Part shown: positions 1-64,000 of the stretch, one piece after another
Layout of the letters: each line of letters begins with the position of its first letter
Numbering within the stretch: the stretch's first letter is position 1
Source of the DNA: an uncultured Cryomorphaceae bacterium
GTDB lineage: Bacteria; Bacteroidota; Bacteroidia; Flavobacteriales_D; SKUL01
Length of the DNA: 64,000 bases
Assembly (NCBI GenBank): GCA_964487545.1
Contig: CAZARI010000007.1
Location: 19,634 to 83,633, forward strand
Reading direction: 5' to 3'
The notes under the pieces: model-generated
What the model saw: only the letters and a program-made list of their open reading frames with translations
What the model was told of the DNA's origin: nothing
Database searches by the model: none
Position numbers and translations under genes: made by a program

Positions 1-804
1 AATCTCTGAATGGTTGGCTTTGCTGCCGATGGTGTTAATTTCGCGTCCGATTTCCTGACAAATAAAACCGAGTTTTTTTCCCTGTCCAGGCTCACCATCA
101 AGCACTTCCAAAAAGAATACACAATGTCCTTGAAGTCGAACCAGCTCTTCGGTGATGTCGAGTTTTTCCAGATAATAAATCAACTCCTGTTCGTAGCGGT
201 TTTCATCGGCCATTTCGTGGTCGCTGAGTTGTTTCAGAGCCTCGGCCAGCTTCTCGCGAACTCGGATAGTGCGGTCTCCGGCGCGTTCTGCAATTTTATT
301 TTTGAGTTGTTCTATGGTATCGATGCGCTGCCGCAAATCTTTTTCGAGATAACTTCCTTCCTGATTTCTGAACTCTTCGAGCTGTTGAATGGCATCGGCG
401 AGAACCTGTTGAGCGACGGCCCATTCTTCATCCGTGAGCTCGGCCTTTTCTGAACTGAAGATATCGGGCATCCTCAAAATCAGCGAAAAATAATCTGCCG
501 GCTCGGTACCGATGGCATCGGCCAGTGATTTGAGCTGCGCGTAATACTGCTTTCCAAGGCTCACATTAATTTCGGTGCGTTTTTCTTCTTCGGCCGATTC
601 GTAAAACAGGGTGAGATCTACTTTTCCACGGACGATTTTTTCTGAAATCATGCTCCGAATTTCGGCTTCTTTTTCGCGGTAGAGCGATGCGACTTTGATT
701 GATGCATCGAGTCCTTTACTGTTAAGTGATTTTATTTCTGCAACAATCTTTTTCGATCCGAAATCAGCCGAAGCTCTTCCGTAACCTGTCATGGAATTGA
801 TCAT
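1..804 (-). CDS. yicC: YicC/YloC family endoribonuclease (3' end runs off the window)
   Basis: Manual translation from ATG at 804 gives MINSMTGYGRAS...EIKSLNSKGLD and later EQELIYYLEKLDITEELVRL and GKKLGFICQEIGREINTIGSKAN, typical of YicC. The frame is open to base 1 and is absent from the ORF track. Confidence 0.9.
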   Translation of the reverse strand, partial: MINSMTGYGRASADFGSKKIVAEIKSLNSKGLDASIKVASLYREKEAEIRSMISEKIVRGKVDLTLFYESAEEEKRTEINVSLGKQYYAQLKSLADAIGTEPADYFSLILRMPDIFSSEKAELTDEEWAVAQQVLADAIQQLEEFRNQEGSYLEKDLRQRIDTIEQLKNKIAERAGDRTIRVREKLAEALKQLSDHEMADENRYEQELIYYLEKLDITEELVRLQGHCVFFLEVLDGEPGQGKKLGFICQEIGREINTIGSKANHSEI

Positions 805-891
805 ACCTCTGTAATTTGGGTAAAAATAGGAAATTCACAACGTGCACGTCCATTGCCATTGGTGAATTGCACCATACAAAGTCAGCTATTC

Positions 892-1830
892 TTATGGTTG
901 GCGACTTTTCTCACGGGCTTTGTCAAGGCCAGGTTTGCTCACCAGATATACGCCCAGAAAAATCAGCAAACTGCTCAACACCTTAGAGATGGTGATTCCT
1001 CCAGTAAAATCAACATCAGCCCAGCCCAGCCATACAAAAGCCGACGCGGATACAGCGGCCATGGCAGGCTGAAAATAGGTATAACTACTCACCACATTGG
1101 CGCTGACAATTCTAATGGCGTATATGCTCATGAGATAGGCGAGAAAAGTAGTACCAACAACAACAAATACCACAGAAATATAATCTCCGGTGCTAAAGGC
1201 CGGCCAGTTGATTTCGCGAAATTCTGTCCAGCCAAAAGGAAGCACAAAGAAAATTCCGAATAGAAAAACCCAGCTACTGACCGTCACAGCGTTATACTTT
1301 TTCATGAGCGGTTTCACCATGACGAGAAAAACGGCATATAGCGCGGCGTTGACCAGGATCATGATATCTCCCCGCCAATCGCCGGAAACTGCGGAACCGT
1401 CGGCGCTGGAAGCAATTAGCCACACCGCTCCGATAGCACCGGCAATGATACCGCTCAGTCTAATTCCCGAGATGCGTTCTTTAAGAAAAACTGCGGCGAG
1501 TACCAGCACCAGAATGGGGTTGGCCGTCATAATAATCGAAGCGTTGATCGGCGAAGTGAGGTTGAGCCCATGGAAAAACATAAGCTGATTTCCGGCAACG
1601 CCAAAAAAACTGCAAATGGCCAGCAACAGCAGATCCTTCGGTGCTACTTTTTCAAACTTACGCGTTAGCATGAGTAGCCAAAACAAGACGGAAGCTCCGG
1701 CCACCCGCAAAAAAATAAATCCGCTGGGCTGAATGAGGTCTGGCATCAGCCCTTTTGCCACCATGTAGTTGACTCCGTAGATCAAATTAACCACCAAAAG
1801 GGCAAGGTGAGCACGAAGTAAAGCAGACAT
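892..1830 (-). CDS. EamA/DMT family transporter
   Basis: 312 aa, about 10 hydrophobic helices in two repeated halves, with EamA-like motifs (GLNLTSPINASII, YTYFQP). Confidence 0.85.
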   Translation of the reverse strand: MSALLRAHLALLVVNLIYGVNYMVAKGLMPDLIQPSGFIFLRVAGASVLFWLLMLTRKFEKVAPKDLLLLAICSFFGVAGNQLMFFHGLNLTSPINASIIMTANPILVLVLAAVFLKERISGIRLSGIIAGAIGAVWLIASSADGSAVSGDWRGDIMILVNAALYAVFLVMVKPLMKKYNAVTVSSWVFLFGIFFVLPFGWTEFREINWPAFSTGDYISVVFVVVGTTFLAYLMSIYAIRIVSANVVSSYTYFQPAMAAVSASAFVWLGWADVDFTGGITISKVLSSLLIFLGVYLVSKPGLDKAREKSRQP

Positions 1831-1836
1831 CAGATG

Positions 1837-3051
1837 TTAATACAAAAAGTTGTCGAAGGGAAAACGCTTAGCGTGAATTTCTTTTACCAACTCATACAGT
1901 CGATCGCGCAATTGATCGATATTGGTTTTCTGCTCGGCCGAAATAAAAATGGCATTTTGCTTATCCGCACTGCCCATCCAGGTTTTTTTCAGGTCGTCGA
2001 GCGAATAATTGTCGCGGGTTTTGGGCGTCAGATCGTCTTCATCTTTCTCTTCAAATCGAAACGCATCAATCTTGTTAAACACAATCAACGTGGGTTTCTC
2101 CAAACAGCCAATGTCGCTCAATGTCTGGTTAACAATATCGATTTGCTCTTCGAAATTGGGATGAGAAATATCCACCACGTGCACCAAAATATCGGCTTCG
2201 CGCACTTCGTCGAGCGTCGATTTAAAAGACTCTACCAACTGGTGCGGTAATTTGCGGATAAATCCAACGGTGTCGGTTACCAGGCAAGGCACGTTGTGCA
2301 GTACCACCTTTCGCACCGTGGTATCGAGGGTAGCAAAAAGTTTGTTTTCAGCAAAAACCTCCGACTTGCTGAGAATATTCATCAGCGTAGATTTTCCAAC
2401 ATTGGTATAGCCTACCAATGCAATCCGAACCAATTGCCCGCGATTGCTACGCTGGGTGGCCATCTGTTTATCAATCTTTTCGAGTCGTTTTTTGAGCAGT
2501 GCAATTTTATCGAGGATGATCCGGCGGTCGGTTTCTATTTGCGATTCTCCCGGACCGCGCATTCCGATACCTCCCTGCTGCCGTTCAAGGTGGGTCCACA
2601 TACGGGTGAGTCGCGGCAATAGATACTGATACTGCGCTAGTTCTACCTGCGTTTTGGCGTGAGCCGTGCGTGCTCTGCTGGCAAAGATATCGAGGATGAG
2701 GTTGCTTCGATCGAGCACTTTCACTTTAGGCTCAAGTCCCGGGTTTAATTCGCGCTCCACGTTGCGCAACTGCGAGGGTGATAATTCATCATCGAAAATC
2801 ACCATGTCAATGTCGTTATCTTCGACATAGGCCACGATTTCTGCAAGTTTTCCCGACCCGACAAAAGATCGTGGATTGGGTGTGTCGAGCTTTTGTGAAA
2901 ACCGCTGCGCTGTAATTGCGCCGGCTGTTTCAGCTAAAAAAGCCAGTTCGTCGAGGTATTCCTTAAGCTGATCTTCTGTTTGTGCGGGTGTAATCAAACC
3001 CACCAATACCGCTTTTTCAGCTTCTATAGCTGTTGAGAAATTTTCTGCCAT
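1837..3051 (-). CDS. hflX: Ribosome rescue GTPase HflX
   Basis: HflX N-terminal domain, GGIGMRGPGESQIE, G1 GYTNVGKS, LFATLD, G3 DTVG, G4 NKID. Confidence 0.96.
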   Translation of the reverse strand: MAENFSTAIEAEKAVLVGLITPAQTEDQLKEYLDELAFLAETAGAITAQRFSQKLDTPNPRSFVGSGKLAEIVAYVEDNDIDMVIFDDELSPSQLRNVERELNPGLEPKVKVLDRSNLILDIFASRARTAHAKTQVELAQYQYLLPRLTRMWTHLERQQGGIGMRGPGESQIETDRRIILDKIALLKKRLEKIDKQMATQRSNRGQLVRIALVGYTNVGKSTLMNILSKSEVFAENKLFATLDTTVRKVVLHNVPCLVTDTVGFIRKLPHQLVESFKSTLDEVREADILVHVVDISHPNFEEQIDIVNQTLSDIGCLEKPTLIVFNKIDAFRFEEKDEDDLTPKTRDNYSLDDLKKTWMGSADKQNAIFISAEQKTNIDQLRDRLYELVKEIHAKRFPFDNFLY

Positions 3052-3097
3052 AGAATGTTAATGTCCGCCTGTGAGATTTTGTTTACTGTCGTTCGGA

Positions 3098-3553
3098 TTA
3101 AAACCAGCCGCGCCCCATACCGGCATCTCTAAACGGCCACGGAATGGAAACAAGTATCAGCAGCAGCGCGATACCAAAAAATATCGCCACTGTTTTGTAC
3201 TTACCCTCGTTGCTTTCGATACGTTTAGAACGGGCGCTGGCCACGGTGATCAGCACAATGGCGATGAGCATGCCCAAGGTGTGTTCCACCACAAAAAACC
3301 GGGTGATGGACTGACTCATCACTCTGGCCATATCCGAAAAATGAGTTGCCCAGCCGTTCATGAAATAAAGGAGCAATCCCAATAGCAATTGAATGTGGGC
3401 CGTTAGCACCGTATAGGTGACCAGTTTTTTATGTCCCTTGGTATAATCTCTTTTTTCTTTCCAACCGATGAAAGAAGCAATAACCACATAAACGAGTAGG
3501 GCCAGAACCAACCATCGAAGTGCTGAATGTAGGTGAAGAATTCCTGTTGCCAT
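3098..3553 (-). CDS. Conserved Bacteroidota 4-TM membrane protein (often labelled cytochrome b-like)
   Basis: Four hydrophobic segments with His residues (HSALRW, HIQLLLG, EHTLGM) and C-terminal IPWP. Confidence 0.7.
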   Translation of the reverse strand: MATGILHLHSALRWLVLALLVYVVIASFIGWKEKRDYTKGHKKLVTYTVLTAHIQLLLGLLLYFMNGWATHFSDMARVMSQSITRFFVVEHTLGMLIAIVLITVASARSKRIESNEGKYKTVAIFFGIALLLILVSIPWPFRDAGMGRGWF

Positions 3554-3571
3554 ATTGTTTTAAATTTGGTA

Positions 3572-3579
3572 CAAATGTA
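3572..3579 (-). promoter_or_regulatory. Bacteroidota housekeeping promoter -7 box (TACATTTG)
   Basis: Exact TAnnTTTG match on the minus strand, 18 nt upstream of the ATG at 3553. Confidence 0.55.
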
Positions 3580-3734
3580 CTCAACAATCCTTTAGCTGAA
3601 ACACAGCTATATTAGCAGCGATATTGGCAGGAGTCGGTATTCGGACGATTTGAAATACGGTTCAATTTTGTAACTTTATTGCTTTACAGCATTTTTTTGA
3701 GTCGGTTCGTGAATCAGAAACTTATCGGACAAAG

Positions 3735-4004
3735 ATGCGTAAGCAAGCAGGAAACAAAGAAACCATGACATTACCTGATTTGAAATCGCTTTCTCAGAAG
3801 GAGCTGAGAAGGCTTAAGAAATTCAATAAATTTTCCTTTCACAGCAGCATGATTGCGAGTATGATTTTCCTTGGGCGAGCCTTTAGCGAAATCAATCCGC
3901 TAATTTTAATGCTCGCCTTTGGCTGCATTATTTCTGCCTACACTTTTAACTCCAACATGCGAACGATCGAGTCGTTAAAAAAGCAGCCCGTATCTAGAAA
4001 TTAA
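3735..4004 (+). CDS. Small hypothetical membrane protein (start may be 3765)
   Basis: 89-aa ORF filling the gap before the convergent lysS, with two hydrophobic segments. No family recognised. Confidence 0.5.
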   Translation: MRKQAGNKETMTLPDLKSLSQKELRRLKKFNKFSFHSSMIASMIFLGRAFSEINPLILMLAFGCIISAYTFNSNMRTIESLKKQPVSRN

Positions 4005-5713
4005 TCCGCCAGCCAGCGCTCCACCTCATGGAGTTGTAGCGCCGGAATTTCCAATTTATTCTTTTTGCGGTAGCCGTTCATTTTTTGATGAATGGCTGTT
4101 GACTTGGTGCTTTTTAGCTTTTCTACCGAATCGAAACCGGCCGCTTCCAGGTGAGGAATCCACTGCTCATCAATGCCCAACATTTTAAAGTCATTAGACG
4201 CATCTGCGCGCACAAACTTTTCGGGACGCATTTGGGGAAAAAACAGCACTTCCTGAATGGAGGTTTGTCCGGTCATCATCATCACGAGCCGGTCCATACC
4301 AATTCCCATTCCGGCTGTTGGGGGCATACCATACTCCAGTGCACGCAAAAAGTCGTGATCGATAAACATGGCTTCGTCGTCGCCGCGTTCCTGTAATTTT
4401 AACTGTGTCTCCAGTCGCTCATGTTGATCAATGGGGTCGTTTAACTCGGAATAGGCGTTGGCGATTTCTGTTTTATTAACAATGAGCTCAAAGCGCTCAG
4501 TGAGTTCGGGATTGGTGCGGTGGCGTTTGCACAGTGGCGACATCTCAATCGGATAATCGGTAATAAACGTGGGCTGAATAAGCTTCGGTTCGCAATACTC
4601 ACCAAATATTTCATCAATCATCTTTCCCTTGCCCATGGAGTCATCCACTTCGATATTCAGTTTTTTGCACACCGAGCGGATTTCCACTTCGTTCATTCCG
4701 CTGATATCGACACCCGCATATTCTTTAATGGCCTGGAGCATTGGCAGACGACGAAACGGAGGGTTAAAATCAATTTCGGTATTTCCGATTTTAACCTTGG
4801 TCGTGCCGTGTACACCCTGCACCACATGTTCGATCATTTTTTCGGTAAAATCCATCATCCAGTTGTAGTCTTTATAGGCTACATAAATCTCCATGATGGT
4901 AAATTCTGGGTTGTGCGTTCGGTCCATTCCCTCGTTGCGGAAGTTTCGCGAAAACTCATACACACCGTCATATCCTCCAACAATCAGTCTTTTTAAGTAA
5001 AGCTCGTTGGCAATCCGCAAGTAGAGCGGAATATCGAGTGCGTTGTGATGGGTAACAAAAGGACGCGCCTGTGCCCCGCCAGGAATGGGTTGCAACACCG
5101 GCGTTTCTACCTCAACATATCCGGCATCGTCAAAATAGTTGCGCATCAGTGAAAAAACCTTTGAGCGTGTTTGGAAAATTTTTCGAACCTGAGGATTGAC
5201 AATCAAATCAACATAGCGCTGGCGGTATCGCATTTCAGGATCGGTAAAGGCATCGTGTATATTTCCTTCGGCATCGCTCTTCACTACTGGCAGGGGCTTT
5301 AAGGCCTTGCTGATGAGCCTCAATTGCTCAACATGCACAGTGGTTTCGCCCACCTGCGTTTTAAACAAATAACCTTCGATGGCCACAAAGTCTCCGTAGT
5401 CGAGAAGTTTCTTGAACACTTCGTTATAACCAGATTTATCTTCTTCAGGACACAGGTCATCGCGCGTAATGTAAATCTGGATTTCGCCTGTGCTGTCGCG
5501 GAGCTGCGCAAAAGAAGCTTTACCCATAATGCGACGGCTCATCAGTCGACCGGCCATTTTCACTTTTTTTCCCTCTTCGTAATTCGCTTTGCAATCGGAA
5601 GAGTACGAGTCAACTTCAACCAGCTCGGCCGGGTAGGCATCAATTCCACGTGCTCTTAACTCGGCGAGGGCATCCCGGCGAAATCTTTCTTGTTCTGATA
5701 ATTGTCGGGTCAT
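4001..5713 (-). CDS. lysS: Lysine--tRNA ligase (class II) with a C-terminal DUF4332-like extension
   Basis: OB-fold (GRLMSRRIMGKASF), motif 2 FRNEGMDRTHNPEF, motif 3 GMPPTAGMGIGMDRL. Likely start MTRQLSEQ at 5713; the longer upstream extension in the track is not LysS-like. Confidence 0.96.
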   Translation of the reverse strand: MTRQLSEQERFRRDALAELRARGIDAYPAELVEVDSYSSDCKANYEEGKKVKMAGRLMSRRIMGKASFAQLRDSTGEIQIYITRDDLCPEEDKSGYNEVFKKLLDYGDFVAIEGYLFKTQVGETTVHVEQLRLISKALKPLPVVKSDAEGNIHDAFTDPEMRYRQRYVDLIVNPQVRKIFQTRSKVFSLMRNYFDDAGYVEVETPVLQPIPGGAQARPFVTHHNALDIPLYLRIANELYLKRLIVGGYDGVYEFSRNFRNEGMDRTHNPEFTIMEIYVAYKDYNWMMDFTEKMIEHVVQGVHGTTKVKIGNTEIDFNPPFRRLPMLQAIKEYAGVDISGMNEVEIRSVCKKLNIEVDDSMGKGKMIDEIFGEYCEPKLIQPTFITDYPIEMSPLCKRHRTNPELTERFELIVNKTEIANAYSELNDPIDQHERLETQLKLQERGDDEAMFIDHDFLRALEYGMPPTAGMGIGMDRLVMMMTGQTSIQEVLFFPQMRPEKFVRADASNDFKMLGIDEQWIPHLEAAGFDSVEKLKSTKSTAIHQKMNGYRKKNKLEIPALQLHEVERWLAD

Positions 5714-5809
5714 TATACTGTAAATTTGCTGCAAAGATAGGAGTTGCACCCGATCGTGCTTAAGCTTGAGCTGCTTAATTTTGTAAATTAGTCCACTTAA
5801 AAAAACGCT

Positions 5810-6799
5810 ATGTTCAAAGAAATGGAAAAACTTATCTCCGGATTTCCGGAGGACATCAAACAAAGTATAACGGAACACCGCAATTTGGGAAAACCCAACC
5901 TTAAACCCTTTAATAAAATCCTCATCACCGGATTGGGTGGCTCGGGTATCGGCGGGTCAATGGTTGCCGAAGCACTGGTGTCAACTGCAAAAATGCCGAT
6001 TGTCGTCAACAAAGACTATTCGGTTCCAGCTTGGGTTGATGAGCAAACGCTGGTTATCGCTAGTTCGTATTCTGGAAATACCGAAGAAACCATTTCGGCA
6101 GCTACGCAGGCCAAAAAGCAGGGAGCACAATTGGCGGCAATCACCTCGGGTGGCCAATTACTGAAAATGGCTGAAGCGGATTCCTTTCCCGTTGTTCATC
6201 TACCCGAAGGTTATCCGCCAAGGGCGGCATTTGGTCACAGTTCGGTGGCACTGTTTGCGTTTCTTGGCGCTTGTGAGGTTGCCCCGTGGAATGCCAATGA
6301 GTTTTTAAAAATGGCCGATCACCTAACCGACAAGCAAGATGATTGCCGCCGCATTGGAAAAGAAATTGCAAAGAAAATTGATGGCCGCATTCCGGTTTTG
6401 TATGCCGCCGAAGGGTTGGGGGCTGTTGCGGTAAGATGGCGCCAACAAATCAACGAAAACGGCAAAAGCCTGTGTTGGCACCACATCGTTCCGGAAATGA
6501 ACCACAACGAATTGGTGGGCTGGGCTGGTGGCGACAACCGATTGGCGGTAATCATGCTCCGCAGCAGTGATGACCACCCGCGCAGTGCACTTCGGATGGA
6601 CCTAAACCGCGACCTGATTTCAGAAAAAACCAATGTAGTAGAAGAAGTTCAGGCCGTTGGCAGCAACCAACTTGAGCGCATGTATTATTTAATTGCTGTG
6701 GGTGACTGGATGTCGCTTTACATTTCTGAAAACCGTGGAGTTGATCCGGTTGAAGTAGATGTCATTTCCCACTTAAAAAGTGAATTGGCCAAGCATTGA
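5810..6799 (+). CDS. Bifunctional phosphoglucose/phosphomannose isomerase (SIS fold)
   Basis: GLGGSGIGG, SSYSGNTEET, RWRQQINENGK and PEMNHNE motifs of the PGI/PMI family. Confidence 0.88.
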   Translation: MFKEMEKLISGFPEDIKQSITEHRNLGKPNLKPFNKILITGLGGSGIGGSMVAEALVSTAKMPIVVNKDYSVPAWVDEQTLVIASSYSGNTEETISAATQAKKQGAQLAAITSGGQLLKMAEADSFPVVHLPEGYPPRAAFGHSSVALFAFLGACEVAPWNANEFLKMADHLTDKQDDCRRIGKEIAKKIDGRIPVLYAAEGLGAVAVRWRQQINENGKSLCWHHIVPEMNHNELVGWAGGDNRLAVIMLRSSDDHPRSALRMDLNRDLISEKTNVVEEVQAVGSNQLERMYYLIAVGDWMSLYISENRGVDPVEVDVISHLKSELAKH

Positions 6800-7506
6800 A
6801 ACCACGCGTCATATTTGAAGATCTCGGCGAAATCGACTATAAAGCAGCATGGGATTATCAGGAGGAGATTTTTAAGCGAACTGTCGATCAAAAGATCTAC
6901 AACAGAACGAATCCCACGGCTGCCGTCGGAACAAAAAGCCACCTTATTTTCTGTGAGCACCCACACGTGTACACGTTGGGGAAAAGTGGAAAAATGCAGC
7001 ATTTGCTGTTGAGCGAGGAAGAACTTAAAACCCACGGCGCAAGCTACTATCCGATTAACCGTGGTGGAGACATCACGTATCACGGGCCGGGTCAAATTGT
7101 GGGCTATCCCATTCTGGATCTCGATCTGTTTTTTACCGACATGCACCGCTATTTGCGCTCGTTGGAAGAAGCGGTAATCCGAACACTGAGTGATTATGGC
7201 ATTTCAGCCTACCGGCTCGAAGGTTATACTGGCGTATGGCTTGACCCCGACAATCCCATTCGCGCGAGAAAAATCTGCGCGATGGGAGTAAAATGCAGTC
7301 GCTGGGTTACCATGCACGGTTTTGCGTTTAATGTCAACACCAACCTCAGTTACTTCGGGCATATTATTCCGTGTGGCATTGATGACAAAGCGGTGACGAG
7401 CATGGAAAAAGAGCTCGATGAGAAACAAGATATCGCTGCGGTGAAAAAAGTGTTGATGAATCATCTTTCCGATATCTTTGGTTGGGAGTGGGAATCTGAA
7501 CCTTAA
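6796..7506 (+). CDS. lipB: Lipoyl(octanoyl) transferase
   Basis: EHPHVYTLGK, NRGGDITYHGPGQ, KICAMG, HGFAFNV, IIPCGI. The TTG start overlaps the upstream stop. Confidence 0.95.
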   Translation: MKPRVIFEDLGEIDYKAAWDYQEEIFKRTVDQKIYNRTNPTAAVGTKSHLIFCEHPHVYTLGKSGKMQHLLLSEEELKTHGASYYPINRGGDITYHGPGQIVGYPILDLDLFFTDMHRYLRSLEEAVIRTLSDYGISAYRLEGYTGVWLDPDNPIRARKICAMGVKCSRWVTMHGFAFNVNTNLSYFGHIIPCGIDDKAVTSMEKELDEKQDIAAVKKVLMNHLSDIFGWEWESEP

Positions 7507-7513
7507 AACGGCT

Positions 7514-8662
7514 ATGGTGAAAAAATTGCTCATTGTATTGTTGGTCATCATTGGCTTGGGAGTAACCGCTCTATATCTATCCGGAAACCAGCACATCATT
7601 CAGGCGGTGAAAAACACCTACCTCGTTGGACAAAGCGGACCTTCGATTGACGATTTCAATCTTTTTTCTCACCGGCGGATTGCATCGGCAGAGCACACAA
7701 AGACCCTACCGATGCACAGCGAAAAAAAGCAACTGTCAAAACAAGCGCTTCGGTGGCTCGATTCCACACAAACAGCAACGTTTCTGGTTGTTTACCGCGA
7801 TTCTATTCTGGCCGAACATTATTTTCAGGATTACGTTCCGGCCTTTTTGCCCAACACCTTTTCGGTGGCCAAATCGATGGTGAGTATGTGCATTGGGGTG
7901 TTGTTGCGCGAGGGGAAAATCAATGGACTAGATGAGCCGGCATCTACATACATTGCTGAGCTGGCAGAAAAAGGATACGATAAGATAACCATTCGGCACC
8001 TGCTTCAGATGAGCTCTGGAATGGGATTTGACGAAGACTACAAAAACCCGTTTGGCTATCAGGCCAAGGTGTATTACGGCGATCAACTCAGGGCAAATAC
8101 TTTGGCCTTTGACGCAATAGACGAGCCAGGAGAAAAATGGTTCTACGCCGGGGGAAACACAGTGCTGCTGGCCTTGATTGTAGAAGCCGCAAGCGGTCAA
8201 AAACTGGCACACTACTTTGCAGAAAAAATATGGCAGCCCATCGGAGCGGAGGCTGATGCGTGGTGGACGATTGAGGACAACGGATTGGAGCGTTCGTCGT
8301 GCTGCTTTTACGCCATCACCCGCGATCTTGCGCGGCTGGGTATGCTTTATCAAAATGGTGGTAAATGGAACGGTCGCGATATCGTTTCCGAACAGTTTGT
8401 GCAGGAATCGATAACACCGGTAGCCATCCCCGACCGTTATGGAGAAACCGCGTTTCAATATGGCTACCAGTGGTGGTTGGGACAATTCAACGGTCACCAG
8501 TTTTATCAAGCGCAGGGCATGTTGGGGCAGTATATCATCGTGGTTCCCGAATTGGAATTGGTTATTGTGCGCACCGGACACCACCGCAGCATGGAGAAAC
8601 AAAATGGCTTGCCCACGGATTGTTATCAGTACATAGCCATTGCAAATAATTTATTGTCATGA
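7514..8662 (+). CDS. Serine hydrolase, beta-lactamase class C-like family
   Basis: N-terminal membrane anchor, SxxK motif (FSVAKS), LLQMSSG, ARLG and GMLGQ motifs. Confidence 0.85.
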   Translation: MVKKLLIVLLVIIGLGVTALYLSGNQHIIQAVKNTYLVGQSGPSIDDFNLFSHRRIASAEHTKTLPMHSEKKQLSKQALRWLDSTQTATFLVVYRDSILAEHYFQDYVPAFLPNTFSVAKSMVSMCIGVLLREGKINGLDEPASTYIAELAEKGYDKITIRHLLQMSSGMGFDEDYKNPFGYQAKVYYGDQLRANTLAFDAIDEPGEKWFYAGGNTVLLALIVEAASGQKLAHYFAEKIWQPIGAEADAWWTIEDNGLERSSCCFYAITRDLARLGMLYQNGGKWNGRDIVSEQFVQESITPVAIPDRYGETAFQYGYQWWLGQFNGHQFYQAQGMLGQYIIVVPELELVIVRTGHHRSMEKQNGLPTDCYQYIAIANNLLS

Positions 8663-9063
8663 TGAGCGACATCACGCCGCCCGAGGTGAGCGACATTGCC
8701 ATGGCCATTATTCCGGAAGTTACCAGTGAAAATGAAACGGAGTGGCACAGCTATCTAATCAACATGAAGCCGGTGGCCATTGAAGGCGTATTGGTCAGTT
8801 CGAGTGGATATGGATTGGTAGAAAAAGAAAAAGTAAAAACCTCGCAGTTGAGGTATTTTTTGGATGTTGTAGAAGCAGAAAGCTTTCGGAAAGTAGAACT
8901 CATTCCCGACGAGTTGCACGGCCTCACCAACCAATATTGGGTGAGCTTTTTTCTTGACGGGGTGATGTTCGATAAAAAATACCTCTTTGTACCTGACAGT
9001 ATCAAAGAAGAAAACTTAACGCAGGTGCCATTGATCAACCAAAAGGGGGTTTTGATTATTTAA
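8659..9063 (+). CDS. Conserved Bacteroidota hypothetical protein
   Basis: Operonic 134-aa ORF overlapping the upstream stop; NQYWVSFF...DKKYLF resembles a family common in this phylum. Confidence 0.7.
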   Translation: MMSDITPPEVSDIAMAIIPEVTSENETEWHSYLINMKPVAIEGVLVSSSGYGLVEKEKVKTSQLRYFLDVVEAESFRKVELIPDELHGLTNQYWVSFFLDGVMFDKKYLFVPDSIKEENLTQVPLINQKGVLII

Positions 9064-9108
9064 TTGAAATCGACATCTTTAACTCTTCAGACAACCAACT
9101 GCTAACCT

Positions 9109-9822
9109 ATGCTCTACCAAATCTCATCCGACAACATTCTCTTCATCGATATTGAAACGGTGCCGGTTCACTATCGGTTCGAAGAGTTGAATCCGGAAAT
9201 GCAACAGCTCTGGGATGAAAAAACCCGTTTTTTTCAGCAACGTGAAGAAACCGATGCTGCCGGCGTTTATCAACGATCGGGGGTGTATGCCGAATTTGCC
9301 AAAGTGATTTGCATTTCGCTCGGATATGTTCACCACACCAGTCACCGTGTGCTTCGAATCACCACCTTTTCATCTGATAACGAACAGGAACTACTCGAAT
9401 CATTTTGCAGCCTCATCAACAGTCGTTTCTCGTCTAATTATTATTTGTGCGGACACAACATCAAAGAATTTGACATTCCGTTTTTGTGCCGGCGAATGCT
9501 CATCAACGGAATCAAACTGCCCAACATGTTGAACCTTGCTGGCAAAAAACCGTGGGACATCAAGCACTTAGACACCATGGAACTCTGGAAATTTGGCGAT
9601 TATAAGCACTACACTTCGCTAAACCTGCTCGCACATGTCTTTGGCATTCCTTCGCCAAAAGACGATATCAGCGGTGCCGATGTTGCACGGGTATATTACG
9701 AAGATCAAGATCTCGAAAAAATAGTGCGTTATTGCGAAAAAGATGTCGTAGCCGTTGCCCAACTCCTTTTCAGAATGAAGGGCGAACCGCTAATTGATGA
9801 TAAAAACATCGTTGTTGTTTGA
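9109..9822 (+). CDS. 3'-5' exonuclease, PolB proofreading-like (DEDD)
   Basis: ExoI DIET, ExoII GHNIKEFDIPFL, ExoIII YCEKDV. Confidence 0.88.
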   Translation: MLYQISSDNILFIDIETVPVHYRFEELNPEMQQLWDEKTRFFQQREETDAAGVYQRSGVYAEFAKVICISLGYVHHTSHRVLRITTFSSDNEQELLESFCSLINSRFSSNYYLCGHNIKEFDIPFLCRRMLINGIKLPNMLNLAGKKPWDIKHLDTMELWKFGDYKHYTSLNLLAHVFGIPSPKDDISGADVARVYYEDQDLEKIVRYCEKDVVAVAQLLFRMKGEPLIDDKNIVVV

Positions 9823-9868
9823 CGGCTTGCACCGCTTTTCTAACTTTAGCCACTTTCTTGTTTTCACC

Positions 9869-10405
9869 ATGATTCTACGCCCGGCTTTCTGTATCATTTC
9901 CCTTTTACTGATGGTTTTCTTATCGGGTTGTGGAACAGACAAACTCCCAAGTCCTTCTCAACCTGAACTGCTGACCGCAAAAATATTTGGCGACAACGGT
10001 CATTTTCGCAGCAATAAAATCGGTAATTCGCTGGAGGAAGTTGTAGAACACGACCGCGATTTTCTTTTTAAAAGAAGGAGTGAAGAACTGGGTTATTCGA
10101 TACCGCTCGCTGCAAACGACAGTGCCCATTACGACGTTTCGTATTATTTTAAGCGAAATAGACTGGTGGAAATTCAAGTGGATGTTTTGCTGGGCACCGA
10201 AAAGAAAACAGAAAAACTCTTGGGCGCCTTTGTGGGTCATCTTCGCGAAAAATATGGCGATCCATCGGAAAAAACAGGCTATGCGTATTGGGAAATCACC
10301 AATCAACAACAGCGTCTGGAAATCACTCTTCGCGATGTAAGCCGGGAGCACAACCGGCCATTTTTGTCATTAAACTTTGTTGAACCCGACAGATTTAACC
10401 CGTAA
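9869..10405 (+). CDS. Hypothetical lipoprotein
   Basis: From MILRPAF: hydrophobic signal ending in lipobox LSGC; its stop overlaps the next start. Confidence 0.7.
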   Translation: MILRPAFCIISLLLMVFLSGCGTDKLPSPSQPELLTAKIFGDNGHFRSNKIGNSLEEVVEHDRDFLFKRRSEELGYSIPLAANDSAHYDVSYYFKRNRLVEIQVDVLLGTEKKTEKLLGAFVGHLREKYGDPSEKTGYAYWEITNQQQRLEITLRDVSREHNRPFLSLNFVEPDRFNP

Positions 10406-12177
10406 TGTCAGAAAACAAACAGCTACCCTTGCTCCACATCAAGGATCTACAGGTAACCTTTCGCACAGAAGAAGCCGAAGTGGTGGCTGTGGATGGCATC
10501 AATCTGACGCTTTTTCCGGGTGAAACCGTGGGCGTGGTGGGAGAATCGGGTTCGGGCAAAAGCGTAACGAGCCTGGCAGCCATGCGGCTCATTCCCGATC
10601 CTCCGGGAAAAATCACATCAGGTGCTATCCTGTATTCGGGCCGAGGCGAAACCGTAGATCTGCTATCCCTTTCGGAAAACGAAATGCGAAGTTATCGCGG
10701 CAATGATATCGCAATGATTTTTCAAGAACCGATGACGTCGTTGAATCCAGTGATGAAATGCGGCCAGCAAGTAAGCGAAGCCATTGTGCTTCATCAGAAA
10801 GTTTCCAAAAAAGAAGCGCGACAAAAAACAATTGAGCTGTTTAAGGAAGTGCTGCTGCCGCGCCCCGAAGCCATGTACGACGCCTACCCGCACCAACTAT
10901 CGGGCGGACAAAAACAGCGGGTGATGATTGCCATGGCACTGTCGTGTCAGCCCTCGGTGCTCATTGCCGATGAACCAACCACTGCACTTGATGTAACCGT
11001 GCAAAAAACCATTCTGGAACTGCTTAACGAGCTGCAGACCAAGCGAAATATGTCAGTGATTTTCATCACCCACGATTTGGGCGTAGTGGCCGAAATTGCC
11101 GACCGCGTGGTGGTGATGTATCGCGGAAACGTGGTGGAAGAAGGCAACGTGCAACAACTGTTCGAAAACCCACAACACCCTTACACAAAAGGATTGCTGG
11201 CTTGTCGTCCGCCGCTCGACAAACGCCTTAAAAAACTGCCGGTAATTGCCGATTTTCTCGATCGCCAGGAACCTACTGACAACGAACCTACGGTTAAAGC
11301 TGTGCAACACGACCTGGAATACACTTCCGAAGAAATCGCACAACACCGTAAAAAACTCTACGAACAGGAACCACTGCTGAGCGTGCGCAATCTGCAAAAA
11401 TGGTTTCCGGTAAAAAAAGGCCTGTTCAACCGCACTGTGGATCACATCAAGGCCGTGGACGATGTTTCCTTTGACGTTTTTCCCGGAGAAACCTTGGGAC
11501 TCGTGGGCGAATCAGGCTGTGGCAAAACCACCCTCGGCCGCACAATTTTAAAACTCACCAAACCCACTTCGGGCGAAATTTGGTACCGAAATCGCAACAT
11601 CACCGACTTTACGGCTGGTGAGATGCGCCCCATGCGGAAACACCTGCAAATCATTTTTCAGGACCCGTATTCATCACTCAATCCGCGGCTCACCGTGGGC
11701 GATGCCCTGATGGAACCAATGAAAGTTCACGGCATTCTCGACAGTTATCGGCAGCGAAAAGATAAGGTGATGGAGTTGTTAGAAAAAGTAAACCTGCACC
11801 CCGATCATTTCAGAAGATACCCGCACGAATTTTCGGGTGGCCAGCGCCAGCGGATTGTCATTGCCCGCACGCTCACACTTAATCCGGAGTTTATTATTTG
11901 TGACGAATCGGTGTCGGCGCTCGATGTTTCGGTGCAGGCTCAGGTGCTCAACCTACTCAACGACCTGAAAAAGGAATTCAATTTCACCTACATCTTTATT
12001 TCTCACGATTTGTCGGTGGTGAAATTTATGAGCGATCGGATGGTGGTGATGAACGGTGGTAAGATTGAGGAAATGGGCATTGCAGATGAGATTTATCGTC
12101 ACCCCAAATCGCCCTACACCCAGCGGCTAATTGACGCTATTCCCGGAACATCTCTCACAAAATCAGGCACCTTTTAG
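10405..12177 (+). CDS. ABC transporter ATP-binding protein with two fused OppD/OppF-type ATPase domains
   Basis: Two Walker A motifs ([16 protein letters not shown]), two signatures ([16 protein letters not shown]), HPYTKGLL and SPYTQRLI. Confidence 0.93.
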
Positions 12178-12258
12178 CGAGATTTACTACATTCGCGCCG
12201 TTATCAAGAACTCGTAATCAACCTCAACGCAAAGCAGGTATTGCTGTGCCCTTAATCA

Positions 12259-13995
12259 ATGACGAAAAGTCGCATCCAAAAAGCACTGCTGATTCTTAGC
12301 CTATTTTCCTGCTTGAGCATTTCCGCTCAGCAGCTTCAACTCGGTGCAGATCACGTGTATATTGATCACGAACTGAAAATGGTGGTGAGCAATCAAGACA
12401 TTGAATTGCTGAACTACCTCTATCCGTTTGGAATAACCTCCATCGAGCTCAACGGCCATTCTTACGATTTTTTATCAACGGTCAATCAACTCGAAACCGG
12501 CACCAGTTACGCCATTGAGGCTGACGAGAGTGTGTATCAATTGTATTTCACTTCACTCCCCGTTGTATCGATTGAGATGGATGGCATGCCGGTAAATTTT
12601 GAACGCAGACTCGCCACGGCATCCATTACCTCTTCTGACGGTGTTACCATACACGCTGACTTGGGTATTAACATCCGCGGCGGATACTCGCAATTTCTGC
12701 CAAAAAAATCGTATCGGATGGAGTTTGTATCGCTGGCAAACGACACGATGGTTAACCGCAACGTAAAGCTGCTTGACCTGCGCAATGACGATGACTGGCT
12801 GTTACTACCCATGTTCAACGAACCACTAAGGTTGAGAAATGCTGTTGGACACCGGCTCTGGGAAGATATGCACACTTTAAAGTATCAGCAAGAGGAACCA
12901 ACAGCGCTGCCAGGCACCCGTGCGCGCTACGTAGAATTAATTTTGAACGACAAATATCGCGGCGTTTATCTGCTCACAGAAAGGGTGGATCGCAAGCAGC
13001 TTCAATTGAAAAAATACAGTCAGGGCCATGATATGGAAGGTGAGCTCTATAAAGGAAGCGATTATGCTGCGGGCACCGTGACCTTCGATTTCCTGGCCTT
13101 TTACAACAACAACTCCCGCACTTGGGATGGATTTGAAAAAAAGTACCCACTGCGCGAAATGACAACCGACTGGAGTGGGCTTTACGAGCTGATTTCGGTG
13201 ATATTACAAACATCTGATTCGGTGTTCAGTCAGCAAATAAACAGTTATTTCGATCTGGACAATGCGGTAGATTATTTTCTATTTCTCAATTTGCTATATG
13301 CTCAAGACAACACCGGCAAAAACCTGTTTGTGGCTCGCTACAGTGCCGAGACCCCATTCTTTTTTGTTCCCTGGGATCTGGACGGCATTCTCGGTATTGA
13401 TTGGAAAAGCGATTTTCTGGGCATCCGTACCGACCTGCTCAGCAACGGCTTGTTTGACCGACTGGTGGTGAACTGATCGACAACGGGTTTCGGACTTAAG
13501 CTGAAAACGCGGTGGAGTGAACTGCGCGATTCATTGATTACCCCAGAAACCCTAACCGACAGAATTCTCCAGCAGCACGAATTGCTGATAAACAACGGTG
13601 TGTATGAGCGTGAACAAAAAGCATGGCCGGGATATAGTTATGATGCCGATATTTTAGATTACACCTTGCACTGGATAGAAAGCCGGTTTGCCTATCTCGA
13701 TGATTTCATTGCGGAATTTTGTGACGAAAACACACACTATGGTCCGCTGCGAACCATTGAACCGCAGGTGGATATCTACCCTGTTCCGACCACCCGTCAG
13801 TTGGGTGTACGGCATGTGGGCTTTGAGCCAGGCAGCCGGTATGTGCTGCGCGATCAATATGGAAGAATAGTTAAGCAGGGATTACTGGGCGTTCACACCA
13901 CCATTATCGACACAGGAATGCTGTCGGCCGGGGTTTATTTCATCGACTTGGAAGATGGTGTTAGGTTGGAAAGGTTGCGTTGGATGAAGCTATAG
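12259..13995 (+). pseudogene. CotH kinase-family protein with T9SS C-terminal domain, interrupted by one in-frame TGA at 13474-13476
   Basis: Track ORFs 12259..13476 and 13534..13995 share a frame and read ...FDRLVVN*STTGFGLKLKTRWSELRDSL... with no other stop. CotH motifs PKKSYRMEF, DNTGKNLF, VPWDLD; C-terminal IYPVPT...GRIV...LSAGVYFI. Confidence 0.8.
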
Positions 13996-14002
13996 CCGGG
14001 GT

Positions 14003-14662
14003 TCAGATATCCATTTCCGGAATATCCCCTTCAATTACCAACCGCCCGTCGGTAGCAGCCTTGATCTGTTCAACACTTACACCCGGCGCACGTTCCACCA
14101 GGCGAAATCCGCGGTCTGGGGTGACTTCCAGCACCGCTAGATCGGTAATTATTTTCTTAACACACCCTACTCCAGTAAGCGGCAGCGTGCACTGGCGAAG
14201 CAGCTTTGATTCACCGGCACGGTTGGTGTGCATCATGGCGACAATGATGTTCTCGGCGGAAGCCACCAGATCCATCGCCCCGCCCATCCCTTTCACCATT
14301 TTTCCGGGAATTTTCCAGTTGGCAATGTCTCCGTTATCCGCCACTTCCATGGCTCCGAGCACGGTCAGTTGCACGTGTTTGCCCCGAATCATTGCAAAGC
14401 TGGTAGCCGAATCAAAAAGGCTCGCACCGGGCAATAGCGTTACGGTTTGCTTTCCGGCGTTGATTAAATCAGCTTCCTCTTCGCCGTCATAGGGAAATTT
14501 GCCCATACCGAGAATTCCATTTTCCGACTGAAACTCAACGCTAACTGCATCGGGAACGTAATTTGCCACCAGCGTGGGAATCCCGATTCCGAGGTTCACA
14601 TACCAGCCATCCTCGAGTTCCTGTGCTATTCGCTTTGCTATTCCGTGTTTGTCAAGTGCCAT
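14003..14662 (-). CDS. scoB: 3-oxoacid CoA-transferase subunit B
   Basis: [19 protein letters not shown] (catalytic Glu) and [10 protein letters not shown]. Confidence 0.93.
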
Positions 14663-14744
14663 AATGCGTCATTTTTAATCATTTACCGCCTCCGATAACT
14701 TCTTTGCTGTGTAAGCAACAGAATTCCCCAAATATACCATTGCC

Positions 14745-15443
14745 TTATTCACGTGGCCGGACCGTGCGTTGCTCGATTCGTTTTTCATAATTGCTTCCTT
14801 GGAAAATGCGCTGAACAAAAATTCCAGGCGTGTGAATAAAATTCGGGTCCAACTCACCGGGCTCTACCAATTCTTCAACTTCGGCAATCGTAATTTTTCC
14901 GGCCATGGCCATCATTGGGTTAAAATTACGGGCGGTGCCTTTGTAGATCAGGTTGCCGAATTTATCACCCTTCCAGGCTTTAACAATAGCAAAATCGGCC
15001 GTGAGGGCCGATTCAAGGATATGTGGTTTGCCATTGAAATAGCGAACATCTTTGCCCTCGGCTATTTCCGTTCCGTAGCCTGCTGGCGTGTAAAACGCGG
15101 GAATTCCTGCTCCACCTGCGCGGCAACGCTCTGCCAGTGAACCTTGAGGAATCAGGTCTACTTCGAGTTCACCGCTCAGCATTTGCCGCTCAAACTCTTC
15201 GTTTTCACCAACGTAGGAAGAAATCATTTTTTTGATTTGCCGCTTTTTCAAAAGCAGACCCAGACCAAAATCATCTACTCCCGCGTTGTTTGAAATACAT
15301 GTCAGGCCGGTGATTTCCTTTTCAACCAGCTCAGCGATGCAATTTTCAGGGATACCGCACAAGCCGAATCCTCCAAACATAACGGTCATATTATCCTGCA
15401 TTCCCTGGATTGCCGCAGCGGCATTTTCAAAAACTTTATTCAT
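14745..15443 (-). CDS. scoA: 3-oxoacid CoA-transferase subunit A
   Basis: GGFGLCGIPE, PQGSLAERCRAGGAGIPAF, TARNFNP, HTPGIFV. Confidence 0.93.
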   Translation of the reverse strand: MNKVFENAAAAIQGMQDNMTVMFGGFGLCGIPENCIAELVEKEITGLTCISNNAGVDDFGLGLLLKKRQIKKMISSYVGENEEFERQMLSGELEVDLIPQGSLAERCRAGGAGIPAFYTPAGYGTEIAEGKDVRYFNGKPHILESALTADFAIVKAWKGDKFGNLIYKGTARNFNPMMAMAGKITIAEVEELVEPGELDPNFIHTPGIFVQRIFQGSNYEKRIEQRTVRPRE

Positions 15444-15484
15444 CTGAAATCATTTTGCGACCAAATTAACCAAATGACAGCACA

Positions 15485-17920
15485 TCACCAATTGGGAGCA
15501 CTTTGCTCAAAGATTCCGCGGTTTTGGCGTTTGTATGCATCGCAGTCGAGTTCTACGGTGAGATCACCTGCCGGTTTTTCAAAATCTTCGCCCGAAACTT
15601 CGATGTCCGGATCGTCGATTAGAGAATGCATATAATATCCCCAGATGGGCAGCGCCATATTGGTTCCCTGACCCATTGCCAGTGTACGAAATCGCACCGC
15701 ACGGTCTTCGGCACCCACCCAAATACCGGTAACCAACTCAGGGGTAATGCCAATAAACCATCCATCGCTTTGATTTTGGGTGGTTCCGGTTTTGCAGGCC
15801 GCCGGTATCCCTCTGATGCCATCATAATCGCGGCTCGGCAAATCCATCCGCAGTCGCATCGCGGTGCCGGTAGTTCGTCCCCTGGTTTCGTTGTAAACGC
15901 CATCGATGGTTCCCTTCATCAAATCGAGCATGACGTATGCCGTTTGCTCGTCCATGGCTTCGTTGGTTTCAGGCACCACATCGTAAATAGCGTTGCCGTT
16001 CATATCCTCGATCCGAGTAACGATAATGGGTTTAATATGTACGCCTTTATTAGCAAATGTGGCATTGGCAGAGGTAATTTCTAGCACATTCATATCGGCA
16101 ACCCCGAGCGCCAGAGAAGGCACGGCCTCTAAATGGCTTTCCACGCCCAGATCGCGGGCCAGCTTAATCACGGCCTGCGGTCCGAATTGCTTTATTATCC
16201 ATGCCGTAACGGTATTTACCGAATTGGCCAATCCCCATTTGAGCGACACCAAATAACCGTATTCCCGGTCGGGATCCTGCGGTGTCCAGTCCTGAATCAG
16301 CCCAAAAGTACCTTTGTGAAAAGTGGTGGGTGCCTTTACCACCTCATGGCACGGAGAGTAACCTTCGCGAATGGCTGTGGCATAAACGAAAGGTTTAAAG
16401 GTTGACCCCACCTGCCGCTTGCCCGTACGTACGTGGTCGTACATAAAGTGCTTGAAGTTTGTGCCCCCTACCCAGGCTTTAACAAATCCGGTAGATGGCT
16501 CGATCGACACCATTCCCGTCTGCAAAAAGCTTTTGTAATAGCGTATGCTGTCCATGGGCGACATCAAGGTATCGACCTCTCCGTGCCAGGTAAAAACCTG
16601 CATCGGGACAGGCGTGTTAAAAACAACCGCGACCGAGTCTTCGGGAATCGCTCTCCACGAGTTTCCGCAATCATCGGCCCCACAAACAAAGTACACTCCA
16701 TTGGGCGTTGTTTCCTTCTCGATATTTACCCTTCGGTGACATTCTCCGCATTCCCTGCCCGTTATGAAACGATAACGCTCCGTACGGCGCATGGCGGCAT
16801 TCATAATCTGATCGATTTCGTCGGTACCCAGGTCATTCGAAAATGGTGGATTTCTCCACCGTTGGATGTCTTTAAAAAATGAATCCTGCAATTTGGTGTT
16901 GTGTCCGAGATGGTCTATTACCGCTTGTTCGGCGTAACGTTGCATGCGCGAATCGATGGTGGTATAAACGCGCAATCCATCGCGGTAAATATTGTAGGGT
17001 TTGCCGTCTGGCTTTTGATAAACGTAGTTTCCGGCGGCGTTTTTCTCACTGAACATGGCAGAGAGGTCAGCGCGTAGAATTTCACGAAAATACGGCGCCA
17101 ATCCTTGGGCGTGATCGACCTGCTGATAGTTCAGTTGCAGTGGTAGCACGCGCAGCGAATCATAGTCTGCCGAAGTGATATGTCCGTTTCGCAACATCTG
17201 ACCAAGCACCACCGCGCGTCGGTCGGCAGTCATCTCTGGGCGGCGAAGTGGATTGAAAAGCGAAGGGTTTTTACACATGCCCACCAGCATAGCGGCTTCC
17301 TGAACTTTCAACGAATCGGGCGATTGGTTAAAATAAACGTTGGCAGCCGATTTAATCCCTACTGCGTTATTTACCCAGTCGAATTTATTGAGGTACATCG
17401 TTATGATCTCCTCTTTGGTGTATTGTCTTTCGAGTCGGACGGCGATAATCCATTCTTGAAATTTCTGAAACACGCGTTCCACCGGATTGGATGCCCGGTT
17501 GTGGAAAAGCATTTTTGCGAGCTGCTGGGTAATGGTACTTGCACCCCCCTTTTTTCCCATAAAAATTACCGCGCGAGCCGTTGAGCGAATATCAATTCCG
17601 GCATGCTTCCAGAAGCGTTCATCTTCGGTAGATACCAATGCATTGACCAGATTGGGCGAAAGCTCTTCGTACTTTACGTTGACCCTGTTTTCGTGAAAGT
17701 ACTTACCCAGCACTTCTCCGTCGGATGACATGATTTCGGTTGCCAGGTCGGTTTTGGGGTTCTCGAGCTCATCAAACGATGGCAGATCACTAATTGAAGC
17801 GAGCCACAACATAACTCCCAGGCCAATAAACGGCGATAGGATCACGGCCCAGAGCAACAACACCAATTTGAGGTAACTGCGCTTTTTTTCGGTTGAAGAT
17901 TTTTTTGATTTTTCGGCCAT
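15485..17920 (-). CDS. mrcA: Class A penicillin-binding protein 1A (transglycosylase/transpeptidase)
   Basis: TM anchor; TG motifs EDERF, GASTITQQLAK, RKFQE-like segment; TP motifs STFK, SVN, KTGT. Start taken as MAEKS. Confidence 0.93.
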   Translation of the reverse strand: MAEKSKKSSTEKKRSYLKLVLLLWAVILSPFIGLGVMLWLASISDLPSFDELENPKTDLATEIMSSDGEVLGKYFHENRVNVKYEELSPNLVNALVSTEDERFWKHAGIDIRSTARAVIFMGKKGGASTITQQLAKMLFHNRASNPVERVFQKFQEWIIAVRLERQYTKEEIITMYLNKFDWVNNAVGIKSAANVYFNQSPDSLKVQEAAMLVGMCKNPSLFNPLRRPEMTADRRAVVLGQMLRNGHITSADYDSLRVLPLQLNYQQVDHAQGLAPYFREILRADLSAMFSEKNAAGNYVYQKPDGKPYNIYRDGLRVYTTIDSRMQRYAEQAVIDHLGHNTKLQDSFFKDIQRWRNPPFSNDLGTDEIDQIMNAAMRRTERYRFITGRECGECHRRVNIEKETTPNGVYFVCGADDCGNSWRAIPEDSVAVVFNTPVPMQVFTWHGEVDTLMSPMDSIRYYKSFLQTGMVSIEPSTGFVKAWVGGTNFKHFMYDHVRTGKRQVGSTFKPFVYATAIREGYSPCHEVVKAPTTFHKGTFGLIQDWTPQDPDREYGYLVSLKWGLANSVNTVTAWIIKQFGPQAVIKLARDLGVESHLEAVPSLALGVADMNVLEITSANATFANKGVHIKPIIVTRIEDMNGNAIYDVVPETNEAMDEQTAYVMLDLMKGTIDGVYNETRGRTTGTAMRLRMDLPSRDYDGIRGIPAACKTGTTQNQSDGWFIGITPELVTGIWVGAEDRAVRFRTLAMGQGTNMALPIWGYYMHSLIDDPDIEVSGEDFEKPAGDLTVELDCDAYKRQNRGIFEQSAPNW

Positions 17921-18030
17921 ACTATCAATCAACTGATGTATAAGATAACCCCCATTTTGTGTCTCGGCGGCACGAGCAAATTAAAGGCAAAACTATTATT
18001 AATGTTACAAAGTGCGTCGAAATAATTACT

Positions 18031-18048
18031 GATATGGTGCGCCATATC
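18031..18048. other. Perfect 7-bp hairpin/palindrome GATATGG-TGCG-CCATATC in the gldH-PBP1a spacer
   Basis: Seen directly. It could be a weak terminator, a processing site or an operator; there is no long U tract. Confidence 0.4.
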
Positions 18049-18138
18049 CTATAGCCCGAACAAGAACGGATTTTCCTGTTGAATTGTATATCCGATACCA
18101 CACCCTAACGATTTATACAGCAAAACTTCTATGTCTAT

Positions 18139-18621
18139 TTATCCTCCAGCAGGCTCAATTCGCACGCCTACATCAATGATGTGCTGAAGGGTATCCTCGC
18201 GCATGGCGTGCTCAATCTCGATGCGGTATTTGCCCATGAGCGGGAATTTTTTCTGATACTGGTACAGCACTTTGTTGGAGATTATCTTGTTGTCCACAAT
18301 AAAACCGTTTCCCGAACCGAGCCACCTGCCGGAATGGTCGGTGAGAATGCACTCAATGGTATCCTTCGATTTGCGGTTATTGGGGAAATAGGTATGAACA
18401 AACAAATACAGGTTGCTGTACTGGTAATCCTCGGTGTTGCGAAGGGTGACGAAAAAGTGTTGTGGGGAAAGGGTATCCGTCACTTCAAACTCACCTGAAA
18501 ACCGCTCTCCACGAGGCCAATCACCACCCGGTATTTCTGCCACAAACACGTGTGTAGGCGGTGTTTCACACGCAGCAAACAACATCCAGCCAGGCAACAG
18601 CAGCAGGATTAAGCGCTTCAT
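18139..18621 (-). CDS. gldH: Gliding motility lipoprotein GldH
   Basis: Lipobox FAAC, LRNTEDYQYSNLYL, DTIEC...GRWLGSG, IEHAMR...IIDVG. Confidence 0.9.
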   Translation of the reverse strand: MKRLILLLLPGWMLFAACETPPTHVFVAEIPGGDWPRGERFSGEFEVTDTLSPQHFFVTLRNTEDYQYSNLYLFVHTYFPNNRKSKDTIECILTDHSGRWLGSGNGFIVDNKIISNKVLYQYQKKFPLMGKYRIEIEHAMREDTLQHIIDVGVRIEPAGG

Positions 18622-19817
18622 GGTTTTTTGCGATTATCAGCACCACGGTTTCCTGATTGCTTTCGCGGACCCCCAGAACGGCCTTTTGGATTTTTTTTGC
18701 GCTTTTTGTTTTTGTTTCCGCCCAGCTTATTATCGAATCTATGCAGACTGTCTTGTCCCACCACATTATCGTAGTCGGGAGTGCTTTCTACAACAACAAT
18801 TTCTTCGTATTGTCTGAGGTCTTGCGGAAAGATGCCTTGTTTGTTCTGTTCCACCAGTTCATTGACCTGCTCCACGCGGAGACACACTGGTGTGCCCCCT
18901 TCTTCACCCTGATAGATAAACCACATTTTTTTCTCGAATATATCTGATTTAATACAAAAGGCCGTTGCTTTTTTGGTCTTAATGCGGGTATTAAAATCGG
19001 GAAACCCCTTCAGCGCTTCTAAGTAACTATCCAGCTCGTAGTTCAGGCAACATTTCAGCTTTCCACACTGGCCGGCCAGTTTCTGCGGATTGATGGATAG
19101 CTGCTGGTATCGGGCGGCAGCGGTAGAAACCGAGCGAAAATCGGTGAGCCAGGTAATACAGCACAGTTCACGACCGCACGACCCAATTCCACCAACACGG
19201 CTCGCCTCCTGTCGCGCGCCGATCTGGCGCATTTCAACGCGCACTTTAAACGTGTCGGCCAAATCGCGGATCAGTTGTCTGAAATCCACCCGTCCATCGG
19301 CCGTATAGTAAAAAGTGGCTTTGCTCATATCGCCCTGATACTCCACGTCGCTTATTTTCATATTGAGGTTTAGCGCCGCGGCAATTTTTCTCGTCCTGAA
19401 CATGGTTTCGTCCTCGAGTGAGCGGGCGTTGCGCCAGATGGCGATATCATCCGACCCGGCTTTTCGCATCACCTTTTTGATGTCGCGGTCGTGCTCCTCA
19501 ACGCCTTTTTTCTTCATTTGAAGCCGAACCAATTCTCCCTCAGCCGAAACCACTCCGATATCAAAACCCGGCGCACCATCAACAGCTACTACATCACCCA
19601 CCATCAATCGCTGACGGGTATCATTTTTGAAAAAGTCCTTTCGCGGACCTTTAAAACGAACTTCAACAATATTGCATGGGTTAAACCCCTCCGGAACAGA
19701 CACATCTGCCAGCCAGTCGAAAACCTCCAGATTGTTACATCCATAGGTTCCACACGAGCCGTTATTCTTACATCCTGCGGGCAAACCTCCACCTTTCGAA
19801 CAGCTACTACATCCCAT
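18618..19817 (-). CDS. ricT: PSP1/RicT family regulatory Fe-S protein
   Basis: Cys-rich N-terminus, RVDFRQL, GGIGSCGRELCC, KLAGQCGKLKCCLNYE; lies downstream of holB as usual. Confidence 0.88.
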   Translation of the reverse strand: MGCSSCSKGGGLPAGCKNNGSCGTYGCNNLEVFDWLADVSVPEGFNPCNIVEVRFKGPRKDFFKNDTRQRLMVGDVVAVDGAPGFDIGVVSAEGELVRLQMKKKGVEEHDRDIKKVMRKAGSDDIAIWRNARSLEDETMFRTRKIAAALNLNMKISDVEYQGDMSKATFYYTADGRVDFRQLIRDLADTFKVRVEMRQIGARQEASRVGGIGSCGRELCCITWLTDFRSVSTAAARYQQLSINPQKLAGQCGKLKCCLNYELDSYLEALKGFPDFNTRIKTKKATAFCIKSDIFEKKMWFIYQGEEGGTPVCLRVEQVNELVEQNKQGIFPQDLRQYEEIVVVESTPDYDNVVGQDSLHRFDNKLGGNKNKKRKKNPKGRSGGPRKQSGNRGADNRKKP

Positions 19818-19849
19818 ATTCTTGTTTACCTTTTTGTTTCACAAAATTA

Positions 19850-20977
19850 TCAATAATGAAACAGGTTCTTGATTTTGACCGAAAGGTCCATGAAAAGTAT
19901 TTTGGCTGAGGCATTTCGTTCAATGTGATAAGCTGCGCTGTTAATCGCTTTCATGATTTTAAACTGCTGATCATAGCCCAGCACGTTGCTCAAATCCGCT
20001 GCCAGCTTTTGGGCTTCCTTATCCACCAGCATCAGTTCGTTGGTGCCGGTAGCTGCCAGCGAAACTTGTCGCACCATTTGTAGTGAATAGATCAAAAAGG
20101 CTTTCTGTCCTTCGCGTTTCAAGGCCGCAAATCGATCGAGCAACTCCACGCGCTTAAGTCCATCCGATTTCTGATAACATGCCCGAAACCAGTCGCGAAA
20201 CAATTCAAAAAAAGCCATATCGTCATCTCCTTCGCGCACCAGCTTTAATGCCAAATTCAGATTGCCGTCGCTGAGTAATGCCATCGAAGCAGCTTTATCG
20301 GGCGATACCTGATGCCTTGTTGTCAACGTTTGTTCAATATCTTCTCTTTTCAGCTTCGATACCCGAACCGTTTGCACGCGCGACAAAATGGTGGGCAGCA
20401 TCTGATTGGCACTATTTCCGACCAACAGCAGCAAGGTTTTCTTTGGCGGTTCTTCGAGCGTCTTTAATAATTTATTTGCTGCCGAAAGATTCATCAACTC
20501 CGGCATCCAAATGATGGCAATGCGATAGCCGCCCTCAAAGGCCTTGATGCTTATTTTTTGCTGAAGTTCTGCCGCGATCTTCGCTGAAATAATCCCCATC
20601 TTATTCTCATCGGCGATGGTCTGCATCCAGTCGCTGTAGGTTAATAGCGGGTTTTCGAGCAGGCAGGCTCTCCAGTCGGCCATAAAACGATCTACCGAAA
20701 TATTTTTACTTGGGTCCACCACTGGAAACACATAGTGCACATCGGGGTGCTGAATGCCCGCCATTTTGATACACGACGGACACGCACCACAGGCATCATT
20801 TTCGCCGCGCTGCTCGCACATCACATAGGTGGCAAAAGCCATTGCAAGCGACAGGTTTCCGCTGCCTTCGGGACCCAAAAAATGCAGCGCATGTCCTACG
20901 TGATTATTTTTTACTGCCTTTACCAGAAAATCCTGAACCGCCGACTGGCCGGTGATGTTATTGAATGAAGTGATCAT
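19850..20977 (-). CDS. holB: DNA polymerase III subunit delta'
   Basis: HALHFLGPEGSG, Zn motif CEQ...CGACPSC, HPDVH, AANKLLKTLEEPP, PTILSRVQ. Confidence 0.92.
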   Translation of the reverse strand: MITSFNNITGQSAVQDFLVKAVKNNHVGHALHFLGPEGSGNLSLAMAFATYVMCEQRGENDACGACPSCIKMAGIQHPDVHYVFPVVDPSKNISVDRFMADWRACLLENPLLTYSDWMQTIADENKMGIISAKIAAELQQKISIKAFEGGYRIAIIWMPELMNLSAANKLLKTLEEPPKKTLLLLVGNSANQMLPTILSRVQTVRVSKLKREDIEQTLTTRHQVSPDKAASMALLSDGNLNLALKLVREGDDDMAFFELFRDWFRACYQKSDGLKRVELLDRFAALKREGQKAFLIYSLQMVRQVSLAATGTNELMLVDKEAQKLAADLSNVLGYDQQFKIMKAINSAAYHIERNASAKILFMDLSVKIKNLFHY

Positions 20978-21017
20978 GGACGCCCCTATACACAAGGGAG
21001 ATTCGTGAAATATATTC

Positions 21018-21025
21018 TACTTTTG
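21018..21025 (+). promoter_or_regulatory. Promoter -7 box (TACTTTTG) for pgk
   Basis: TAnnTTTG match 14 nt upstream of the GTG start. Confidence 0.55.
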
Positions 21026-21039
21026 CCTTCAAATATACG

Positions 21040-22233
21040 GTGGATATGAGGATAAACGACTACGATTTTAAAGGAAAACGCGCACTGATCAGGGTAGACT
21101 TTAACGTTCCGCTAAACGATGCTTTTGAAGTGACCGACGACACCCGAATGCGGGCGGCCATTCCTTCGGCAAAGAAAATTCTTGAGGCCGGCGGATCGAT
21201 AGTTTTTATGTCGCACCTGGGGCGGCCCAAAGACGGGCCGGAAGATAAATTCTCCATGAAGCATCTTGTTGACACACTAGCTGAGCTGTTGAACAGGGAA
21301 GTGCAATTTGCCAACGATTGTATCGGTGATGACGCGTTTAAGAAATCCAAAGCGTTGAAACCCGGAGAAATTCTATTGCTCGAAAATCTTCGGTTTTACG
21401 AGGGAGAAACCTCCGGTGATAAAAGTTTTGCGCAGCAACTGGCCCAACACGGCGATATTTATGTGAACGATGCTTTTGGAACCGCTCACCGGGCACACGC
21501 CTCCACTGCGGTGATTGCCGAATGGATGGAGGAAAAATGTTTTGGTTTGCTGATGGAGAAGGAGCTCAAAAACTTGAAGCATTTTGTGGCCAATCCAAAG
21601 CCTCCGGTCACAGCGGTGATTGGTGGCGCCAAGGTATCCTCAAAAATTGGAGTGATGCTGACGCTGCTTCCCAAAGTTGATCAACTAATTATTGGCGGTG
21701 GAATGTCGTACACCTTTATCAAAGCATTGGGCGGCGAAATTGGCGATTCGTTGGTAGAAGACGACAAGCTGGAGCAGGCGGTGCAGGTGCTGGAAGAGGC
21801 CAAAGCGCAAAACGTAACTGTTCTGTTGCCCGATGATGCGGTGATTGCCGATGAATTTAAAAACGAGGCCAACCGCGACACAAGCCCATGCGACGATATT
21901 CCTCCGGGTTGGATGGGGCTCGACATTGGCGAAAAAACCGTTAAAAAATACCGGGCGGCTATTCTGGGCAGTGCGAGTATATTGTGGAACGGGCCGATGG
22001 GGGTTTTTGAAATGGACCATTTTTCGAACGGAACCAAAAAGATTGCTGAAACCATTGCCGACGCTACGGATAAAGGTGCTTTTTCGCTCATTGGCGGTGG
22101 CGATTCTGTTGCGGCCATTAACCGGTTTAAACTGTCGGACCGGGTAAGTTATGTAAGCACCGGCGGAGGTGCAATGCTCGAATTTCTGGAGGGAAAAGTG
22201 CTGCCGGGTGTGGCGGCGATTGAGGGGCAGTAA
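21040..22233 (+). CDS. pgk: Phosphoglycerate kinase
   Basis: RVDFNVPL, SHLGRP, NDAFGTAHRAHAS, GGAKVSSKI, WNGPMGVFE, STGGGAMLEFLEG. Start is GTG 21040 or ATG 21046. Confidence 0.97.
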   Translation: MDMRINDYDFKGKRALIRVDFNVPLNDAFEVTDDTRMRAAIPSAKKILEAGGSIVFMSHLGRPKDGPEDKFSMKHLVDTLAELLNREVQFANDCIGDDAFKKSKALKPGEILLLENLRFYEGETSGDKSFAQQLAQHGDIYVNDAFGTAHRAHASTAVIAEWMEEKCFGLLMEKELKNLKHFVANPKPPVTAVIGGAKVSSKIGVMLTLLPKVDQLIIGGGMSYTFIKALGGEIGDSLVEDDKLEQAVQVLEEAKAQNVTVLLPDDAVIADEFKNEANRDTSPCDDIPPGWMGLDIGEKTVKKYRAAILGSASILWNGPMGVFEMDHFSNGTKKIAETIADATDKGAFSLIGGGDSVAAINRFKLSDRVSYVSTGGGAMLEFLEGKVLPGVAAIEGQ

Positions 22234-22235
22234 AA

Positions 22236-22262
22236 AACCCTCAAAGTGAATTTTTGGGGGTT
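22236..22262. terminator. Probable bidirectional rho-independent terminator
   Basis: 10-bp stem AACCCTCAAA/TTTGGGGGTT with one G-U pair, between convergent pgk and the fibre gene, with A/T-rich flanks. Confidence 0.65.
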
Positions 22263-22284
22263 AAAATGGTTGGGACGAATCCAA

Positions 22285-24657
22285 TCAATCTGCCAGTTTA
22301 ATGGCTTTTTTCACGAGTAGCTCTCCGTTTACGTATAGGGCGTAATGATACAACCCCGCTGGTAGGCCGGATGCATTCCACTCATAACGGTAGGTACCCA
22401 CTGCTTGTTCGGCTTCTACGATGGTTGTTATGGGTTTTCCCGTTTTATCAAATACTTTCAATACCACTTTGCCTTGTTGCTCAAGGGTATAACTAATGGT
22501 GGTTTGGCTCCTAAAGGGGTTTGGCGTGTTTTGATGTAACTCATTCACTGCCTTTTCTATTACACCTGGAGTTTCTTCATTAGGATGGAAGCTTGGTGCC
22601 GTTCTGTCGGTATTACAACAATGGTTGATTTGTTGTTGAAGTTCATTCAATTGCTCCATGATCTGCGCCATTGCTTCGTTTTGTGATTCAATGATGGATT
22701 GTTGCTCTTTGACTGCTGAAATGAGATAGGGAATTAACCCTGTGTAATTGACCGACTGAAATTCAATTGCGGCAGAAATTTCATTTCCCAAAGTGTCGAA
22801 CATTGCCGGTGCGGTGGTCTGTTTTACCAATTGAGGCAATACCTCTGCCAGTTCTTGAGCAATAACACCCTGTTGTTCTCCCTCGGGCAAGTTCAATTGA
22901 CTATATTCTTCTGTTAAAAAAGAATAGCTTTTGGGTTCAATCTGCTGTATTACTTCTAATGCCCCTTCTATGGGTTCAATGTTTTGTTTTAGTGTCTCGT
23001 CAGAACTCGTCCAAACTCCTGCTGTGCAATGAGTAGCTCCAACAAAGAAACCTGCCCAGTTTTCTACCGAAGCGCCACCCGCTGAACCATGAACACCGTA
23101 TGCGTGGGTTCCACCTCCGGCTCTGCCAAGCACAGCGAAAACTTGTTGGTTCGGACTGATATTGCTATTTCCTGCCAAAGCAAAAAATGCCCCCCCTATA
23201 GAATGTTCAACAAAAGAGTTAGGTTGAGAAATTGCCCACCCTTGCACGCCAAAATTTTGGAGTGTTGTGCCTGATTCTGCAGCATAGGCTCTAAAATCTC
23301 CGGCATAATTTATTCGAGCATTATAAACCTCTCCTCTTACTCCGCGGGCCTCGGGAAAATTAGGGTATCGTTTAACTGCTGAATATGTGCCCGTGACTAC
23401 ACCAAAAACATTATCACTTGGCGATTCCGTCCATATAACCCGCGCTCCAAATTCTTTTGGATTTCCTTGATTATCTCCATGAAATACATCAAGTTTGGCC
23501 TGAGGGGTTGCTACGCCAATTCCAACATGTCCACCTGGGTAGCAATCATTTCCAACGCCAGTAACAACATCATCAATACCCGGCACATTCTCGATTACTT
23601 CCCAATCGCAATCTGAAGTTCCATTTTCAATTTCAGACCATTCTCCTTGTCCATTTAAAAACATTGTTTCGCTATTAGGAAAGTCCAACCTACCCAGAAA
23701 ATTATCTGCTTCTCCCGAATTAACCTCATCAACTTGGTATCCGATGACTAATGTTTTAGGTGGTTCGTCGGGCAGGTTTCGAATTCGGGTGTAACCTTTG
23801 CCCACATCCAATGCAGTACCCACCATGGGGTCGGTTGCGTTGGAGGGATCATCAAAAAAACCGACGGCAAGCGCACGTAGAGATCCATTTGTCCGAGGCA
23901 CTATGTGCAGGTTGCCATGATTTGACACTTGGAAATCGGCATTGGTTCCGGTATTAACGTTTGTACTGCGTATTCGTGTAATTCGAAACTGCGGGTCATT
24001 TCTTTGCTTGATAACATCTAAGGTGCGGTGAGGTTGAAAGGTGTTATTCCAGTAACTGCCAAAACCTACGTGGCCATTACCGATCATACGTCCTAATTCT
24101 ACGCCGTCGTAGTCAGAAGCGTCAAAAACATCAGAGCTAATGGTGGTGGTGCCGTTGGCAACTCCTGCCGAGAATATAAACCGTAATACATCGGGGCCGC
24201 TCTCCGGTGATTTATTATCGCCCCATGCTATTACGGCATCGGTCAGGCTTTCATTATTGGCCTTCGGGCCAACGTACATAAAATCCCGATTATGGGTAAA
24301 AGTAATTCCAGCCTTCATCCAATCTCGGTACCCCCAGGGCTGTGGCCCCCAAGTGTTGCCTTCGCCGTAAAGGTGAAGCAATGAAAAGGGCTTGTGGTTA
24401 AACGCGGTAGGATCACTACTCAACAGCAAAAAACCGTCGTGATTGTAAGTATAGCCGTCTACGGTATTGATGCCGTTTTGCATCAGTTGCATATACGTGG
24501 TGTTGTTGGTGCGGAACTCGAGGTTCTGGCCGGCAGCATTGTAGCCTATAAATTTGCCTGTTCCCGGATTATTATTACCGCTTGTTGACTGTCCTGCCAA
24601 ATGTTGGGTAAAAGCTAATAATAATATGGCCAAACCAATGTGGGTGAAGTTTTTCAT
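22285..24657 (-). CDS. T9SS-secreted tail-fibre-like protein with peptidase S74 intramolecular chaperone
   Basis: Sec signal peptide, Gly-rich beta repeats (GVRGEV, GVQGWA, GVHGSA), S74 start WTSSDETLKQNI, GVIAQE, VNYTGLIPYLISAVKEQQ, a coiled coil, then T9SS CTD QNTPNPF...LPAGLYHYAL...KKAIK. Confidence 0.85.
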   Translation of the reverse strand: MKNFTHIGLAILLLAFTQHLAGQSTSGNNNPGTGKFIGYNAAGQNLEFRTNNTTYMQLMQNGINTVDGYTYNHDGFLLLSSDPTAFNHKPFSLLHLYGEGNTWGPQPWGYRDWMKAGITFTHNRDFMYVGPKANNESLTDAVIAWGDNKSPESGPDVLRFIFSAGVANGTTTISSDVFDASDYDGVELGRMIGNGHVGFGSYWNNTFQPHRTLDVIKQRNDPQFRITRIRSTNVNTGTNADFQVSNHGNLHIVPRTNGSLRALAVGFFDDPSNATDPMVGTALDVGKGYTRIRNLPDEPPKTLVIGYQVDEVNSGEADNFLGRLDFPNSETMFLNGQGEWSEIENGTSDCDWEVIENVPGIDDVVTGVGNDCYPGGHVGIGVATPQAKLDVFHGDNQGNPKEFGARVIWTESPSDNVFGVVTGTYSAVKRYPNFPEARGVRGEVYNARINYAGDFRAYAAESGTTLQNFGVQGWAISQPNSFVEHSIGGAFFALAGNSNISPNQQVFAVLGRAGGGTHAYGVHGSAGGASVENWAGFFVGATHCTAGVWTSSDETLKQNIEPIEGALEVIQQIEPKSYSFLTEEYSQLNLPEGEQQGVIAQELAEVLPQLVKQTTAPAMFDTLGNEISAAIEFQSVNYTGLIPYLISAVKEQQSIIESQNEAMAQIMEQLNELQQQINHCCNTDRTAPSFHPNEETPGVIEKAVNELHQNTPNPFRSQTTISYTLEQQGKVVLKVFDKTGKPITTIVEAEQAVGTYRYEWNASGLPAGLYHYALYVNGELLVKKAIKLAD

Positions 24658-25652
24658 TGCCTGTAGATTTTATGATTAGTGATTGTTGAATTTGCTTTAA
24701 TTCGAAGCACGTAAACCCCGCTTGCAAGGTAGCCTGTATCGATGCGTAATGAAGGCGAATCAACATTGGTCACCTCTGTCACAAGGCGGCCTGTCATATC
24801 ATAGATCGCAGCCGATTCTATCGGAATGCTTTTATTTTTAAGGTCTATATTCACGTAATCTTTAGCAGGATTGGGATATACGGCATACCCCTTTTCCATA
24901 CCTGACGGTGAAGCACTCAGCAGGTAATCGCAGCCTGAGGGAGTTGGAGATATACATACATTTTCGATGTAGTAATATCCCCAACAGGACACTTCGGATT
25001 CATTTAAAATGAGAATGTCTGTGTTGTCATCATCAAAGAAGTTTCCGATGGCGAGCCAGTTGTATTCCTGGTCGGCTGTTACCCAACCCTCAATTTTTGT
25101 CCAATAGGTGGTGTCGGACAGAATTTCCGAATAGTCGATATGCGCGAAATTATCCGGCATCAGCCAGTCGCTTGAAGGTTGATAATGGTATTCAGGGTCT
25201 TTAAAAAAACGCAAGCCTATGTGATTTGTGGCGCACCAAGCCCATGCCTCCATTCCACCATCGTATAACGATGCATGAAAAAAGACATAATAGCTCTGGC
25301 CGATGGTAAGCGGCTCTGATAATTCAATGGCTATATACTCACGAGCCTGAGGTGTAAAATCCTCATACGTAGCTAATCCAGCATAGGCTGCTCCCGATAT
25401 TGGAAATTGATATCCAAATGCATTTGAAGGAACTCCTGCAAATCCTTCTATATCATCGCTGCAAGGATGAAAATAATCAGGTGACCACCCCCAGGAATGC
25501 CAGCCCACAACATTAACCCCGTCTCCATAAATGCCTGCGGTGCTGAAAGGGCATTCTGTGTACTCTTCAAAGCTTGGATTGGGCACAAGGTTTTGCGAAA
25601 ATCCCTGAAACATCGAAATAAACATTATAGCAATAAGGGCAAACGCTTTCAT
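24654..25652 (-). CDS. T9SS type A sorting domain protein (NLVPNPSFE family), function unknown
   Basis: Start MKAFALIAI at 25652 with signal peptide, QNLVPNPSFEEYTECP, YYYIENVC, CTD VYPNPA...LASGVYVL...KIYRQ. Its TGA overlaps the next ATG (ATGA). Confidence 0.85.
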   Translation of the reverse strand: MKAFALIAIMFISMFQGFSQNLVPNPSFEEYTECPFSTAGIYGDGVNVVGWHSWGWSPDYFHPCSDDIEGFAGVPSNAFGYQFPISGAAYAGLATYEDFTPQAREYIAIELSEPLTIGQSYYVFFHASLYDGGMEAWAWCATNHIGLRFFKDPEYHYQPSSDWLMPDNFAHIDYSEILSDTTYWTKIEGWVTADQEYNWLAIGNFFDDDNTDILILNESEVSCWGYYYIENVCISPTPSGCDYLLSASPSGMEKGYAVYPNPAKDYVNIDLKNKSIPIESAAIYDMTGRLVTEVTNVDSPSLRIDTGYLASGVYVLRIKANSTITNHKIYRQ

Positions 25653-25862
25653 AATTGATTGAAAGTTAGGATAAAAAATAATATGCCCCAAATATGGGAC
25701 TAATGTTTTTTCCCACAGCATCACTTTAGCTCTGTGAATCTGCATGCTGAACAAAGGCTCATCAAAACAATAGGAAAGCGCATTAGAGAAGAGCGTAAAC
25801 GGCAGGGAATTTCTCAAAACCAGCTTGCCTTTGAGGCAAAAATGCCCAGAGTGCAGATTGGA

Positions 25863-25870
25863 CGTATAGA
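25863..25870 (+). repeat. 8-bp target site duplication CGTATAGA (second copy 28187-28194)
   Basis: Identical octamers directly flank both IS ends; 8 bp is the typical IS66 TSD length. Confidence 0.93.
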
Positions 25871-25887
25871 GTAAGCCCCCGACTAAC
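25871..25887 (+). repeat. IS66 terminal inverted repeat GTAAGCCCCCGACTAAC
   Basis: Pairs with 28170-28186 (reverse complement GTATCCCCCCGACTAAC). The tnpC stop codon lies inside this TIR. Confidence 0.92.
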
Positions 25888-27451
25888 TACGCCCTGATTT
25901 TTCCCCTTGATATGCGTATGTGTCTTTTGATGGGAGCTGAAGGTTTTGCGGGAAGAGCTCATAGAGTTTGTTGACTTTGTGGTCTGCGATACGACCGAGT
26001 ACTTCTGTGAGCCAGGCCATAGGCTCTACGCCGTTTAGTTTGCATGTGCCTGTAAAGGTGTAGAACATGGCAGATCGACTGGCACCTTGATGCGAACTGG
26101 CAAAGAGGTAGTTCTTTCTTCCGAGTGCGTTTAGCCTGATGGTGTTTTCTACCAGGTTGTTGTCGATGAGCAGTTCGCCGTTATAGAGGTAATTTTGAAG
26201 GCTGTCCCAAAGATTTATTGCATAAGTAAACGCTTTGCCAATAGAGCTTTTGGGTAGTACGTGTTTGTTTTCAGCGGATATCCACTTGCCAAGCTCATTG
26301 AGGATAGGTAGAGATTTTTCAAGCCGAAGCTCCTTTCGCTGTTCTGGGCTAAGCAGCTTGACTTCACGCTCGACAGCATAGATCTGCTGTATGCGCACAA
26401 GAGCATATTGGGCACGGGCCTTGTCTTGGTCTAAGGCCTGCTCAAAATACCTGCGCGCATGCGCCCAGCATCCAAGGTGCACGATTTCTTCCTTTTGGGA
26501 ATATTCATTGTATACTCTGTATCCATCGGTTTGCAAGTAGCCCTGGTAATGTTGAAGTATCTTTTGGGGAGCGGGTTTACCGCGCCCCCGGTGATAGTCG
26601 AACACTACCATGCGTTTGGGGGGCGAGTGGTACACCCAGTAGTAACCCATGTGGCTCTTGCCTTTTTTGGTTTTGTCAAGCACCCTGGTAGGTGTCTCGT
26701 CTACCTGAAGGTAACCGTCAAGTTTTACCACATCAACCATGGCATCGTAGAGTGGTTCGAGTAATGTGCCCAGCTGCGCTACCCATCCATCTATGGTAGA
26801 TGGGGCAATGTGTATTGCTGCCCGCTTGAAGATTTGTTGCTGGCGGTACAGCGGCAGGTGGTCTACGTATTTGTTGATGAGTATGGAGCTGAGCAAGGTG
26901 TTTCCCGCAAGGCATTTTTCGATAGGCCGTGATGGCATATCGCCGATGAGCACCCCCTGACCACCGGGCAGGGCGTATTTGTTGCGTACCAGTACCAGCT
27001 TAAAAAACCGGGCAGGGGCCAACTCAAGTATTTCGGTGCGTTCTTCGCCTATTTTTACCATGCCTTCTACAGGAGTTGTTGGGTCTATCACCACTTCATG
27101 TACAGGCATATCTGCGGGCAGAGGATTGCGTCCTTTGTGATTTTCGTTCTTTTTGCGGGTATAGGTAATGGTTTCTTTAACGGGCTTATCGCCGTTGGTG
27201 CTTTGGCTTTTGTTAGTTAGTTCTTCAAAGGGCAAGTTGAGCTGATTGGCGATAACGATGTTTTCGGCCATGAAGCGCTCGCTTTTTGTACCAAAGTGCA
27301 TGCGGCGAAGGCGGTTTATCAGATTCTCCATATAGGTAATCATCGCTTCTGAACGCTCGTCTTTTGCTTGTGCCTTTTCAATGGCAGCATTTTGTTGTTT
27401 TACCAACGCTAAGAGTTGCTCTTTTGATAGGTTTTCAAGCTGCACTTCCAT
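25883..27451 (-). CDS. tnpC: IS66 DDE transposase TnpC
   Basis: Coiled-coil N-terminus, HFGTKSE, KYVDHLPLYRQ, QVDETP, LQTDGY, GCWAHARR, IDNNLVENTIR, GRKNYLF. Confidence 0.95.
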   Translation of the reverse strand: MEVQLENLSKEQLLALVKQQNAAIEKAQAKDERSEAMITYMENLINRLRRMHFGTKSERFMAENIVIANQLNLPFEELTNKSQSTNGDKPVKETITYTRKKNENHKGRNPLPADMPVHEVVIDPTTPVEGMVKIGEERTEILELAPARFFKLVLVRNKYALPGGQGVLIGDMPSRPIEKCLAGNTLLSSILINKYVDHLPLYRQQQIFKRAAIHIAPSTIDGWVAQLGTLLEPLYDAMVDVVKLDGYLQVDETPTRVLDKTKKGKSHMGYYWVYHSPPKRMVVFDYHRGRGKPAPQKILQHYQGYLQTDGYRVYNEYSQKEEIVHLGCWAHARRYFEQALDQDKARAQYALVRIQQIYAVEREVKLLSPEQRKELRLEKSLPILNELGKWISAENKHVLPKSSIGKAFTYAINLWDSLQNYLYNGELLIDNNLVENTIRLNALGRKNYLFASSHQGASRSAMFYTFTGTCKLNGVEPMAWLTEVLGRIADHKVNKLYELFPQNLQLPSKDTYAYQGEKSGRS

Positions 27452-27512
27452 GCTGTGAAGATACGCCAAAAGTTAGGTGTGCAAGATGTTTTAAGCATCA
27501 GTAATCAACACT

Positions 27513-27869
27513 TTATCTGGATAAAAAGCGCTTTCTTTTCTTGGTTTTTTCAAAATCAATACCTCGTAAAATCATGAATAATTCTTCTTTGGTGAGTTCA
27601 CTATTTGGAGCGTTAAGTCGGGCTGTTGGTCGTTTGAAAGTTCCGAGCTCCAAGCGTTTGTGAAAAAGCGCCAGTCCGTCAATATTCCAATGAAGCACTT
27701 TAATGCGAGTGCGCTGCCTGTTCATAAAAACAAACAGATAACCCAGGCGTGGATCCAGCTCCATGTGTTCCAAAACCAATCCGTAAAGTCCATCAAATCC
27801 CTTGCGCATGTCGGTGGGTTGAGCGTATAAAAACACTTTGGTGGCTTCCTCCAGACCAAACAAACTCAT
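27513..27869 (-). CDS. tnpB: IS66 accessory protein TnpB
   Basis: PTDMRKGFDGL, LFVFMNR, KVLHW..DG..LF.KRLE.GTF. Confidence 0.95.
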   Translation of the reverse strand: MSLFGLEEATKVFLYAQPTDMRKGFDGLYGLVLEHMELDPRLGYLFVFMNRQRTRIKVLHWNIDGLALFHKRLELGTFKRPTARLNAPNSELTKEELFMILRGIDFEKTKKRKRFLSR

Positions 27870-28114
27870 GCAAACACCAAAATTTTAACGCCCGATGGGG
27901 CTTCAATCTCCAATACTTTACCTAGCTTCACTTCGGAAAACCCAACCTCCTTAAAGCCTGTTTCGCCTGCTACAGATTGAGCGGCTTTCCATTTTGCAAT
28001 CCAGTAATTGAATTTTGCTTCGCTGTATTGCTTGCCATTTAAAAAATCAGATTTCCTAACCCCAGAGGCCAACCAGTCCTGAACCTCAGAGAACATTTCT
28101 TCTTGTAAACTCAT
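27866..28114 (-). CDS. tnpA: IS66 accessory protein TnpA
   Basis: 82-aa ORF at the first position in the IS, W..SG...DF...FNYW pattern, ATGA overlap with tnpB. Confidence 0.8.
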   Translation of the reverse strand: MSLQEEMFSEVQDWLASGVRKSDFLNGKQYSEAKFNYWIAKWKAAQSVAGETGFKEVGFSEVKLGKVLEIEAPSGVKILVFA

Positions 28115-28169
28115 ATCACGCAGTTTTGTGCGCGAAATTCATGAGGTTTTTAGGAACTGACAAGATGGG

Positions 28170-28186
28170 GTTAGTCGGGGGGATAC
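28170..28186 (-). repeat. IS66 terminal inverted repeat (tnpA side)
   Basis: GTTAGTCGGGGGGATAC, a 15/17 inverted match to 25871-25887. Confidence 0.92.
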
Positions 28187-28321
28187 CGTATAGAACGTGG
28201 AGAGATCAATACTACCATAGGTGCTCTTATTGTAATATGTCGTGTGCTTGATATTCATCCGAAAGAGCTTTTAGATCTTACAATTTGAAGATTCCTGATT
28301 TTAAAATTCCTGTTTTAAGTC

Positions 28322-28438
28322 TTAATTTTTTTTCATCCAGTCGCGGTAACCATTCTGCTGGGGGTTGCTTCCACCGTTATCTCCGTTCAGGTGCAGCAGC
28401 GAAAAAGGCGATTGTACCACCTGATTGATGCCAATAGG
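28322..28438 (-). pseudogene. Second, shorter paralog relic in a different frame (relic 2)
   Basis: Manual translation gives PIGINQVVQSPFSLLHLNGDNGGSNPQQNGYRDWMKKN*, repeating the PFSLLHL...GYRDWMK motif. It overlaps the tail of relic 1 out of frame. Confidence 0.72.
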
Positions 28439-28830
28439 GCGAACCCTGAGATGCCATAATTTCAAGTGTGTTTTGGGGTTGGGTTCCGGCGGTAAAAAAA
28501 TCGCCTATTCCCATCCTGCCGTTGTCTTGTCCGTCCACCCACATTCTGGCAAGTTCAAAACCATCGTTCGTAGAAGCCAAACCATTTCCGGGCGCTGCGG
28601 TAAATACAAACCGCAACAGATCGCCATTCTTCTTTGGTCCGACATACATGAAATCCTTATTGTGTGTAAAGGTTATTCCATATCGCATCCAATCGCGATA
28701 ACCATTATGTAGGGTTATTCCTGACTTATCCCCATTTAAATGCATTAACGAAAATTGTCTTACCATTGGTCCAAAACACCCAATGTAAATGATAAAACTT
28801 GTGCATAAAAAACCAGTTGGATGGCCAATT
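28377..28830 (-). pseudogene. Truncated paralog of the fibre protein N-terminus (relic 1)
   Basis: FSLMHL...GYRDWMRYGITFTHNKDFMYVGPK...LLRFVF aligns with FSLLHL...GYRDWMKAGITFTHNRDFMYVGPK...VLRFIF in 22285..24657. It has no signal peptide, an apparent internal deletion, and no S74 or CTD. Confidence 0.8.
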
Positions 28831-28832
28831 GT

Positions 28833-29381
28833 CTATTCCAACACCCCCTCCATTTCCTTTTGGGCTTCTTCGACAGCTTGAATGATGTCTTTAAAAGCGC
28901 GGCTGTCGGCAATTTTGGGAAAGTACTCTTGAGTTACATCCGCGAGTGGTTTGTAAAGTGTCGATTCGGCCAAGTGCGGACGCGGCAAAAACACAATATA
29001 CTCGTTTACCTTTTCGAGCAGCAAGACCACCACACTCAAAATCAAAACGGCGCGGGCGATGCCAAATACGCCTCCAGCAATTTTATCAGCCAGCCCCAAT
29101 GCTGCCAGTTGAATCGCCTTTTGAATAAGCCGCCCCAAAAAGTGAATGCCAATGACAATACCCAAAAACACGAGCGCAAACGCTACAAAGGGCATCATTG
29201 CGCCTTCAAATCCGTGTTCGTCGGCCAAGTATAGCCCCAGGTGATCGGAGAGCAACACGGCGCCGTAAATGCCCAAAACAAGCGCTAACAATCCGCTCAC
29301 GCTGATGATGAACCCCTTCATAAAACCGCGCACTGCGCCCCACAGCAGCGGCGCCAGAATAATCAGGTCGATGTAATTCAT
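28833..29381 (-). CDS. cvpA: CvpA family membrane protein
   Basis: MNYIDLIIL...RGFMKG, four TM segments, DKIAGGVFG..R, ESTLY. Confidence 0.9.
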   Translation of the reverse strand: MNYIDLIILAPLLWGAVRGFMKGFIISVSGLLALVLGIYGAVLLSDHLGLYLADEHGFEGAMMPFVAFALVFLGIVIGIHFLGRLIQKAIQLAALGLADKIAGGVFGIARAVLILSVVVLLLEKVNEYIVFLPRPHLAESTLYKPLADVTQEYFPKIADSRAFKDIIQAVEEAQKEMEGVLE

Positions 29382-29473
29382 GGCCTAAATGTACAGCCAC
29401 TGTTTAAATGGGGCTCATGGCGAAATAAAAGTTTTTCAGCCCTTGCGGTGAATTTCCAATCCAAAACCATCGC

Positions 29474-29481
29474 TACCTTTG
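29474..29481 (+). promoter_or_regulatory. Promoter -7 box (TACCTTTG)
   Basis: Exact TAnnTTTG match ending 4 nt before the ATG at 29486. Confidence 0.55.
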
Positions 29482-29485
29482 CAGT

Positions 29486-29824
29486 ATGGATTACGAATTT
29501 GAGAAAAAGTGGAAGGCCTTGACGCAGCAACTAGAGCTGCAGTTTGGAGCCGACATGGAACTGGATGCTATCTTGTTCCTCATTGGGGTGCAGGAGCTGG
29601 GGCAGGGGTTTCGCAAGTTTAGCAAAGACGAAAAGCTGAATCTGATGCACATTTCGGTATGCCGTTTACTGGAGCCCTACGGCTACTACGAGTATGAGGG
29701 AAATGACGACGACGGCTGGCCGCACTTTTCGAAAAAAGAAGAAATGCCCTACTTAAAGCCCGAAGAACAGCAATTGCTGATGAAACGAGCCATCTTGGAA
29801 TATTTTAATTACTTGAGCTCGTAA
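29486..29824 (+). CDS. Conserved Bacteroidota hypothetical protein
   Basis: DAILFLIGVQELG...KDEKLNLMHI..CRLLEPYGYY...DGWPH resembles a family common in this phylum. Confidence 0.8.
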   Translation: MDYEFEKKWKALTQQLELQFGADMELDAILFLIGVQELGQGFRKFSKDEKLNLMHISVCRLLEPYGYYEYEGNDDDGWPHFSKKEEMPYLKPEEQQLLMKRAILEYFNYLSS

Positions 29825-30213
29825 ACCTGCACGTTGTTTTTCTGCTCCTCGATTTTAATTATTGTTTCGAGAATCAGATCCTGCTGAGGCGATGGCAGCT
29901 CTTTGTGGATGTCCACAGACAGTACGGCAAATCCAGCCTGACCGGCTTCATAGTAGTAGGTGTAATCAAAAAATGCGCGACCATTTTCGTCGGTGTGCTG
30001 GGTGTGATCGAGAATGATCTCTCCCGGGGGTTGATCAGAAGTGAGCGAACTCTCGCCAAACAGCCTGACCCTCGCTCCAGGCACCGGAGAGCCGATTTCA
30101 TTATTGACAAAAATCTCTACCGTGGTGTCTTTTGTTTTGTGACACGATTCCATAGTAGTAGCCAAACCGGCAACCAGAATCGTTATAAACACAATATGAA
30201 CCAGCTTTCTCAT
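29809..30213 (-). CDS. Hypothetical lipoprotein with a transthyretin/carboxypeptidase-regulatory-like beta fold
   Basis: Signal ending MESC, V.GARV.L and TDENGRAFF motifs. Confidence 0.65.
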   Translation of the reverse strand: MRKLVHIVFITILVAGLATTMESCHKTKDTTVEIFVNNEIGSPVPGARVRLFGESSLTSDQPPGEIILDHTQHTDENGRAFFDYTYYYEAGQAGFAVLSVDIHKELPSPQQDLILETIIKIEEQKNNVQVYELK

Positions 30214-30304
30214 ACGTTGTGATATTTCTTAATTTCGCCCGAGTGTAGGTGATTTGGTATACGCACACCCAACACAAGCACACAAATTTAAAAAAATTGC
30301 CCAA

Positions 30305-30991
30305 ATGAAATTCAACATAATCAAACTGTGCCTTTTTCTGTTGAGCATCATTCTTGTCCACACGGCAACTGCACAGCGAAAAAATGCCGATGTTAAAATT
30401 ACTACCCCCTACGGCGATATGTGGATTAAGTTGTACGACGACACGCCACAACACCGGGAAAACTTTTTGAAGCTCGTGTCTGAGAATTACTACGACAGCT
30501 TACTTTTTCATCGGGTCATCAGTGGATTTATGATTCAGGGAGGCGATCCCAACTCAAAGAATGCACCGGCTGGCGCAGCGCTCGGTTCGGGTGGACCGGA
30601 CTTTCTGGTACCGGCCGAAATTCACCCACACCGCTACCACAAAAAAGGAGCACTTGCTGCCGCCCGTCAGGCTGACGCCGTAAACCCAGAAAAGCAATCG
30701 TCGGGCTCGCAATTTTATATCGTACAGGGTCGGCCCAATCCACCGAATATTCTCGAAACCATCGCCACGCGACGCAACCAAAAAGATCCGCAAAACGCAT
30801 TTGATTATGGCGAGCAAGCCTACGAAGATTACCGAAATCTGGGCGGTGCACCACACCTGGACGGCGCCTACACTGTTTTTGGCGAAGTGATTGAAGGCCT
30901 GAGCGTTATTGATAAAATTGCCGAATTAGAAGTCGATGGCCGCAGCCGTCCGCTGGTGGATGTGGTCATGAAAATTGAACTGGTAAAATAG
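30305..30991 (+). CDS. Cyclophilin-type peptidyl-prolyl isomerase, exported
   Basis: Signal peptide, FHRVISGFMIQGGDP, GALAAAR, SSGSQFYIV, PHLDGAYTVFGEV. Confidence 0.93.
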   Translation: MKFNIIKLCLFLLSIILVHTATAQRKNADVKITTPYGDMWIKLYDDTPQHRENFLKLVSENYYDSLLFHRVISGFMIQGGDPNSKNAPAGAALGSGGPDFLVPAEIHPHRYHKKGALAAARQADAVNPEKQSSGSQFYIVQGRPNPPNILETIATRRNQKDPQNAFDYGEQAYEDYRNLGGAPHLDGAYTVFGEVIEGLSVIDKIAELEVDGRSRPLVDVVMKIELVK

Positions 30992-31001
30992 CCGCTCTTT
31001 T

Positions 31002-32024
31002 ATGCAACAACACATTGAACAATTGCTTCAGGAAATTGACCGCTTTTCATCTGCGGATCCACAGGAAGTTGAGCAATTCAGAATTCGTTTTCTGGGTAAA
31101 AAAGGCGTTATCCGCGAATTGTCAAACACCATGAAAACGCTTTCGGTGGAGGAGAAAAAATCGTTTGGAAAAACGCTGAATGAACTAAAAGGAAAAGTTC
31201 AGCAAAAAATCGACAGCCTGAAAAGTGATGCTTCAACCGATTCGACACCTTCGGTGGGAAGAGAAGACCTGACCCGTCCGGCTGAAACACTCGAGCTTGG
31301 CGCCCGTCATCCGGTGTCGCTGGTTCGCAACGAAATCGTCGGGATATTTTCGCGAATGGGATTCGATATTTCTGAGGGACCCGAAATTGAAGACGACTGG
31401 CACAATTTCGAGGCGCTCAACTTTCCGCCCAATCACCCCGCACGCGATATGCAGGACACCTTTTTCGTTTCGCGAAACCCCGATGTCGCCCTGCGCACCC
31501 ACACCTCGTCTGTGCAGGTTAGGGTGATGGAAACACAAAAGCCGCCCATCCGCACGCTGAGCCCCGGACGGGTTTTCAGAAATGAAGCCATTTCGGCGCG
31601 TGCGCATTGCATTTTTCACCAAATTGAAGGTTTGTATATCGACAAGGGGGTTTCCTTTGCCGACCTAAAACAATGTCTGCTGCTTTTTGCCCGCGAGTTT
31701 TTCGGTGCCGACACCAAAATCAGACTGCGTCCATCCTACTTTCCGTTTACCGAACCCAGCGCAGAGGTAGATGTGTATTGGGGCCTGAAAAACGAGGCAG
31801 ATTACCGCATCACCAAAGGCACCGGCTGGCTCGAAATATTGGGTTGCGGCATGGTGCATCCCAACGTGCTTAAAAACTGCAACATCGATCCCGAGGTATA
31901 TACCGGTTTCGCTTTCGGAATGGGCATCGAGCGCATTGCCATGCTCAAGTATCAAGTAGATGATTTGCGACACTTTTTTGAAAGTGACGTTCGGTTTTTG
32001 AAGCAATTTCAATCGGCCTATTGA
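31002..32024 (+). CDS. pheS: Phenylalanine--tRNA ligase alpha subunit
   Basis: HPARDMQDTFF, LRTHTSSVQ, FHQIEG, YFPFTEPSAE, GFAFGMGIER. Confidence 0.97.
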   Translation: MQQHIEQLLQEIDRFSSADPQEVEQFRIRFLGKKGVIRELSNTMKTLSVEEKKSFGKTLNELKGKVQQKIDSLKSDASTDSTPSVGREDLTRPAETLELGARHPVSLVRNEIVGIFSRMGFDISEGPEIEDDWHNFEALNFPPNHPARDMQDTFFVSRNPDVALRTHTSSVQVRVMETQKPPIRTLSPGRVFRNEAISARAHCIFHQIEGLYIDKGVSFADLKQCLLLFAREFFGADTKIRLRPSYFPFTEPSAEVDVYWGLKNEADYRITKGTGWLEILGCGMVHPNVLKNCNIDPEVYTGFAFGMGIERIAMLKYQVDDLRHFFESDVRFLKQFQSAY

Positions 32025-32042
32025 GACCCCACTGATATCGGA

Positions 32043-33467
32043 TTAGAGCTCCGTTAGCTTCACCATGTTGGTCATTCCCTTTTCTGCAATGGGCATGCTG
32101 GCTGTGTTAATCATCAGCTCTCCTTTCTGCACTTCGCCGTTGCTCAGTAAAATATCACGCACATCGTCGATGGTGTGATCGGTGCTCACCATTCTGTTGT
32201 AGTAATAGGCCTTGACGCCCCACACCAGGCTGAGCTGATTGAGAATGGCATCGTTGCCCGTAAACACAAATATTTTTGCCTCGGGGCGGTAGCTCGAAAT
32301 TTTAAAAGCAGTGTATCCCGAAAAGGTGAGCGTGGCCAGCGCGGCAGCACCCACGCGGTGCGCCAATCGGCAAGCGTTGTAGCAAATGGAATCAGTGATA
32401 AACCGATCCTGACGCGCCATGCCCGGCGGTTGTTCCTTGTGATAAATTGACTCTGACTCCTCAACTTCCATCACAATTTTGCACATCATCTGGATCACTG
32501 CTATCGGGTGCTTTCCAACAGATGTTTCTGCACTCAGCATCACCGCGTCGGCACCGTCGAGCACGGCATTGGCCACATCGTTTACTTCGGCCCGGGTGGG
32601 GGTAATATTCTCGATCATGCTCTCCATCATTTGAGTAGCGATAATGACGGGTTTGGCGCTCTTCAGTGCTTTTTTGACCAGCATTTTCTGAATCAGCGGA
32701 ACATTCTGCATCGGAATTTCCACGCCCAGATCGCCACGGGCCACCATAATGGCATCGGTTTCTTTGATAATATCATCAATCTGCCGGATGGCCTCGGGCT
32801 TTTCGATTTTGGCAATGACCTTGGTATGCACCCCCCTTTGACGAATGTGTTGCTTCAGCTCAATGATATCGCGGGCACTGCGCACAAACGACAATCCAAT
32901 CCAATCGACTTCTTGCTCCAGGGCAAAGTCAAGATCCTCTCGGTCTTTAGGCGTCAGCGAGGGCAGTGATATCTGGGTGTTGGGTAGATTTACCCCTTTA
33001 TTAGAAGATAATTTTCCACCTTGTACCACTTTGCAGTTCACCTCTTCCAAGCCGTCGCTGCTCAATACCTCGAGTTGCAACTTTCCATCGTCGAGCAGGA
33101 TTCTCTCTCCCACTTTTACATCTTTCGGAAAAAGGTCGTAGTTAATGCTCACTTTTTTGGCCGTGCCAATGATGGGCTTAATCGTGATAATCACCTCTGA
33201 ATCTTTCTCGAGCCAAACACCGTTGTCAGCTACTGCGCCAACCCGCAACTTGGGTCCTTGCAAATCGGCGAGAATCGCTACCGCTTGCTTCTTTTCTTTT
33301 CGCAGTGCTTTAACCAGATCGATGCTTTCGAGGATTTCAGCATGATTGCCATGTGAGAAATTAATGCGGCAAACATTGAGTCCGGCGTCGAGCATTTGTC
33401 CCAGCACTTCTCTACTGGCAGAGGCCGGCCCGAGTGTGGCCACAATTTTCGTTTTCTTAATATTCAT
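32043..33467 (-). CDS. pyk: Pyruvate kinase
   Basis: KTKIVATLGPAS, RINFSHG, DLQGPKLR, IAKIEK, MVARGDLG, ATQMMESM, DAVMLSAETS. Confidence 0.97.
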   Translation of the reverse strand: MNIKKTKIVATLGPASASREVLGQMLDAGLNVCRINFSHGNHAEILESIDLVKALRKEKKQAVAILADLQGPKLRVGAVADNGVWLEKDSEVIITIKPIIGTAKKVSINYDLFPKDVKVGERILLDDGKLQLEVLSSDGLEEVNCKVVQGGKLSSNKGVNLPNTQISLPSLTPKDREDLDFALEQEVDWIGLSFVRSARDIIELKQHIRQRGVHTKVIAKIEKPEAIRQIDDIIKETDAIMVARGDLGVEIPMQNVPLIQKMLVKKALKSAKPVIIATQMMESMIENITPTRAEVNDVANAVLDGADAVMLSAETSVGKHPIAVIQMMCKIVMEVEESESIYHKEQPPGMARQDRFITDSICYNACRLAHRVGAAALATLTFSGYTAFKISSYRPEAKIFVFTGNDAILNQLSLVWGVKAYYYNRMVSTDHTIDDVRDILLSNGEVQKGELMINTASMPIAEKGMTNMVKLTEL

Positions 33468-33471
33468 TGTA

Positions 33472-33882
33472 CTAAAAGTCGTTTAATAGTAAGTTTTCTT
33501 TGGATTTCAGCCCTTCCGGATCAATTTCAAATGCGGTTAAAATCTGCTGATGTGATTTGAGCATTTCCATCAATTCATCGGATTCCCACCGCGCATTATC
33601 GCGCAGCATCAGCAGGTAATCGGCCTGTCGTTTTTCTGGAATAAGAAAGCCTGAATCTCCACGATTGACAATCAGCCTAATTTCGGTTCGTGTTTCTTCG
33701 CAGCGGTCGTGAAACACTGCAAATTCACCAGAACCTGTTTCCGCTCCTTGATCTGCCCGCACCAGATTAATATCCAATAGCCGGTTGAGTTCAAAGCACA
33801 ATCGATAATCACGAAGGTGGCAACTGATGCCAATCAGATCAAATTCATAATCAAATTCTACTTCCAGCAGGTGTCTGGTCAT
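33472..33882 (-). CDS. IPExxxVDY family protein
   Basis: FLIPEKRQADYLL motif; lies between rnc and pyk, as is common in Bacteroidota. Confidence 0.8.
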   Translation of the reverse strand: MTRHLLEVEFDYEFDLIGISCHLRDYRLCFELNRLLDINLVRADQGAETGSGEFAVFHDRCEETRTEIRLIVNRGDSGFLIPEKRQADYLLMLRDNARWESDELMEMLKSHQQILTAFEIDPEGLKSKENLLLNDF

Positions 33883-33938
33883 GTGCCCGGCAATTCATTT
33901 ATTTTGGCAAGTTACTCACCGTGCCGCGCATTCCAAAA

Positions 33939-34658
33939 TCAGCTCGGGAATAAAAAAGCAAGAGCTTTTCTGGCGGCTTTCTGTTCGGCTTCCTTTTTTG
34001 AAGACGACGATGCCGAAGATACGATTTTACCATTCCACAGCACTTTGGCGCTGAATGATGCGCCGGGATCGTCTGATTGTGAAGTGACCTCAAACTCGAG
34101 TGTGGCCTCATCGCGGTGCGACGCTTCATATAGTTCGCTTTTTGGATCTTTAAGCGACTCGAGCAGCCTTTGCGAATTGAGTTTCCGCAGCAGGTGTTTT
34201 TCGATCCAATTGCGCGTAAAGTCAAATCCCAAATCAAGATACATTGCGCCAATCAATGCTTCAAGCGCATTGCCTCCTATCACGTGCATGGCCTGTCGGT
34301 TCAAAACTTTGGCCTGAATCCACTGTTCGAGCTGTAGGTCGCGCGCCATTTTGTTGAGTGAATGCCGACTCACCACCGCACTTTTTAGCTTACTCAAAAA
34401 GCCTTCGTCGCCTTTGGGAAATTTGGTAAAGGCATAAGCGGCCACAACAGCATCAAGAATGGCATCACCAATAAACTCGAGCCTTTCGTTGCTATCCGAT
34501 TTTGCATGCGCAGCCGTTGAATGACGCAAGGCCTGTTCATAGTTGCGGATATCGTTCACCGGAATTTCAAGCTGATCACTCAGAAATCCTAACAGTTCTG
34601 TTGATTGACTACGACCCGTATCACCCGAGGACAGGCGAAACCACTCCAGCCATTTCAA
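33939..34658 (-). CDS. rnc: Ribonuclease III
   Basis: NERLEFIGDAIL, GNALEALIGAMYLD and a C-terminal dsRBD (SKKEAEQKAA). Confidence 0.96.
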   Translation of the reverse strand: MKWLEWFRLSSGDTGRSQSTELLGFLSDQLEIPVNDIRNYEQALRHSTAAHAKSDSNERLEFIGDAILDAVVAAYAFTKFPKGDEGFLSKLKSAVVSRHSLNKMARDLQLEQWIQAKVLNRQAMHVIGGNALEALIGAMYLDLGFDFTRNWIEKHLLRKLNSQRLLESLKDPKSELYEASHRDEATLEFEVTSQSDDPGASFSAKVLWNGKIVSSASSSSKKEAEQKAARKALAFLFPS

Positions 34659-35909
34659 TTACTGAAATTTTTTGAAGATCACGGAAGTATTGTGTCCGCC
34701 AAACCCAAAGGTATTGCTCAATCCGGCACTGACTTCTCTTTGCTGTGATTTATTCAGCGTTAGATTCACCTTCGGATCGATTTCAGGATCCACATGTTCG
34801 TGGTTGATGGTCGGTGGAATAATTCCGTTTTTTACTGCCAGCAATGTCGCGATCGCTTCAATTGCTCCGGCCGCTCCGAGCAAATGTCCGGTCATCGACT
34901 TGGTAGAACTCACATTGAGCTTGTAGGCGTGCTCGCCAAAAATATCGATGATGGCTTTGATTTCGGAAACATCGCCCAGCGGTGTAGATGTGCCGTGCAC
35001 ATTCACATAGTCGATATCTTCGGGTTTCATGTTGGCGTCTTCCAGTGCACGCGACATGACCAGATTTGCCCCCAGTCCTTCGGGATGCGGAGCAGTCATG
35101 TGGTAGGCATCGGCCGACAATCCGCCACCTGCAATTTCGGCGTAGATGGTGGCACCGCGTTTCACGGCGTGCTCGTACTCTTCCAGAATGAGTGCTCCTG
35201 CGCCTTCTCCAAGCACAAAACCATCTCGGGTGGCGTCAAAGGGACGCGAAGCCGTTTCGGGTGAATCGTTGCGAACGGAAAGTGCTTTCAGCGCATTAAA
35301 TCCGCCGATGCCCGATTCATTCACCGCAGCCTCCGAACCGCCGGTTACAATCACATTTGCCTTTCCGAGGCGGATGTAATTAAAGGCGTCGAGAATGGCA
35401 TTGGTAGAAGACGCACACGCCGAAACGGTTGTGAAATTTGGGCCGCGATATCCGTGGCGGATAGAGATATGCCCTGAGGCAATATCCGCAATCATCTTTG
35501 GAATAAAGAAGGGATTAAATCGCGGTGTACCATCACCGTGAGCAAAGCCGATAAGTTCTTCCTGAAAAGTTTTCAATCCGCCTATTCCGGAGCCCCAGAT
35601 GACCCCTACGCGATCCTTGTCGATTTCTGCCTGATCGAGTCCGGCATCAGCAATAGCCTCATCGGAAACCACCAAGGCATACTGCGAAAAAGGATCCAGC
35701 TTTCTGGCTTCCTTGCGGTCCAGAAAATCCAAAGGGTCAAACTGCTTTACCTCGCAAGCAAATTTGGTTTTGAACTTTTCAGGGTCGAAGTAGGTAATAG
35801 GTGCCGCTCCGCTTTTACCGGCAATCAACGACTGCCAGTAATCCTGAGCATTATTCCCGATTGGAGTGAGCGCACCTATCCCAGTAACAACAACCCGCTT
35901 GAGTTCCAT
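34659..35909 (-). CDS. fabF: Beta-ketoacyl-ACP synthase II
   Basis: RVVVTGIG, SACASS (catalytic Cys), NVHGTST, GHLLGAAG, SNTFGFGGHN. Confidence 0.96.
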   Translation of the reverse strand: MELKRVVVTGIGALTPIGNNAQDYWQSLIAGKSGAAPITYFDPEKFKTKFACEVKQFDPLDFLDRKEARKLDPFSQYALVVSDEAIADAGLDQAEIDKDRVGVIWGSGIGGLKTFQEELIGFAHGDGTPRFNPFFIPKMIADIASGHISIRHGYRGPNFTTVSACASSTNAILDAFNYIRLGKANVIVTGGSEAAVNESGIGGFNALKALSVRNDSPETASRPFDATRDGFVLGEGAGALILEEYEHAVKRGATIYAEIAGGGLSADAYHMTAPHPEGLGANLVMSRALEDANMKPEDIDYVNVHGTSTPLGDVSEIKAIIDIFGEHAYKLNVSSTKSMTGHLLGAAGAIEAIATLLAVKNGIIPPTINHEHVDPEIDPKVNLTLNKSQQREVSAGLSNTFGFGGHNTSVIFKKFQ

Positions 35910-35920
35910 AAGCGGTGAAC

Positions 35921-36157
35921 TTATTTGGCGTTTTTCTCGATATATTCGATGGCCTGACCAACAGTACTGATCTTTTCGGCCTGATCATCTGGAATTGCGA
36001 TGTTGAATTCCTTTTCGAACTCCATGATCAGCTCCACGGTATCGAGCGAATCAGCGCCTAAATCATTTGTGAAGCTAGCTTCTGGGGTTACTTCGCCTTC
36101 GTCAACTCCAAGTTTGTCAACTATAATGGCGGTTACTTTTGCAGCAATTTCAGACAT
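35921..36157 (-). CDS. acpP: Acyl carrier protein
   Basis: [12 protein letters not shown] phosphopantetheine site. Confidence 0.97.
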
Positions 36158-36423
36158 TGTTGTGTTCGTTTAAGGTATAAATTGAGCCTGCAAAGAAAAA
36201 CATATTCGGATTAACTACAAAATTTATGTGCCCGAGGTCAAAATCTGCTGACTGATATTTAGCGATAAATCAGGAAAGCAATCACCATCAGCGCCCTGGC
36301 CGACATCATCACCGGGACAAAAATACAGGGCAACCGATTATTTTTGGGGGTACAGGCTGCTTTCCATTTGCCCCGGCCATCAAAAAAGAGCCGATTCGGG
36401 CATAATTCTACTGCATTTACTTC

Positions 36424-36431
36424 TACCTTTG
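36424..36431 (+). promoter_or_regulatory. Promoter -7 box (TACCTTTG) for purN
   Basis: Exact TAnnTTTG match 8 nt upstream of ATG 36440, which supports that start. Confidence 0.55.
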
Positions 36432-36439
36432 CCGCCGCT

Positions 36440-37018
36440 ATGAAGCAAGGTGTAAATATCGCGGTGCTGGCCTCGGGCAAAGGCTCGAATGCCGAGCAAA
36501 TCTGCCACTACTTTATGTTGCACCCCAACATCCACGTAAGGTTGATTGTTTCGAATAAACCCGAAGCCGGAGTGCTTAAGGTAGCCGATCACTATACCGT
36601 GGAAAAGGTGGTGATTCCAAACAGCCGACTTGAAGCTGATCTGCTGCCTGTGCTTATGTCTGCCGATATTGACTTTGTGGTGCTGGCAGGTTTTCTGCGG
36701 GTTATTCCAGCAGATGTGGTTAAAACATACACTGGCAAAATGGTCAACATCCATCCGGCATTGTTGCCCGCTTACGGCGGAAAAGGCATGTACGGGCGCC
36801 TCGTGCACCAAGCCGTGATCGATGCCGGTGAAACGAAAAGCGGCATTACCATTCATTTTGTGACCGAAGAGTACGATAAAGGCGACATTATCTTTCAGCA
36901 ATCGTGTGAAATTGAACCGAGTGACACCCCAGATCGACTGGCGGAAAAAATCCATCAGCTCGAGCACAGGCATTACCCTGTAGTAATCGAAAATCTAATC
37001 CGCAACACTTACTTGTAA
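36440..37018 (+). CDS. purN: Phosphoribosylglycinamide formyltransferase
   Basis: IAVLASGKGSN, VLAGFL, NIHPALLP, SGITIH...YDKG. Confidence 0.95.
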   Translation: MKQGVNIAVLASGKGSNAEQICHYFMLHPNIHVRLIVSNKPEAGVLKVADHYTVEKVVIPNSRLEADLLPVLMSADIDFVVLAGFLRVIPADVVKTYTGKMVNIHPALLPAYGGKGMYGRLVHQAVIDAGETKSGITIHFVTEEYDKGDIIFQQSCEIEPSDTPDRLAEKIHQLEHRHYPVVIENLIRNTYL

Positions 37019-37605
37019 TGTTCTCAGACTTTAACCTATTGCAAATCCTTACTGCATCAATGGTGTTGTTTGCGGTAATCGACATCATCGGCTCCATTCC
37101 GATTATTCTCGACATCAAACAGCGGTCGGGTCACGTCAACGCCGAGCGCGCCACACTGGTATCATTGGTGATCATGCTGGTCTTTTTGTTTGTCGGAGAA
37201 CAGATTATTTCACTCATCGGAATCGACATTTATTCGTTTGCCGTGGCCGGATCGTTTGTTATTCTATTCTTGGCATTGGAACTGGTGCTTGGCGTGGAAA
37301 TTTTCAAGCACGAACAAACGCCCACCAAAGTGGCCAGTATTGTGCCGCTGGCCTTTCCGATTATCGCCGGTGCCGGCTCAATGACTACCCTGTTGTCGTT
37401 GCGTGCAGAGTTTGATGCCATCAACATCGTTATTGCTATATTCATCAACATGATATTGGTGTATGTGGTGCTGAAACTCACCCGACGTATTGAAAACGCC
37501 CTCGGTGAAGTGGGGATCGCTATTATCAAAAAAGTTTTTGGCGTTATTCTGCTTGCTATCGCGGTTAAGTTATTTAGCAGCAACATTCAACAACTATTTG
37601 CTTAA
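37018..37605 (+). CDS. MarC family membrane protein
   Basis: LFAVIDIIGSIP, VPLAFPIIAGAG, GVILLAIAV. Confidence 0.88.
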   Translation: MFSDFNLLQILTASMVLFAVIDIIGSIPIILDIKQRSGHVNAERATLVSLVIMLVFLFVGEQIISLIGIDIYSFAVAGSFVILFLALELVLGVEIFKHEQTPTKVASIVPLAFPIIAGAGSMTTLLSLRAEFDAINIVIAIFINMILVYVVLKLTRRIENALGEVGIAIIKKVFGVILLAIAVKLFSSNIQQLFA

Positions 37606-38084
37606 TGAATATTGCCATCTATACCGACGGTGCTTCACGCGGAAACCCGGGTCCTGGCGGCTATGGACTAATTTTGAGATCAGGAAAGCACTATAAAGAA
37701 CACTCCGAAGGTTTTCGCAAAACCACCAACAATCGAATGGAGTTGCTAAGTGTGATTGTTGCACTTGAGATGCTACACCGCCCCGGACACAACGTCACGG
37801 TGTACAGCGACAGTAAATACGTGGTGGATTCGGTGGAGAAAAAATGGGTGTTTAACTGGGCGAGAACAAACTTTAAAAAGAAAAAGAACCGCGATTTATG
37901 GGAGCGATTTCTGCGGGTCTATCCGCGGCATAATGTTAAGTTTGTTTGGGTAAAAGGACACGACGGCCATGCCATGAATGAGCGTTGCGACGAACTTGCA
38001 GTGCAAGCAGCATTGGGATCAGAGCTGAAAATTGACGAGGGCTACGAAGCGATCGAATCAGAAAATGACAACACCTTATTATAG
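37605..38084 (+). CDS. rnhA: Ribonuclease HI
   Basis: YTDGASRGNPGPGG, TTNNRMEL, SDSKYV, WVKGH, NERCDELA. Confidence 0.96.
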   Translation: MNIAIYTDGASRGNPGPGGYGLILRSGKHYKEHSEGFRKTTNNRMELLSVIVALEMLHRPGHNVTVYSDSKYVVDSVEKKWVFNWARTNFKKKKNRDLWERFLRVYPRHNVKFVWVKGHDGHAMNERCDELAVQAALGSELKIDEGYEAIESENDNTLL

Positions 38085-38086
38085 CC

Positions 38087-38590
38087 ATGTATAAAGTAAA
38101 GCACAACGACCGCCAGCTTAGAGTAGAACTGGAGTCTGAAGGAAAAGCCCTGGTTGACGGTCGGCCGGTGAGCTACGATTTACACAAAATGGAACCCGGG
38201 CGATGGCATGTTATCTCAAATCATCAATCGTTCAATGTGCAACTGGTTGAACGCAACGACGCCGAAAAAACCATCACACTGTTGATCAACAACCGCCCCT
38301 ACACCGTTGAACTTCGCGATCAGCTCGATGATTTGCTCGAAAAAATGGGAATGTCGGGTGCGGATGCCTTGCAGCTTAACGAATTGAAAGCACCCATGCC
38401 CGGCTTGGTGGTGAAGGTGGTGGCCACCCCCGGCACAGCCGTGCAAAAAGGCGACAACTTGCTTATTCTCGAAGCCATGAAAATGGAAAACGTGATTAAG
38501 GCTCCCGCAGCAGCTAACGTCACCGCGGTGCACATTGAGCAGGGGCAAACGGTTGAAAAAAACCAACTGCTGATGAGTTTTGGACTATAA
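38087..38590 (+). CDS. Biotin carboxyl carrier protein (acyl-CoA carboxylase subunit)
   Basis: APMPG and EAMKM biotinylation motif. Confidence 0.9.
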   Translation: MYKVKHNDRQLRVELESEGKALVDGRPVSYDLHKMEPGRWHVISNHQSFNVQLVERNDAEKTITLLINNRPYTVELRDQLDDLLEKMGMSGADALQLNELKAPMPGLVVKVVATPGTAVQKGDNLLILEAMKMENVIKAPAAANVTAVHIEQGQTVEKNQLLMSFGL

Positions 38591-38655
38591 TCTCAGTTTT
38601 GGAGTGGTAGGTTCCTTCAATCATTTCGATTAATTTAGGCCACATACCCTGCATT

Positions 38656-39426
38656 ATGACACCGGTATCTGCCGTAATTATCACCTACAACGAAGCGAAA
38701 AACATCAAACGATGCCTTGAATCGCTGGTGGAAGTGGTGGATGAAATCATTGTGGTAGATTCATTTTCAGAAGACAACACACCCGAGATCTGTGCCGAAT
38801 TTCCGGTGAAGTTCATCCAACGCGAATGGCAGGGGTATGCCGCAACAAAAAACTGGGCCAACGAACAGGCCACGCACCCCTATTTGCTCTCTGTTGATGC
38901 CGACGAAGCGCTCGACAACCCCTTGAAATCTGCGCTACTTACCGCCCGAAAGCAAGGCCTGAGTGGCGCCTATGCTATCAACCGAAAAACCAATTACTGC
39001 GGCCACTGGGTGCGATTCTGCGGCTGGTATCCAGACCGGAAAATCCGAGTATTCCATCGCAACGAAGCCGTTTGGGAGGGTGACTTTGTGCATGAAACCC
39101 TCTCGCTAAAACATCACGTAAAGGTGAAACAACTTAGCGGACACCTTCACCACTACTCCTATCACAGCCTACAAGATCACCGAAGCCGTACAGAGAAATA
39201 CGCCAAGCTCCACGCCAAAAAAATGAATGTACAGGGTAAACAATCTTCAATTTTAAAGGCTTACCTTTCGGCTGCATGGAAATTTTTTCAGGTGTATTTT
39301 TTAAAACTCGGTCTGTTCGACGGAATGGCAGGGATGCATATCGCCCGCTATTCTGCACGCGCCGTTTTTCTGAAATATCGTTACCTAACCGAACTACAGC
39401 GCCAACCCCATGAGAATAATCATTAG
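38656..39426 (+). CDS. Glycosyltransferase family 2 (LPS core/KdtX-like)
   Basis: SAVIITYNE, VVDSFSED, DADE, HETL, HYSY. Confidence 0.9.
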   Translation: MTPVSAVIITYNEAKNIKRCLESLVEVVDEIIVVDSFSEDNTPEICAEFPVKFIQREWQGYAATKNWANEQATHPYLLSVDADEALDNPLKSALLTARKQGLSGAYAINRKTNYCGHWVRFCGWYPDRKIRVFHRNEAVWEGDFVHETLSLKHHVKVKQLSGHLHHYSYHSLQDHRSRTEKYAKLHAKKMNVQGKQSSILKAYLSAAWKFFQVYFLKLGLFDGMAGMHIARYSARAVFLKYRYLTELQRQPHENNH

Positions 39427-40402
39427 CCGCACCGATGGTATCGGAGATGTGATTCTAACGCTTCCGATGCTGGGGATTATCAAATCGCAAATTCCTAATG
39501 CACACCTCATCTTCCTCAACCGCAGCTACACAACCGCCATCGTGGCACAATGCGAACACGTGGACGAAATTGTGAATTGGGATGACTTTGAAAAGCAATC
39601 GATACGCCACCAGGCCGAGGCGCTAAAAAAACTGGCCGCGGACGTGATTATTCACGTGTTTCCACGTCCTGAAATTGCACGGGCGGCCAAGCTCGCCGCA
39701 ATTCCCATGCGGATCGGCACTACCGGCCGGCTGTTTCATATTCCAACCTGCAATCAATTGGTGCGTTTCACCAGAAAACGATCATCATTGCACGAGGCCC
39801 AACTCAACCTTAAATTACTGCGGCCGCTGAAAATAAAATATCGGTATCCGTTGCGTTCCATTTCTGCCTATTACGGATTAAAAGACCCTGACGCTACGAA
39901 TTCTGATGTTTTTAACCTGCTTCAACCCGACCGAAAAAACATCATACTGCATCCCATGTCGCAAGGAAGCGCTGTGGAGTGGGGAATGAAAAACTACAAT
40001 GAACTGATTAGTCTATTGCCCGACTCTGAATACCGCATATTTCTCACCGGTACGGAAAAGGAAGGCACTGCATTTAGACCGCACCTGTCCATCGACGGAA
40101 AATTGGTTCACGATATTAGCGGAAAGCTCACCCTCAAAGAACTGATGTCGTTTGTTTCGGGTTGCTCTGCTTTGGTGGCATGCAGCACGGGCCCACTACA
40201 CATTGCGGCCGCACTTGGGGTTTGTGCGGTGGGGCTGTACACTTCTAAGCGTCCATTGCATCCGGGAAGATGGGCACCGTTGGGATCCAAAGCAACCTTT
40301 TTGGTGCAACGCCCGCCCAAAACCATTCATCCGTTATTGGCCAAGCCGGCCATCGACCGAATTGCGCCAAAGCTCGTCAAAGCGAAACTTAGCACCTGCT
40401 GA
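39410..40402 (+). CDS. Glycosyltransferase family 9 (heptosyltransferase-like)
   Basis: RTDGIGDVILTLP, STGPLHIAAALG. Confidence 0.9.
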   Translation: MRIIISRTDGIGDVILTLPMLGIIKSQIPNAHLIFLNRSYTTAIVAQCEHVDEIVNWDDFEKQSIRHQAEALKKLAADVIIHVFPRPEIARAAKLAAIPMRIGTTGRLFHIPTCNQLVRFTRKRSSLHEAQLNLKLLRPLKIKYRYPLRSISAYYGLKDPDATNSDVFNLLQPDRKNIILHPMSQGSAVEWGMKNYNELISLLPDSEYRIFLTGTEKEGTAFRPHLSIDGKLVHDISGKLTLKELMSFVSGCSALVACSTGPLHIAAALGVCAVGLYTSKRPLHPGRWAPLGSKATFLVQRPPKTIHPLLAKPAIDRIAPKLVKAKLSTC

Positions 40403-41956
40403 ATCACGCAGGGGAATACACAGCAACAGTGCGTAGAGCAAGGCATAGAATGTTGCCCCAGTCTGGGTTTCAAGCGTGTCCTCGGTTAAAAAGCTAAAAG
40501 CTGCGATCACCGTAAAAGCCATGGCCATCCAGTTTTGCCTGCGCATCGACCATGAAATAGCATAATGGTTCAGGTACAAGAAATAGAGCATTCCCAGCAC
40601 CCCAAACGAAATCCAAAAGGTGAGGTATTGATTGTGCGCCCGGCGACGCAGGTCGTCGGGCAATGACGATGCCGCCAAATCATATTGTTGCAACAGGGCG
40701 TCGTTCACATCACCCGTTCCCACTCCCAAAATCCAATTTTCTCGCGCTAAATTCCAGCCGTTTGAAAAGTAAACCATCCGCTGGGTTACCGATCCACCCG
40801 CAACGGCTTTATTGTTGACAAAAGCATGGACTTCGAAATAGGTTCCCTGCAGGCGGTGCAGCAGTGGGTTTTTTATCGGAACGGCCGTGGTATACCCTTG
40901 TTCCATTCTTTGGAAATCATCAGACGAAAGTTGGGCAAACCCCAGCGAGTCTTTCCGCAATCCCAAAGAAGACATGTATCGGATGATGGTGTGCCGCATG
41001 AGTTGTCCGCGTTGATCTTCTCCCCAAAAATCCATATCACTGTTGCGGTTCCACGCTCTATTCAACTCCTCGGTAGCTACATAGCGATAGATAAAGAATC
41101 CGTTTTCCAGCTCATGGTTCTCTTCGTGATGCTCGTATTCCGATCCGCCAGCGCTGTGGGTTTCGAAGGGCGCGAAGTTGTCGGGAACGGCCTGTGGGGT
41201 CGTATATTTGAAATAACCACTTATCACCAATGCGACCATAAGGACCACCGCGAAAACCGGTGCGGCCATCCAGAAATACTTTTTGGGCGTTGGCAGGTGA
41301 GTTGCTGCATAAAAGATTCCCATCACCACCGCTGTCCCTATCATTACAGCAATACCCGTCAATGATTGCAAAAAGATCAGAAAACCAATCACCCAAATAG
41401 CGATTGCAATGAACCACCACCACCCCATTCGATCGCTCCGCCAGGCATAAAAAGAGAAGAACAGCGCAATGACCAGCAACAGCGAAAACCGGATCGGAGA
41501 GGAGAAAAACACGATTTCCCGAATGTTGTCGACATCTTTGTTGTGCGCCAGAAAATAATGTCCGATGCTCAGCAAGGTGCCGAAAATCACCACGGCAACA
41601 AACAGCCAAAGCAATCGAATAATTAGTGCACTGGGCAAGGGTTTTGCCGAGCCCAATACCACCGGAAAAAGCAATAATGGCAGCTTGATGCGGATATCGT
41701 TCAGTGCATAATCAAAGTTGGTGGTGTTCCACAGCCCGATGAGATGAAGGGCAAACAGGATGATGATCAGTATCGCTGGACGATTGCCCCGAAGCCTTTT
41801 CCATTTCTCGCTGAAACCACCTTCCAACAGCCAGTTCAGCGCAAGTAGCATCCCACCGATGCTCAGTAAAAAACGGGACACTCCCAGCCCAATGATTGCC
41901 AACGACAACCCAAACAGAAAAACATAATAATGTGCACTCTGCTTGTTAATGGTCAT
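40334..41956 (-). CDS. O-antigen ligase (WaaL/Wzy_C) family protein
   Basis: Multiple TM helices, GVGTGD and RAHNQYL motifs; converges on the GT2-GT9 pair. Confidence 0.85.
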   Translation of the reverse strand: MTINKQSAHYYVFLFGLSLAIIGLGVSRFLLSIGGMLLALNWLLEGGFSEKWKRLRGNRPAILIIILFALHLIGLWNTTNFDYALNDIRIKLPLLLFPVVLGSAKPLPSALIIRLLWLFVAVVIFGTLLSIGHYFLAHNKDVDNIREIVFFSSPIRFSLLLVIALFFSFYAWRSDRMGWWWFIAIAIWVIGFLIFLQSLTGIAVMIGTAVVMGIFYAATHLPTPKKYFWMAAPVFAVVLMVALVISGYFKYTTPQAVPDNFAPFETHSAGGSEYEHHEENHELENGFFIYRYVATEELNRAWNRNSDMDFWGEDQRGQLMRHTIIRYMSSLGLRKDSLGFAQLSSDDFQRMEQGYTTAVPIKNPLLHRLQGTYFEVHAFVNNKAVAGGSVTQRMVYFSNGWNLARENWILGVGTGDVNDALLQQYDLAASSLPDDLRRRAHNQYLTFWISFGVLGMLYFLYLNHYAISWSMRRQNWMAMAFTVIAAFSFLTEDTLETQTGATFYALLYALLLCIPLRDSAGAKFRFDELWRNSVDGRLGQ

Positions 41957-41980
41957 GAAAGGGAGCTTCACGAAAGCCAG

Positions 41981-43657
41981 TTACTTTCCGGTATAGTTTA
42001 CGCTTAGAATATTGCTGTAACTACCATTGGAAAACACTTCACGAGCCATGTCGATCGATTTGTCGCGGGCCAATGCCGCCTTAATCCGCCCTTGTTGAAA
42101 GTAATACCTCGAAACAATTTCGTTTTCCAACACCAGTTGAATATCGCTGCGAAATTTATAGAGATCGTTGCGGCCGTAGGGCAGTATCTTAGCACGCAGT
42201 GCTTCAAACTCCGCTATGGCTTCATCGTAATATTCCTCCTCCTTTGCTGTGGCGAGCAATTTTTCGTAGGTCTTTTCGGTGTTGGTCGTATAATTTACGT
42301 CAAACGACAACACAAACTCAGCAAATTCATCGTAGTCAGCATTTGACATGGCAAATTCATCGGCTGATGCAATGGACTCATGATCGATAAAATACTGGTT
42401 GGCATATTTAAAGAAGATCTGTCTTTCGAGCAATGCCAGTAGAATTTTGTGCAATTTGTCATCATCTACCAGTACATCCGGTTCGATTCCCCGTCCGTCA
42501 ATTACCTCGCGCCCCTTTTCGGTGTAGAACTTGTGCAACAACGAATCGGGAATTTCATCAACGCCACCTTCAATATCCTTGTGGGTATAATCTATTCGCT
42601 GAATACACCTTCCACTTGGAATGTAGTATTTGGCAACGGTGAGTTTCAGTTTGGAGTTATAAAACAAATCACGCGTTTGTTGCACGAGCCCTTTCCCAAA
42701 GGTGTTTCTTCCGATGATCACTGCCCGGTCGTAGTCCTGCAATGCTCCTGATACAATTTCTGATGCCGATGCCGAAGCTTCGTCCACCAGTATCACCAGC
42801 GGCATAAGGGTATCCACCGGCTCGTTGAGTGCCATATATTCTTTATCCCAATCTTTAATTTTTCCTTTGGTGCTCACCACTTCAGAGCCCTTGGGGACGA
42901 ACATATTCACAATATTCACCGCTTCGCGCAGCAATCCTCCGCCATTGCCACGAAGATCAAGAATAAGGCTGGACATTCCCTGTTTATCTCTCAGGTCGAG
43001 GAATGCCTCTTTAACGCTTCTGCCGGCGGTATGGGTAAAGCTGTTAAGCTTCATGTATCCGATTTCGTCGGTGAGCTTTCCGTAATAGGGCACGTCGGGA
43101 ATTTTAATTTCTTCGCGCAGCACGCCAATGGTTGTGGGACTTTCTTCTCCGAGTTTCTGCACCTTAATTTCGACGGTACTTCCTGCACGGCCTTTAAGCA
43201 GTTTGCTTACTTCCTCTTGATCTTTATTAGTGATGTCAATCCCGTCGATAGCGAGAATCCGATCGCCGGCTGTTAGTCCCGATTTTTGCGCTGGAAAACC
43301 CTCGTATGGTTCAGAAATATACACTGCTCCGTCCATGGTGCGAATGAGCGAACCGATTCCGCCATACTGTCCGGTAGTCATAAACCGGTAGTCTTCCATG
43401 TCGGCCTCCGCAATAAAATTGGTGTATGGATCGAGTGATTCGAGCATGGCATCAATTCCGGTTTTCATCAACTCTCCCGGATTGGTTTCATCGACGTAGT
43501 AGATATTGAGCTCGCGGTATAGTGTGGTAAAAATTTCGAGATTTTTAGAAATCTCAAAATAGTTGTCGTTAATTTTTTTGGAAACCAAACCGGCTCCGCC
43601 GATAATCAGCGCCACCAGGGCAAATATCGATACGAACTTAATTTGTTTGTTCTTCAT
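41981..43657 (-). CDS. ctpA: S41A C-terminal processing peptidase
   Basis: LDPYT, PDZ (GGIG), DLRGNGGG, SASASEI, FGKGLVQ, AKYYIPSGRCIQ. Confidence 0.92.
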   Translation of the reverse strand: MKNKQIKFVSIFALVALIIGGAGLVSKKINDNYFEISKNLEIFTTLYRELNIYYVDETNPGELMKTGIDAMLESLDPYTNFIAEADMEDYRFMTTGQYGGIGSLIRTMDGAVYISEPYEGFPAQKSGLTAGDRILAIDGIDITNKDQEEVSKLLKGRAGSTVEIKVQKLGEESPTTIGVLREEIKIPDVPYYGKLTDEIGYMKLNSFTHTAGRSVKEAFLDLRDKQGMSSLILDLRGNGGGLLREAVNIVNMFVPKGSEVVSTKGKIKDWDKEYMALNEPVDTLMPLVILVDEASASASEIVSGALQDYDRAVIIGRNTFGKGLVQQTRDLFYNSKLKLTVAKYYIPSGRCIQRIDYTHKDIEGGVDEIPDSLLHKFYTEKGREVIDGRGIEPDVLVDDDKLHKILLALLERQIFFKYANQYFIDHESIASADEFAMSNADYDEFAEFVLSFDVNYTTNTEKTYEKLLATAKEEEYYDEAIAEFEALRAKILPYGRNDLYKFRSDIQLVLENEIVSRYYFQQGRIKAALARDKSIDMAREVFSNGSYSNILSVNYTGK

Positions 43658-44063
43658 GGTCTTTTTCAGCTTGATCAGATTGTCCGACATCTTTGGATAA
43701 ACGCGTAAGCAGTCGGGTTATTTTCTGGTGAATCAAAATGGACTCCAAGGTGTCCTCACTTCCTACAAAAATAATCAACATTGCATACTGTTGCTTCACT
43801 TCCTGGAGTGAGTCTTTGAGAATGTGTTTGTTTTTGCGGTAGGCTTCGCGCACTTGCCTCCGGATGCGATTGCGATTGACTGCCTTGCGCACCCGCTTTT
43901 TTGGAATGCTGATGGCCACCCGTCCAGGAACCGTTTCGGCAAAGGATGCAGGCAGGTACAGTAAGATAAATGGATAAGCCTTAACTGCTTTTCCGTTTTT
44001 AAAAAGCGTGGCCAGTTGTTTTTTACCCCCCAACCGCTCGGCCTTATTAAATTTCTCATCCAT
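43638..44063 (-). CDS. rnpA: Ribonuclease P protein component
   Basis: F.KAERL, AISIPKK, KAVNRNRIRRQVRE (RNR motif). Confidence 0.93.
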   Translation of the reverse strand: MDEKFNKAERLGGKKQLATLFKNGKAVKAYPFILLYLPASFAETVPGRVAISIPKKRVRKAVNRNRIRRQVREAYRKNKHILKDSLQEVKQQYAMLIIFVGSEDTLESILIHQKITRLLTRLSKDVGQSDQAEKDHEEQTN

Positions 44064-44130
44064 TGGCTTAAATTAACGATTGCACGCCAATTTGCGGATT
44101 TTTAACAGAAAGGGGGTTTCGGCACCGAAC

Positions 44131-44871
44131 TTACTTATCCTTTTTGACATACTGCTCTATGGCCATAGTCATAGAAGGCGCAGCGGGCGTTGGCGCGTGT
44201 AGGTCGAGTCGCAGACCGGCGTCGGTTACTGCCTGCGCGGTGGTCGGTCCAAAAGCCGCAATACGGGTATTGTTTTGCTTGAAATCGGGAAAATTCTCCA
44301 GCAGCGATTTTATTCCGCTGGGACTGAAGAACACGAGCATATCGTAGTTCACGTCTTTCAGATCAGAAAGATCGCTGGCCACGGTGCGGTAAAACACGCC
44401 TTTGCTGAAACGGATGTTTGCCGCATCAAGCATATCCACCATTTCCTGTTTGTGGATATCCGAAACGGGTAATAAGAATTTCTCGTTTTTATGCTTGCGA
44501 ATGATCTCCATCAGATCGGCAAACTTGAGCTGACCGAAGAAAATCTTGCGCTTGCGGTAGGTGACATAATTCTGCATGTAGTATGCAGTTGACTCCGAAA
44601 TACAGAAATATTTCATTGAGTCGGGTACCGTGATACGCATCTCCTCGCACATTCTAAAGAAATTATCGACGGCATTGCGGCTGGTTAGAATCACCGCGGA
44701 ATGCTCTAAGATGCTGATTCTTTCTTTTCTAAACTCTTTGGCAGAGACTGGCTCAACATGGATAAATGGTCTGAAATCAATCTTGAGCTTGTGTTTCTGA
44801 GCCAGATCAAAATAAGGCGATTTATCGGTGGCGGGTTTGGGCTGAGATACCAGAATTGTCTTAATCTTCAA
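44131..44871 (-). CDS. hemD: Uroporphyrinogen-III synthase-like protein (conserved stand-alone Bacteroidota type)
   Basis: ILVSQP, LTSRNAVD, VFFSPSGI, AAFGPTTA; TTG start. Confidence 0.85.
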   Translation of the reverse strand: MKIKTILVSQPKPATDKSPYFDLAQKHKLKIDFRPFIHVEPVSAKEFRKERISILEHSAVILTSRNAVDNFFRMCEEMRITVPDSMKYFCISESTAYYMQNYVTYRKRKIFFGQLKFADLMEIIRKHKNEKFLLPVSDIHKQEMVDMLDAANIRFSKGVFYRTVASDLSDLKDVNYDMLVFFSPSGIKSLLENFPDFKQNNTRIAAFGPTTAQAVTDAGLRLDLHAPTPAAPSMTMAIEQYVKKDK

Positions 44872-44906
44872 CGCGCTATAGTTTTAATTCGTTAGTAATT
44901 AAGCCA

Positions 44907-45608
44907 TTAAAACTTAACTCCTGCGATTCCTTTGGCAAGTACAGCTAAGGGCAAAATTTCAAGTGTGCAAAGGTACAAAATAATGTATACCAGCAGCACA
45001 CCCTGATTTAATGCAAACACAACCCCCTGAATAATGCGCACCAACCAAGCTAAGGCAAAACACGCGAATGCCACTACGAGCACCACACCGGCGCTTTCTT
45101 TGAGCACCACCGAAGCGATCAGCACCACCGGAAGCCACAGCAGTCCGAGAAATGAGTTGACCACAAAAGTGTAATTCAGGTATTCAGACAGCCCACCATT
45201 GCCTCCGAACAAAAGCTGAACAATCCGAATAGAAAGCAGTTTCCAGATATACACCAACATCACCACCCCGGAGGAAATAAGAAAGAAATTAAACCCACTC
45301 AAACCGCCCATGGGCCAGTGGTAGTTTTTGGCAGTCAAAAAAATGAGCAATCCCGAAGAAAGACAGAAAACAACGAATAGGGTGATGGCCACCCGGTGCG
45401 ACAGGACCATGTCTTCGCGCATCAACTGTAGCAGCATTCTAGAACGCACCACCGCTTCTGCTCTTCGGTGCAGCATCCGCGGATAGGAATATCGCATAAA
45501 GGCCAATGCTGCCAGTATACCAATCAACACCAGAAACACCCAATCTTCCTGTAGGTATGGTGATATGCGCGTAATCGGTTTCAAGTAATCGGTAGTTGAA
45601 TTGCCCAA
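44907..45608 (-). CDS. DUF4271 membrane protein
   Basis: Multi-TM, with C-terminal YIILYLCTLEILP; usual neighbour of hemD-rnpA. Confidence 0.82.
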   Translation of the reverse strand: MGNSTTDYLKPITRISPYLQEDWVFLVLIGILAALAFMRYSYPRMLHRRAEAVVRSRMLLQLMREDMVLSHRVAITLFVVFCLSSGLLIFLTAKNYHWPMGGLSGFNFFLISSGVVMLVYIWKLLSIRIVQLLFGGNGGLSEYLNYTFVVNSFLGLLWLPVVLIASVVLKESAGVVLVVAFACFALAWLVRIIQGVVFALNQGVLLVYIILYLCTLEILPLAVLAKGIAGVKF

Positions 45609-45682
45609 AGATCATCATTTTTCACTGCAAATACCGATTAAAATCGCGGCAAACGGGGCGGCTGCTTTGCGGGCAAATTATC

Positions 45683-45690
45683 TACCTTTG
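45683..45690 (+). promoter_or_regulatory. Promoter -7 box (TACCTTTG)
   Basis: Exact TAnnTTTG match 20 nt upstream of ATG 45711. Confidence 0.55.
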
Positions 45691-45710
45691 CCCCATAAAT
45701 TTTTTAGATT

Positions 45711-46883
45711 ATGGACAATTATCAGGCACACGATTATTACCTCATAGATGAATTGCTCACCGAAGAGCACAAATTGGTACGAGATGCGGCACGCGCATGG
45801 GTAAAGCGTGAGGTTTCACCCATTATTGAAGCGTATTACGAAAAAGGTGAATTTCCCCGTCAACTGATTCCCGGACTGGCCGAAATCGGTGCTTTTGGTC
45901 CATATATTCCTGAAGAATACGGCGGTGCCGGACTGGATCAGATCTCCTACGGTTTGATTATGCAGGAGCTGGAAAGATGCGACTCCGGATTGCGCTCAAC
46001 TGCTTCTGTACAAAGCTCATTGGTGATGTACCCGATTTGGCGATACGGAACCGAAGAACAGAAAAAGAAATACCTGCCCGGGTTGGCTTCGGGAAAATTG
46101 ATTGGATGCTTCGGACTAACCGAGCCAGACTTTGGTTCGAATCCCGGTGGAATGCTGGCCAATTTTAGAGACGCCGGCGACCACTACTTGCTGAACGGAA
46201 CAAAAATGTGGATTTCCAACGCGCCGTTTGCAGATGTTGCCGTGGTGTGGGCCAAGGATGAATCGGGAAGAATTCACGGACTCGTAGTAGAGCGCGGAAT
46301 GGAAGGATTCTCTACGCCCGAAATCAAAGGTAAATGGAGCCTTCGCGCTTCCGATACCGGCGAACTCGTATTCGATAACGTAAAAGTTCCAAAGGAAAAC
46401 CTGCTTCCCGGTCGTTCGGGACTGGGTGCTCCGCTTTCGTGCCTCGACTCGGCCCGCTACGGCATTGCCTGGGGAGCCATCGGAGCGGCACTCGACTGCT
46501 ACGACGCTGCGCTGCGTTATTCAAAAGAGCGCATTCAGTTTGGCAAACCGCTCGCGGCTTTTCAGCTTCAGCAGAAAAAACTGGCAGAGATGATCACCGA
46601 AATCACAAAAGCCCAATTGCTTACTTTTCGCCTGGGGCAATTGCGCGATGAGGGACGCGCCACTTCGGGGCAAATATCTATGGCCAAGCGAAACAACGTG
46701 GACATGGCGCTTCAAATCGCACGCGAAGCACGACAAATTCACGGGGGAATGGGCATTACCAATGAATATCCGATGATGCGTCACATGATGAACCTAGAGA
46801 GTGTAATCACCTACGAAGGAACCCACGATATTCACCTGCTGATTACCGGTATGGATATCACCGGCGAGTCTGCTTTCGGTTGA
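45711..46883 (+). CDS. gcdH: Acyl-CoA dehydrogenase, glutaryl-CoA dehydrogenase-like
   Basis: ELERCDSG.RS..SVQSSL, CFGLTEPDFGSNPGGM, KWSLRASDTG, TYEGTHDIH. Confidence 0.85.
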   Translation: MDNYQAHDYYLIDELLTEEHKLVRDAARAWVKREVSPIIEAYYEKGEFPRQLIPGLAEIGAFGPYIPEEYGGAGLDQISYGLIMQELERCDSGLRSTASVQSSLVMYPIWRYGTEEQKKKYLPGLASGKLIGCFGLTEPDFGSNPGGMLANFRDAGDHYLLNGTKMWISNAPFADVAVVWAKDESGRIHGLVVERGMEGFSTPEIKGKWSLRASDTGELVFDNVKVPKENLLPGRSGLGAPLSCLDSARYGIAWGAIGAALDCYDAALRYSKERIQFGKPLAAFQLQQKKLAEMITEITKAQLLTFRLGQLRDEGRATSGQISMAKRNNVDMALQIAREARQIHGGMGITNEYPMMRHMMNLESVITYEGTHDIHLLITGMDITGESAFG

Positions 46884-46888
46884 TTTAC

Positions 46889-48454
46889 TTAGACTAAAAC
46901 ACCGAGAATAGTATCCGCCAGTGCCTGTTCACTGCTTTCCCATGCCATGACACTATCAATACCATATTCTTGAAGGGTTGATTCAGTAGAAGGACCAATG
47001 CTTACCACACGGGTTTGTTGGGTTATGGAATTCTTTTCTATCCACGCATGAACATTGCTCGGTGAGGTAAAGGCAATGACATCCACTGATTGTTCAAACT
47101 CAACCGGACGCAGTTGGGTTTCATATACATCACACACTTCAACATTAGATGCTGCCAAAGCATTCTGAATACTGCGGAGGCTGTTTTTTGCACTGACCAC
47201 AATGGCACTTCCTGAGCCAAGTTCTACGCGAAACACGGCGCCTACTTCAGTGGGTGAGCCGAGTCCGATAAAGTCGGGGGCGATTTGACGCTGTTGCAGC
47301 GCCCGCATGGTTCCTTTGCCTACGGCTGCATAACGCGTGGTTGATGGCAGCAGATCGAAATGCGCAAAATGCTGCACCGCGCTGGGCGAGGTAAAGAATA
47401 CCCAGTCGGGATCTTTGAGTTGAGGTGCCGTTGCATTCAGCGGAACCACCTCGATAAATGACTGCTGGATCAAATCAACGCCGGCATCTTTGAGCATATT
47501 AAAGGCCAGTCCCTCGGGGTCCATTTTCCGAGTGATGAGTACGCGTTTATTTAATTTCTCGCGCAGCAGGTGCAAAACCCGTTCATCCGAAAAATCGGTA
47601 GATGGAACGTTTAGATAAACGCGTCGCGGGGTGAGGCCTTCTTTCTGTGCATAAAACGCCCAAAAATGCAAATCATGTCCTTCATTTTCGTGCACAGCAT
47701 AAGCACCAAAAGGAATCTGACAACCGCCATTGATCCTACGCAGCACCCTGCGCTCGGTATGAATGGCCGCTTCGGTTTCGCGGTCAGAAACTTGCTTCAG
47801 CAACTCGCGCAGCTTCACGTCGCTTTCTCTCACCTGCAAGGCCAGCGCACCTTGTGAAGGCGCCGGAATAAAATCTCTTGGGTCGAGCTCATTAACGATA
47901 AACTCTTTGAGTTGGAGATTGAGCCGTTCAACTCCGGCCTGTGCAACCAAAATGGCGTCGTAATTCCCGTCGCGTAGTTTTTGAATGCGCGTAGGAACAT
48001 TTCCACGCAAATCTTTAATCTCAAAATCGGGTCGAACGGTGTGGAGCTGGGCTTTGCGACGCGCGGCAGATGTTCCGACCACCGCATTTTTTTTGAGCCC
48101 GAGCGGCAGCATCGGGTCGTGCGCCTGCGGGTGCATGAGCAGTAACTCTGACGGGGCAGCTCTTTCTGAAACAGCAGCAATGACTAAACCTTCGGGCGAG
48201 CGGGTTTCGAGGTCTTTGTGGGAGTGAATAGCCAAATCGATATCGCCGGCCAGCAGTGCGGTTTCAATTTCTTTGGTGAAAAAGCCCTTGCCTTCCATTT
48301 TATCGAAACCCAGGTGTTGAATTTCGTCGCCTCGGGTTTTGATGATATTTATTTGGCTCTCAACGCCTTGGCTTTTGAGCAATTGCCGGGTATAATTGGC
48401 TTGCCACAGCGCGAGGTCGCTGCCTCTGCTGCCAATGATAACGGGTTGTTTCAT
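46889..48454 (-). CDS. hemC: Hydroxymethylbilane synthase fused to a uroporphyrinogen-III synthase domain (HemC-HemD)
   Basis: N-terminal about 300 aa: IGSRGSDLALWQ, KGFFTKE, HSHKD, LRGNVPTR, GGCQIP. C-terminal: VLITR, FFTSPSAV, AVGKGT, FTSPSNV, SIGPST. Confidence 0.92.
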   Translation of the reverse strand: MKQPVIIGSRGSDLALWQANYTRQLLKSQGVESQINIIKTRGDEIQHLGFDKMEGKGFFTKEIETALLAGDIDLAIHSHKDLETRSPEGLVIAAVSERAAPSELLLMHPQAHDPMLPLGLKKNAVVGTSAARRKAQLHTVRPDFEIKDLRGNVPTRIQKLRDGNYDAILVAQAGVERLNLQLKEFIVNELDPRDFIPAPSQGALALQVRESDVKLRELLKQVSDRETEAAIHTERRVLRRINGGCQIPFGAYAVHENEGHDLHFWAFYAQKEGLTPRRVYLNVPSTDFSDERVLHLLREKLNKRVLITRKMDPEGLAFNMLKDAGVDLIQQSFIEVVPLNATAPQLKDPDWVFFTSPSAVQHFAHFDLLPSTTRYAAVGKGTMRALQQRQIAPDFIGLGSPTEVGAVFRVELGSGSAIVVSAKNSLRSIQNALAASNVEVCDVYETQLRPVEFEQSVDVIAFTSPSNVHAWIEKNSITQQTRVVSIGPSTESTLQEYGIDSVMAWESSEQALADTILGVLV

Positions 48455-48467
48455 GAATTAAAGCGGG

Positions 48468-49697
48468 TTATTGGCGATTCTGAATCAGGATATCTTTGGC
48501 CATTTTCATCGGAATTCCGATATACTTCTTTTCAAAGTAATCCATCATCTTCTCAATCACTTCTTTTGATTGATCGTCGAGGGATTCCATTTCGCGATGA
48601 AAAATTTTGCTCATGGCCGTTTCGCGAATTTCCTTAATCTTCACCGGAATAGCTCCCAGTGCGCGCTCTACCTGCCGTTCGCGAAACATCAGTTCAAACT
48701 CAGTGACACATTTGGCGATAATTTCTTCGCAGCAGGCCACTTCTTGTTTTCGCGATTTCAGGTTTTCGCGTGCCACCTCCTGCAGGGTTTCTACATTGAG
48801 GTATCGAACTTTTCGCTCTTCCATCACTTCGGGTGCCACATCGTTTGGAACGGCCAAATCGATGACCACTTTTTGATGCGACTCATTAGCCAACAATTGC
48901 TGATAGATTTCTGGTGTGATGACGTGTTCTGCAGATCCGGTGCAGGTAATCAGCACGTCGAAACCTCCGGTGTGTTCGGGAAGTTGATCGAGTGATTTGG
49001 CGGTACCTTTCAATTCGGACGCCAGCTCTTGGGCGTTGGTGAGCGTGCGGTTGTAGACTGTAAAATTGCTGAATCCGTGTTTGAGCAGAAACTTGCTCAT
49101 GGTGCGATTGGTTTTTCCTGCACCAACAATGACCACGCGTGCCGATAAATCTACGCTGAAATCGCGCAGGGCTTTGTAGGCCAGCGACACCACGGAGACA
49201 GGTTTTCGAGCGATATCCGTTTCGGTATACACCTGCTTGGCCGTTTCGATGGTTTTTCGCATCACCAGCCGGATGGTATCACCCGAGAGTTTCATTGCGC
49301 GTGAATTGTCGAAAGCTTGGCGCACCTGGGTAATGATTTCGCGCTCGCCTACCACCATTGAATCGAGTGAGGCCGCGACGCGAAACAAGTGCTCGATGGC
49401 GTTCAAACCTTCGTATGTTTCGGCAACGGCGTGAAACTCGGTGTAGGAAACCGCGGCGTTTTCAGGAAAGAGTTGCTCGTGAAGCTTGCGCAGAAAAACC
49501 TCATCGACTATCACTGCACCGTAAAACAAAAACTCAACCCGGTTGCAGGTGGTGAGGTACATCACCTCTTCCATTCCGAGGTTGTCTCGCAGGGCAGTTA
49601 GCCGTTGCTGTTGTTCTTTTTCATCAATGTGAAAATGGCCGACAACTCCGAGTGATGCGGTTTTATGAGAGATGCTGATTGCACTTAGGTTCTTCAA
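48468..49697 (-). CDS. hemA: Glutamyl-tRNA reductase
   Basis: TCNRVE, HLFRVAASLDSMVVGEREI, GAGKT, NRT, DLAVPND; TTG start. Confidence 0.95.
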   Translation of the reverse strand: MKNLSAISISHKTASLGVVGHFHIDEKEQQQRLTALRDNLGMEEVMYLTTCNRVEFLFYGAVIVDEVFLRKLHEQLFPENAAVSYTEFHAVAETYEGLNAIEHLFRVAASLDSMVVGEREIITQVRQAFDNSRAMKLSGDTIRLVMRKTIETAKQVYTETDIARKPVSVVSLAYKALRDFSVDLSARVVIVGAGKTNRTMSKFLLKHGFSNFTVYNRTLTNAQELASELKGTAKSLDQLPEHTGGFDVLITCTGSAEHVITPEIYQQLLANESHQKVVIDLAVPNDVAPEVMEERKVRYLNVETLQEVARENLKSRKQEVACCEEIIAKCVTEFELMFRERQVERALGAIPVKIKEIRETAMSKIFHREMESLDDQSKEVIEKMMDYFEKKYIGIPMKMAKDILIQNRQ

Positions 49698-49802
49698 GAA
49701 AAGTCCCTTTTTTGGATTTGGTCACAAAGGTGAGAAATCGTTCATATAGTTTTGTCATAGAAGTGTCAGCAAATCTTTGTTTGGAATGGATATAAATAAG
49801 CG

Positions 49803-51704
49803 CTACCTAACTACAGCCACGCGCACTGAGCGAGATTGGTTGCCATCAGAAACGACCAGCGTGTAGATACCGGTGTTGAGTGATGCAGCCCAGCCCTTGA
49901 GTGCGTGCACGCCTGCTTCTTCTGGCTGAATAACTGTGCTATTGACCATGCGTCCCCACTGGTCGAAAAGCGAAATCTGCAGGGTGCTGTAGCTGTTTGT
50001 TTTCAAAAAGAACGATTCATTTGCCGGATTAGGAAATACCTCCACGCTCAGAATATTCTGGTTGATTTTTTGAACCGACGTCATCACTTTTTCTTGAAGA
50101 ACTTCGTGAATCTGATTAATCTCCGGATTGTATATGGTTTGGGGCAACAGATTTCCGGGCCAGTACAATTCAACCGAGTCGATTTGGGTCATTTCGCCGA
50201 GACCAAAATGCACGCGCTTATCGTTGTGAGAAGCGAAGCCCGAGCCCGGATCTACTTCGCGAATCAACATTCTGCCACCGGCATAGAGCTTAACCTGCGC
50301 CCCAATTCCGTGTGGGGCCGACGTGACGCTTTTCAAAGCAAACATCACGTAGTTGTTATCGTTTTCGATGTTGTTTAAATACAACACCGTTCCCGATGGC
50401 GCTTCATTAAACTGCTCATAAATATTCACCTGCAGAATGTCGATTTTTCCGTCGTTGTTAAAGTCGAAAAATACGGCACCGCGGCCTCGTGCTGAATCGA
50501 GCAGATTCATTTCAGTGGTTACCTCGGTAAAGGTTCCATCTTGATCATTTCTGTATAGCCGATTGGGCACATACTCGATATTGTTAATAAAAGGAAGCGC
50601 CGGCATACGGCCATTACTCACGTATAGGTCGAGATAAGAATCGTTGTCGAAATCAAAAAAGAAAGTGCTCCATCCAGCAGATAAAACACCGTTGTGATCG
50701 GTATCTTCAACTCCAGCTTCGGTGGTTTTATCGATCCACGGGCCATCGGATTCCTGGGCCAGCAACACATTGCGTCCGATATTGGTAAAGTAATAATCCA
50801 AGTCACCGTCTTCGTCATAATCACCAATGGCCACTCCCATAGCGTAGATTCCAATTTCTGTTGCGGTCGCTTCCGAAACATCTTCAAATCCATTGGCCTG
50901 TCCTGCGAAAAGCTTATTGGGCAACACCCACTGGCCAAAGTCGTTGACCACCATCAAGTCGGTAAATTCATCGCCGTTGTAATTGGTAGCCACCACAGCA
51001 AGTCCACACCCTTGGTCGTCGACCTGAAATGCTTCGGCTTCGTTTTCAAAAAACAGCCCCATATTGTTAATGTAGAGCTTATTGGCAAAACACTGGTGGG
51101 CGAATCCGTTGATCGACCCGTTCTGATCAAAAGTGAATTCTGACTGCTCCACGTAGTCCACCACATAAATATCGAGCAGACCATCCATGTTTACATCGAG
51201 CAAGGTAGCTGATGCGCTAAAGGCTGGATGATAAATGCCGGCCATGCCGCCAACATTGGTAAAGGTATTGTCGCCATTGTTATAGAGCAACTGATTGGAG
51301 GCGTTAAAATTGGGTCCGCCGCCGGTTTCTACAAACTGCCAGGTGGTGATAAATAGATCTTCGTAGCCATCGTTGTTAAAATCTCCGGCCACGCCGCCGA
51401 GCGTGTAAAAATTGTTGAGCATCGTCAACATGGAAGAATGTGAAATATCGGTAAAATACTCACCGTTATTGTTCAGCAACATGCGCTCGCCACCTCTTCC
51501 TCCAGGCAAATACACATCCATGAATCCATCGTTGTTGATGTCGATAATCACCGCTCCCCCGCCGATATGCGCCGTAGGATCATAGAGGTGACTTAAGCCG
51601 ATTTCGGTTCTCAACGGAATAAACGGCTGTCCAAAAGCAGAGAAAACCATCAGCATAAAAGAACCAAGCAATATCGGAAAGCGGCTACCCTTTGGGAAAA
51701 TCAT
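49803..51704 (-). CDS. FG-GAP/VCBS repeat plus ASPIC-UnbV (CRTAC1-like) protein with T9SS CTD
   Basis: Repeated D.NNDG..D motifs, GSGFASHNDKRVHFGLG, CTD VFPNPA...LNTGIY. Confidence 0.88.
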   Translation of the reverse strand: MIFPKGSRFPILLGSFMLMVFSAFGQPFIPLRTEIGLSHLYDPTAHIGGGAVIIDINNDGFMDVYLPGGRGGERMLLNNNGEYFTDISHSSMLTMLNNFYTLGGVAGDFNNDGYEDLFITTWQFVETGGGPNFNASNQLLYNNGDNTFTNVGGMAGIYHPAFSASATLLDVNMDGLLDIYVVDYVEQSEFTFDQNGSINGFAHQCFANKLYINNMGLFFENEAEAFQVDDQGCGLAVVATNYNGDEFTDLMVVNDFGQWVLPNKLFAGQANGFEDVSEATATEIGIYAMGVAIGDYDEDGDLDYYFTNIGRNVLLAQESDGPWIDKTTEAGVEDTDHNGVLSAGWSTFFFDFDNDSYLDLYVSNGRMPALPFINNIEYVPNRLYRNDQDGTFTEVTTEMNLLDSARGRGAVFFDFNNDGKIDILQVNIYEQFNEAPSGTVLYLNNIENDNNYVMFALKSVTSAPHGIGAQVKLYAGGRMLIREVDPGSGFASHNDKRVHFGLGEMTQIDSVELYWPGNLLPQTIYNPEINQIHEVLQEKVMTSVQKINQNILSVEVFPNPANESFFLKTNSYSTLQISLFDQWGRMVNSTVIQPEEAGVHALKGWAASLNTGIYTLVVSDGNQSRSVRVAVVR

Positions 51705-51720
51705 ATCAGCTCATTTGGTT

Positions 51721-51728
51721 CAAATATA
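51721..51728 (-). promoter_or_regulatory. Promoter -7 box (TATATTTG)
   Basis: TAnnTTTG match on the minus strand, 16 nt upstream of ATG 51704. Confidence 0.5.
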
Positions 51729-51802
51729 AGCTTATCTGCCCCAAATGAAGTGTAAAAACCCCCTTGATTGCCTTCCATAGGATTAGCCCATTTTTAGCGA
51801 CT

Positions 51803-53710
51803 TTAGTTTTCTGTTTCGACCAAACTCATGGTGATAATGCGGTCGGTTTGTCTCAGGTTCCAAACCACGTCCATTCCATTGACAATCGCACCGAAAATAG
51901 TATAGCGTCCATCGAGGTGCGGTGTGTTTCGATGGGTAACAAACCACTGGGTGCTTTCGGTATCTTTTCCGGCCGATGCCATGCCCACCACGCCTGGGCC
52001 AAAATGAAGTGGAGAAAATTCTGAGCGCAGCAGCACGTTGCCACTACCATATCCATCGCCAAGCGGGCAGCCGGTTTGCACCACAAAATTGGGTACCACA
52101 CGGTGAAAAAATTTATTGTTAAAGTATTCCTCGCGCAGCAGCCGAAGGAAATAAGAAACCGTTGCCGGTGCGTCTTCGGTAAGCAAAACAAGCTGAAATG
52201 CTCCTGCGGTGGTTTCAACGGTTATCTCCGGCTGAATGCCGACCTGTTCGAGCAGTTTCCAATCGATTTCCCAGTATGGTAATTCCAGATTTTTATGTGA
52301 ACTTCTGCCAGTTGCTGCCTGTGCTTCATTCAATTCCATCCAGGCTTCGATCCCTTCGGGAATTGTCAAGGCGGCCAGGGCTTCGGTGAATGAAATTTCA
52401 GCAAAACAAGCCCTAAATCGAAAGTCATCGTTTTGCAATTGTTGGCCCAGAAAAGCCAGTTGACCGATATCGCTTTTTTCCAGTGCTCGCGTGGCGAGCC
52501 CCTTCCACGCGTTGCAATCGGCACGCGATTTTTCCATTTGCTTCCACCGCGCGATAAATGCACCCGTTGCCACTTGCGGATTATTAAGGTTAGCGAGCGA
52601 ATCCAATAAAGCCGAGGCTTCAGGAAACACAGTTAGGGCGTCCACCATGGCTGCCAGTTCGTCGGCCCTAAGTTGTGGCAGGCTTTGGAGCCATTCATGG
52701 TAGACTGTTTCGCGCAGGTCCGTGCGTTGCAGGGCGGCTTTGAGAAGTAGGCCACGCACCCCCGCGTTGGGATGAGCGATGACTTGTTGTCGCAGGCGAT
52801 CGGCGGGAGCCAGGTCGGGATATTGGGCAAAAAACTGTGCAGCCGCGAGTGCCACATTGGGGTTTCCGTCGAAGAGGGCTTCGGCCACTGATGCTACACC
52901 GCTCCGCATACTTGTCAGGGTTTGCACTGCATTGACGCGCACGCCGGGATGTTGATCATAAACCACTATTTCTGCGAGGAGGCTTTCGCTGGGCAAACCC
53001 GTGTGTGCCAGCGCTGCGACTGCTGCCATGCGCACTTCGGCTACGGGGTCGTTGGCTGCCACTTGAAGTAAACTGCTCATATCCTGCGAAAACCTGCCAA
53101 ACCGCCAGAAAAAATGTACCACTGCCAATCGGGTTTCGTCAAATTCGGAAAACAGCAACCCGTGCATGATGCGCTCGTGATCATCATCGGCGGTGTGGTT
53201 TGCCGCCAGGTGGTATATTCCCCATGCCAGACCCGATTCATCAAAGAGGAACTGCGGTTGGTAGGTTTTGAGAAACGACCCTGCCGCTGGTGTGCTGCAC
53301 TTTCCGATGGCTTCGAGGGCTTGGGTGCGAATGGCTGTGGTGGTGTCGCGCTTCACCAGTGCAATCAGTGCTTGCGCGGCTTTTTGGGTGCGCAACTGGC
53401 CGAGTGCAAAGGCCGCCATTAATCGTACTTCGGGTTCTGGATCATGAAGCGCTTCGGTGAGGGCTTCGGCGGCGAGCGTGTCCTGAACCGAACCGAGTGC
53501 CATAGCGGCTTCGGCACGAAAGAACGGGTCGTTGTGGTGGAGGAAATCGGTTAGTGCCCGCGTATTTCGGCTGTTTTTAAGTTCGTGAATTTCCCGCATT
53601 TCAACGCTGCTCCACTTGCTGTCTTGGGAGGGAGCAAATGCAGGATCGTGTGGTGCGGAGCACGATAGCATGGCGATGAGGACGATAAAAATGGGGTAGC
53701 GAAGGGTCAT
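51803..53710 (-). CDS. Lipoprotein with HEAT repeats and a C-terminal cyclophilin PPIase domain
   Basis: Lipobox MLSC, HEAT-like repeats (VRLMAAFALGQL, VRMAAVAAL, VRVNAVQTL), FHRVVPNFVVQTG and PHLDGRYTIFG. Confidence 0.88.
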   Translation of the reverse strand: MTLRYPIFIVLIAMLSCSAPHDPAFAPSQDSKWSSVEMREIHELKNSRNTRALTDFLHHNDPFFRAEAAMALGSVQDTLAAEALTEALHDPEPEVRLMAAFALGQLRTQKAAQALIALVKRDTTTAIRTQALEAIGKCSTPAAGSFLKTYQPQFLFDESGLAWGIYHLAANHTADDDHERIMHGLLFSEFDETRLAVVHFFWRFGRFSQDMSSLLQVAANDPVAEVRMAAVAALAHTGLPSESLLAEIVVYDQHPGVRVNAVQTLTSMRSGVASVAEALFDGNPNVALAAAQFFAQYPDLAPADRLRQQVIAHPNAGVRGLLLKAALQRTDLRETVYHEWLQSLPQLRADELAAMVDALTVFPEASALLDSLANLNNPQVATGAFIARWKQMEKSRADCNAWKGLATRALEKSDIGQLAFLGQQLQNDDFRFRACFAEISFTEALAALTIPEGIEAWMELNEAQAATGRSSHKNLELPYWEIDWKLLEQVGIQPEITVETTAGAFQLVLLTEDAPATVSYFLRLLREEYFNNKFFHRVVPNFVVQTGCPLGDGYGSGNVLLRSEFSPLHFGPGVVGMASAGKDTESTQWFVTHRNTPHLDGRYTIFGAIVNGMDVVWNLRQTDRIITMSLVETEN

Positions 53711-53854
53711 GGACGTGAATTTGAAGTGGCAAATTTCGTGAAAAGTACCGCAACGCTACTGGTCTTTGAAATGCGTCTGAGAAAAGGCCGATAATCTGTG
53801 ATGACAATCCAAAGCTTTTAGCTGAATGACCGACTGCGTTGATGTTAATGAACA

Positions 53855-54031
53855 GCGTGAGGGATTGAAGCGGCATCCTTTTGCGCTATGGAAAATAGGC
53901 GTTGCGATGGCCACTGATTTGATTTATTGACCGGGTTTATCTCCGGGTTTTGATTGCGCAAAAGATAGAGCGGAAAGCCCGACCCAGCCGCAACCCATTC
54001 GTCGTTTTTATGCTGCGGCGGGGGCACGCCC
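53855..54031 (+). ncRNA. Structured repeat/RNA resembling the Flavo-1 motif, long copy
   Basis: Shares GCGTGAGGGAT...AGCCCGACCC...GGGGCACGCCC with 56780-56856. Closing stem GCGTG/CACGC; inner stems TTTTGCGC/GCGCAAAA and GCCGCA/TGCGGC. The Flavo-1 name is from memory and needs an Rfam check. Confidence 0.65.
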
Positions 54032-54042
54032 AAAAAGAAAAT

Positions 54043-54076
54043 AAAAAAGGACCAAAGCCGTTGCTCCAGTTCTTTT
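54043..54076 (-). terminator. Rho-independent terminator of the PNGase F-like gene
   Basis: Minus strand AAAAGAAC...GTCCTTTT stem with inner AGC/GCT pairs, followed by a U-rich run, 17 nt after the stop. Confidence 0.6.
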
Positions 54077-54093
54077 AGAAAACTTATTTCCCT

Positions 54094-56412
54094 TTAGTTT
54101 ACTACCAACCTCGTGCTATATTGATCGGTGGTGTTGTACACTTTGATGAAATACACTCCCGGGCCAACGTCTTGTAAATTAAACGTGTTGCTGCGCAGGA
54201 CAAAGTTATTTTTAAAGAAATAGGTTTTGATGGACACGCCTTTTATGTCGAATATTTGGACTATCAGGTCCTTCATATTTTCTTTGAGTGCCAGATTAAA
54301 GGTGCCGCTGTTTGGGTTGGGAAACAGCTCGATTTGATTCAGATTTTCGACTTGGTGATGATGGGTGGAAACGACATTTAACACGGTGTTTGATTTATAG
54401 ATTGCGTAGCCACCAATGCGATAGTGTGGGTTGTAGCCGTCGTTGCAATCGGGGCAGGTTTGTCCAGTAACGCAGTTTGGATTATTGGGGTGACAGTGGT
54501 CTTGATAGCTGGGTTGAAACTCGTAATCGAATGTAAAGGCGCTGGAAATATGTGGGGTTAAATCATAGGTGTATGGACTTGGGATGGTTCCCGGGCACCA
54601 TCCGGCGCGATCGTGCTGCCAGGTTCCAAATTGTGGCGAACAACCGTCGGGGTTGGGGTTGCAAATCACTTTCATGTTCTGGGTAAAGGTGTTGGCACCA
54701 TCTACTTTGAGCCGGTGCGTGGCGAAGTAAAATTCAGCAGCATTTCCAGTGTTATTTTGCCCCCATCCGTGGCCGGTGGTAACGAGTCTGAATGTTGCGA
54801 TTTCGGTGTTGTCGGGCGCATCAATGGTGCGTTGTGGCATGGGCTGCAGATTGGCTGGATCGCCAAAGTTGTAGGTTCCGTGCCACACCTCTTGTATAGC
54901 GGTGTAGGTATATTCGGGAGTTCCGGCTTGGTAGGTGAGGTTAAGGTCCATTTTCCAGCCGCCGGTTCCCCAGGTTTCGATATACACCCTGAATTCGACT
55001 TGGCCTTGCAGCACCGATTCGTAATCGGTGACGTCGATGCTGTGGCTGCAGGCCCGACCAAATGGGGTGATGTAGCGAAACAGCTCAATCCAGTTGCCGT
55101 CTCTGTTTTTTATTTGAACGTAGGCCAGTCGGTCCCAGTCGTCGCAACCGCCGGGCACGCCGGGGCAGGTGACAATAAAGTCGGCCATGATTGACTCGAA
55201 CGCGCCCACCGATTGAGGCAGTTGGTAGGTGCCATAATACCATTGCGACCCGATGGTTCCCCAGTCGATAACTGCGTTTTGAAGGGTGGGGGCGGTGGTG
55301 GTTTCAATGGCGTTTGATACCGTTAGATTTTTTTCCATTTGCGATTGCATCCCATTGCTTGATGTGGCTGTGATGACGATGTTATGCTCACCGTATTCTG
55401 AGGGAGTCCACCATGCGGAGTAGTAGCCGTCGTTGTTGATCGACTCCAACAAATCACCATTCACCGAAAAGCTGATGTGGGTAATGTTCAGCGCCTCACT
55501 CTCCTCGGTTTGCGCGCTTGCATAGAGTTTGTACGGCATCAATTCGGGCATCAACACCGGACTTGACTCCAGCAGGCCGGTGTGCACTTCAGGCATAACG
55601 GTGCTCAGGTCTACCACTTCAAAGCTTTGCGTTGCTGTGGCGGCGTAGTATTCAGCATTTCCTTCCTGAATGGCCGAAACGACAACGCTTCCAGATTCAC
55701 CGGTAAAACTGAGAACATCACCGTTGAGGATTGCCGGACCGCTATCCAAGACATAAGTGATCGGCAGCTCGGTGTTGGCGCTTGCGTTGAGCACAAGGTC
55801 TTCACTATCGGTATATTGTTTTGCAATGGGGTCGAATGAAATGATCTGATTGTTTTGGCCGGTGGCGGTGCATCCATCCGAACCGTCTACGGCTACTGCG
55901 TAAATTTCAGAAATGGCGCTATGTGGTCCGTTGTCGTAGGCCGAGTGAAAGACCAATTTAAAATACTTCGCGGTGACCGGCGCAAAATTAAAACCGGTTT
56001 CCTGCCCACTTGCTGCGGGGTTGTCGTATTGCAGCGTTCCGGCCGATTGAACCAATCCCCAATCCACGCCATCGGTGCTTAGAAAAAGCTCGTAGTCTTT
56101 GGGTTTGGTTTGGTTATTATCGAAACGGGAGGTGAAAGAAACGCCTGAAATGTCGTATTCCGCACCCATATCTACCGCGATAAAGTGCGGATATTGGGCG
56201 GTAAAATTTTGCCAGCGGGTATGCCAAAAAGTACTGTTGTTTCCGTCTATGGTGTGGATGGCTCTGCCGTTATTCGGTCCTTCGCCGGTGGTTTCTTCGG
56301 TATCGAATGAGTGGATAGACCACGTGCTGCGATCAATTTCGACGGTAGGGCACTGTGCCATCAGACTTCCGCCCACCAGTAGTGAGCATATCAAAATGTA
56401 AACAGTCTTCAT
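54094..56412 (-). CDS. F5/8 type C (discoidin) plus Ig-like plus PNGase F-like protein with T9SS CTD
   Basis: Discoidin (AIHTIDGNNSTFWHT, AKYFKL, SAISEI); PNGase F motifs CDDWDRLA, ELFRYITPF, NAAEF, RAGWCPG; CTD LFPNPN...GPGVYFIKV. Confidence 0.85.
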   Translation of the reverse strand: MKTVYILICSLLVGGSLMAQCPTVEIDRSTWSIHSFDTEETTGEGPNNGRAIHTIDGNNSTFWHTRWQNFTAQYPHFIAVDMGAEYDISGVSFTSRFDNNQTKPKDYELFLSTDGVDWGLVQSAGTLQYDNPAASGQETGFNFAPVTAKYFKLVFHSAYDNGPHSAISEIYAVAVDGSDGCTATGQNNQIISFDPIAKQYTDSEDLVLNASANTELPITYVLDSGPAILNGDVLSFTGESGSVVVSAIQEGNAEYYAATATQSFEVVDLSTVMPEVHTGLLESSPVLMPELMPYKLYASAQTEESEALNITHISFSVNGDLLESINNDGYYSAWWTPSEYGEHNIVITATSSNGMQSQMEKNLTVSNAIETTTAPTLQNAVIDWGTIGSQWYYGTYQLPQSVGAFESIMADFIVTCPGVPGGCDDWDRLAYVQIKNRDGNWIELFRYITPFGRACSHSIDVTDYESVLQGQVEFRVYIETWGTGGWKMDLNLTYQAGTPEYTYTAIQEVWHGTYNFGDPANLQPMPQRTIDAPDNTEIATFRLVTTGHGWGQNNTGNAAEFYFATHRLKVDGANTFTQNMKVICNPNPDGCSPQFGTWQHDRAGWCPGTIPSPYTYDLTPHISSAFTFDYEFQPSYQDHCHPNNPNCVTGQTCPDCNDGYNPHYRIGGYAIYKSNTVLNVVSTHHHQVENLNQIELFPNPNSGTFNLALKENMKDLIVQIFDIKGVSIKTYFFKNNFVLRSNTFNLQDVGPGVYFIKVYNTTDQYSTRLVVN

Positions 56413-56779
56413 GTTTTTGCAGGTTTTATGGTACTAATGTCGAGGCTAATTTATGCCAATTCCGATCGTAAAAAAAATGAATTGGTTTAGCGTATTACTT
56501 CTCAACCACGGAATAACACCTTCATTGAGTATCAAAAACACCCCTCAATTATTAAACAGCTCACCTGACCACTATATGCAGGAACCAATCGGGTGGCACG
56601 AAAGGATTTAGAAAATACTGGCATAAGTTTTCAAGTCATTCTTAAGTCTAAAACTGGTTTACAAATCAAAGCGGCGTACAAGTACATATTGAAAGGAGGG
56701 TTGGCGAAATGATTCGGGAAAATGAAAAAGAAAAACAACCTCAGTGTCCTGTTCGAGTGACACCGGGGGAATAGCTATA

Positions 56780-56856
56780 GGGCGTGCCCCTGCGGGTCGG
56801 GCTATTCGTTGCAAGTCCTCGCTGCGCTGTGGGCTTTTCACTGCTATCCCTCACGC
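56780..56856 (-). ncRNA. Structured repeat/RNA resembling the Flavo-1 motif, short copy
   Basis: Minus strand GCGTGAGGGATAGCAGTGAAAAGCCCACAGCGCAGCGAGGACTTGCAACGAATAGCCCGACCCGCAGGGGCACGCCC has the same three conserved blocks as 53855-54031, with short arms. Confidence 0.65.
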
Positions 56857-56976
56857 AGATTTGTTCAGGCAATTTCCTTCAAGCGCACCGAATAAAGAAA
56901 GTAGTAGCCTTTTGCCAACTGGCACTGCGTTTTCAGCGTTGCCGTTTCGTTCAAAATGTCCATTGAATGAATGTCT

Positions 56977-58587
56977 TTACTTCTTCACAAACTTAAACCG
57001 CGCTTTTGGCTGTCCATCCTTTAGCAGGTGACCGAAGTACATTCCGGAAGAAAGAAATGTAACATCCAGCTGATGACGCGTTCCGGAAAGCGATTGATTA
57101 TATACCGGTTTGCCGGTAATATCATAAACAGTCACAGCATCGGTATTTTCTGCATTGAACCGCAACTGATCATTTGCCGGGACGGGATAAACTGACACTT
57201 CAGAAAGTTCGGACAATTCCCTGACGCTCAAAATTTCACTCACATCGGGAACATAACCAAACTCTTCGGTTCCTTTGCGGTAGCCAACCATGGTGGCCAT
57301 CGAATGGTTTAAACCCGAGTATGTTGCAACACTCAACACGCCCAATCCTTCACCGAAAGCAGTGGCAGAAGAAATATTAGCACAATAAGCTGAAGAAAAT
57401 TCCATAGTAGTAGTATCTCCAATATGAAGAGCGGAACTAAAATTGAAGCCCTGGGTATTAAAAAACTGCTGAAAAACTACTTCGTTCTCAGGATAGCCTG
57501 CCGACATGTCATTTCCAAAGTTTTCTGCCGCGGCGATCAGCGCAGGTGAAAATGCATCACTCCCTCCGATCATCTTGACGGCTCTGGAATTTAAGGTATC
57601 AATATAAACGTTTTTATGATAGCCCGGCCAGCCAAAATCAGACGAAAGCCACAGCAAGTTTTCTTCTTCCATTTCTTCAGCCAAAAAGTAGCTGCCGGGT
57701 ACAGCGTCGGCTATATGAGCTTCTTCAATATTGAGTGCTACACTATATGTTCCTGCGCCAAAAAAAGGAGCGGTTTCAACCAAAATATAATTTCCGGAGA
57801 AATTCTGTAGTTCCCATGTTCTTCGATAGCTGGCACGGTGAAAATCAATATTGATGACTCCATCCCCACTCTCAGTTACACTGGTAATTTCAATCCGCTG
57901 CAATGTCTTTATATACTCATCGCTTGTTGCACTATAATTTTTATAATACACAAACACATCTCCCACTTCAAAATCAAAAATTTCGTGGCGGCCAAGGGGA
58001 TAGGTACCCACTTGCCGATCGGAAATTCCGCTTAAGCTAAAGTCATCTCCCTCGGTTGATTCAAAAGCGATCAAGCCATGATTTTGACTCAATTGAACTG
58101 TTCGGTCATCGCTAAGCCCAATCATTTTTACACTATCGGGTTGGCCCAATACTTCAGTATAAACGATATCCGAAACGGTAGCGGTAATCGTTTCTTCACC
58201 TGTTTCGGCAAAAACCCACGATGCACCGACTGGCGCGAGGGTGTGAATCGAAAAAGTGTCGGGGTTCTGAAACTGAAAGACGCCGTCTTCGGATGGAATG
58301 ACTTCAAACTGCAAAAAGCCGGCTTCTAAAATGGCTGTCTCCGCATCCGGTTCAGAACAAAATATAGACTCTGCCGGTATTTCCGGGTGAATTTCAGCAA
58401 ACAGGTTGGTATACCAAACCGTATCCCCTTCTACCATCGCCACAGAATCTACCCGAATCCCTGTCAAATCCGCTCCGCCGGAATCGAAATAAAAAGTTTC
58501 ATCGACATTCAATGGACTCCAGTTTTGAGCGCTGAGGACATTACCAATTAAAAGGGAAAACAGGAAAAGGATAAAATTAGTTTTCAT
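56977..58587 (-). CDS. T9SS type A sorting domain protein, function unknown
   Basis: Start MKTNFILF, signal peptide ending AQ-NW, acidic beta-rich body, CTD VYPVPAND...LSSGMYF...KFVKK. Confidence 0.85.
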   Translation of the reverse strand: MKTNFILFLFSLLIGNVLSAQNWSPLNVDETFYFDSGGADLTGIRVDSVAMVEGDTVWYTNLFAEIHPEIPAESIFCSEPDAETAILEAGFLQFEVIPSEDGVFQFQNPDTFSIHTLAPVGASWVFAETGEETITATVSDIVYTEVLGQPDSVKMIGLSDDRTVQLSQNHGLIAFESTEGDDFSLSGISDRQVGTYPLGRHEIFDFEVGDVFVYYKNYSATSDEYIKTLQRIEITSVTESGDGVINIDFHRASYRRTWELQNFSGNYILVETAPFFGAGTYSVALNIEEAHIADAVPGSYFLAEEMEEENLLWLSSDFGWPGYHKNVYIDTLNSRAVKMIGGSDAFSPALIAAAENFGNDMSAGYPENEVVFQQFFNTQGFNFSSALHIGDTTTMEFSSAYCANISSATAFGEGLGVLSVATYSGLNHSMATMVGYRKGTEEFGYVPDVSEILSVRELSELSEVSVYPVPANDQLRFNAENTDAVTVYDITGKPVYNQSLSGTRHQLDVTFLSSGMYFGHLLKDGQPKARFKFVKK

Positions 58588-58762
58588 AATTGTTTGGTTG
58601 AAGTCTTTAAATATAGGACTTAAAGATATAAACCTCTCCAATTATTTTATCTTAACCATGATTCCTAATTAGCATCTACTCCACCATAACTTTTGCTTTC
58701 GCGGTGCGCAACTGCAAAGATTGAGGAAGAACTGAGTATTTCCGCAATTTCTTTTTCTTCTA

Positions 58763-58980
58763 CTCTTTTGTCTTGGAAACAAAAGAGCCAAAAATTCCCA
58801 GGACGCACCTCGTCACTGCTTTCGATCTTTGCGCAGGATAAGTTCGTTCGGACAAGCTCCCGTGTCGCTTTTCGAACTCTCTAATCCTCCGCTTCGATCT
58901 CTTTTGTTCCGAGCTGGGTCCGGGCGCAATCCGCCAGCGTATATTGAAATTATCCAGGGGGCCAGCGTAAATTTTTCCAG
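58763..58980. other. Multi-stem structured intergenic element (candidate ncRNA or palindromic repeat)
   Basis: Hairpin CTCTTTTGT/ACAAAAGAG (58763-58787); stem CCCAGGAC (58797)/GTCCGGG (58918) enclosing AGGAT (58835)/ATCCT (58884) and AGTTCG (58841)/CGAACT (58873). The 3' boundary is approximate. Confidence 0.55.
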
Positions 58981-58989
58981 ACATCAGTT

Positions 58990-60540
58990 TTATTTACCTT
59001 TCACTACCTTTCCACTCCAAACCACCTCACTACCCGTTACACACCGCAGCACATACATGCCCGCAGGCAGGTGGCCCATTTGCAGGATATAGGTGGTGGC
59101 GCCGAAATTGACTGCTGTAGTGCTGTGGCGGCGGCCGTGCAAATCATACAGCTCCAGTTGTGCACCACGCGGCATCGGGCCGGATTTGAGGTGTACGCTC
59201 AACAGGTCTTGCACGGGGTTGGGATACATGCTTACCAGCACTTCTTCTTCGTGAACTTCTACGTTATCTATCAAGTGACACCCGGGCACCAAACAGCCCA
59301 TGCTATCGGCGCGGAATACCCAAAGGTCCTGACCTGGAATAGAATCCCAAGGTGGGCTGAATATCCAGCCGGTACCTACAAACCAGCCTTCATCGTCTGC
59401 AATCACATCATAAGCCAACTGATGTCCGACTTCTGTAATTGTTGGTGCAATTATGTCGCGCAACCACAATTCGTTTCCATCGGAATCAGTCATTAGCAAA
59501 TAAGCATCCAAACCATTATCGCCAAATCCAGTCGCCAATAAATTGCCATTGGGCATTTCAACCACCTTTCGCAGGTTAGCATAAACCAAAGGCTCTTCCA
59601 AATATTCACGCTCCCAGATTAATTCACCGTCCTGGTCAAGTTTGGCCATATACATTTTACTAAAATTGAATTCAGATGATTGAGAATAATGTGTCCAGCA
59701 ACCGCAAAACACATAATTGCTATCGGCGGTTTGTATCACTTTTGCCGGACAATCATCAAACTCTGACCCAAATACCTCCATCCACTCCTGGTTACCGGCG
59801 CTGTCTGTTTTTACAATGTAGTGATCCCATTTATTCAATGTGCCATAAGACTTGGTATAGCCACCAAGGATGTAGCCGCCGTCGAAGGTGGGGTAAATAG
59901 AAAATAAATGTTCGGACGTACTCCCACCATATTCGTTGAAAGCCAATTCATTTCCATTGCTATCTGTAATGAGCAGAAACCCTTGTGTATCCCCAGAAAT
60001 ACCTGTTGATTTCCCCCCAACCGCAGCCATATTCCCGTTGAACTGTTGTGCCGCAGCCCGACCTATCGTTTGATTTAAAGAATCTCCATAAAACCTAATC
60101 CATTCCATCTCTCCACTTGCATCATATCGACAAAGGGAAATTAAACTTTCAATCCCCACAGAAGAAGGCCAGGCTCTTGAGCCCGAACTCACAAAACCAC
60201 CATCGTGGGTTTTAAAACTGGTGTTGGAATAACCTGTGTATAAGTGACTGTCATCATAGGAGGTTATATAATTATCTACTACTTCGCCTTGTGGATTGAC
60301 AACAGTTCTTCCTAATATCAAATGATCGCCTGACTCTGCCCAAGTTCCTATGAACACCAAATAATTACCATCCTCCATTTGTTCTATGGAGAAACCATTT
60401 TCATATTCATCAAAGTCCATGAAATCGATCCTCAGGTTGAAGTACTGCGCTTCAACCACAGGTGAAAAGAGAAATAAAAAAAGCAGGAATGTTCCTGCCG
60501 CTTTTATACCTATACTACTTAAAAACTTCAAACTTCTCAT
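58990..60540 (-). CDS. T9SS type A sorting domain protein with beta-propeller-like repeats
   Basis: Signal peptide; repeats with (D)GN/GG-Y/F-L-x-x-G and KTD..GN..W..FG; CTD MYPNPVQD...LPAGMYVL...KVVK. Confidence 0.82.
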   Translation of the reverse strand: MRSLKFLSSIGIKAAGTFLLFLFLFSPVVEAQYFNLRIDFMDFDEYENGFSIEQMEDGNYLVFIGTWAESGDHLILGRTVVNPQGEVVDNYITSYDDSHLYTGYSNTSFKTHDGGFVSSGSRAWPSSVGIESLISLCRYDASGEMEWIRFYGDSLNQTIGRAAAQQFNGNMAAVGGKSTGISGDTQGFLLITDSNGNELAFNEYGGSTSEHLFSIYPTFDGGYILGGYTKSYGTLNKWDHYIVKTDSAGNQEWMEVFGSEFDDCPAKVIQTADSNYVFCGCWTHYSQSSEFNFSKMYMAKLDQDGELIWEREYLEEPLVYANLRKVVEMPNGNLLATGFGDNGLDAYLLMTDSDGNELWLRDIIAPTITEVGHQLAYDVIADDEGWFVGTGWIFSPPWDSIPGQDLWVFRADSMGCLVPGCHLIDNVEVHEEEVLVSMYPNPVQDLLSVHLKSGPMPRGAQLELYDLHGRRHSTTAVNFGATTYILQMGHLPAGMYVLRCVTGSEVVWSGKVVKGK

Positions 60541-63500
60541 TGTGCAGTTTGATTTGCTCATGTTGTAATTGATAGATGTAAAGTCCGGAAGCCCATTGTG
60601 AGATATTAATTTCCTGAATTCCTACCTGACCATTTAGCCGCTGCGAGTATAGTCTTACACCTTGTGCATTGTATACCACAAGTTCAACTTTTTCGGCTAT
60701 GATTTCTTCTGGTAATCGCCAGTTTAAATAAACGGCATTTTTTGCAGGGTTTGGATGAACAGAAGCTATCGAATTTGGATTCCGTTCCTTTTTGAGCTTA
60801 TCCTTTTCCAAACTTTTATACCTCATCCCAGGAAGTACTATATCATGTTCAAATTCTGCCAGTCCATAAGTTTCCAATAATGATTGGGCCAGAAAAGCTT
60901 CCGTTGTGGATTTCGAAGCAACATCCATCAATCTACCCTGATGGCGGGCTACTATGGAATCCGGACGAATGGTGTTCTGCAACGCGTCCAGTGCAACCGT
61001 CATCACGCCAACATAGTCATTGCTCCACCGCATATTCGGCGCTTCATTCAGCAAGTCTTCGGCTTTTTGCCATTGCTTCCGCTTCAAGTGATAAGCCATC
61101 AGCATTTTTAATTGTTCACCGCTGGCACCATCCGATAGATAATGAATTATGCTATCGTTTAGGACCAGCAGGCTGTCTTGTCGGATTGCCTGCCTTAGGT
61201 AGTCAGCCCGTGCAGCTTCCATTAAGCCTCCGAAATGCGACAGTTCCATCTCCATCAAGGTAGTATTCGTCATTCCTCCATTCTGTCCGTCTTCTACCAG
61301 TTCGCGATAATACGATGTAACATCTGAATGAGCCAGTGTGTTCATCACCCGCTGAGTCAATGGGCTATTGGCTAATAAAACCTGTGCCAAATGCCATTGG
61401 TTCATTTCGGGATCACGATTGATGGCTTCGATCATTACCTGGTCGGTGACCCTCGGGGAAGCCAGCAACAGTTCGTTCCGCAGATCAAAACTAGAAACGA
61501 AAGGATCATCGATCAAGTCGAGCAGGAATTTCGTATCTCCTCCATTAACGATGTTGCTGTATACATCATAAAGACCGCTCATGATGTCTTGGTTAAGCTC
61601 ATACTTTCCGTTATGCTCACCCAGCACGCCACCGGAGGAGAGATTGCTGGGGCAATGATTTTCATAAATAAATTCATATGGAGAAACTGGCACTGCCACC
61701 ATCGTGCTGGTATTACAATCGGGGCGGGTTTCGTCGTCAGCGAAAGGAATGTATAGCACCGAACTAACAGGTGGAGTATCATCACCAACATAAAATTCAT
61801 TTTCTGTTGTAAATGGTGGGCAGAGCGGTAAAAAGACATTTCCGGCTCCCCCATCATCCACACCCAGTACCCCCTGGTAATGCTGTACTTCACCCTTATT
61901 GGTGAGCGCAATGCTGTAGTTGAGCGGTTCACTGCCCGAACCCAATTTATTGCATTTAAACACTAAACCGTCATATATTCCAGGACCGCGGTTATCGCGC
62001 ATGGCAACGATACCTGCTTCGAGGTTGTTGAATTCATTTCTGTATATTTCATTATGTACATCTCCTGAAGCCATAATAGCAATACCGACGTTTTCTCCAA
62101 AGCCGGTTCCTTCATAGCTATTTTCTTCCACTTCATATCCTGTACAAGCAGCCATGTACATTCCGCGAGGTACGATAGTAGCTGCACCGTCCAAATTGAG
62201 TTCAGAAGCCATTGGTATTTCAAAATTGTTTTGAACAACCTCAACTAAACCTGTGTTACGCAAATGAACTCCTTCGAAGTTTCTTTTGAAATCAGATCCT
62301 GTGATTTCTATATCACCCAGGCTTATTGAGCGTGCACTAACTCCCCAATATAGATCTTCGAAAGTGCAGTTTTTTACTTTGATATCACTATTGGAAGCAT
62401 GAATTCCACGACCTGCATGCAGAATAGGGAAATAATCAGTACGTGTATTTCGGAAAATACAATTTTGAAAGACAATTTTACCAACTCCACTTAGGTACAC
62501 TTGATTGGAAGGGTTCTGTCCACTTTTCAGCTCGTCATTAATTTCAAATGTGGTGTCATGAAATTTTGTGAGGTTGTAGCCTGAAAAATTATAGGGAATT
62601 GCTCTTACAGCGGTTTTGCAATTGATAAATTTTGCTCCGGTAGAACAAACAATATATCCACCAGATGTCGAATAATCGGGGGGGGCACTTTCGGCATATT
62701 TACCTAAACTAACGCCATATTCAGCGTTTTCGACTGAACCTCCATTTTTCATAAATACCCTTCCCTGCATATTAGGATATTGCATTGCATCGGGATTTCC
62801 GATCACTTCAATTCCGCGCCACATACCATCGCAAGCAGCAGTAATTTCACCTCCATTCACAATCAACGTGGCATTAGGTTCTACTTGAATTATAGTTTGC
62901 GCTGCCATTTGCACCACACCTGTTATAGTTAATGTAGCCCCGGCCAAAACATGAATGTCATTTCTATACCTTCTGAAATCATCCCACGTCTCATCATCTG
63001 TAATTTCTATCGGTGTATTTAATTTATCACAAGGAAGATCATTCTCCCAAACGCCTCTTCCAACCGTGGCGACACGAACTTTATTGGAGGCATAATTCAC
63101 TTCCATGCGATTAATGCTACAAAAGGGGAAATTTTCACCATAGGCTAACCACACTTCTTCATTGGCTGCCATTAATTCCTCATTAGAATAAAAAACGCCC
63201 ATATCAGTAGCCACAAAGAAATCCCGGCTCCCCGGAATGACAACTAATTTCGAGGCACTTAAATTGGGGAAGTCGAAAGTCAAATCCTCAATAGTAAAAC
63301 CTTCAGCCTCGATGGTCGCAGGTGAATCTAACAATAAATTATCTCCGTTATAAATGTATTTCGCCACTTTGTGAGATAAACCAGTAGATCCATTTAACGG
63401 AGCATAACCTGCTAATGCATAAAAAATATTATGATCGTCCGGATCTGAAACCACACTTGAAAACCATAGGTCGAGACCTGAAATAGGTTGAGGAATACGG

Positions 63501-64000
63501 AACCATGAATTTTGCGCTTCTGAAGCACTGCCCATTGCTTTATTACATCCGAACAAGTCCCTGGTATTTGTAGCCCCACCTACTTGATTATCGATCCCTA
63601 ATGCTAAAGAAAACACAAGGTTTTCATCTACATCAGAAGGGAAGTTGAGGTATACTCTATCATATTCTTTTGTTCCTATGTCGAAATCACCAGAGGTTAT
63701 ATTTGTCAAATTGAACCATGGACTTCCTGCATCTCCTCTATTATCATGGCGCCACAAATCTGTTTTGGCTACATAAATCGAGGAACTATTGAATGGGTTT
63801 TGCTCTAAATTAACGTACCAGCTATACGATCCAGCTGGTGGATTTACTGAACTTACAGAAGTATTACTCCAGCCATCGACATTCTTCTTTGGGGATGCAC
63901 CTTGTGTTGTAACATAGCTTATGTCAGGATTCTCAGAATCAATGAGACATTCTTGCCCATCACCACCACGAACAGTTTTCCAATCCGGCACCCAGTCAGG
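60515..64000 (-). CDS. Large T9SS protein: BNR/VPS10-like propeller, right-handed beta-helix, helical region and CTD (5' end outside the window)
   Basis: The frame is open to the window edge. GGDGQECLID, VATDMGVF and ATVGRGVWE are propeller motifs; parallel beta-helix repeats (I..C.F.DL..GV.A, NNFE, RNEFNN); CTD VHPNPA...WASGLYIY...KFEV. Confidence 0.82.
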   Translation of the reverse strand, partial: PDWVPDWKTVRGGDGQECLIDSENPDISYVTTQGASPKKNVDGWSNTSVSSVNPPAGSYSWYVNLEQNPFNSSSIYVAKTDLWRHDNRGDAGSPWFNLTNITSGDFDIGTKEYDRVYLNFPSDVDENLVFSLALGIDNQVGGATNTRDLFGCNKAMGSASEAQNSWFRIPQPISGLDLWFSSVVSDPDDHNIFYALAGYAPLNGSTGLSHKVAKYIYNGDNLLLDSPATIEAEGFTIEDLTFDFPNLSASKLVVIPGSRDFFVATDMGVFYSNEELMAANEEVWLAYGENFPFCSINRMEVNYASNKVRVATVGRGVWENDLPCDKLNTPIEITDDETWDDFRRYRNDIHVLAGATLTITGVVQMAAQTIIQVEPNATLIVNGGEITAACDGMWRGIEVIGNPDAMQYPNMQGRVFMKNGGSVENAEYGVSLGKYAESAPPDYSTSGGYIVCSTGAKFINCKTAVRAIPYNFSGYNLTKFHDTTFEINDELKSGQNPSNQVYLSGVGKIVFQNCIFRNTRTDYFPILHAGRGIHASNSDIKVKNCTFEDLYWGVSARSISLGDIEITGSDFKRNFEGVHLRNTGLVEVVQNNFEIPMASELNLDGAATIVPRGMYMAACTGYEVEENSYEGTGFGENVGIAIMASGDVHNEIYRNEFNNLEAGIVAMRDNRGPGIYDGLVFKCNKLGSGSEPLNYSIALTNKGEVQHYQGVLGVDDGGAGNVFLPLCPPFTTENEFYVGDDTPPVSSVLYIPFADDETRPDCNTSTMVAVPVSPYEFIYENHCPSNLSSGGVLGEHNGKYELNQDIMSGLYDVYSNIVNGGDTKFLLDLIDDPFVSSFDLRNELLLASPRVTDQVMIEAINRDPEMNQWHLAQVLLANSPLTQRVMNTLAHSDVTSYYRELVEDGQNGGMTNTTLMEMELSHFGGLMEAARADYLRQAIRQDSLLVLNDSIIHYLSDGASGEQLKMLMAYHLKRKQWQKAEDLLNEAPNMRWSNDYVGVMTVALDALQNTIRPDSIVARHQGRLMDVASKSTTEAFLAQSLLETYGLAEFEHDIVLPGMRYKSLEKDKLKKERNPNSIASVHPNPAKNAVYLNWRLPEEIIAEKVELVVYNAQGVRLYSQRLNGQVGIQEINISQWASGLYIYQLQHEQIKLHNEKFEVFK

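Follow-up and report, generated by a model that had tools for sequence, protein, structure and literature searches.

A phage-type S74 chaperone domain with a conserved Ser/Lys dyad precedes the T9SS sorting domain of a predicted bacterial fibre protein

The window that we analysed, the whole 64-kb stretch of DNA, carries on its minus strand, where all features located below also lie, ORF 22285..24657, which encodes a predicted fibre protein of 790 aa that is targeted to the T9SS and has an S74 chaperone in its interior. From the N to the C terminus, the protein consists of a signal peptide, a family-specific N-terminal domain, a Gly-rich beta region, Peptidase_S74, a coiled coil, a CC motif and a T9SS type A C-terminal domain (CTD); the succession of S74 body, coiled coil and T9SS CTD, read from the letters alone in the original prediction, proved to be real by Pfam, NCBIfam, AF2 and Foldseek. 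The putative Sec signal peptide (residues 1-22, MKNFTHIGLAILLLAFTQHLAG, with Q at +1; 24592..24657), recognised by inspection of the sequence and of alignment A1, is hydrophobic and ends in AG, and the Gln at +1 is kept across homologues. The N-terminal passenger domain (residues 25-345; 23623..24585) occurs twice in some relatives and is modelled with low AF2 confidence; passenger residues 1-546 had no Pfam match at E<=10 and none in PDB sequence searches. With 22 sequences, full-length AF2 reached a mean pLDDT of 51.9 and left the passenger not interpretable, and in the monomer model, confidence was low at residues 345-553, upstream of the predicted cut. The description of the segment before the chaperone as Gly-rich beta repeats is only loosely true: Gly makes up 15% of residues 400-551 (23005..23460) versus 10.5% of the whole protein, and a G-V-x-G motif recurs there, in the form [FYRA]-G-V-x-[GT] at residues 418, 438, 469, 520 and 546, but the AF2 confidence is low. 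The last ~65 residues of this Gly-enriched region align with phage tail-fibre profiles, in the stretch that precedes the cleavage site.

The motif WTSSDETLK begins at residue 549 and places Ser552 at 23002-23004 and Lys557 at 22987-22989, exactly where they had been predicted. The Peptidase_S74 family PF13884, for which an HMM scan had been proposed, matches residues 552-612 with E=3.8e-14 and 53.1 bits (cut-off 22). More than 20 tail-fibre PHROGs match the protein, the best at 9.8e-21, with alignments that begin at residues ~485-540 and stop at ~660-682, where the coiled coil ends; a profile match to the MyRF ICA domain 7dc3 (6.2e-9) runs through the ICA helix, and Foldseek pairs the region with 7dc3 (TM 0.61-0.67) and with the endoNF chaperone 3gw6. 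Judged by sequence and model comparison, residues 552-682 (22612..23004) are thus a complete phage-type intramolecular chaperone. Its C-terminal part is a long helix (residues 641-681; 22615..22737), predicted from AF2 and the profile to form a trimeric coiled coil with a role in trimerisation like that described in PMC8326128, and at the end of the coiled coil lies Cys680-Cys681 (22615..22620), invariant in alignment A2 and found as a CC motif in 115/156 module-bearing relatives. The dyad corresponds to S911/K916 of endoNF and S587/K592 of MyRF, proteins that trimerise by means of their C-terminal coiled coil and are cut by the dyad only as trimers (PMC8326128). Lys557 would be the general base, as the sequence, the homologue alignments and PMC8326128 indicate, and Ser552 the catalytic nucleophile. 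In MYRF, residues 1-577 form the N fragment, and the catalytic S578 is the first residue of the C fragment (PMC3742443); by this analogy, the predicted scissile bond is Ser551/Ser552 (23002..23007), and the cut had been placed one residue off, at Ser552/Asp553.

A low-confidence linker (residues 682-705 in AF2; 22543..22614) leads to the T9SS type A C-terminal sorting domain (residues 706-790; 22288..22542). The proposed Por_Secre_tail scan gave a match at residues 712-786, but its 26.4 bits lie just below the cut-off of 27; NCBIfam TIGR04183 (T9SS type A sorting domain) matches residues 711-787 with 23.4 bits, narrowly above its cut-off of 23, and a profile built from homologues scores the domain at 3.4e-37. 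AF2 folds residues 710-790 into a seven-strand sandwich (pLDDT ~88-92) that matches the T9SS CTDs 8qb1 and 8glk_D in Foldseek. This domain is a cellular addition, absent from phage fibres. The window also holds a GldH lipoprotein gene and five or six further Por_Secre_tail genes; the T9SS core genes sprA, porV and gldKLMN are absent from its 64 kb.

Directly upstream of the fibre gene lies a conserved partner gene (24654..25652) whose stop overlaps the fibre ATG by 4 nt. Its 332-aa product has a signal peptide, then a jelly roll (residues ~20-245; 24918-25595) that is predicted to be CBM-like, and carries a T9SS CTD of its own (24657-24887). The same 4-nt overlap occurs at loci L081, L082, L087, L088, L089 (in two cassettes) and L090, and at L083 and L085 the partner adjoins the fibre gene with a short gap; it is present at every homologous locus that we examined, and only beside proteins carrying the N-terminal domain of the fibre family. 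The part outside the CTD had no Pfam match at E<=10 and none in PDB sequence searches. A structure model built from database homologues (pLDDT 91.6) resembles CBM4/CBM16 modules and adhesin domains, plus the CTD. What is new here is a recurrent partner of ~330 aa, predicted by modelling to be a CBM-like jelly roll with a T9SS CTD, next to the fibre gene.

The layout is not confined to one gene but turned out to be very widespread. A profile of the S74-coiled-coil-CTD module finds ~5,000 (about 5,088) 50%-identity clusters at E<=1e-30, with the module at the extreme C terminus of very different passengers (233-1,951 aa long) in genomes of Bacteroidota and Ignavibacteria; the 539 phage records that match the profile do so up to the coiled coil only, and none covers the CTD part. 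In a contig profile scan with alignment A2, CTD-only matches were dominant and no full-length family member was found, and a search of sequencing runs returned soil and compost metagenome DNA only and no useful RNA. Ser552, Asp553 and Lys557 are invariant in an alignment of 22 homologues. Loss of the Ser/Lys pair in most homologues, named beforehand as an outcome that would speak against the idea, was not seen: among 161 relatives, the dyad is intact in 245/246 complete S74 copies, namely in 160/160 terminal and 85/86 internal ones, although the apparent conservation is slightly inflated because the profile with which the relatives were picked itself contains the dyad. In L005, a distant relative, Asp replaces the catalytic Ser. 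The MyRF ICA domain could be expressed and crystallised with the S587A mutation (PMC8326128); the fold therefore does not need the Ser, and conservation of the dyad points to catalysis.

The closest precedent for an ICA domain ahead of an anchoring element is eukaryotic MYRF. In MYRF/MrfA, as in the fibre protein, the ICA has a functional passenger on its N-terminal side and, on its C-terminal side, an element for targeting or anchoring; self-cleavage depends on trimerisation and frees the passenger (PMC3742443, PMC8326128), releasing the trimer from its membrane anchor (PMC3742443), and both flanking sequence and a partner protein can gate this cleavage (PMC12803276). The MYRF ICA 7dc3 is also the best PDB fold match of our protein. 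Unlike the fibre protein, MYRF belongs to eukaryotes and its passenger binds DNA; a transmembrane anchor takes the place of the secretion signal, and the membrane topology differs. With the chaperones of phage endosialidases and tail fibres (endoNF S911/K916; T5 pb1; T-even gp37), the domain is the same by HMM, profile and fold, and it shares the S-D-x-x-x-K dyad, a beta-rich and Gly-rich stretch before it and a coiled coil after it. In phages, however, the domain forms the end of the protein and works in the cytoplasm of the host, whereas the fibre protein has ~108 more residues (CC motif, linker and T9SS CTD), a signal peptide, a chromosomal gene and no phage context. Like canonical T9SS type A cargo (gingipains, mirolase, NucA), it combines a Sec signal peptide with a C-terminal Ig-like CTD. 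Ordinary cargo loses the CTD alone, via PorU, and is released or A-LPS-anchored at its new C terminus (PMC5445135); in the fibre protein, a second, autocatalytic cut is predicted ~155 residues upstream of the CTD.

As an analogy only, the gene pair recalls gp37 and gp38 of phages T2 and S16, a fibre with an S74 motif and a separately encoded binding protein, and 6f45_A (gp37 fibre) is the only PDB match obtained with the single fibre protein sequence. Unlike gp38, to which it has no sequence relation, the partner is encoded upstream and combines a predicted CBM-like jelly roll with a CTD. Self-cleaving autotransporters (T5SS, e.g. SPATEs) have a segment that nucleates folding next to a C-terminal export module and, once exported, free their passenger by autoproteolysis. 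The likeness is one of concept; the folds are unrelated, and the secretion system and chemistry are different. The autochaperone domain of T5SS proteins is reviewed in PMC5767081.

We consider it nearly an even chance that the protein is a T9SS-exported, self-assembling trimeric fibre, cut from a chaperone-coiled-coil-CTD stub by its own dyad. The Sec system would bring the chain into the periplasm, and the type A CTD would carry it through the SprA/PorV translocon; the S74/ICA domain and coiled coil, like their counterparts in phage fibres and MYRF, would start trimerisation at the C-terminal end, and the CC motif may staple the three chains. In the folded trimer, the Ser552/Lys557 dyad would cut between Ser551 and Ser552, and the mature fibre, approximately residues 23-551, would part from the stub, which the secretion and attachment machinery would keep or dispose of. 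We infer cleavage, its position and timing, trimer formation, the CC disulphide and the role of the partner. That cleavage would part the passenger from its CTD, as had been argued, does follow from what is known of S74/ICA domains (PMC8326128, PMC3742443) and T9SS cargo (PMC5445135). As the cut frees the fibre from the stub, the CTD would be a disposable export tag only, and the fibre would not be anchored via a PorU-made C terminus. The free fibre likely works with its translationally coupled partner, held on the surface or capped by it; the original prediction's option of a trimer held by a partner thus gains a concrete candidate. The conserved lectin-like partner suggests a two-part adhesin. 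Assembly and cleavage are most likely completed at or after translocation. The internal, second S74 domain of 84/161 relatives fits poorly with a model of simple cutting and release.

The order of events could also be reversed, with trimerisation, disulphide stapling and cutting all in the periplasm and the fibre crossing the translocon non-covalently bound to the chaperone-coiled-coil-CTD trimer, to dissociate only outside. We regard this as rather unlikely, although several observations speak for it. The periplasm could plausibly oxidise the CC motif present in most of the module-bearing relatives, and relatives with two S74 domains need their fragments held together anyway. T9SS cargo probably folds in the periplasm, where it accumulates in folded form in secretion mutants; this would favour cleavage before export (PMC5445135). 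In E. coli, yeast and HeLa cells alike, ICA domains cleave autonomously and constitutively (PMC3742443). On the other hand, the cleavage products separate in phage proteins and MYRF (PMC3742443), a folded trimer with three N-terminal domains of ~320 aa is bulky cargo, and the persistent interface between fibre and chaperone is hypothetical.

Were there no cleavage at all, the S74 domain would serve as a permanent trimerisation and folding module, PorU would remove the CTD, and the whole fibre with its chaperone would be surface-anchored as ordinary type A cargo. The topological problem then disappears, and the mid-fibre position of the internal S74 domains in the 84 relatives and the absence of the Ser from one relative fit well; the retention of Ser and Lys in all but one of the complete copies, in a fold that does not need the Ser, argues the other way, and we find this explanation distinctly improbable. 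That the gene encodes the tail fibre of a prophage, tailocin or contractile injection system, here by chance, is exceedingly unlikely: it would explain the strong likeness to phage tail-fibre C termini, PF13884 has also been reported on eCIS fibres (bioRxiv 10.1101/2020.09.22.308684) and S74+CTD occurs in 3/80 IMG/VR loci, but the protein bears both a Sec signal peptide and a T9SS CTD, one of those "viral" loci (L108) lies in a cellular context too, the flanks of the homologous loci are housekeeping genes that differ at each, and a scan of 40 ORFs across the window and of nine homologous loci revealed no sheath, tube, baseplate, capsid or eCIS genes. The expectation of no prophage genes nearby was borne out: among these 40 ORFs, Pfam recognised housekeeping genes, GldH, further T9SS cargo and a single IS66 element. 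The genomic context and the recurrence of the architecture led us to drop the prophage, eCIS and artefact readings.

T9SS maturation as now described has PorU remove the CTD, followed by release or lipopolysaccharide anchoring, and here a large cargo class has a conserved autoprotease immediately ahead of the CTD. Should the protease be active, S74-CTD proteins would part from their export tag through another chemistry, and when and where the trimer assembles relative to outer-membrane transport must be solved; this bears on the folding and oligomeric state in which T9SS cargo crosses the translocon. It would also mean, if true, that the phage ICA was domesticated for a second time, independently of MYRF, as a switch that releases a protein from its anchor. 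Extending the preferred reading, one may picture a second, PorU-independent T9SS maturation route, in which the CTD serves export, trimerisation proceeds outside the cytoplasm on the phage chaperone, and self-cutting leaves a disulphide-stapled stub while the fibre docks with the co-secreted CBM-like lectin as a two-component surface or secreted adhesin, the cellular counterpart of a phage fibre and its adhesin; this fuller scheme we consider rather unlikely. S74-CTD proteins, with thousands of clusters in Bacteroidota and relatives, are an apparently undescribed class of cargo, and a literature search pairing the S74/ICA intramolecular chaperone with T9SS or Bacteroidetes found no paper on such an architecture. 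The sole co-mention was in a vesicle proteome of Tannerella forsythia, which lists by name a 362-aa "tail fiber domain-containing protein" (WP_046825792.1).

The minus-strand ORF at 22285..24657 encodes a fibre protein of 790 residues that opens with what reads as a Sec signal peptide (MKNFTHIGLAILLLAFTQHLAG, followed by a Gln kept among homologues) and carries a phage-fibre chaperone (Peptidase_S74 or ICA domain), predicted to be self-cleaving, in front of a T9SS C-terminal sorting domain (CTD). The original prediction had placed the catalytic dyad at Ser552 (23002-23004) and Lys557 (22987-22989), and both positions are borne out, the motif WTSSDETLK starting at residue 549. Pfam Peptidase_S74 matches residues 552-612 (E=3.8e-14; 53.1 bits against a cut-off of 22), and Por_Secre_tail aligns to residues 712-786 with 26.4 bits, below its cut-off of 27; the NCBIfam model for the T9SS type A sorting domain, TIGR04183, scores 23.4 bits and just passes its cut-off of 23. 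The AF2 monomer is poor overall (mean pLDDT 51.9), its confident regions being the S74 core, residues 641-681 (a long helix) and residues 710-790 (a sandwich of seven strands). The best Foldseek matches include the MyRF ICA domain (7dc3; TM 0.61-0.67 on the target) and the T9SS CTDs of mirolase (8qb1) and of NucA in the translocon (8glk_D); the endoNF chaperone (3gw6) is matched more weakly.

The chaperone is complete by comparison with phage fibres. Tail-fibre profiles of more than 20 PHROG families align to residues ~485-682, and each of these alignments stops within a few positions of where the phage profile ends (e.g., 870-1039 of 1043 and 295-444 of 449). When residues 535-790 were compared by tblastn with 50,697 phage records, 539 gave matches; every one fell within roughly the first 150 residues of the query, and the CTD part was covered by none. 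A profile of the S74–coiled-coil–CTD module aligns across the whole MyRF ICA domain, helix included (7dc3_A, 6.2e-9), and to phage gp37 (6f45_A, 4.6e-10). Together, these alignments define the chaperone as residues 552-~682, and what the fibre protein has in addition is Cys680-Cys681, a linker of ~25 residues and the CTD. The Cys pair (22615-22620) lies at the coiled-coil end; of 156 relatives, 115 have a CC motif ~27 residues before the CTD. The pair is reminiscent of the interchain cystine knots by which trimers of collagen III and matrilin are stapled, and could covalently link three chaperone–CTD stubs.

The endoNF dyad S911/K916 is equivalent to S587/K592 of MyRF, and ICA cleavage takes place in the trimer only, trimerisation being driven by the C-terminal coiled coil (PMC8326128). 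In MYRF, the N-terminal part (1-577) comes away as a trimer and the catalytic Ser becomes the first residue of the C-terminal fragment, a cut that frees the passenger from its membrane anchor (PMC3742443); an active dyad in the fibre protein would cut between Ser551 and Ser552 and part the fibre from its CTD. T9SS cargo requires the CTD, which PorU removes as the protein is attached to A-LPS or released (PMC5445135, PMC10202324). With published ICA and T9SS work taken together, the paradox posed by the original prediction, that cleavage would deprive the fibre of its own export and anchoring signal, is therefore real. We favour a scheme in which trimer assembly and cleavage would be completed at or after translocation and the product of the adjacent partner gene would retain or cap the fibre; MYRF cleavage is reportedly gated by the juxtamembrane region and a partner, so timing control of an ICA domain has a precedent (PMC12803276). 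The main rival is cleavage in the periplasm, where folding of T9SS cargo is thought to occur (PMC5445135, PMC10202324), after which the fragments would be exported as a non-covalent complex. The smaller possibility, that the S74 domain does not cleave in a T9SS setting, sits poorly with the conservation of the dyad, which argues for catalysis because the ICA fold forms without the Ser: MyRF ICA was produced and crystallised with the S587A substitution (PMC8326128). Loss of the pair in most homologues, which would have refuted the prediction, is not what we see, Ser552, Asp553 and Lys557 being invariant in 22 of 22 (27-46% identical). When 172 relatives were scanned with locally built HMMs for the S74 and CTD parts, 161 had S74, 158 both domains and 162 the CTD at the extreme C-terminus; Ser/Asp/Lys were intact in 160 of 160 complete terminal S74 copies and 85 of 86 internal ones. 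The Ser-to-CTD distance is 139-202 residues.

The partner gene (24654-25652, minus strand; 332 aa) lies upstream, its stop overlapping the fibre ATG by 4 nt, and it encodes a signal peptide of its own together with a Por_Secre_tail domain that scores strongly (54 bits). The same neighbour, in otherwise unrelated flanks, precedes the fibre homologues P0006, P0008 and P0002 with a 4-nt overlap and P0004 and P0020 across a short gap; the N-terminally truncated homologue P0017 has no intact partner gene upstream. These upstream proteins are 26-50% identical among themselves and, in the reverse search, partner homologues P0244, P0264 and P0229 are each followed by an S74 protein with the same overlap. 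Since the partner HMM matched no ORF beside S74–CTD proteins without the N-terminal passenger domain, the partner goes with the passenger and not with the module. The family has 346 database matches, its members being ~310-350 aa long with an invariant QNLVPNPSFE N-terminus, conserved Cys and a stop/start overlap of mostly 4 nt. The AF2 model of the partner (pLDDT 91.6) consists of a jelly roll and a CTD; the jelly roll is predicted to be CBM-like, matching CBM4, CBM4-2 and CBM16 modules and the Epf and Kgp-K3 adhesin domains with moderate Foldseek TM scores. In other loci, partner genes, always immediately upstream of an S74 fibre gene as part of a conserved two-gene cassette, are located at 4964-6004 (L081), 3184-4185 and 4946-6004 (L082), 5041-5997 (L083), 3195-4130 and 4988-5989 (L085, one copy with a type B CTD, CHU_C), 1177-2403 (L087), 5001-5978 (L088), 5001-5936 and 9573-10508 (L089, two cassettes in tandem) and 5001-5969 (L090).

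One side of the fibre gene holds PBP1, the gliding lipoprotein GldH (18139-18621, minus strand), PSP1, holB and pgk, GldH suggesting that the organism is one of the gliding, T9SS-bearing Bacteroidota; the other holds the partner gene, a three-ORF IS66 element, cvpA, cyclophilin and pheS. The element looks complete (25883-28114, minus strand; an 82-aa ORF, TnpB_IS66 and a DDE_Tnp_IS66 transposase) and is inserted directly upstream of the cassette. Between it and cvpA, two short minus-strand ORFs (28322-28766; SPFSLLHLNGDN..GYRDWM and MYVGPK..) match the passenger N-terminal domain (HMM E=4e-27 and 1e-13) and represent what is left of a second, decayed copy of the fibre gene. The remainder of the window contains housekeeping genes, a CotH kinase-family protein (12259-13476, plus strand) and a cluster of five further Por_Secre_tail (T9SS type A) cargo genes (49803-51704, 54094-56412, 56977-58641, 58990-60561 and 60515-63991, all minus strand), one with FG-GAP/ASPIC, one with F5/8-type-C and PNGase F, one with a right-handed beta-helix and two without other domain. 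As predicted, none of the 40 ORFs scanned along the window is a phage gene. Soil and compost metagenomes contain the sequence.

The separate parts are known and both domains are already marked by automated annotation. Our literature search, over 8.3 million papers, found none joining S74/ICA with T9SS; what appears undescribed is their combination and how abundant it is, along with the CC motif, the relatives with two S74 domains and the cassette with the partner. Run against 1.84 billion cluster representatives, the module HMM matched 5,088 proteins at E<=1e-30, a figure good only to an order of magnitude because, in the top 150, 5 lack S74 and are CTD-like repeat proteins. The 150th-best match still has 3.5e-79, and the top matches usually span the whole profile and form the C-terminus of proteins that range from 233 to 1,951 aa. 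When genomes were scanned, the module turned up on short, unrelated passengers in Chitinophagales, Flavobacteriales, Bacteroidales, Saprospiraceae, Chryseobacterium and Ignavibacteria. Of the 80 best IMG/VR loci, 3 include the CTD, and L108, which is one of these, lies among cellular genes.

Variants of the layout were also seen. Two S74 domains occur in 84 of 161 relatives (P0029, P0032, P0035, P0131 and 80 others), the internal copy having an intact dyad, only a short helix and more fibre after it; if both copies cut, these would be secreted polyproteins giving several fibre pieces. P0131 has collagen-like GPT repeats too. On the widely sampled Cryomorphaceae-like contig L090, the fibre gene (5966-7795) reaches no further than the S74 region, and a 146-aa ORF of its own (7868-8308) encodes the CTD, either through a frameshift or as a natural split. 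Three consecutive small S74 ORFs in a Saprospiraceae genome (L011; 6614-7738, 7898-9097 and 9377-10273) form a tandem array of mini-fibres. A distant Bacteroidales S74–CC–CTD protein (L005, 7623-8930), with the catalytic Ser changed to Asp, the next Asp to Glu and the Lys retained, is a natural dyad-loss variant. Finally, a 362-aa 'tail fiber domain-containing protein' (WP_046825792.1) has been detected in outer-membrane vesicles of Tannerella forsythia (PMC10682907), and if it has the S74–CTD layout, processing could be tested in existing proteomes of a T9SS model organism.

Follow-up and report, generated by a model that had tools for sequence, protein, structure and literature searches.

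An IS66-family element splits the gene of a small XRE regulator, a candidate repressor of a divergent T9SS partner–fibre operon

We identified an IS66-family insertion sequence that interrupts a small XRE regulator gene in a 64-kb window (the whole stretch of DNA analyzed) from an uncultured Cryomorphaceae bacterium, next to a divergent operon encoding a T9SS partner protein and a phage-type S74 fibre. The evidence supports the conclusions that the element inactivated a genuine XRE gene, leaving the regulator effectively null, and that this regulator is linked to the divergent operon, the latter as judged from comparison of related loci. Under the reading that we favor, with odds slightly better than even, XRE is a repressor acting at a palindrome at positions 25685 to 25700, and its knockout by IS66 derepresses the operon. 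Pairs of T9SS cargo proteins with such a fibre are an uncharacterized group, the timing of their production included; the locus described here ties one subset of these pairs to a small regulator of their own, for which a candidate operator is defined, and the split gene provides a natural null allele of that regulator.

Results

The insertion sequence (25871 to 28186, minus strand) is 2316 bp long and is present as a single copy within the window. Its terminal inverted repeats, GTAAGCCCCCGACTAAC at the tnpC end (25871 to 25887, plus strand) and GTATCCCCCCGACTAAC, read as the reverse complement, at the tnpA end (28170 to 28186, minus strand), are identical at 15 of 17 positions, and at up to three mismatches the end sequence occurs just at these two sites in 64 kb, the chance expectation being 0.05. 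The element is flanked by a perfect 8-bp target-site duplication, with identical copies of CGTATAGA on the left (25863 to 25870) and on the right (28187 to 28194). The right boundary at 28186 is fixed independently, given that sibling copies in other contigs part from the window exactly there.

All the genes of the element are intact and lie on the minus strand. The tnpC gene (25883 to 27469) encodes a DDE transposase of 528 aa from a TTG codon or 522 aa from the ATG at 27451, reads toward the fibre operon and stops 12 nt inside the IS terminus. Its product matches DDE_Tnp_IS66 (PF03050, E 9e-94) over positions 1–283 of the 284-position profile and additionally contains the IS66 C-terminal element and an LZ domain; the match of the element to the zf-IS66 profile was below threshold. 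Upstream, tnpB (27513 to 27869) encodes an IS66 Orf2-like protein of 118 aa (TnpB_IS66, PF05717, E 4e-31) and overlaps by 4 nt a small first ORF in the tnpA position (27866 to 28114, 82 aa), for which a Pfam search returned no match. The TnpC domain, the TnpB following a small tnpA, the GTAA-type ends and the 8-bp duplication together assign the element to the IS66 family. Exact-protein look-ups with the 528-aa TnpC, TnpB and the fibre protein returned no match, and the look-up with the 522-aa form of TnpC returned the source contig as the sole match.

When the flanks are rejoined at one copy of the duplication, an open frame of 76 aa is restored that ends at 28288. The encoded protein matches HTH_3 over the full profile (1–55, E 3e-13) and lacks none of the residues that are invariant in an alignment of orthologues from which it was left out. 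The 5' part of the gene (25734 to 25870, plus strand) comprises codons 1–45 and two bases of codon 46, beginning with a GTG start at 25734 that is conserved in the orthologues, and the 3' part (28195 to 28288, plus strand) encodes residues 47–76, including helices 4 and 5, and ends with a TGA stop. An AlphaFold model of an ungapped 76-aa orthologue (pLDDT 91.7) contains helices at residues 3–23, 28–35, 39–46, 54–63 and 68–72, and this five-helix fold, taken from the orthologue, combined with the HTH_3 match identifies an XRE/HTH_3 (Cro/C1-type) protein. The insertion point lies directly after E46; since helix 3 spans residues 39–46 in the model, the cut is predicted to fall at the C-terminal end of the recognition helix. 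The first bases of IS66 create GAG TAA, with the new stop at 25872 to 25874, so that the remaining product is exactly residues 1–46. Mechanistically, a classical three-ORF IS66 element transposed, with the usual 8-bp duplication, into a single-domain XRE gene of about 75 aa (Cro/C-protein-like), and the cut after helix 3 allows nothing but a 46-residue fragment devoid of helices 4 and 5 to be made. The insertion looks recent, as neither half of the gene shows decay, the IS genes remain intact and the two copies of the duplication are identical. Thus, the first-pass annotation, which described a 76-codon HTH gene recently split at the end of its recognition helix by an IS66 element with 15/17 inverted repeats and a perfect 8-bp duplication, is borne out, as is its placement of the gene 81 nt from the divergent operon (GTG at 25734, partner ATG at 25652).

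The source of the window is a soil sequencing run, for which independent Logan contigs were used as an assembly check. These contigs cross both IS66 junctions with zero differences, and the split XRE gene is therefore not an assembly artefact. The flanks of the XRE gene were present in the source run alone, so that the allele is represented by one sample.

In the divergent operon, the partner gene (24654 to 25652, minus strand) encodes 332 aa; the protein carries a signal peptide as well as a T9SS C-terminal sorting domain, and its N-terminus is of the NLVPNPSFE type. The stop of this gene is overlapped by 4 nt by the start of the fibre gene (22285 to 24657, minus strand), the 790-aa product of which combines Peptidase_S74 with a T9SS C-terminal domain; we found nothing in the literature on S74 in combination with T9SS. 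A near-identical partner gene was detected in one RNA run, as two 151-nt contigs and no more. On the other side of the split gene, frameshifted fibre relics are located just downstream, at 28322 to 28766.

Comparison with related genomes, which the first-pass annotation had proposed, yielded intact orthologues with conserved synteny and a conserved operator. Four metagenome contigs carry an intact XRE orthologue of 76–77 aa (70–75% identity) at the equivalent position, transcribed away from a T9SS 'NLVPNPSFE' partner gene that usually has a Peptidase_S74 fibre gene behind it; among the GTDB species genomes, no close orthologue was found, the best having 63% identity. The gene is divergent from a partner-family/T9SS gene at each of the four loci that reach 70% identity, as well as at three more distant ones, and five of these seven also include an S74 fibre gene (the exceptions being L084, and L098, where the locus leaves its contig). 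Partner–fibre operons without any XRE gene exist as well (L166, L167). Across the XRE family, the upstream gene is divergent at 41 of 45 loci, the spacer often measuring about 81 nt, and the same layout of operator and spacer is found beside many unrelated divergent genes (OGG-like, terminase, Tae4 and others).

The divergent spacer of the window (25653 to 25733) is 81 nt long, equal in length to those of L001–L003 and L084, and contains a palindrome, GCCCCAAATATGGGAC (25685 to 25700; family form GnCnCATATATGnGnC), centered about 40 nt from either start codon. This candidate operator is the sole such site in the window, and no second site was found at up to three mismatches. The core, CATATATG, is located at exactly −45 from the XRE start at eight of eight syntenic loci, the spacer outside the core diverging among these loci (63% vs 48% pairwise identity), and the exact core is found about 46 nt upstream at 56 of 161 loci family-wide. 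We further observed, in about 50 family members, that the identity of the residue preceding the invariant QIGRIERG changes in step with the bases beside the core: S with G (62/68), N with A (15/16), R with G[TA] (6/6) and V with T/C (7/8), with a chi-square of 132, computed ignoring phylogeny. The fixed position and the covariation between residue and flank argue strongly, at the sequence level, that XRE has its cognate operator in this palindrome. The variable positions of the palindrome lose complementarity in the orthologues, as would fit a protein-binding site rather than an RNA hairpin; an automated call of the palindrome as terminator-like was dropped given these unpaired arm positions. 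By the covariation code, a V40-to-S substitution is predicted to shift the preference from GTCyCATATATGrGAC to ACGCATATATGCGT. We found nothing in the literature on a CATATATG operator.

A candidate −7 box facing the partner gene, TAACTTTC (25661 to 25668, minus strand), lies 20 nt downstream of the TTTG in the operator core, and an equivalent box is present at all syntenic loci. An alternative candidate, TATTTTTT (25673 to 25680, minus strand), abuts the operator, and the AAAATA block that matches it is conserved across the XRE family. On the operon strand, a −7-like box 20–21 nt from the core is present at all syntenic loci and at 18 of 52 loci of the family; boxes at any other spacing are very rare. 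This operon-facing box fits the Bacteroidota promoter consensus, TAnnTTTG or TAnnTTGY at −12 to −5 (PMC9723704). If 25661 to 25668 is the −7 box, the partner transcript would have almost no leader, which is uncommon (5.5% of mRNAs in F. psychrophilum; PMC9723704). A promoter of the XRE gene itself was sought and none could be assigned. The results of a sigma-70 promoter scan were set aside, such scans not being valid for Bacteroidota promoters.

Discussion

The regulatory link between XRE and the partner–fibre operon is supported, at the level of sequence comparison, by the conserved synteny, the conserved 81-nt spacer and the cognate palindrome overlying candidate promoter boxes that face the operon. 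Intact XRE would, as a dimer, occupy the palindrome halfway along the spacer; the palindrome core coincides with the TTTG/TATG −33-like element of a conserved operon-facing promoter-like unit and abuts the second candidate −7 box. In its bound form, XRE would most likely block access of RNA polymerase, repressing both the operon and its own gene, and the insertion would leave the operon constitutively derepressed in this population. Given that the candidate operator overlaps the likely operon promoter, repression that is lifted by the insertion is the best reading, and the more likely sign of regulation, with DNA binding, promoter assignment, sign and effect on expression all predicted rather than observed. 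The interpretation offered in the first-pass annotation, that XRE represses the operon and that precise excision could turn the insertion into an ON/OFF switch, gains a comparative basis for the regulatory link (synteny, spacer and operator), whereas the switch is left unsupported, no empty site having been found in the contigs examined.

Because the nearest solved relatives of XRE, the R-M controller proteins, activate as well as repress, the sign could be opposite, and XRE could be an activator or a dual activator/repressor whose loss lowers or abolishes partner–fibre expression. The best solved-structure matches, the shared size and single domain, and the C-box-like position of the palindrome upstream of the XRE gene itself speak for this possibility, which we nevertheless regard as unlikely: a single palindrome was found at up to three mismatches, whereas C-boxes come as paired sites, the core coincides with the operon-facing −33-like element, with its center near −36, a position that favors occlusion, and there are no R-M genes nearby. 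Similarly, the occurrence of the same operator beside many unrelated genes implies that the palindrome could serve mainly autoregulation; XRE would then regulate itself alone, the operon promoter would be independent, and the insertion would represent neutral decay of an already eroding locus. The family-wide position of the operator at about −46, whatever the neighbor, the XRE-free operons and the fibre relics agree with such a scenario, but 81 nt is too short for two independent promoters clear of a central operator of 16–18 bp, the divergent layout with its frequent spacer of about 81 nt prevails in the family, and the −7-like box at its fixed distance from the core faces the neighboring gene, so that we consider it no more probable than activation. 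It appears still less probable that a change in operon expression would stem from transcription reading out of IS66 rather than from loss of XRE. Although tnpC is aimed at the operon, ending 12 nt before the IS terminus, and no terminator-like site is found between its stop (25883) and the partner start, there is no outward promoter-like box near the IS66 end, IS66 transposase genes are weakly expressed, and a weak hairpin with a T-run at 25824 to 25840, along with the palindrome, stands in the path.

The least probable of these readings is phase variation, in which insertion and precise excision would turn fibre display ON and OFF reversibly at the population level. A perfect 8-bp duplication would permit exact restoration of the gene, and there are precedents from other IS families, namely, IS492 at epsG, IS256 at ica and IS elements in Xanthomonas wxoA. 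Against this, the empty-site junction, GGACGTATAGAACGTGGAG, proposed earlier as a check on excision, was absent from the contigs of the source run and of nine other runs, contigs being a form of data that masks rare variants and in which a rare empty allele may escape notice, and separate searches with the two flanks in the same runs yielded no loose end running on into the other flank. The contig over the left junction is unbranched, with a depth of 10.7 compared to 12.6 for the flank, and the source-run contigs show the filled allele alone. The allele comes from one sample, and none of the orthologous XRE loci examined carries an IS; in compost relatives with a partner gene that is about 96% identical, the contigs end at 25580, short of the spacer. 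For most IS elements, precise excision is a rare event driven by the host; IS66 is not known for high-frequency precise excision, and nothing points to its occurring at a useful rate. A broader proposal, in which a Bacteroidota-wide family of controller-like XRE proteins of about 75 aa shares the CATATATG-core operator and its code, and an active IS66 toggles one member, resulting in heritable, occasionally reversible switching of T9SS fibres, is highly speculative and only marginally more plausible.

Overall, with derepression by loss of XRE as the preferred reading, the event amounts to a routine case of IS inactivation of a local regulator, and the operator code is a by-product of its analysis. 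The knockout is of an ordinary kind, and the covariation at the operator yields a specificity rule, open to direct testing, for an XRE family that is widespread but unstudied.

Among known insertion sequences, the closest counterparts are the classical three-ORF IS66 elements (for example, ISPsko1, or ISPa75 minus its passenger gene), which share with the window element the tnpA-tnpB-tnpC order, the 4-nt overlap of tnpA and tnpB, DDE_Tnp_IS66, TnpB_IS66 and the 8-bp duplication; the inverted repeats start with GTAAGC here and with GTAAGCG in ISPsko1. The window element differs in being short (2316 bp), in its Bacteroidota host, in a first ORF that lacks a Pfam match and in one end that starts with GTAT, not GTAA. 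The phase-variation systems (IS492 at epsG, IS256 at icaC, Xanthomonas wxoA) likewise have an IS lodged in a gene controlling a surface structure and flanked by a clean duplication through which the insertion could be exactly reversed; they differ from the window, where neither an empty allele nor a mixed population is seen in the contigs.

The closest solved sequences to XRE are the R-M controller proteins C.AhdI (1Y7Y; E 1.6e-9), C.BclI and C.Esp1396I, which, like XRE, consist of a single five-helix XRE domain of 75–82 aa and have a palindromic site ahead of the gene that encodes them, implying autoregulation; these proteins both activate and repress. Instead of R-M genes, however, the neighbors of XRE are T9SS cargo genes (T9SS partner or fibre genes in the window and at L001–L003, L084 and L005), one CATATATG-core palindrome was found upstream of the XRE gene whereas the C genes have paired C-boxes, and the regulated gene is divergent rather than co-directional. 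Finally, IS insertions in local repressors (for example, mgrB, acrR or marR) derepress surface or resistance genes. As in those cases, a small regulator is knocked out at the window locus and the adjacent target is likely to be constitutive, the difference being that the target here, as predicted from sequence, is an uncharacterized pair of a T9SS partner and an S74 fibre.

IS66 insertion in the XRE gene

The 2316-bp IS66 element at 25871-28186 starts with GTAAGCCCCCGACTAAC and ends with the reverse complement of GTATCCCCCCGACTAAC; the two sequences agree at 15/17 positions. The same CGTATAGA stands on either side of the element. The end sequence occurs at only two places in the 64 kb, with 0.05 chance matches expected. 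Three open genes lie on the minus strand of the element: a first ORF of 82 aa, tnpB, which overlaps it by 4 nt (TnpB_IS66, E 4e-31), and tnpC (DDE_Tnp_IS66, E 9e-94; IS66 LZ and C-terminal domains also present). Classical IS66 members have this three-ORF layout, with inverted repeats starting GTAAGC. Rejoining the flanks at one duplication copy gives a 76-codon frame (25734-28288) with a whole-profile match to HTH_3 (E 3e-13), bearing out the insertion into an XRE regulator gene described in the first-pass annotation. In an alignment of 28 relatives, made without the rejoined window protein, the latter retains all invariant and near-invariant positions; this conservation, along with IS genes that are all intact and a duplication free of mismatches, fits a recent event, as that annotation had also suggested.

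A TAA from the IS directly follows codon 46, and the leftover product consists of residues 1-46 with nothing added. For an orthologue of 76 aa that aligns without gaps, the AlphaFold model (pLDDT 91.7) places helices at residues 3-23, 28-35, 39-46, 54-63 and 68-72; because the recognition helix spans 39-46 in this model, the cut is placed at its C-terminal end, with loss of helices 4 and 5.

Logan contigs, an independent assembly of the soil-metagenome run behind the window, cross the left (24495-27558, depth 10.7) and right (28157-28695, depth 12.6) junctions with no differences. Sibling IS copies from three runs agree with the window as far as 28186 or 28187 and differ from it beyond that point, which independently confirms the right boundary. 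Within the source run, the last 200 bp of the element (27987-28186) has a depth of 27 vs ~12 in the flank, which implies that one or more additional elements in the sample have the same end. Several diverged siblings also end at the same base and, taken with the doubled depth, this points to an IS66 lineage active in the source-run community.

Orthologues and gene neighborhoods

Metagenomes hold intact 76-77-aa proteins with 70-75% full-length identity to the split XRE. In the relative loci L001 to L003 and L007, the XRE gene is divergent from a gene for a T9SS protein, followed by a Peptidase_S74/T9SS fibre gene. The divergent protein of L001, L002 and L003 belongs to the partner family (signal peptide, NLVPNPSFE N-terminus, T9SS C-terminal domain; 24654..25652 on the minus strand of the window), and a partner paralogue is convergent on the other side of XRE; that of L007 is a CHU_C protein without a partner match, its ORF ending ~530 nt from the XRE start. 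The partner is present and the fibre absent in L084 (75% identity), both are retained in L005 (52% identity), and the contig of L098 (50% identity) ends inside the partner gene. About 155 further members of the XRE family occur in other contexts, and the partner-fibre operons of L166 and L167 (~50% identity) lack any XRE, so that, on these comparative grounds, XRE is an accessory on a subset of such operons.

L167, from an NCBI MAG, carries two tandem partner-fibre operons at 5001-10981 without XRE or palindrome (326 aa, 292 aa and a 448-aa S74 protein; 326 aa and a 786-aa S74 protein); the cassette undergoes duplication and is also found without regulation. L001 and L002 have identical 77-aa XRE proteins and near-identical spacers with different outer flanks, and their fibres (763 vs 894 aa) have only the C-terminal halves in common (80% identity), which suggests exchange of the N-terminal parts. 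In the window, two out-of-frame relics of the fibre N-terminal module (28322-28766, minus strand; 38% identity to fibre residues 89-222) lie at the position held in orthologous loci by the intact partner paralogue convergent on XRE. In a contig of a compost relative (run X2, matching window 24501-24723 and 28332-28408), the fibre start runs into sequence nearer the downstream relic of the window than the window fibre, which hints at mosaic N-terminal modules. L003 also contains a tandem array of four GIY-YIG genes (81 aa each), evenly spaced at 338 nt (9786-11045).

Candidate operator and promoter

Measured with the partner start at the signal-peptide ATG, the spacer between the XRE and partner starts is 81 nt in the window (25653..25733), L001-L003 and L084, 105 nt in L005 and 118 nt in L098. 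All eight syntenic loci have the core [A/T]ATATG at exactly 43 nt upstream of the XRE start, CATATATG thus beginning at -45, and in six of them it is set within GnCnCATATATGnGnC; L005 is one arm base off, and L098 keeps the core alone. Independent lineages are 63% identical inside the motif vs 48% outside. The candidate operator at 25685-25700, which reads GCCCCAAATATGGGAC, is the single site of its type in the window (0.02 expected by chance). A simple scan had called this palindrome a hairpin or terminator, a call that we rejected: its 'n' positions vary without maintaining complementarity, which argues for a protein-binding site. The window core (25688-25695) is CAAATATG (CATATTTG on the operon strand) vs the usual CATATATG, a change that yields a consensus TTTG -33 element and makes the palindrome weaker, and that could be drift after XRE loss or a promoter-up change.

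On the operon strand, where the core provides TTTG in the window and TATG in most loci, every syntenic locus has a TAnnTT(T/G)(G/C) box 20-21 nt after the core: TAACTTTC in the window (25668-25661), TATCTTGC in L001 and L003, TAGATTGC in L084, TAATTTTG in L005 and TAGTTTTG in L098. At -12 to -5, flavobacterial sigma-A promoters carry either TAnnTTTG or its variant TAnnTTGY (PMC9723704). Family-wide, the box is found with at most one mismatch at this spacing in 18/52 loci, and almost no locus has it at another spacing. With this box, the partner mRNA would be nearly leaderless. A second candidate, TATTTTTT (25680-25673), abuts the operator, and the equivalent block is conserved family-wide.

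Whichever box is used, the operator would lie within the operon-facing core promoter, its center ~40 nt from each start codon; for this reason, a bound XRE dimer would most plausibly block transcription both ways. Such a block favors repression and, hence, derepression of the partner-fibre operon (fibre gene at 22285..24657, minus strand) in the IS-bearing population. The first-pass annotation had proposed that XRE represses this operon and that the insertion may switch fibre expression on. Comparative evidence gives good support to the regulatory link, and the direction of the effect, which we infer from operator placement, is probable. The sole RNA run in which a nearly identical partner gene occurs yielded two short contigs, uninformative on regulation.

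A putative recognition code in the XRE family

Exact CATATATG occurs ~46 nt upstream of the XRE gene in 56/161 fetched family loci; of 45 upstream genes, 41 point away from XRE, frequently with 80-82 nt between the two. The divergent neighbors are varied: OGG-like proteins (9/33), then terminases, Tae4, AHH, RHS and others. The OGG-like (PF21790) ORFs of ~216-229 aa (L093, L124, L126, L129, L143, L145, L153, L159 and others) form a recurrent pair with XRE.

The bases flanking the core covary with the residue directly before the invariant Q(I/V)GRIERG: S goes with G (62/68 half-sites; ACGCATATATGCGT), N with A (15/16; ACACATATATGTGT), R with G[T/A] (6/6; AGGTCATATATGACCT), and V, the residue of the subfamily of the window, with T or C (7/8; GTCyCATATATGrGAC). 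The chi-square of 132 is without phylogeny correction, and the nominal p-value is therefore overstated. This covariation, a direct-readout signature, is strong evidence that the split protein has the palindrome as its cognate operator. It looks like a simple recognition code, in which the S, N, R or V before QIGRIERG predicts the operator flanks across this ~75-aa Bacteroidota family, and the code is a more useful by-product than the knockout.

Alternative interpretations

The first-pass annotation further envisaged precise excision of the IS as an ON/OFF switch, for which we found no support. The 25870-28195 join is absent, as contig or loose end, from the contigs of the source run and nine other runs, an assembly level at which rare variants, a scarce empty allele included, would be dropped; the left-junction contig is unbranched, the allele is in no other public run, and the precedents for IS phase variation belong to other IS families. 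The insertion is an unremarkable event, in which an IS has knocked out a local regulator. Read-out transcription from the IS could contribute to operon expression, as tnpC faces the operon, with 12 nt between its end and the IS terminus, but an outward promoter box is not apparent. Autoregulation alone is a possible, if less likely, alternative to control of the operon, given that the family-wide operator also adjoins unrelated genes.

Repression by XRE also has to be weighed against activation or dual regulation, with an effect of opposite sign. The solved sequences nearest to XRE are restriction-modification (R-M) controller proteins (C.AhdI, E 1.6e-9), which are activators at low occupancy and repressors at high occupancy, so that XRE may, with lower probability, have the opposite sign; however, no R-M genes neighbor XRE, and a search for paired sites at up to 3 mismatches gave the single palindrome.

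Follow-up and report, generated by a model that had tools for sequence, protein, structure and literature searches.

Stacked fragments of type IX-secreted fibre-like genes beside cvpA in an uncultured Flavobacteriales bacterium as probable debris of island turnover

What are short, broken copies of the N-terminal module of a large fibre-like protein doing a few kilobases away from an intact gene for such a protein? The question is raised by the interval between cvpA and pgk in an uncultured bacterium of the Flavobacteriales, which lies in a stretch of 64,000 nucleotides that was analysed as a whole and is hereafter called the window (table 1). An initial annotation of this DNA had noticed that the motif FSLxHL...GYRDWM occurs three times, and had proposed that two of the copies, relic 1 and relic 2, are either deletion scars or a silent reservoir of donors for mosaic variation. 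The intact gene encodes FSLLHL-YGEGNTWGPQPW-GYRDWM; relic 1, an open reading frame (ORF) of 129 codons at 28377-28766, encodes FSLMHL-NGDKSGITLHN-GYRDWM; and relic 2, an ORF in another frame at 28322-28465, encodes FSLLHL-NGDNGGSNPQQN-GYRDWM. All three copies were recovered in their places by tblastn and by reading of the ORFs, and the three spacers had been quoted correctly. When the 790-aa protein was compared with the 64-kb window by tblastn, relic 1 matched its residues 89-222 over 28760-28437 (38% identity, E=1.7e-19) and relic 2 its residues 90-115 over 28408-28331, in another frame (65% identity, E=2.3e-5). Since these are exactly the two significant matches besides the gene itself, all others in the window having E>=0.2, the observation is confirmed far beyond chance.

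Table 1. Features of the cvpA to pgk interval, breakpoints of the strain alleles and related regulator genes (window positions unless a contig is named)
Feature	Position	Strand	Description
pgk	21040-22233	plus	Conserved right flank of the island
Intact fibre-like gene, 790 aa	22285-24657	minus	N-module, Peptidase_S74 chaperone domain and C-terminal T9SS sorting domain (CTD)
Probable right-hand boundary of the allele difference	22347/22348	none	X7 contig
NLVPNPSFE-family T9SS cargo gene, 333 aa	24654-25655	minus	First gene of the resident cassette
XRE/HTH gene, 76 codons	25734-28287	plus	Split by IS66 into 25734-25870 and 28195-28287
IS66 element	25871-28186	minus	Three ORFs, imperfect terminal repeats
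AT-rich spacer, 43 nt	28288-28330	none	From the end of fragment C to the stop of the convergent XRE gene
Relic interval	28322-28832	minus	Between cvpA and the IS66-split XRE gene
Fragment C	28331-28412	minus	(Q)SPFSLLHLNGDNGGSNPQQNGYRDWMK; first ~28 residues of another A-type module, aa 88-115
Fragment B	28413-28628	minus	72 codons, NGDLLRFVFTAAPGNG...SPYWHQSGGT; second half of a B-type module, ~aa 155-228
Fragment A	28629-28832	minus	TIGHPTGFLCTS...FSLMHLNGDKSGITLHNGYRDWMRYGITFTHNKDFMYVGPKK; A-type N-module, ~aa 68-134 of the family, 5'- and 3'-truncated
Allele 2 breakpoint (L012, X5, X7)	28603/28604	none	Window identity ends; ...NGDLLRFV then stop
Allele 3 breakpoint (X2)	28658/28659	none	Loose end equals L012 3298-3318 at 19/21 positions
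cvpA (Colicin_V family)	28833-29381	minus	Conserved left flank of the island
XRE homologues	L017 6001-6234; L018 6001-6234; L019 4859-5092; L020 2422-2655		

The relic interval resolves into three fragments, A, B and C, and relic 1 turns out to combine pieces of two subfamilies, which meet at 28629/28628 (K46/N47). Its first 46 residues are similar to those of A-type members (GYRDWMRYGITFTHNKDFMYVGPK), among them the resident 790-aa protein, and its residues 47-118 are 82-85% identical to the products of intact genes on contigs L007 and L008. Correspondingly, fragment A is ~65-70% identical to the A-type resident gene and ~30% to the B-type genes of L007 and L008, and it aligns with P0154 over 28829-28623 at 51% identity and with P0137 at 57%; fragment B, besides its close matches on L007 and L008, has 69-71% aa identity to P0024 and P0025; fragment C is 79% identical to P0040 and 81% to P0007, over 27-28 aa. 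The homology of fragment A reaches upstream of the incidental ATG of relic 1 as far as the cvpA stop (28832-28829; IGHPTGFL..., as in P0154 and P0021), so that the fragment begins directly after this TAG, in the reading frame of cvpA, and 152 codons remain open after it. The shared frame is probably a coincidence, for which the chance is one in three; read-through of the stop (window 28829-28835) would add 152 residues to CvpA.

The A/B joint is in frame and lacks about 21 residues, the segment that reads xDAVIAWGDN or EAIINFGNNPS in relatives. The absence of DAVIAWGDN from relic 1 had been pointed out before and is correct; its interpretation as a natural variant was rejected, for every natural relative read has kept the segment. 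The edges of the two fragments can be followed in other genes: an A-type gene in sample X1 tracks the window to 28630 and then continues with NGALDVTDAV, and a B-type gene in X3 and X4 tracks 28431-28628 and continues on its far side with FGNNPSSNGG. These contigs, which are proxies and not the parental sequences, suggest a microhomology of at most ~5 nt at the joint. Fragment C is out of register with A and B by one frame, and runs into KN and a stop codon at 28322-28324. Although the ORFs of the two relics overlap, as had been stated, the homologous segments do not, abutting instead at ~28412-28414. Together with the contact between fragment C and the spacer, which is the fourth, the pile contains four illegitimate joints.

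Members of the family have a full length of ~700-1000 aa. The fragments are truncated at both ends and retain only part of the N-module, with neither a start nor a signal peptide, Peptidase_S74 domain or T9SS CTD, and relic 1 had no match in Pfam or NCBIfam. The dN/dS of fragment B against L008 is 0.09, similar to that between the two intact genes of L007 and L008 (0.07); B would therefore have belonged to a working gene until recently, and the low ratio suggests a young relic.

A phmmer search with relic 1 against 1.84 billion representatives retrieved 322 proteins at E<=1e-3. The best full-length relatives (P0025, of 690 aa, P0024, P0026 and P0027) align with the relic solely over its residues ~43-120, with 56-71% identity, as a second, separate stretch. 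By similarity, the relics are assigned to a predicted T9SS-secreted, Peptidase_S74-bearing family of fibre-like proteins in Bacteroidota. In the resident 790-aa protein, Peptidase_S74 occupies aa 552-612 and the T9SS sorting domain aa 712-786, the latter scoring close to the thresholds (26.4 bits vs a cut-off of 27 in Pfam; 23.4 vs 23 for TIGR04183). Some relatives carry two FSLLHL...GYRDWM modules ~250 residues apart in one protein (P0020, P0021, P0028 and the products of L018 3757-4641 and L020 4-900), and in those read the A-type module precedes a B-like one. A scan of IMG/VR found no viral relatives of the N-module, which is therefore not a recognisable phage tail-fibre module. AlphaFold2 modelling of the N-terminal 300 aa from a 19-sequence alignment gave a mean pLDDT of 52, too poor for a fold search, and a full-text literature search found no paper linking Peptidase_S74 with type IX secretion.

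The interval was also compared between strains. Contig L012, a Logan contig obtained from a different sample, shows 99.2% identity with the window along 3266 nt (31869-28604), with zero mismatches in the last 348 nt, and then departs from it at a breakpoint shared with X5 and X7, both from compost (allele 2). Beyond the breakpoint, L012 has ~315 nt of unrelated DNA, then an NLVPNGSFE-type T9SS gene with 34% aa identity to the resident one, and then a different fibre-like gene, the ORF of which gave no tblastn match to the 790-aa protein. An apparent homology to the family beyond position 3266 of L012 was rejected as alignment read-through across the stop codon. In L012 only 54 codons of the relic 1 ORF remain, and the same length is implied for X5 and X7 by the joint that they share with it. 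Exact-protein look-ups with pgk and with the nlv gene of L012 returned nothing new to extend allele 2. In X2 (allele 3) only 36 codons from the ATG of relic 1 are kept, through THN. Since L012 contains 10-nt direct repeats TACACACAAT at 3202-3211 and 3288-3297, allele 3 appears to be allele 2 minus the 86 nt between them. Allele 2 in turn derives from an A+B ancestor, because the continuation of B in the window is family-native sequence. The stubs shorten with each event, from A+B to allele 2 and then, apparently, to allele 3.

The remainder of the interval varies as well. Contigs L013-L015, with 79% CvpA identity, show cvpA, ~130 nt and pgk, that is, an empty site. On L016 (75% CvpA identity) cvpA is followed, over 10585-12745, by an AbiEii-like toxin fragment, an ORF of unknown type and an AIPR-domain gene, so that in another lineage the site hosts predicted defence genes; contig L001, also with 75% CvpA identity, continues for just 594 nt past cvpA and has no fibre homology in that stretch. 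On the opposite side, the X7 contig differs from the window by 2 mismatches from the pgk end through the last 21 codons of the fibre CTD, and then passes into a diverged but homologous CTD (DASGLPAGLY). From the three strain alleles, in flanks that are ~99% identical, the empty site, the defence genes and the boundary in X7, we conclude that the cvpA-pgk interval is a genuine turnover hotspot, as the initial annotation had claimed. The accompanying claim, that recombination occurs at the conserved module, has weak support: the joints do lie inside the module, but they fall at non-homologous positions or in different frames, and one joint, specific to a strain, ties the module to non-coding DNA.

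Two elements next to the pile must be considered at this point. The IS66 element is flanked by a perfect 8-bp target duplication, CGTATAGA, and is a simple insertion into the XRE gene. As a cause of the truncations it was rejected: its target duplication is intact within XRE, and because the element ends 135 nt from the nearest relic, fragment C, it did not create the relics. The XRE gene itself has homologues with 70-74% identity on L017-L020, from other Bacteroidota, where it is always divergent to a pair consisting of an nlv-like/CHU_C gene and a Peptidase_S74 fibre gene, at unrelated chromosomal sites. XRE, nlv and fibre genes together look like a portable, regulator-linked cassette, to judge from this recurring arrangement. 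The gene convergent to XRE on L017-L019 is another nlv-like/CHU_C gene and never the 5' end of a fibre gene (the L020 contig ends too early to tell), so the junction of fragment C, spacer and XRE is also illegitimate. In the spacer, beyond the XRE stop (window 28288-28321), there is a near-direct repeat, ATTCCTGATTTTAAA / ATTCCTGTTTTAA.

Further observations concern the cassette at large. Sequence 97-99% identical to the 3' end region of the 790-aa gene (window 22284-22970) recurs in X1, X3 and X5, where what follows the stop codon is different (loose end CGCTTTAGAATCTATTTTG...). Depth over the X1 unitig 22322-22970 is 23.8, about twice the 10.7 of its flanks. The doubled depth and the 97-99% copy point to a second copy or to a co-resident strain with the same chaperone/CTD end, and the occurrence of this copy in another downstream context fits a cassette that circulates in the community. 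Near the cassette on L019, a JGI metagenome contig, four tandem 81-aa GIY-YIG genes lie at 9786-11045 with a regular spacing of 338 nt.

Considered together, these data lead us to regard 28331-28832 as probably non-functional debris, composed of three N-module pieces from three different family members (of A, B and A type) that were joined illegitimately and left behind by island turnover. The pile would mark the cvpA-proximal edge of a replacement island extending from cvpA to pgk, the present cargo of which is the cassette of XRE, NLVPNPSFE-protein and fibre genes. Each replacement or deletion joint would have fallen inside the remainder of the prior fibre gene, every event leaving a shorter stub with the next piece stacked against it. 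Mechanistically, an incoming cassette may have been anchored by homology on the side of pgk and the 3' end of the CTD, while at the cvpA side the joint would have formed without homology or at microhomology, as in homology-facilitated illegitimate recombination (HFIR) or some comparable process; deletion between short repeats may have done the later trimming. We infer the one-sided anchor from the pgk-side contig of X7, which is separate from the allele-2 contig at the cvpA side. Recombination of the HFIR type was reportedly described in naturally transformable bacteria by de Vries & Wackernagel (2002) and by Prudhomme et al. (2002). The term is used, for instance, in PMC6382021. The pattern deduced here would resemble it in having one homologous anchor (pgk and the last 21 CTD codons) and one non-homologous joint, inside a relic.

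A more ambitious version of this reading takes the stub pile as a layered record of serial captures of foreign cassettes, each anchored by homology on one side, in the conserved CTD and pgk end, and closed illegitimately next to cvpA, with the stubs doubling as short-homology landing pads; the pile would then be a natural example of HFIR shaping the diversity of T9SS fibres in uncultured Flavobacteriales. The role of landing pads is suggested because words of ~30 nt coding for GYRDWM are exactly common to other fibre genes of the community (X1, 28666-28703). We consider this extension speculative and on the whole unlikely.

Rather improbable, in our judgement, is the descent of all three fragments from a single gene, namely one multi-module and possibly mosaic fibre gene that followed cvpA and decayed on the spot, losing its 5' and 3' ends and two internal stretches, with no serial replacement. 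The existence of fibre proteins with two N-modules ~250 aa apart, as listed above, is compatible with such a gene, as are the in-frame joining of A and B at nearly homologous positions of the module and the X2 allele, which is consistent with ongoing deletion between short repeats. Against it, the affinities of the fragments change sharply, A having 30% and B 85% identity to the same relatives; the order in the two-module proteins read is A-type then B-like, not A-B-A; and in the zone of the joints the L012 allele shows replacement by foreign DNA, not deletion alone.

The proposal of a silent cassette reservoir, in which promoterless donors would pass segments to the expressed fibre gene through gene conversion, on the model of pilS/pilE or vls, is largely refuted, and we now hold it to be very improbable. 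Gene conversion from silent cassettes underlies antigenic variation in Neisseria (pilE/pilS), Borrelia (vlsE/vls) and Mycoplasma genitalium (MgPa/MgPar); these systems need long near-identical tracts around the variable segments, many cassettes and a conserved archive. The likeness lies in truncated, promoterless pieces of a surface-protein gene close to an intact copy (here 4.4 kb from an intact and probably expressed gene), and the spacer between the conserved motifs is indeed different in each copy. Their long identical tracts, numerous cassettes and conserved archive nevertheless have no counterpart at the relic pile. Between the relics and the 790-aa gene no exact word longer than 11 nt is shared; the 11-nt word sits at non-homologous positions and is a matter of chance, 200 shuffles giving words of 8-13 nt; the sole homologous nucleotide alignment covers 72 nt at 74% identity. 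The relics therefore have no nucleotide homology to the expressed gene that could serve as substrate for homologous gene conversion. There are only two or three fragments, and conspecific strains truncate them further, L012, X5 and X7 retaining fragment A and 8 codons of B. The interval contains no recombinase, invertase or reverse transcriptase except the IS66 transposase. Over the expressed module, X1 has no variant unitigs, the unitig of 24022-24524 being unbranched and identical to the window, with the proviso that Logan contigs drop rare variants. A scan for promoters and terminators near the relics stayed at the level of shuffled controls; the single consensus promoter match on the minus strand, at 28325-28298, lies past the end of fragment C and is no more than such controls give. 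Rfam at E<=1 had no match in 28150-28900. Of the two alternatives offered in the initial annotation it is therefore the other, deletion scars, that is upheld, in the wider form of deletion or replacement scars that strains progressively truncate.

It is extremely improbable, moreover, that the pile was created by an assembler stitching reads of paralogous fibre genes at the conserved GYRDWM words. In X1, the probable source run, the graph does branch at 28666-28703, its only branch, at a place where fragment A has 30-nt words in common with two further fibre genes of the sample. However, a single, unbranched k=31 unitig of the same run, 28157-28695, spans the IS66 end, the 3' end of XRE, fragments C and B, both internal joints and part of A, and its depth (12.6) equals that of the neighbouring unitigs (10.7 and 12.1). 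A unitig from an unrelated sample of another study (X4, 28633-28783) is identical to the window and crosses the branch region. Fragment A is 100% identical in L012, and contigs of X4, X5 and X7 cover parts of it without mismatch; the A/B joint and the first 8 codons of B are reproduced independently in L012, X5 and X7. X1, the source sample, is alone in showing fragment C and its joint to B. Equally negligible is the reading of the 129-codon ORF as a functional small gene, for an intracellular protein or a read-through extension of CvpA, since the open frame in phase with cvpA and the 122-aa protein that a gene caller predicted in public collections (P0023) are outweighed by a partial domain with 21 residues missing, the want of a signal peptide and of any Pfam or NCBIfam match, and the shortening of the ORF in L012 (X5 and X7 by implication) and further in X2.

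Debris of island turnover, the reading that we prefer, has recognised analogues. In the replacement flexible genomic islands described by Lopez-Perez, Martin-Cuadrado & Rodriguez-Valera (2014, PMC4033161), which encode exposed cell structures, peaks of synonymous SNPs mark boundaries situated in homologous flanks, and pressure from phages or predators is presumed to select for the exchange. The likeness is that, at the same site, conspecific strains have different but analogous genes for surface structures between conserved housekeeping genes. The difference is that the cvpA-side boundary is here an illegitimate joint within a pseudogene stub, adjoined by 348 nt without any SNP. Capsule and O-antigen switch loci, for example the pneumococcal cps between dexB and aliA, have gene remnants and IS elements at their edges. 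They are likewise hypervariable surface loci between conserved genes, with pseudogene stubs and an IS at the edge as the residue of past switches, but their cargo consists of polysaccharide genes and not of T9SS fibre-like proteins; moreover, the stubs described here are stacked pieces of one protein module, from different subfamilies of paralogues.

The scars are ordinary products of island turnover, so that the finding is largely ordinary and changes no general view; the tempting claim of programmed variation has been removed as unsupported. For annotators, the locus offers a worked example in which a public gene call, the P0023 protein, is a pseudogene fragment. For the biology of this uncultured member of the Flavobacteriales, the three alleles from independent samples document the turnover of a fibre island, in which the whole cassette is swapped and the prior occupant is reduced to an ever-shorter stub, and the locus may be of use as a modest collection of naturally formed illegitimate joints from Bacteroidota.
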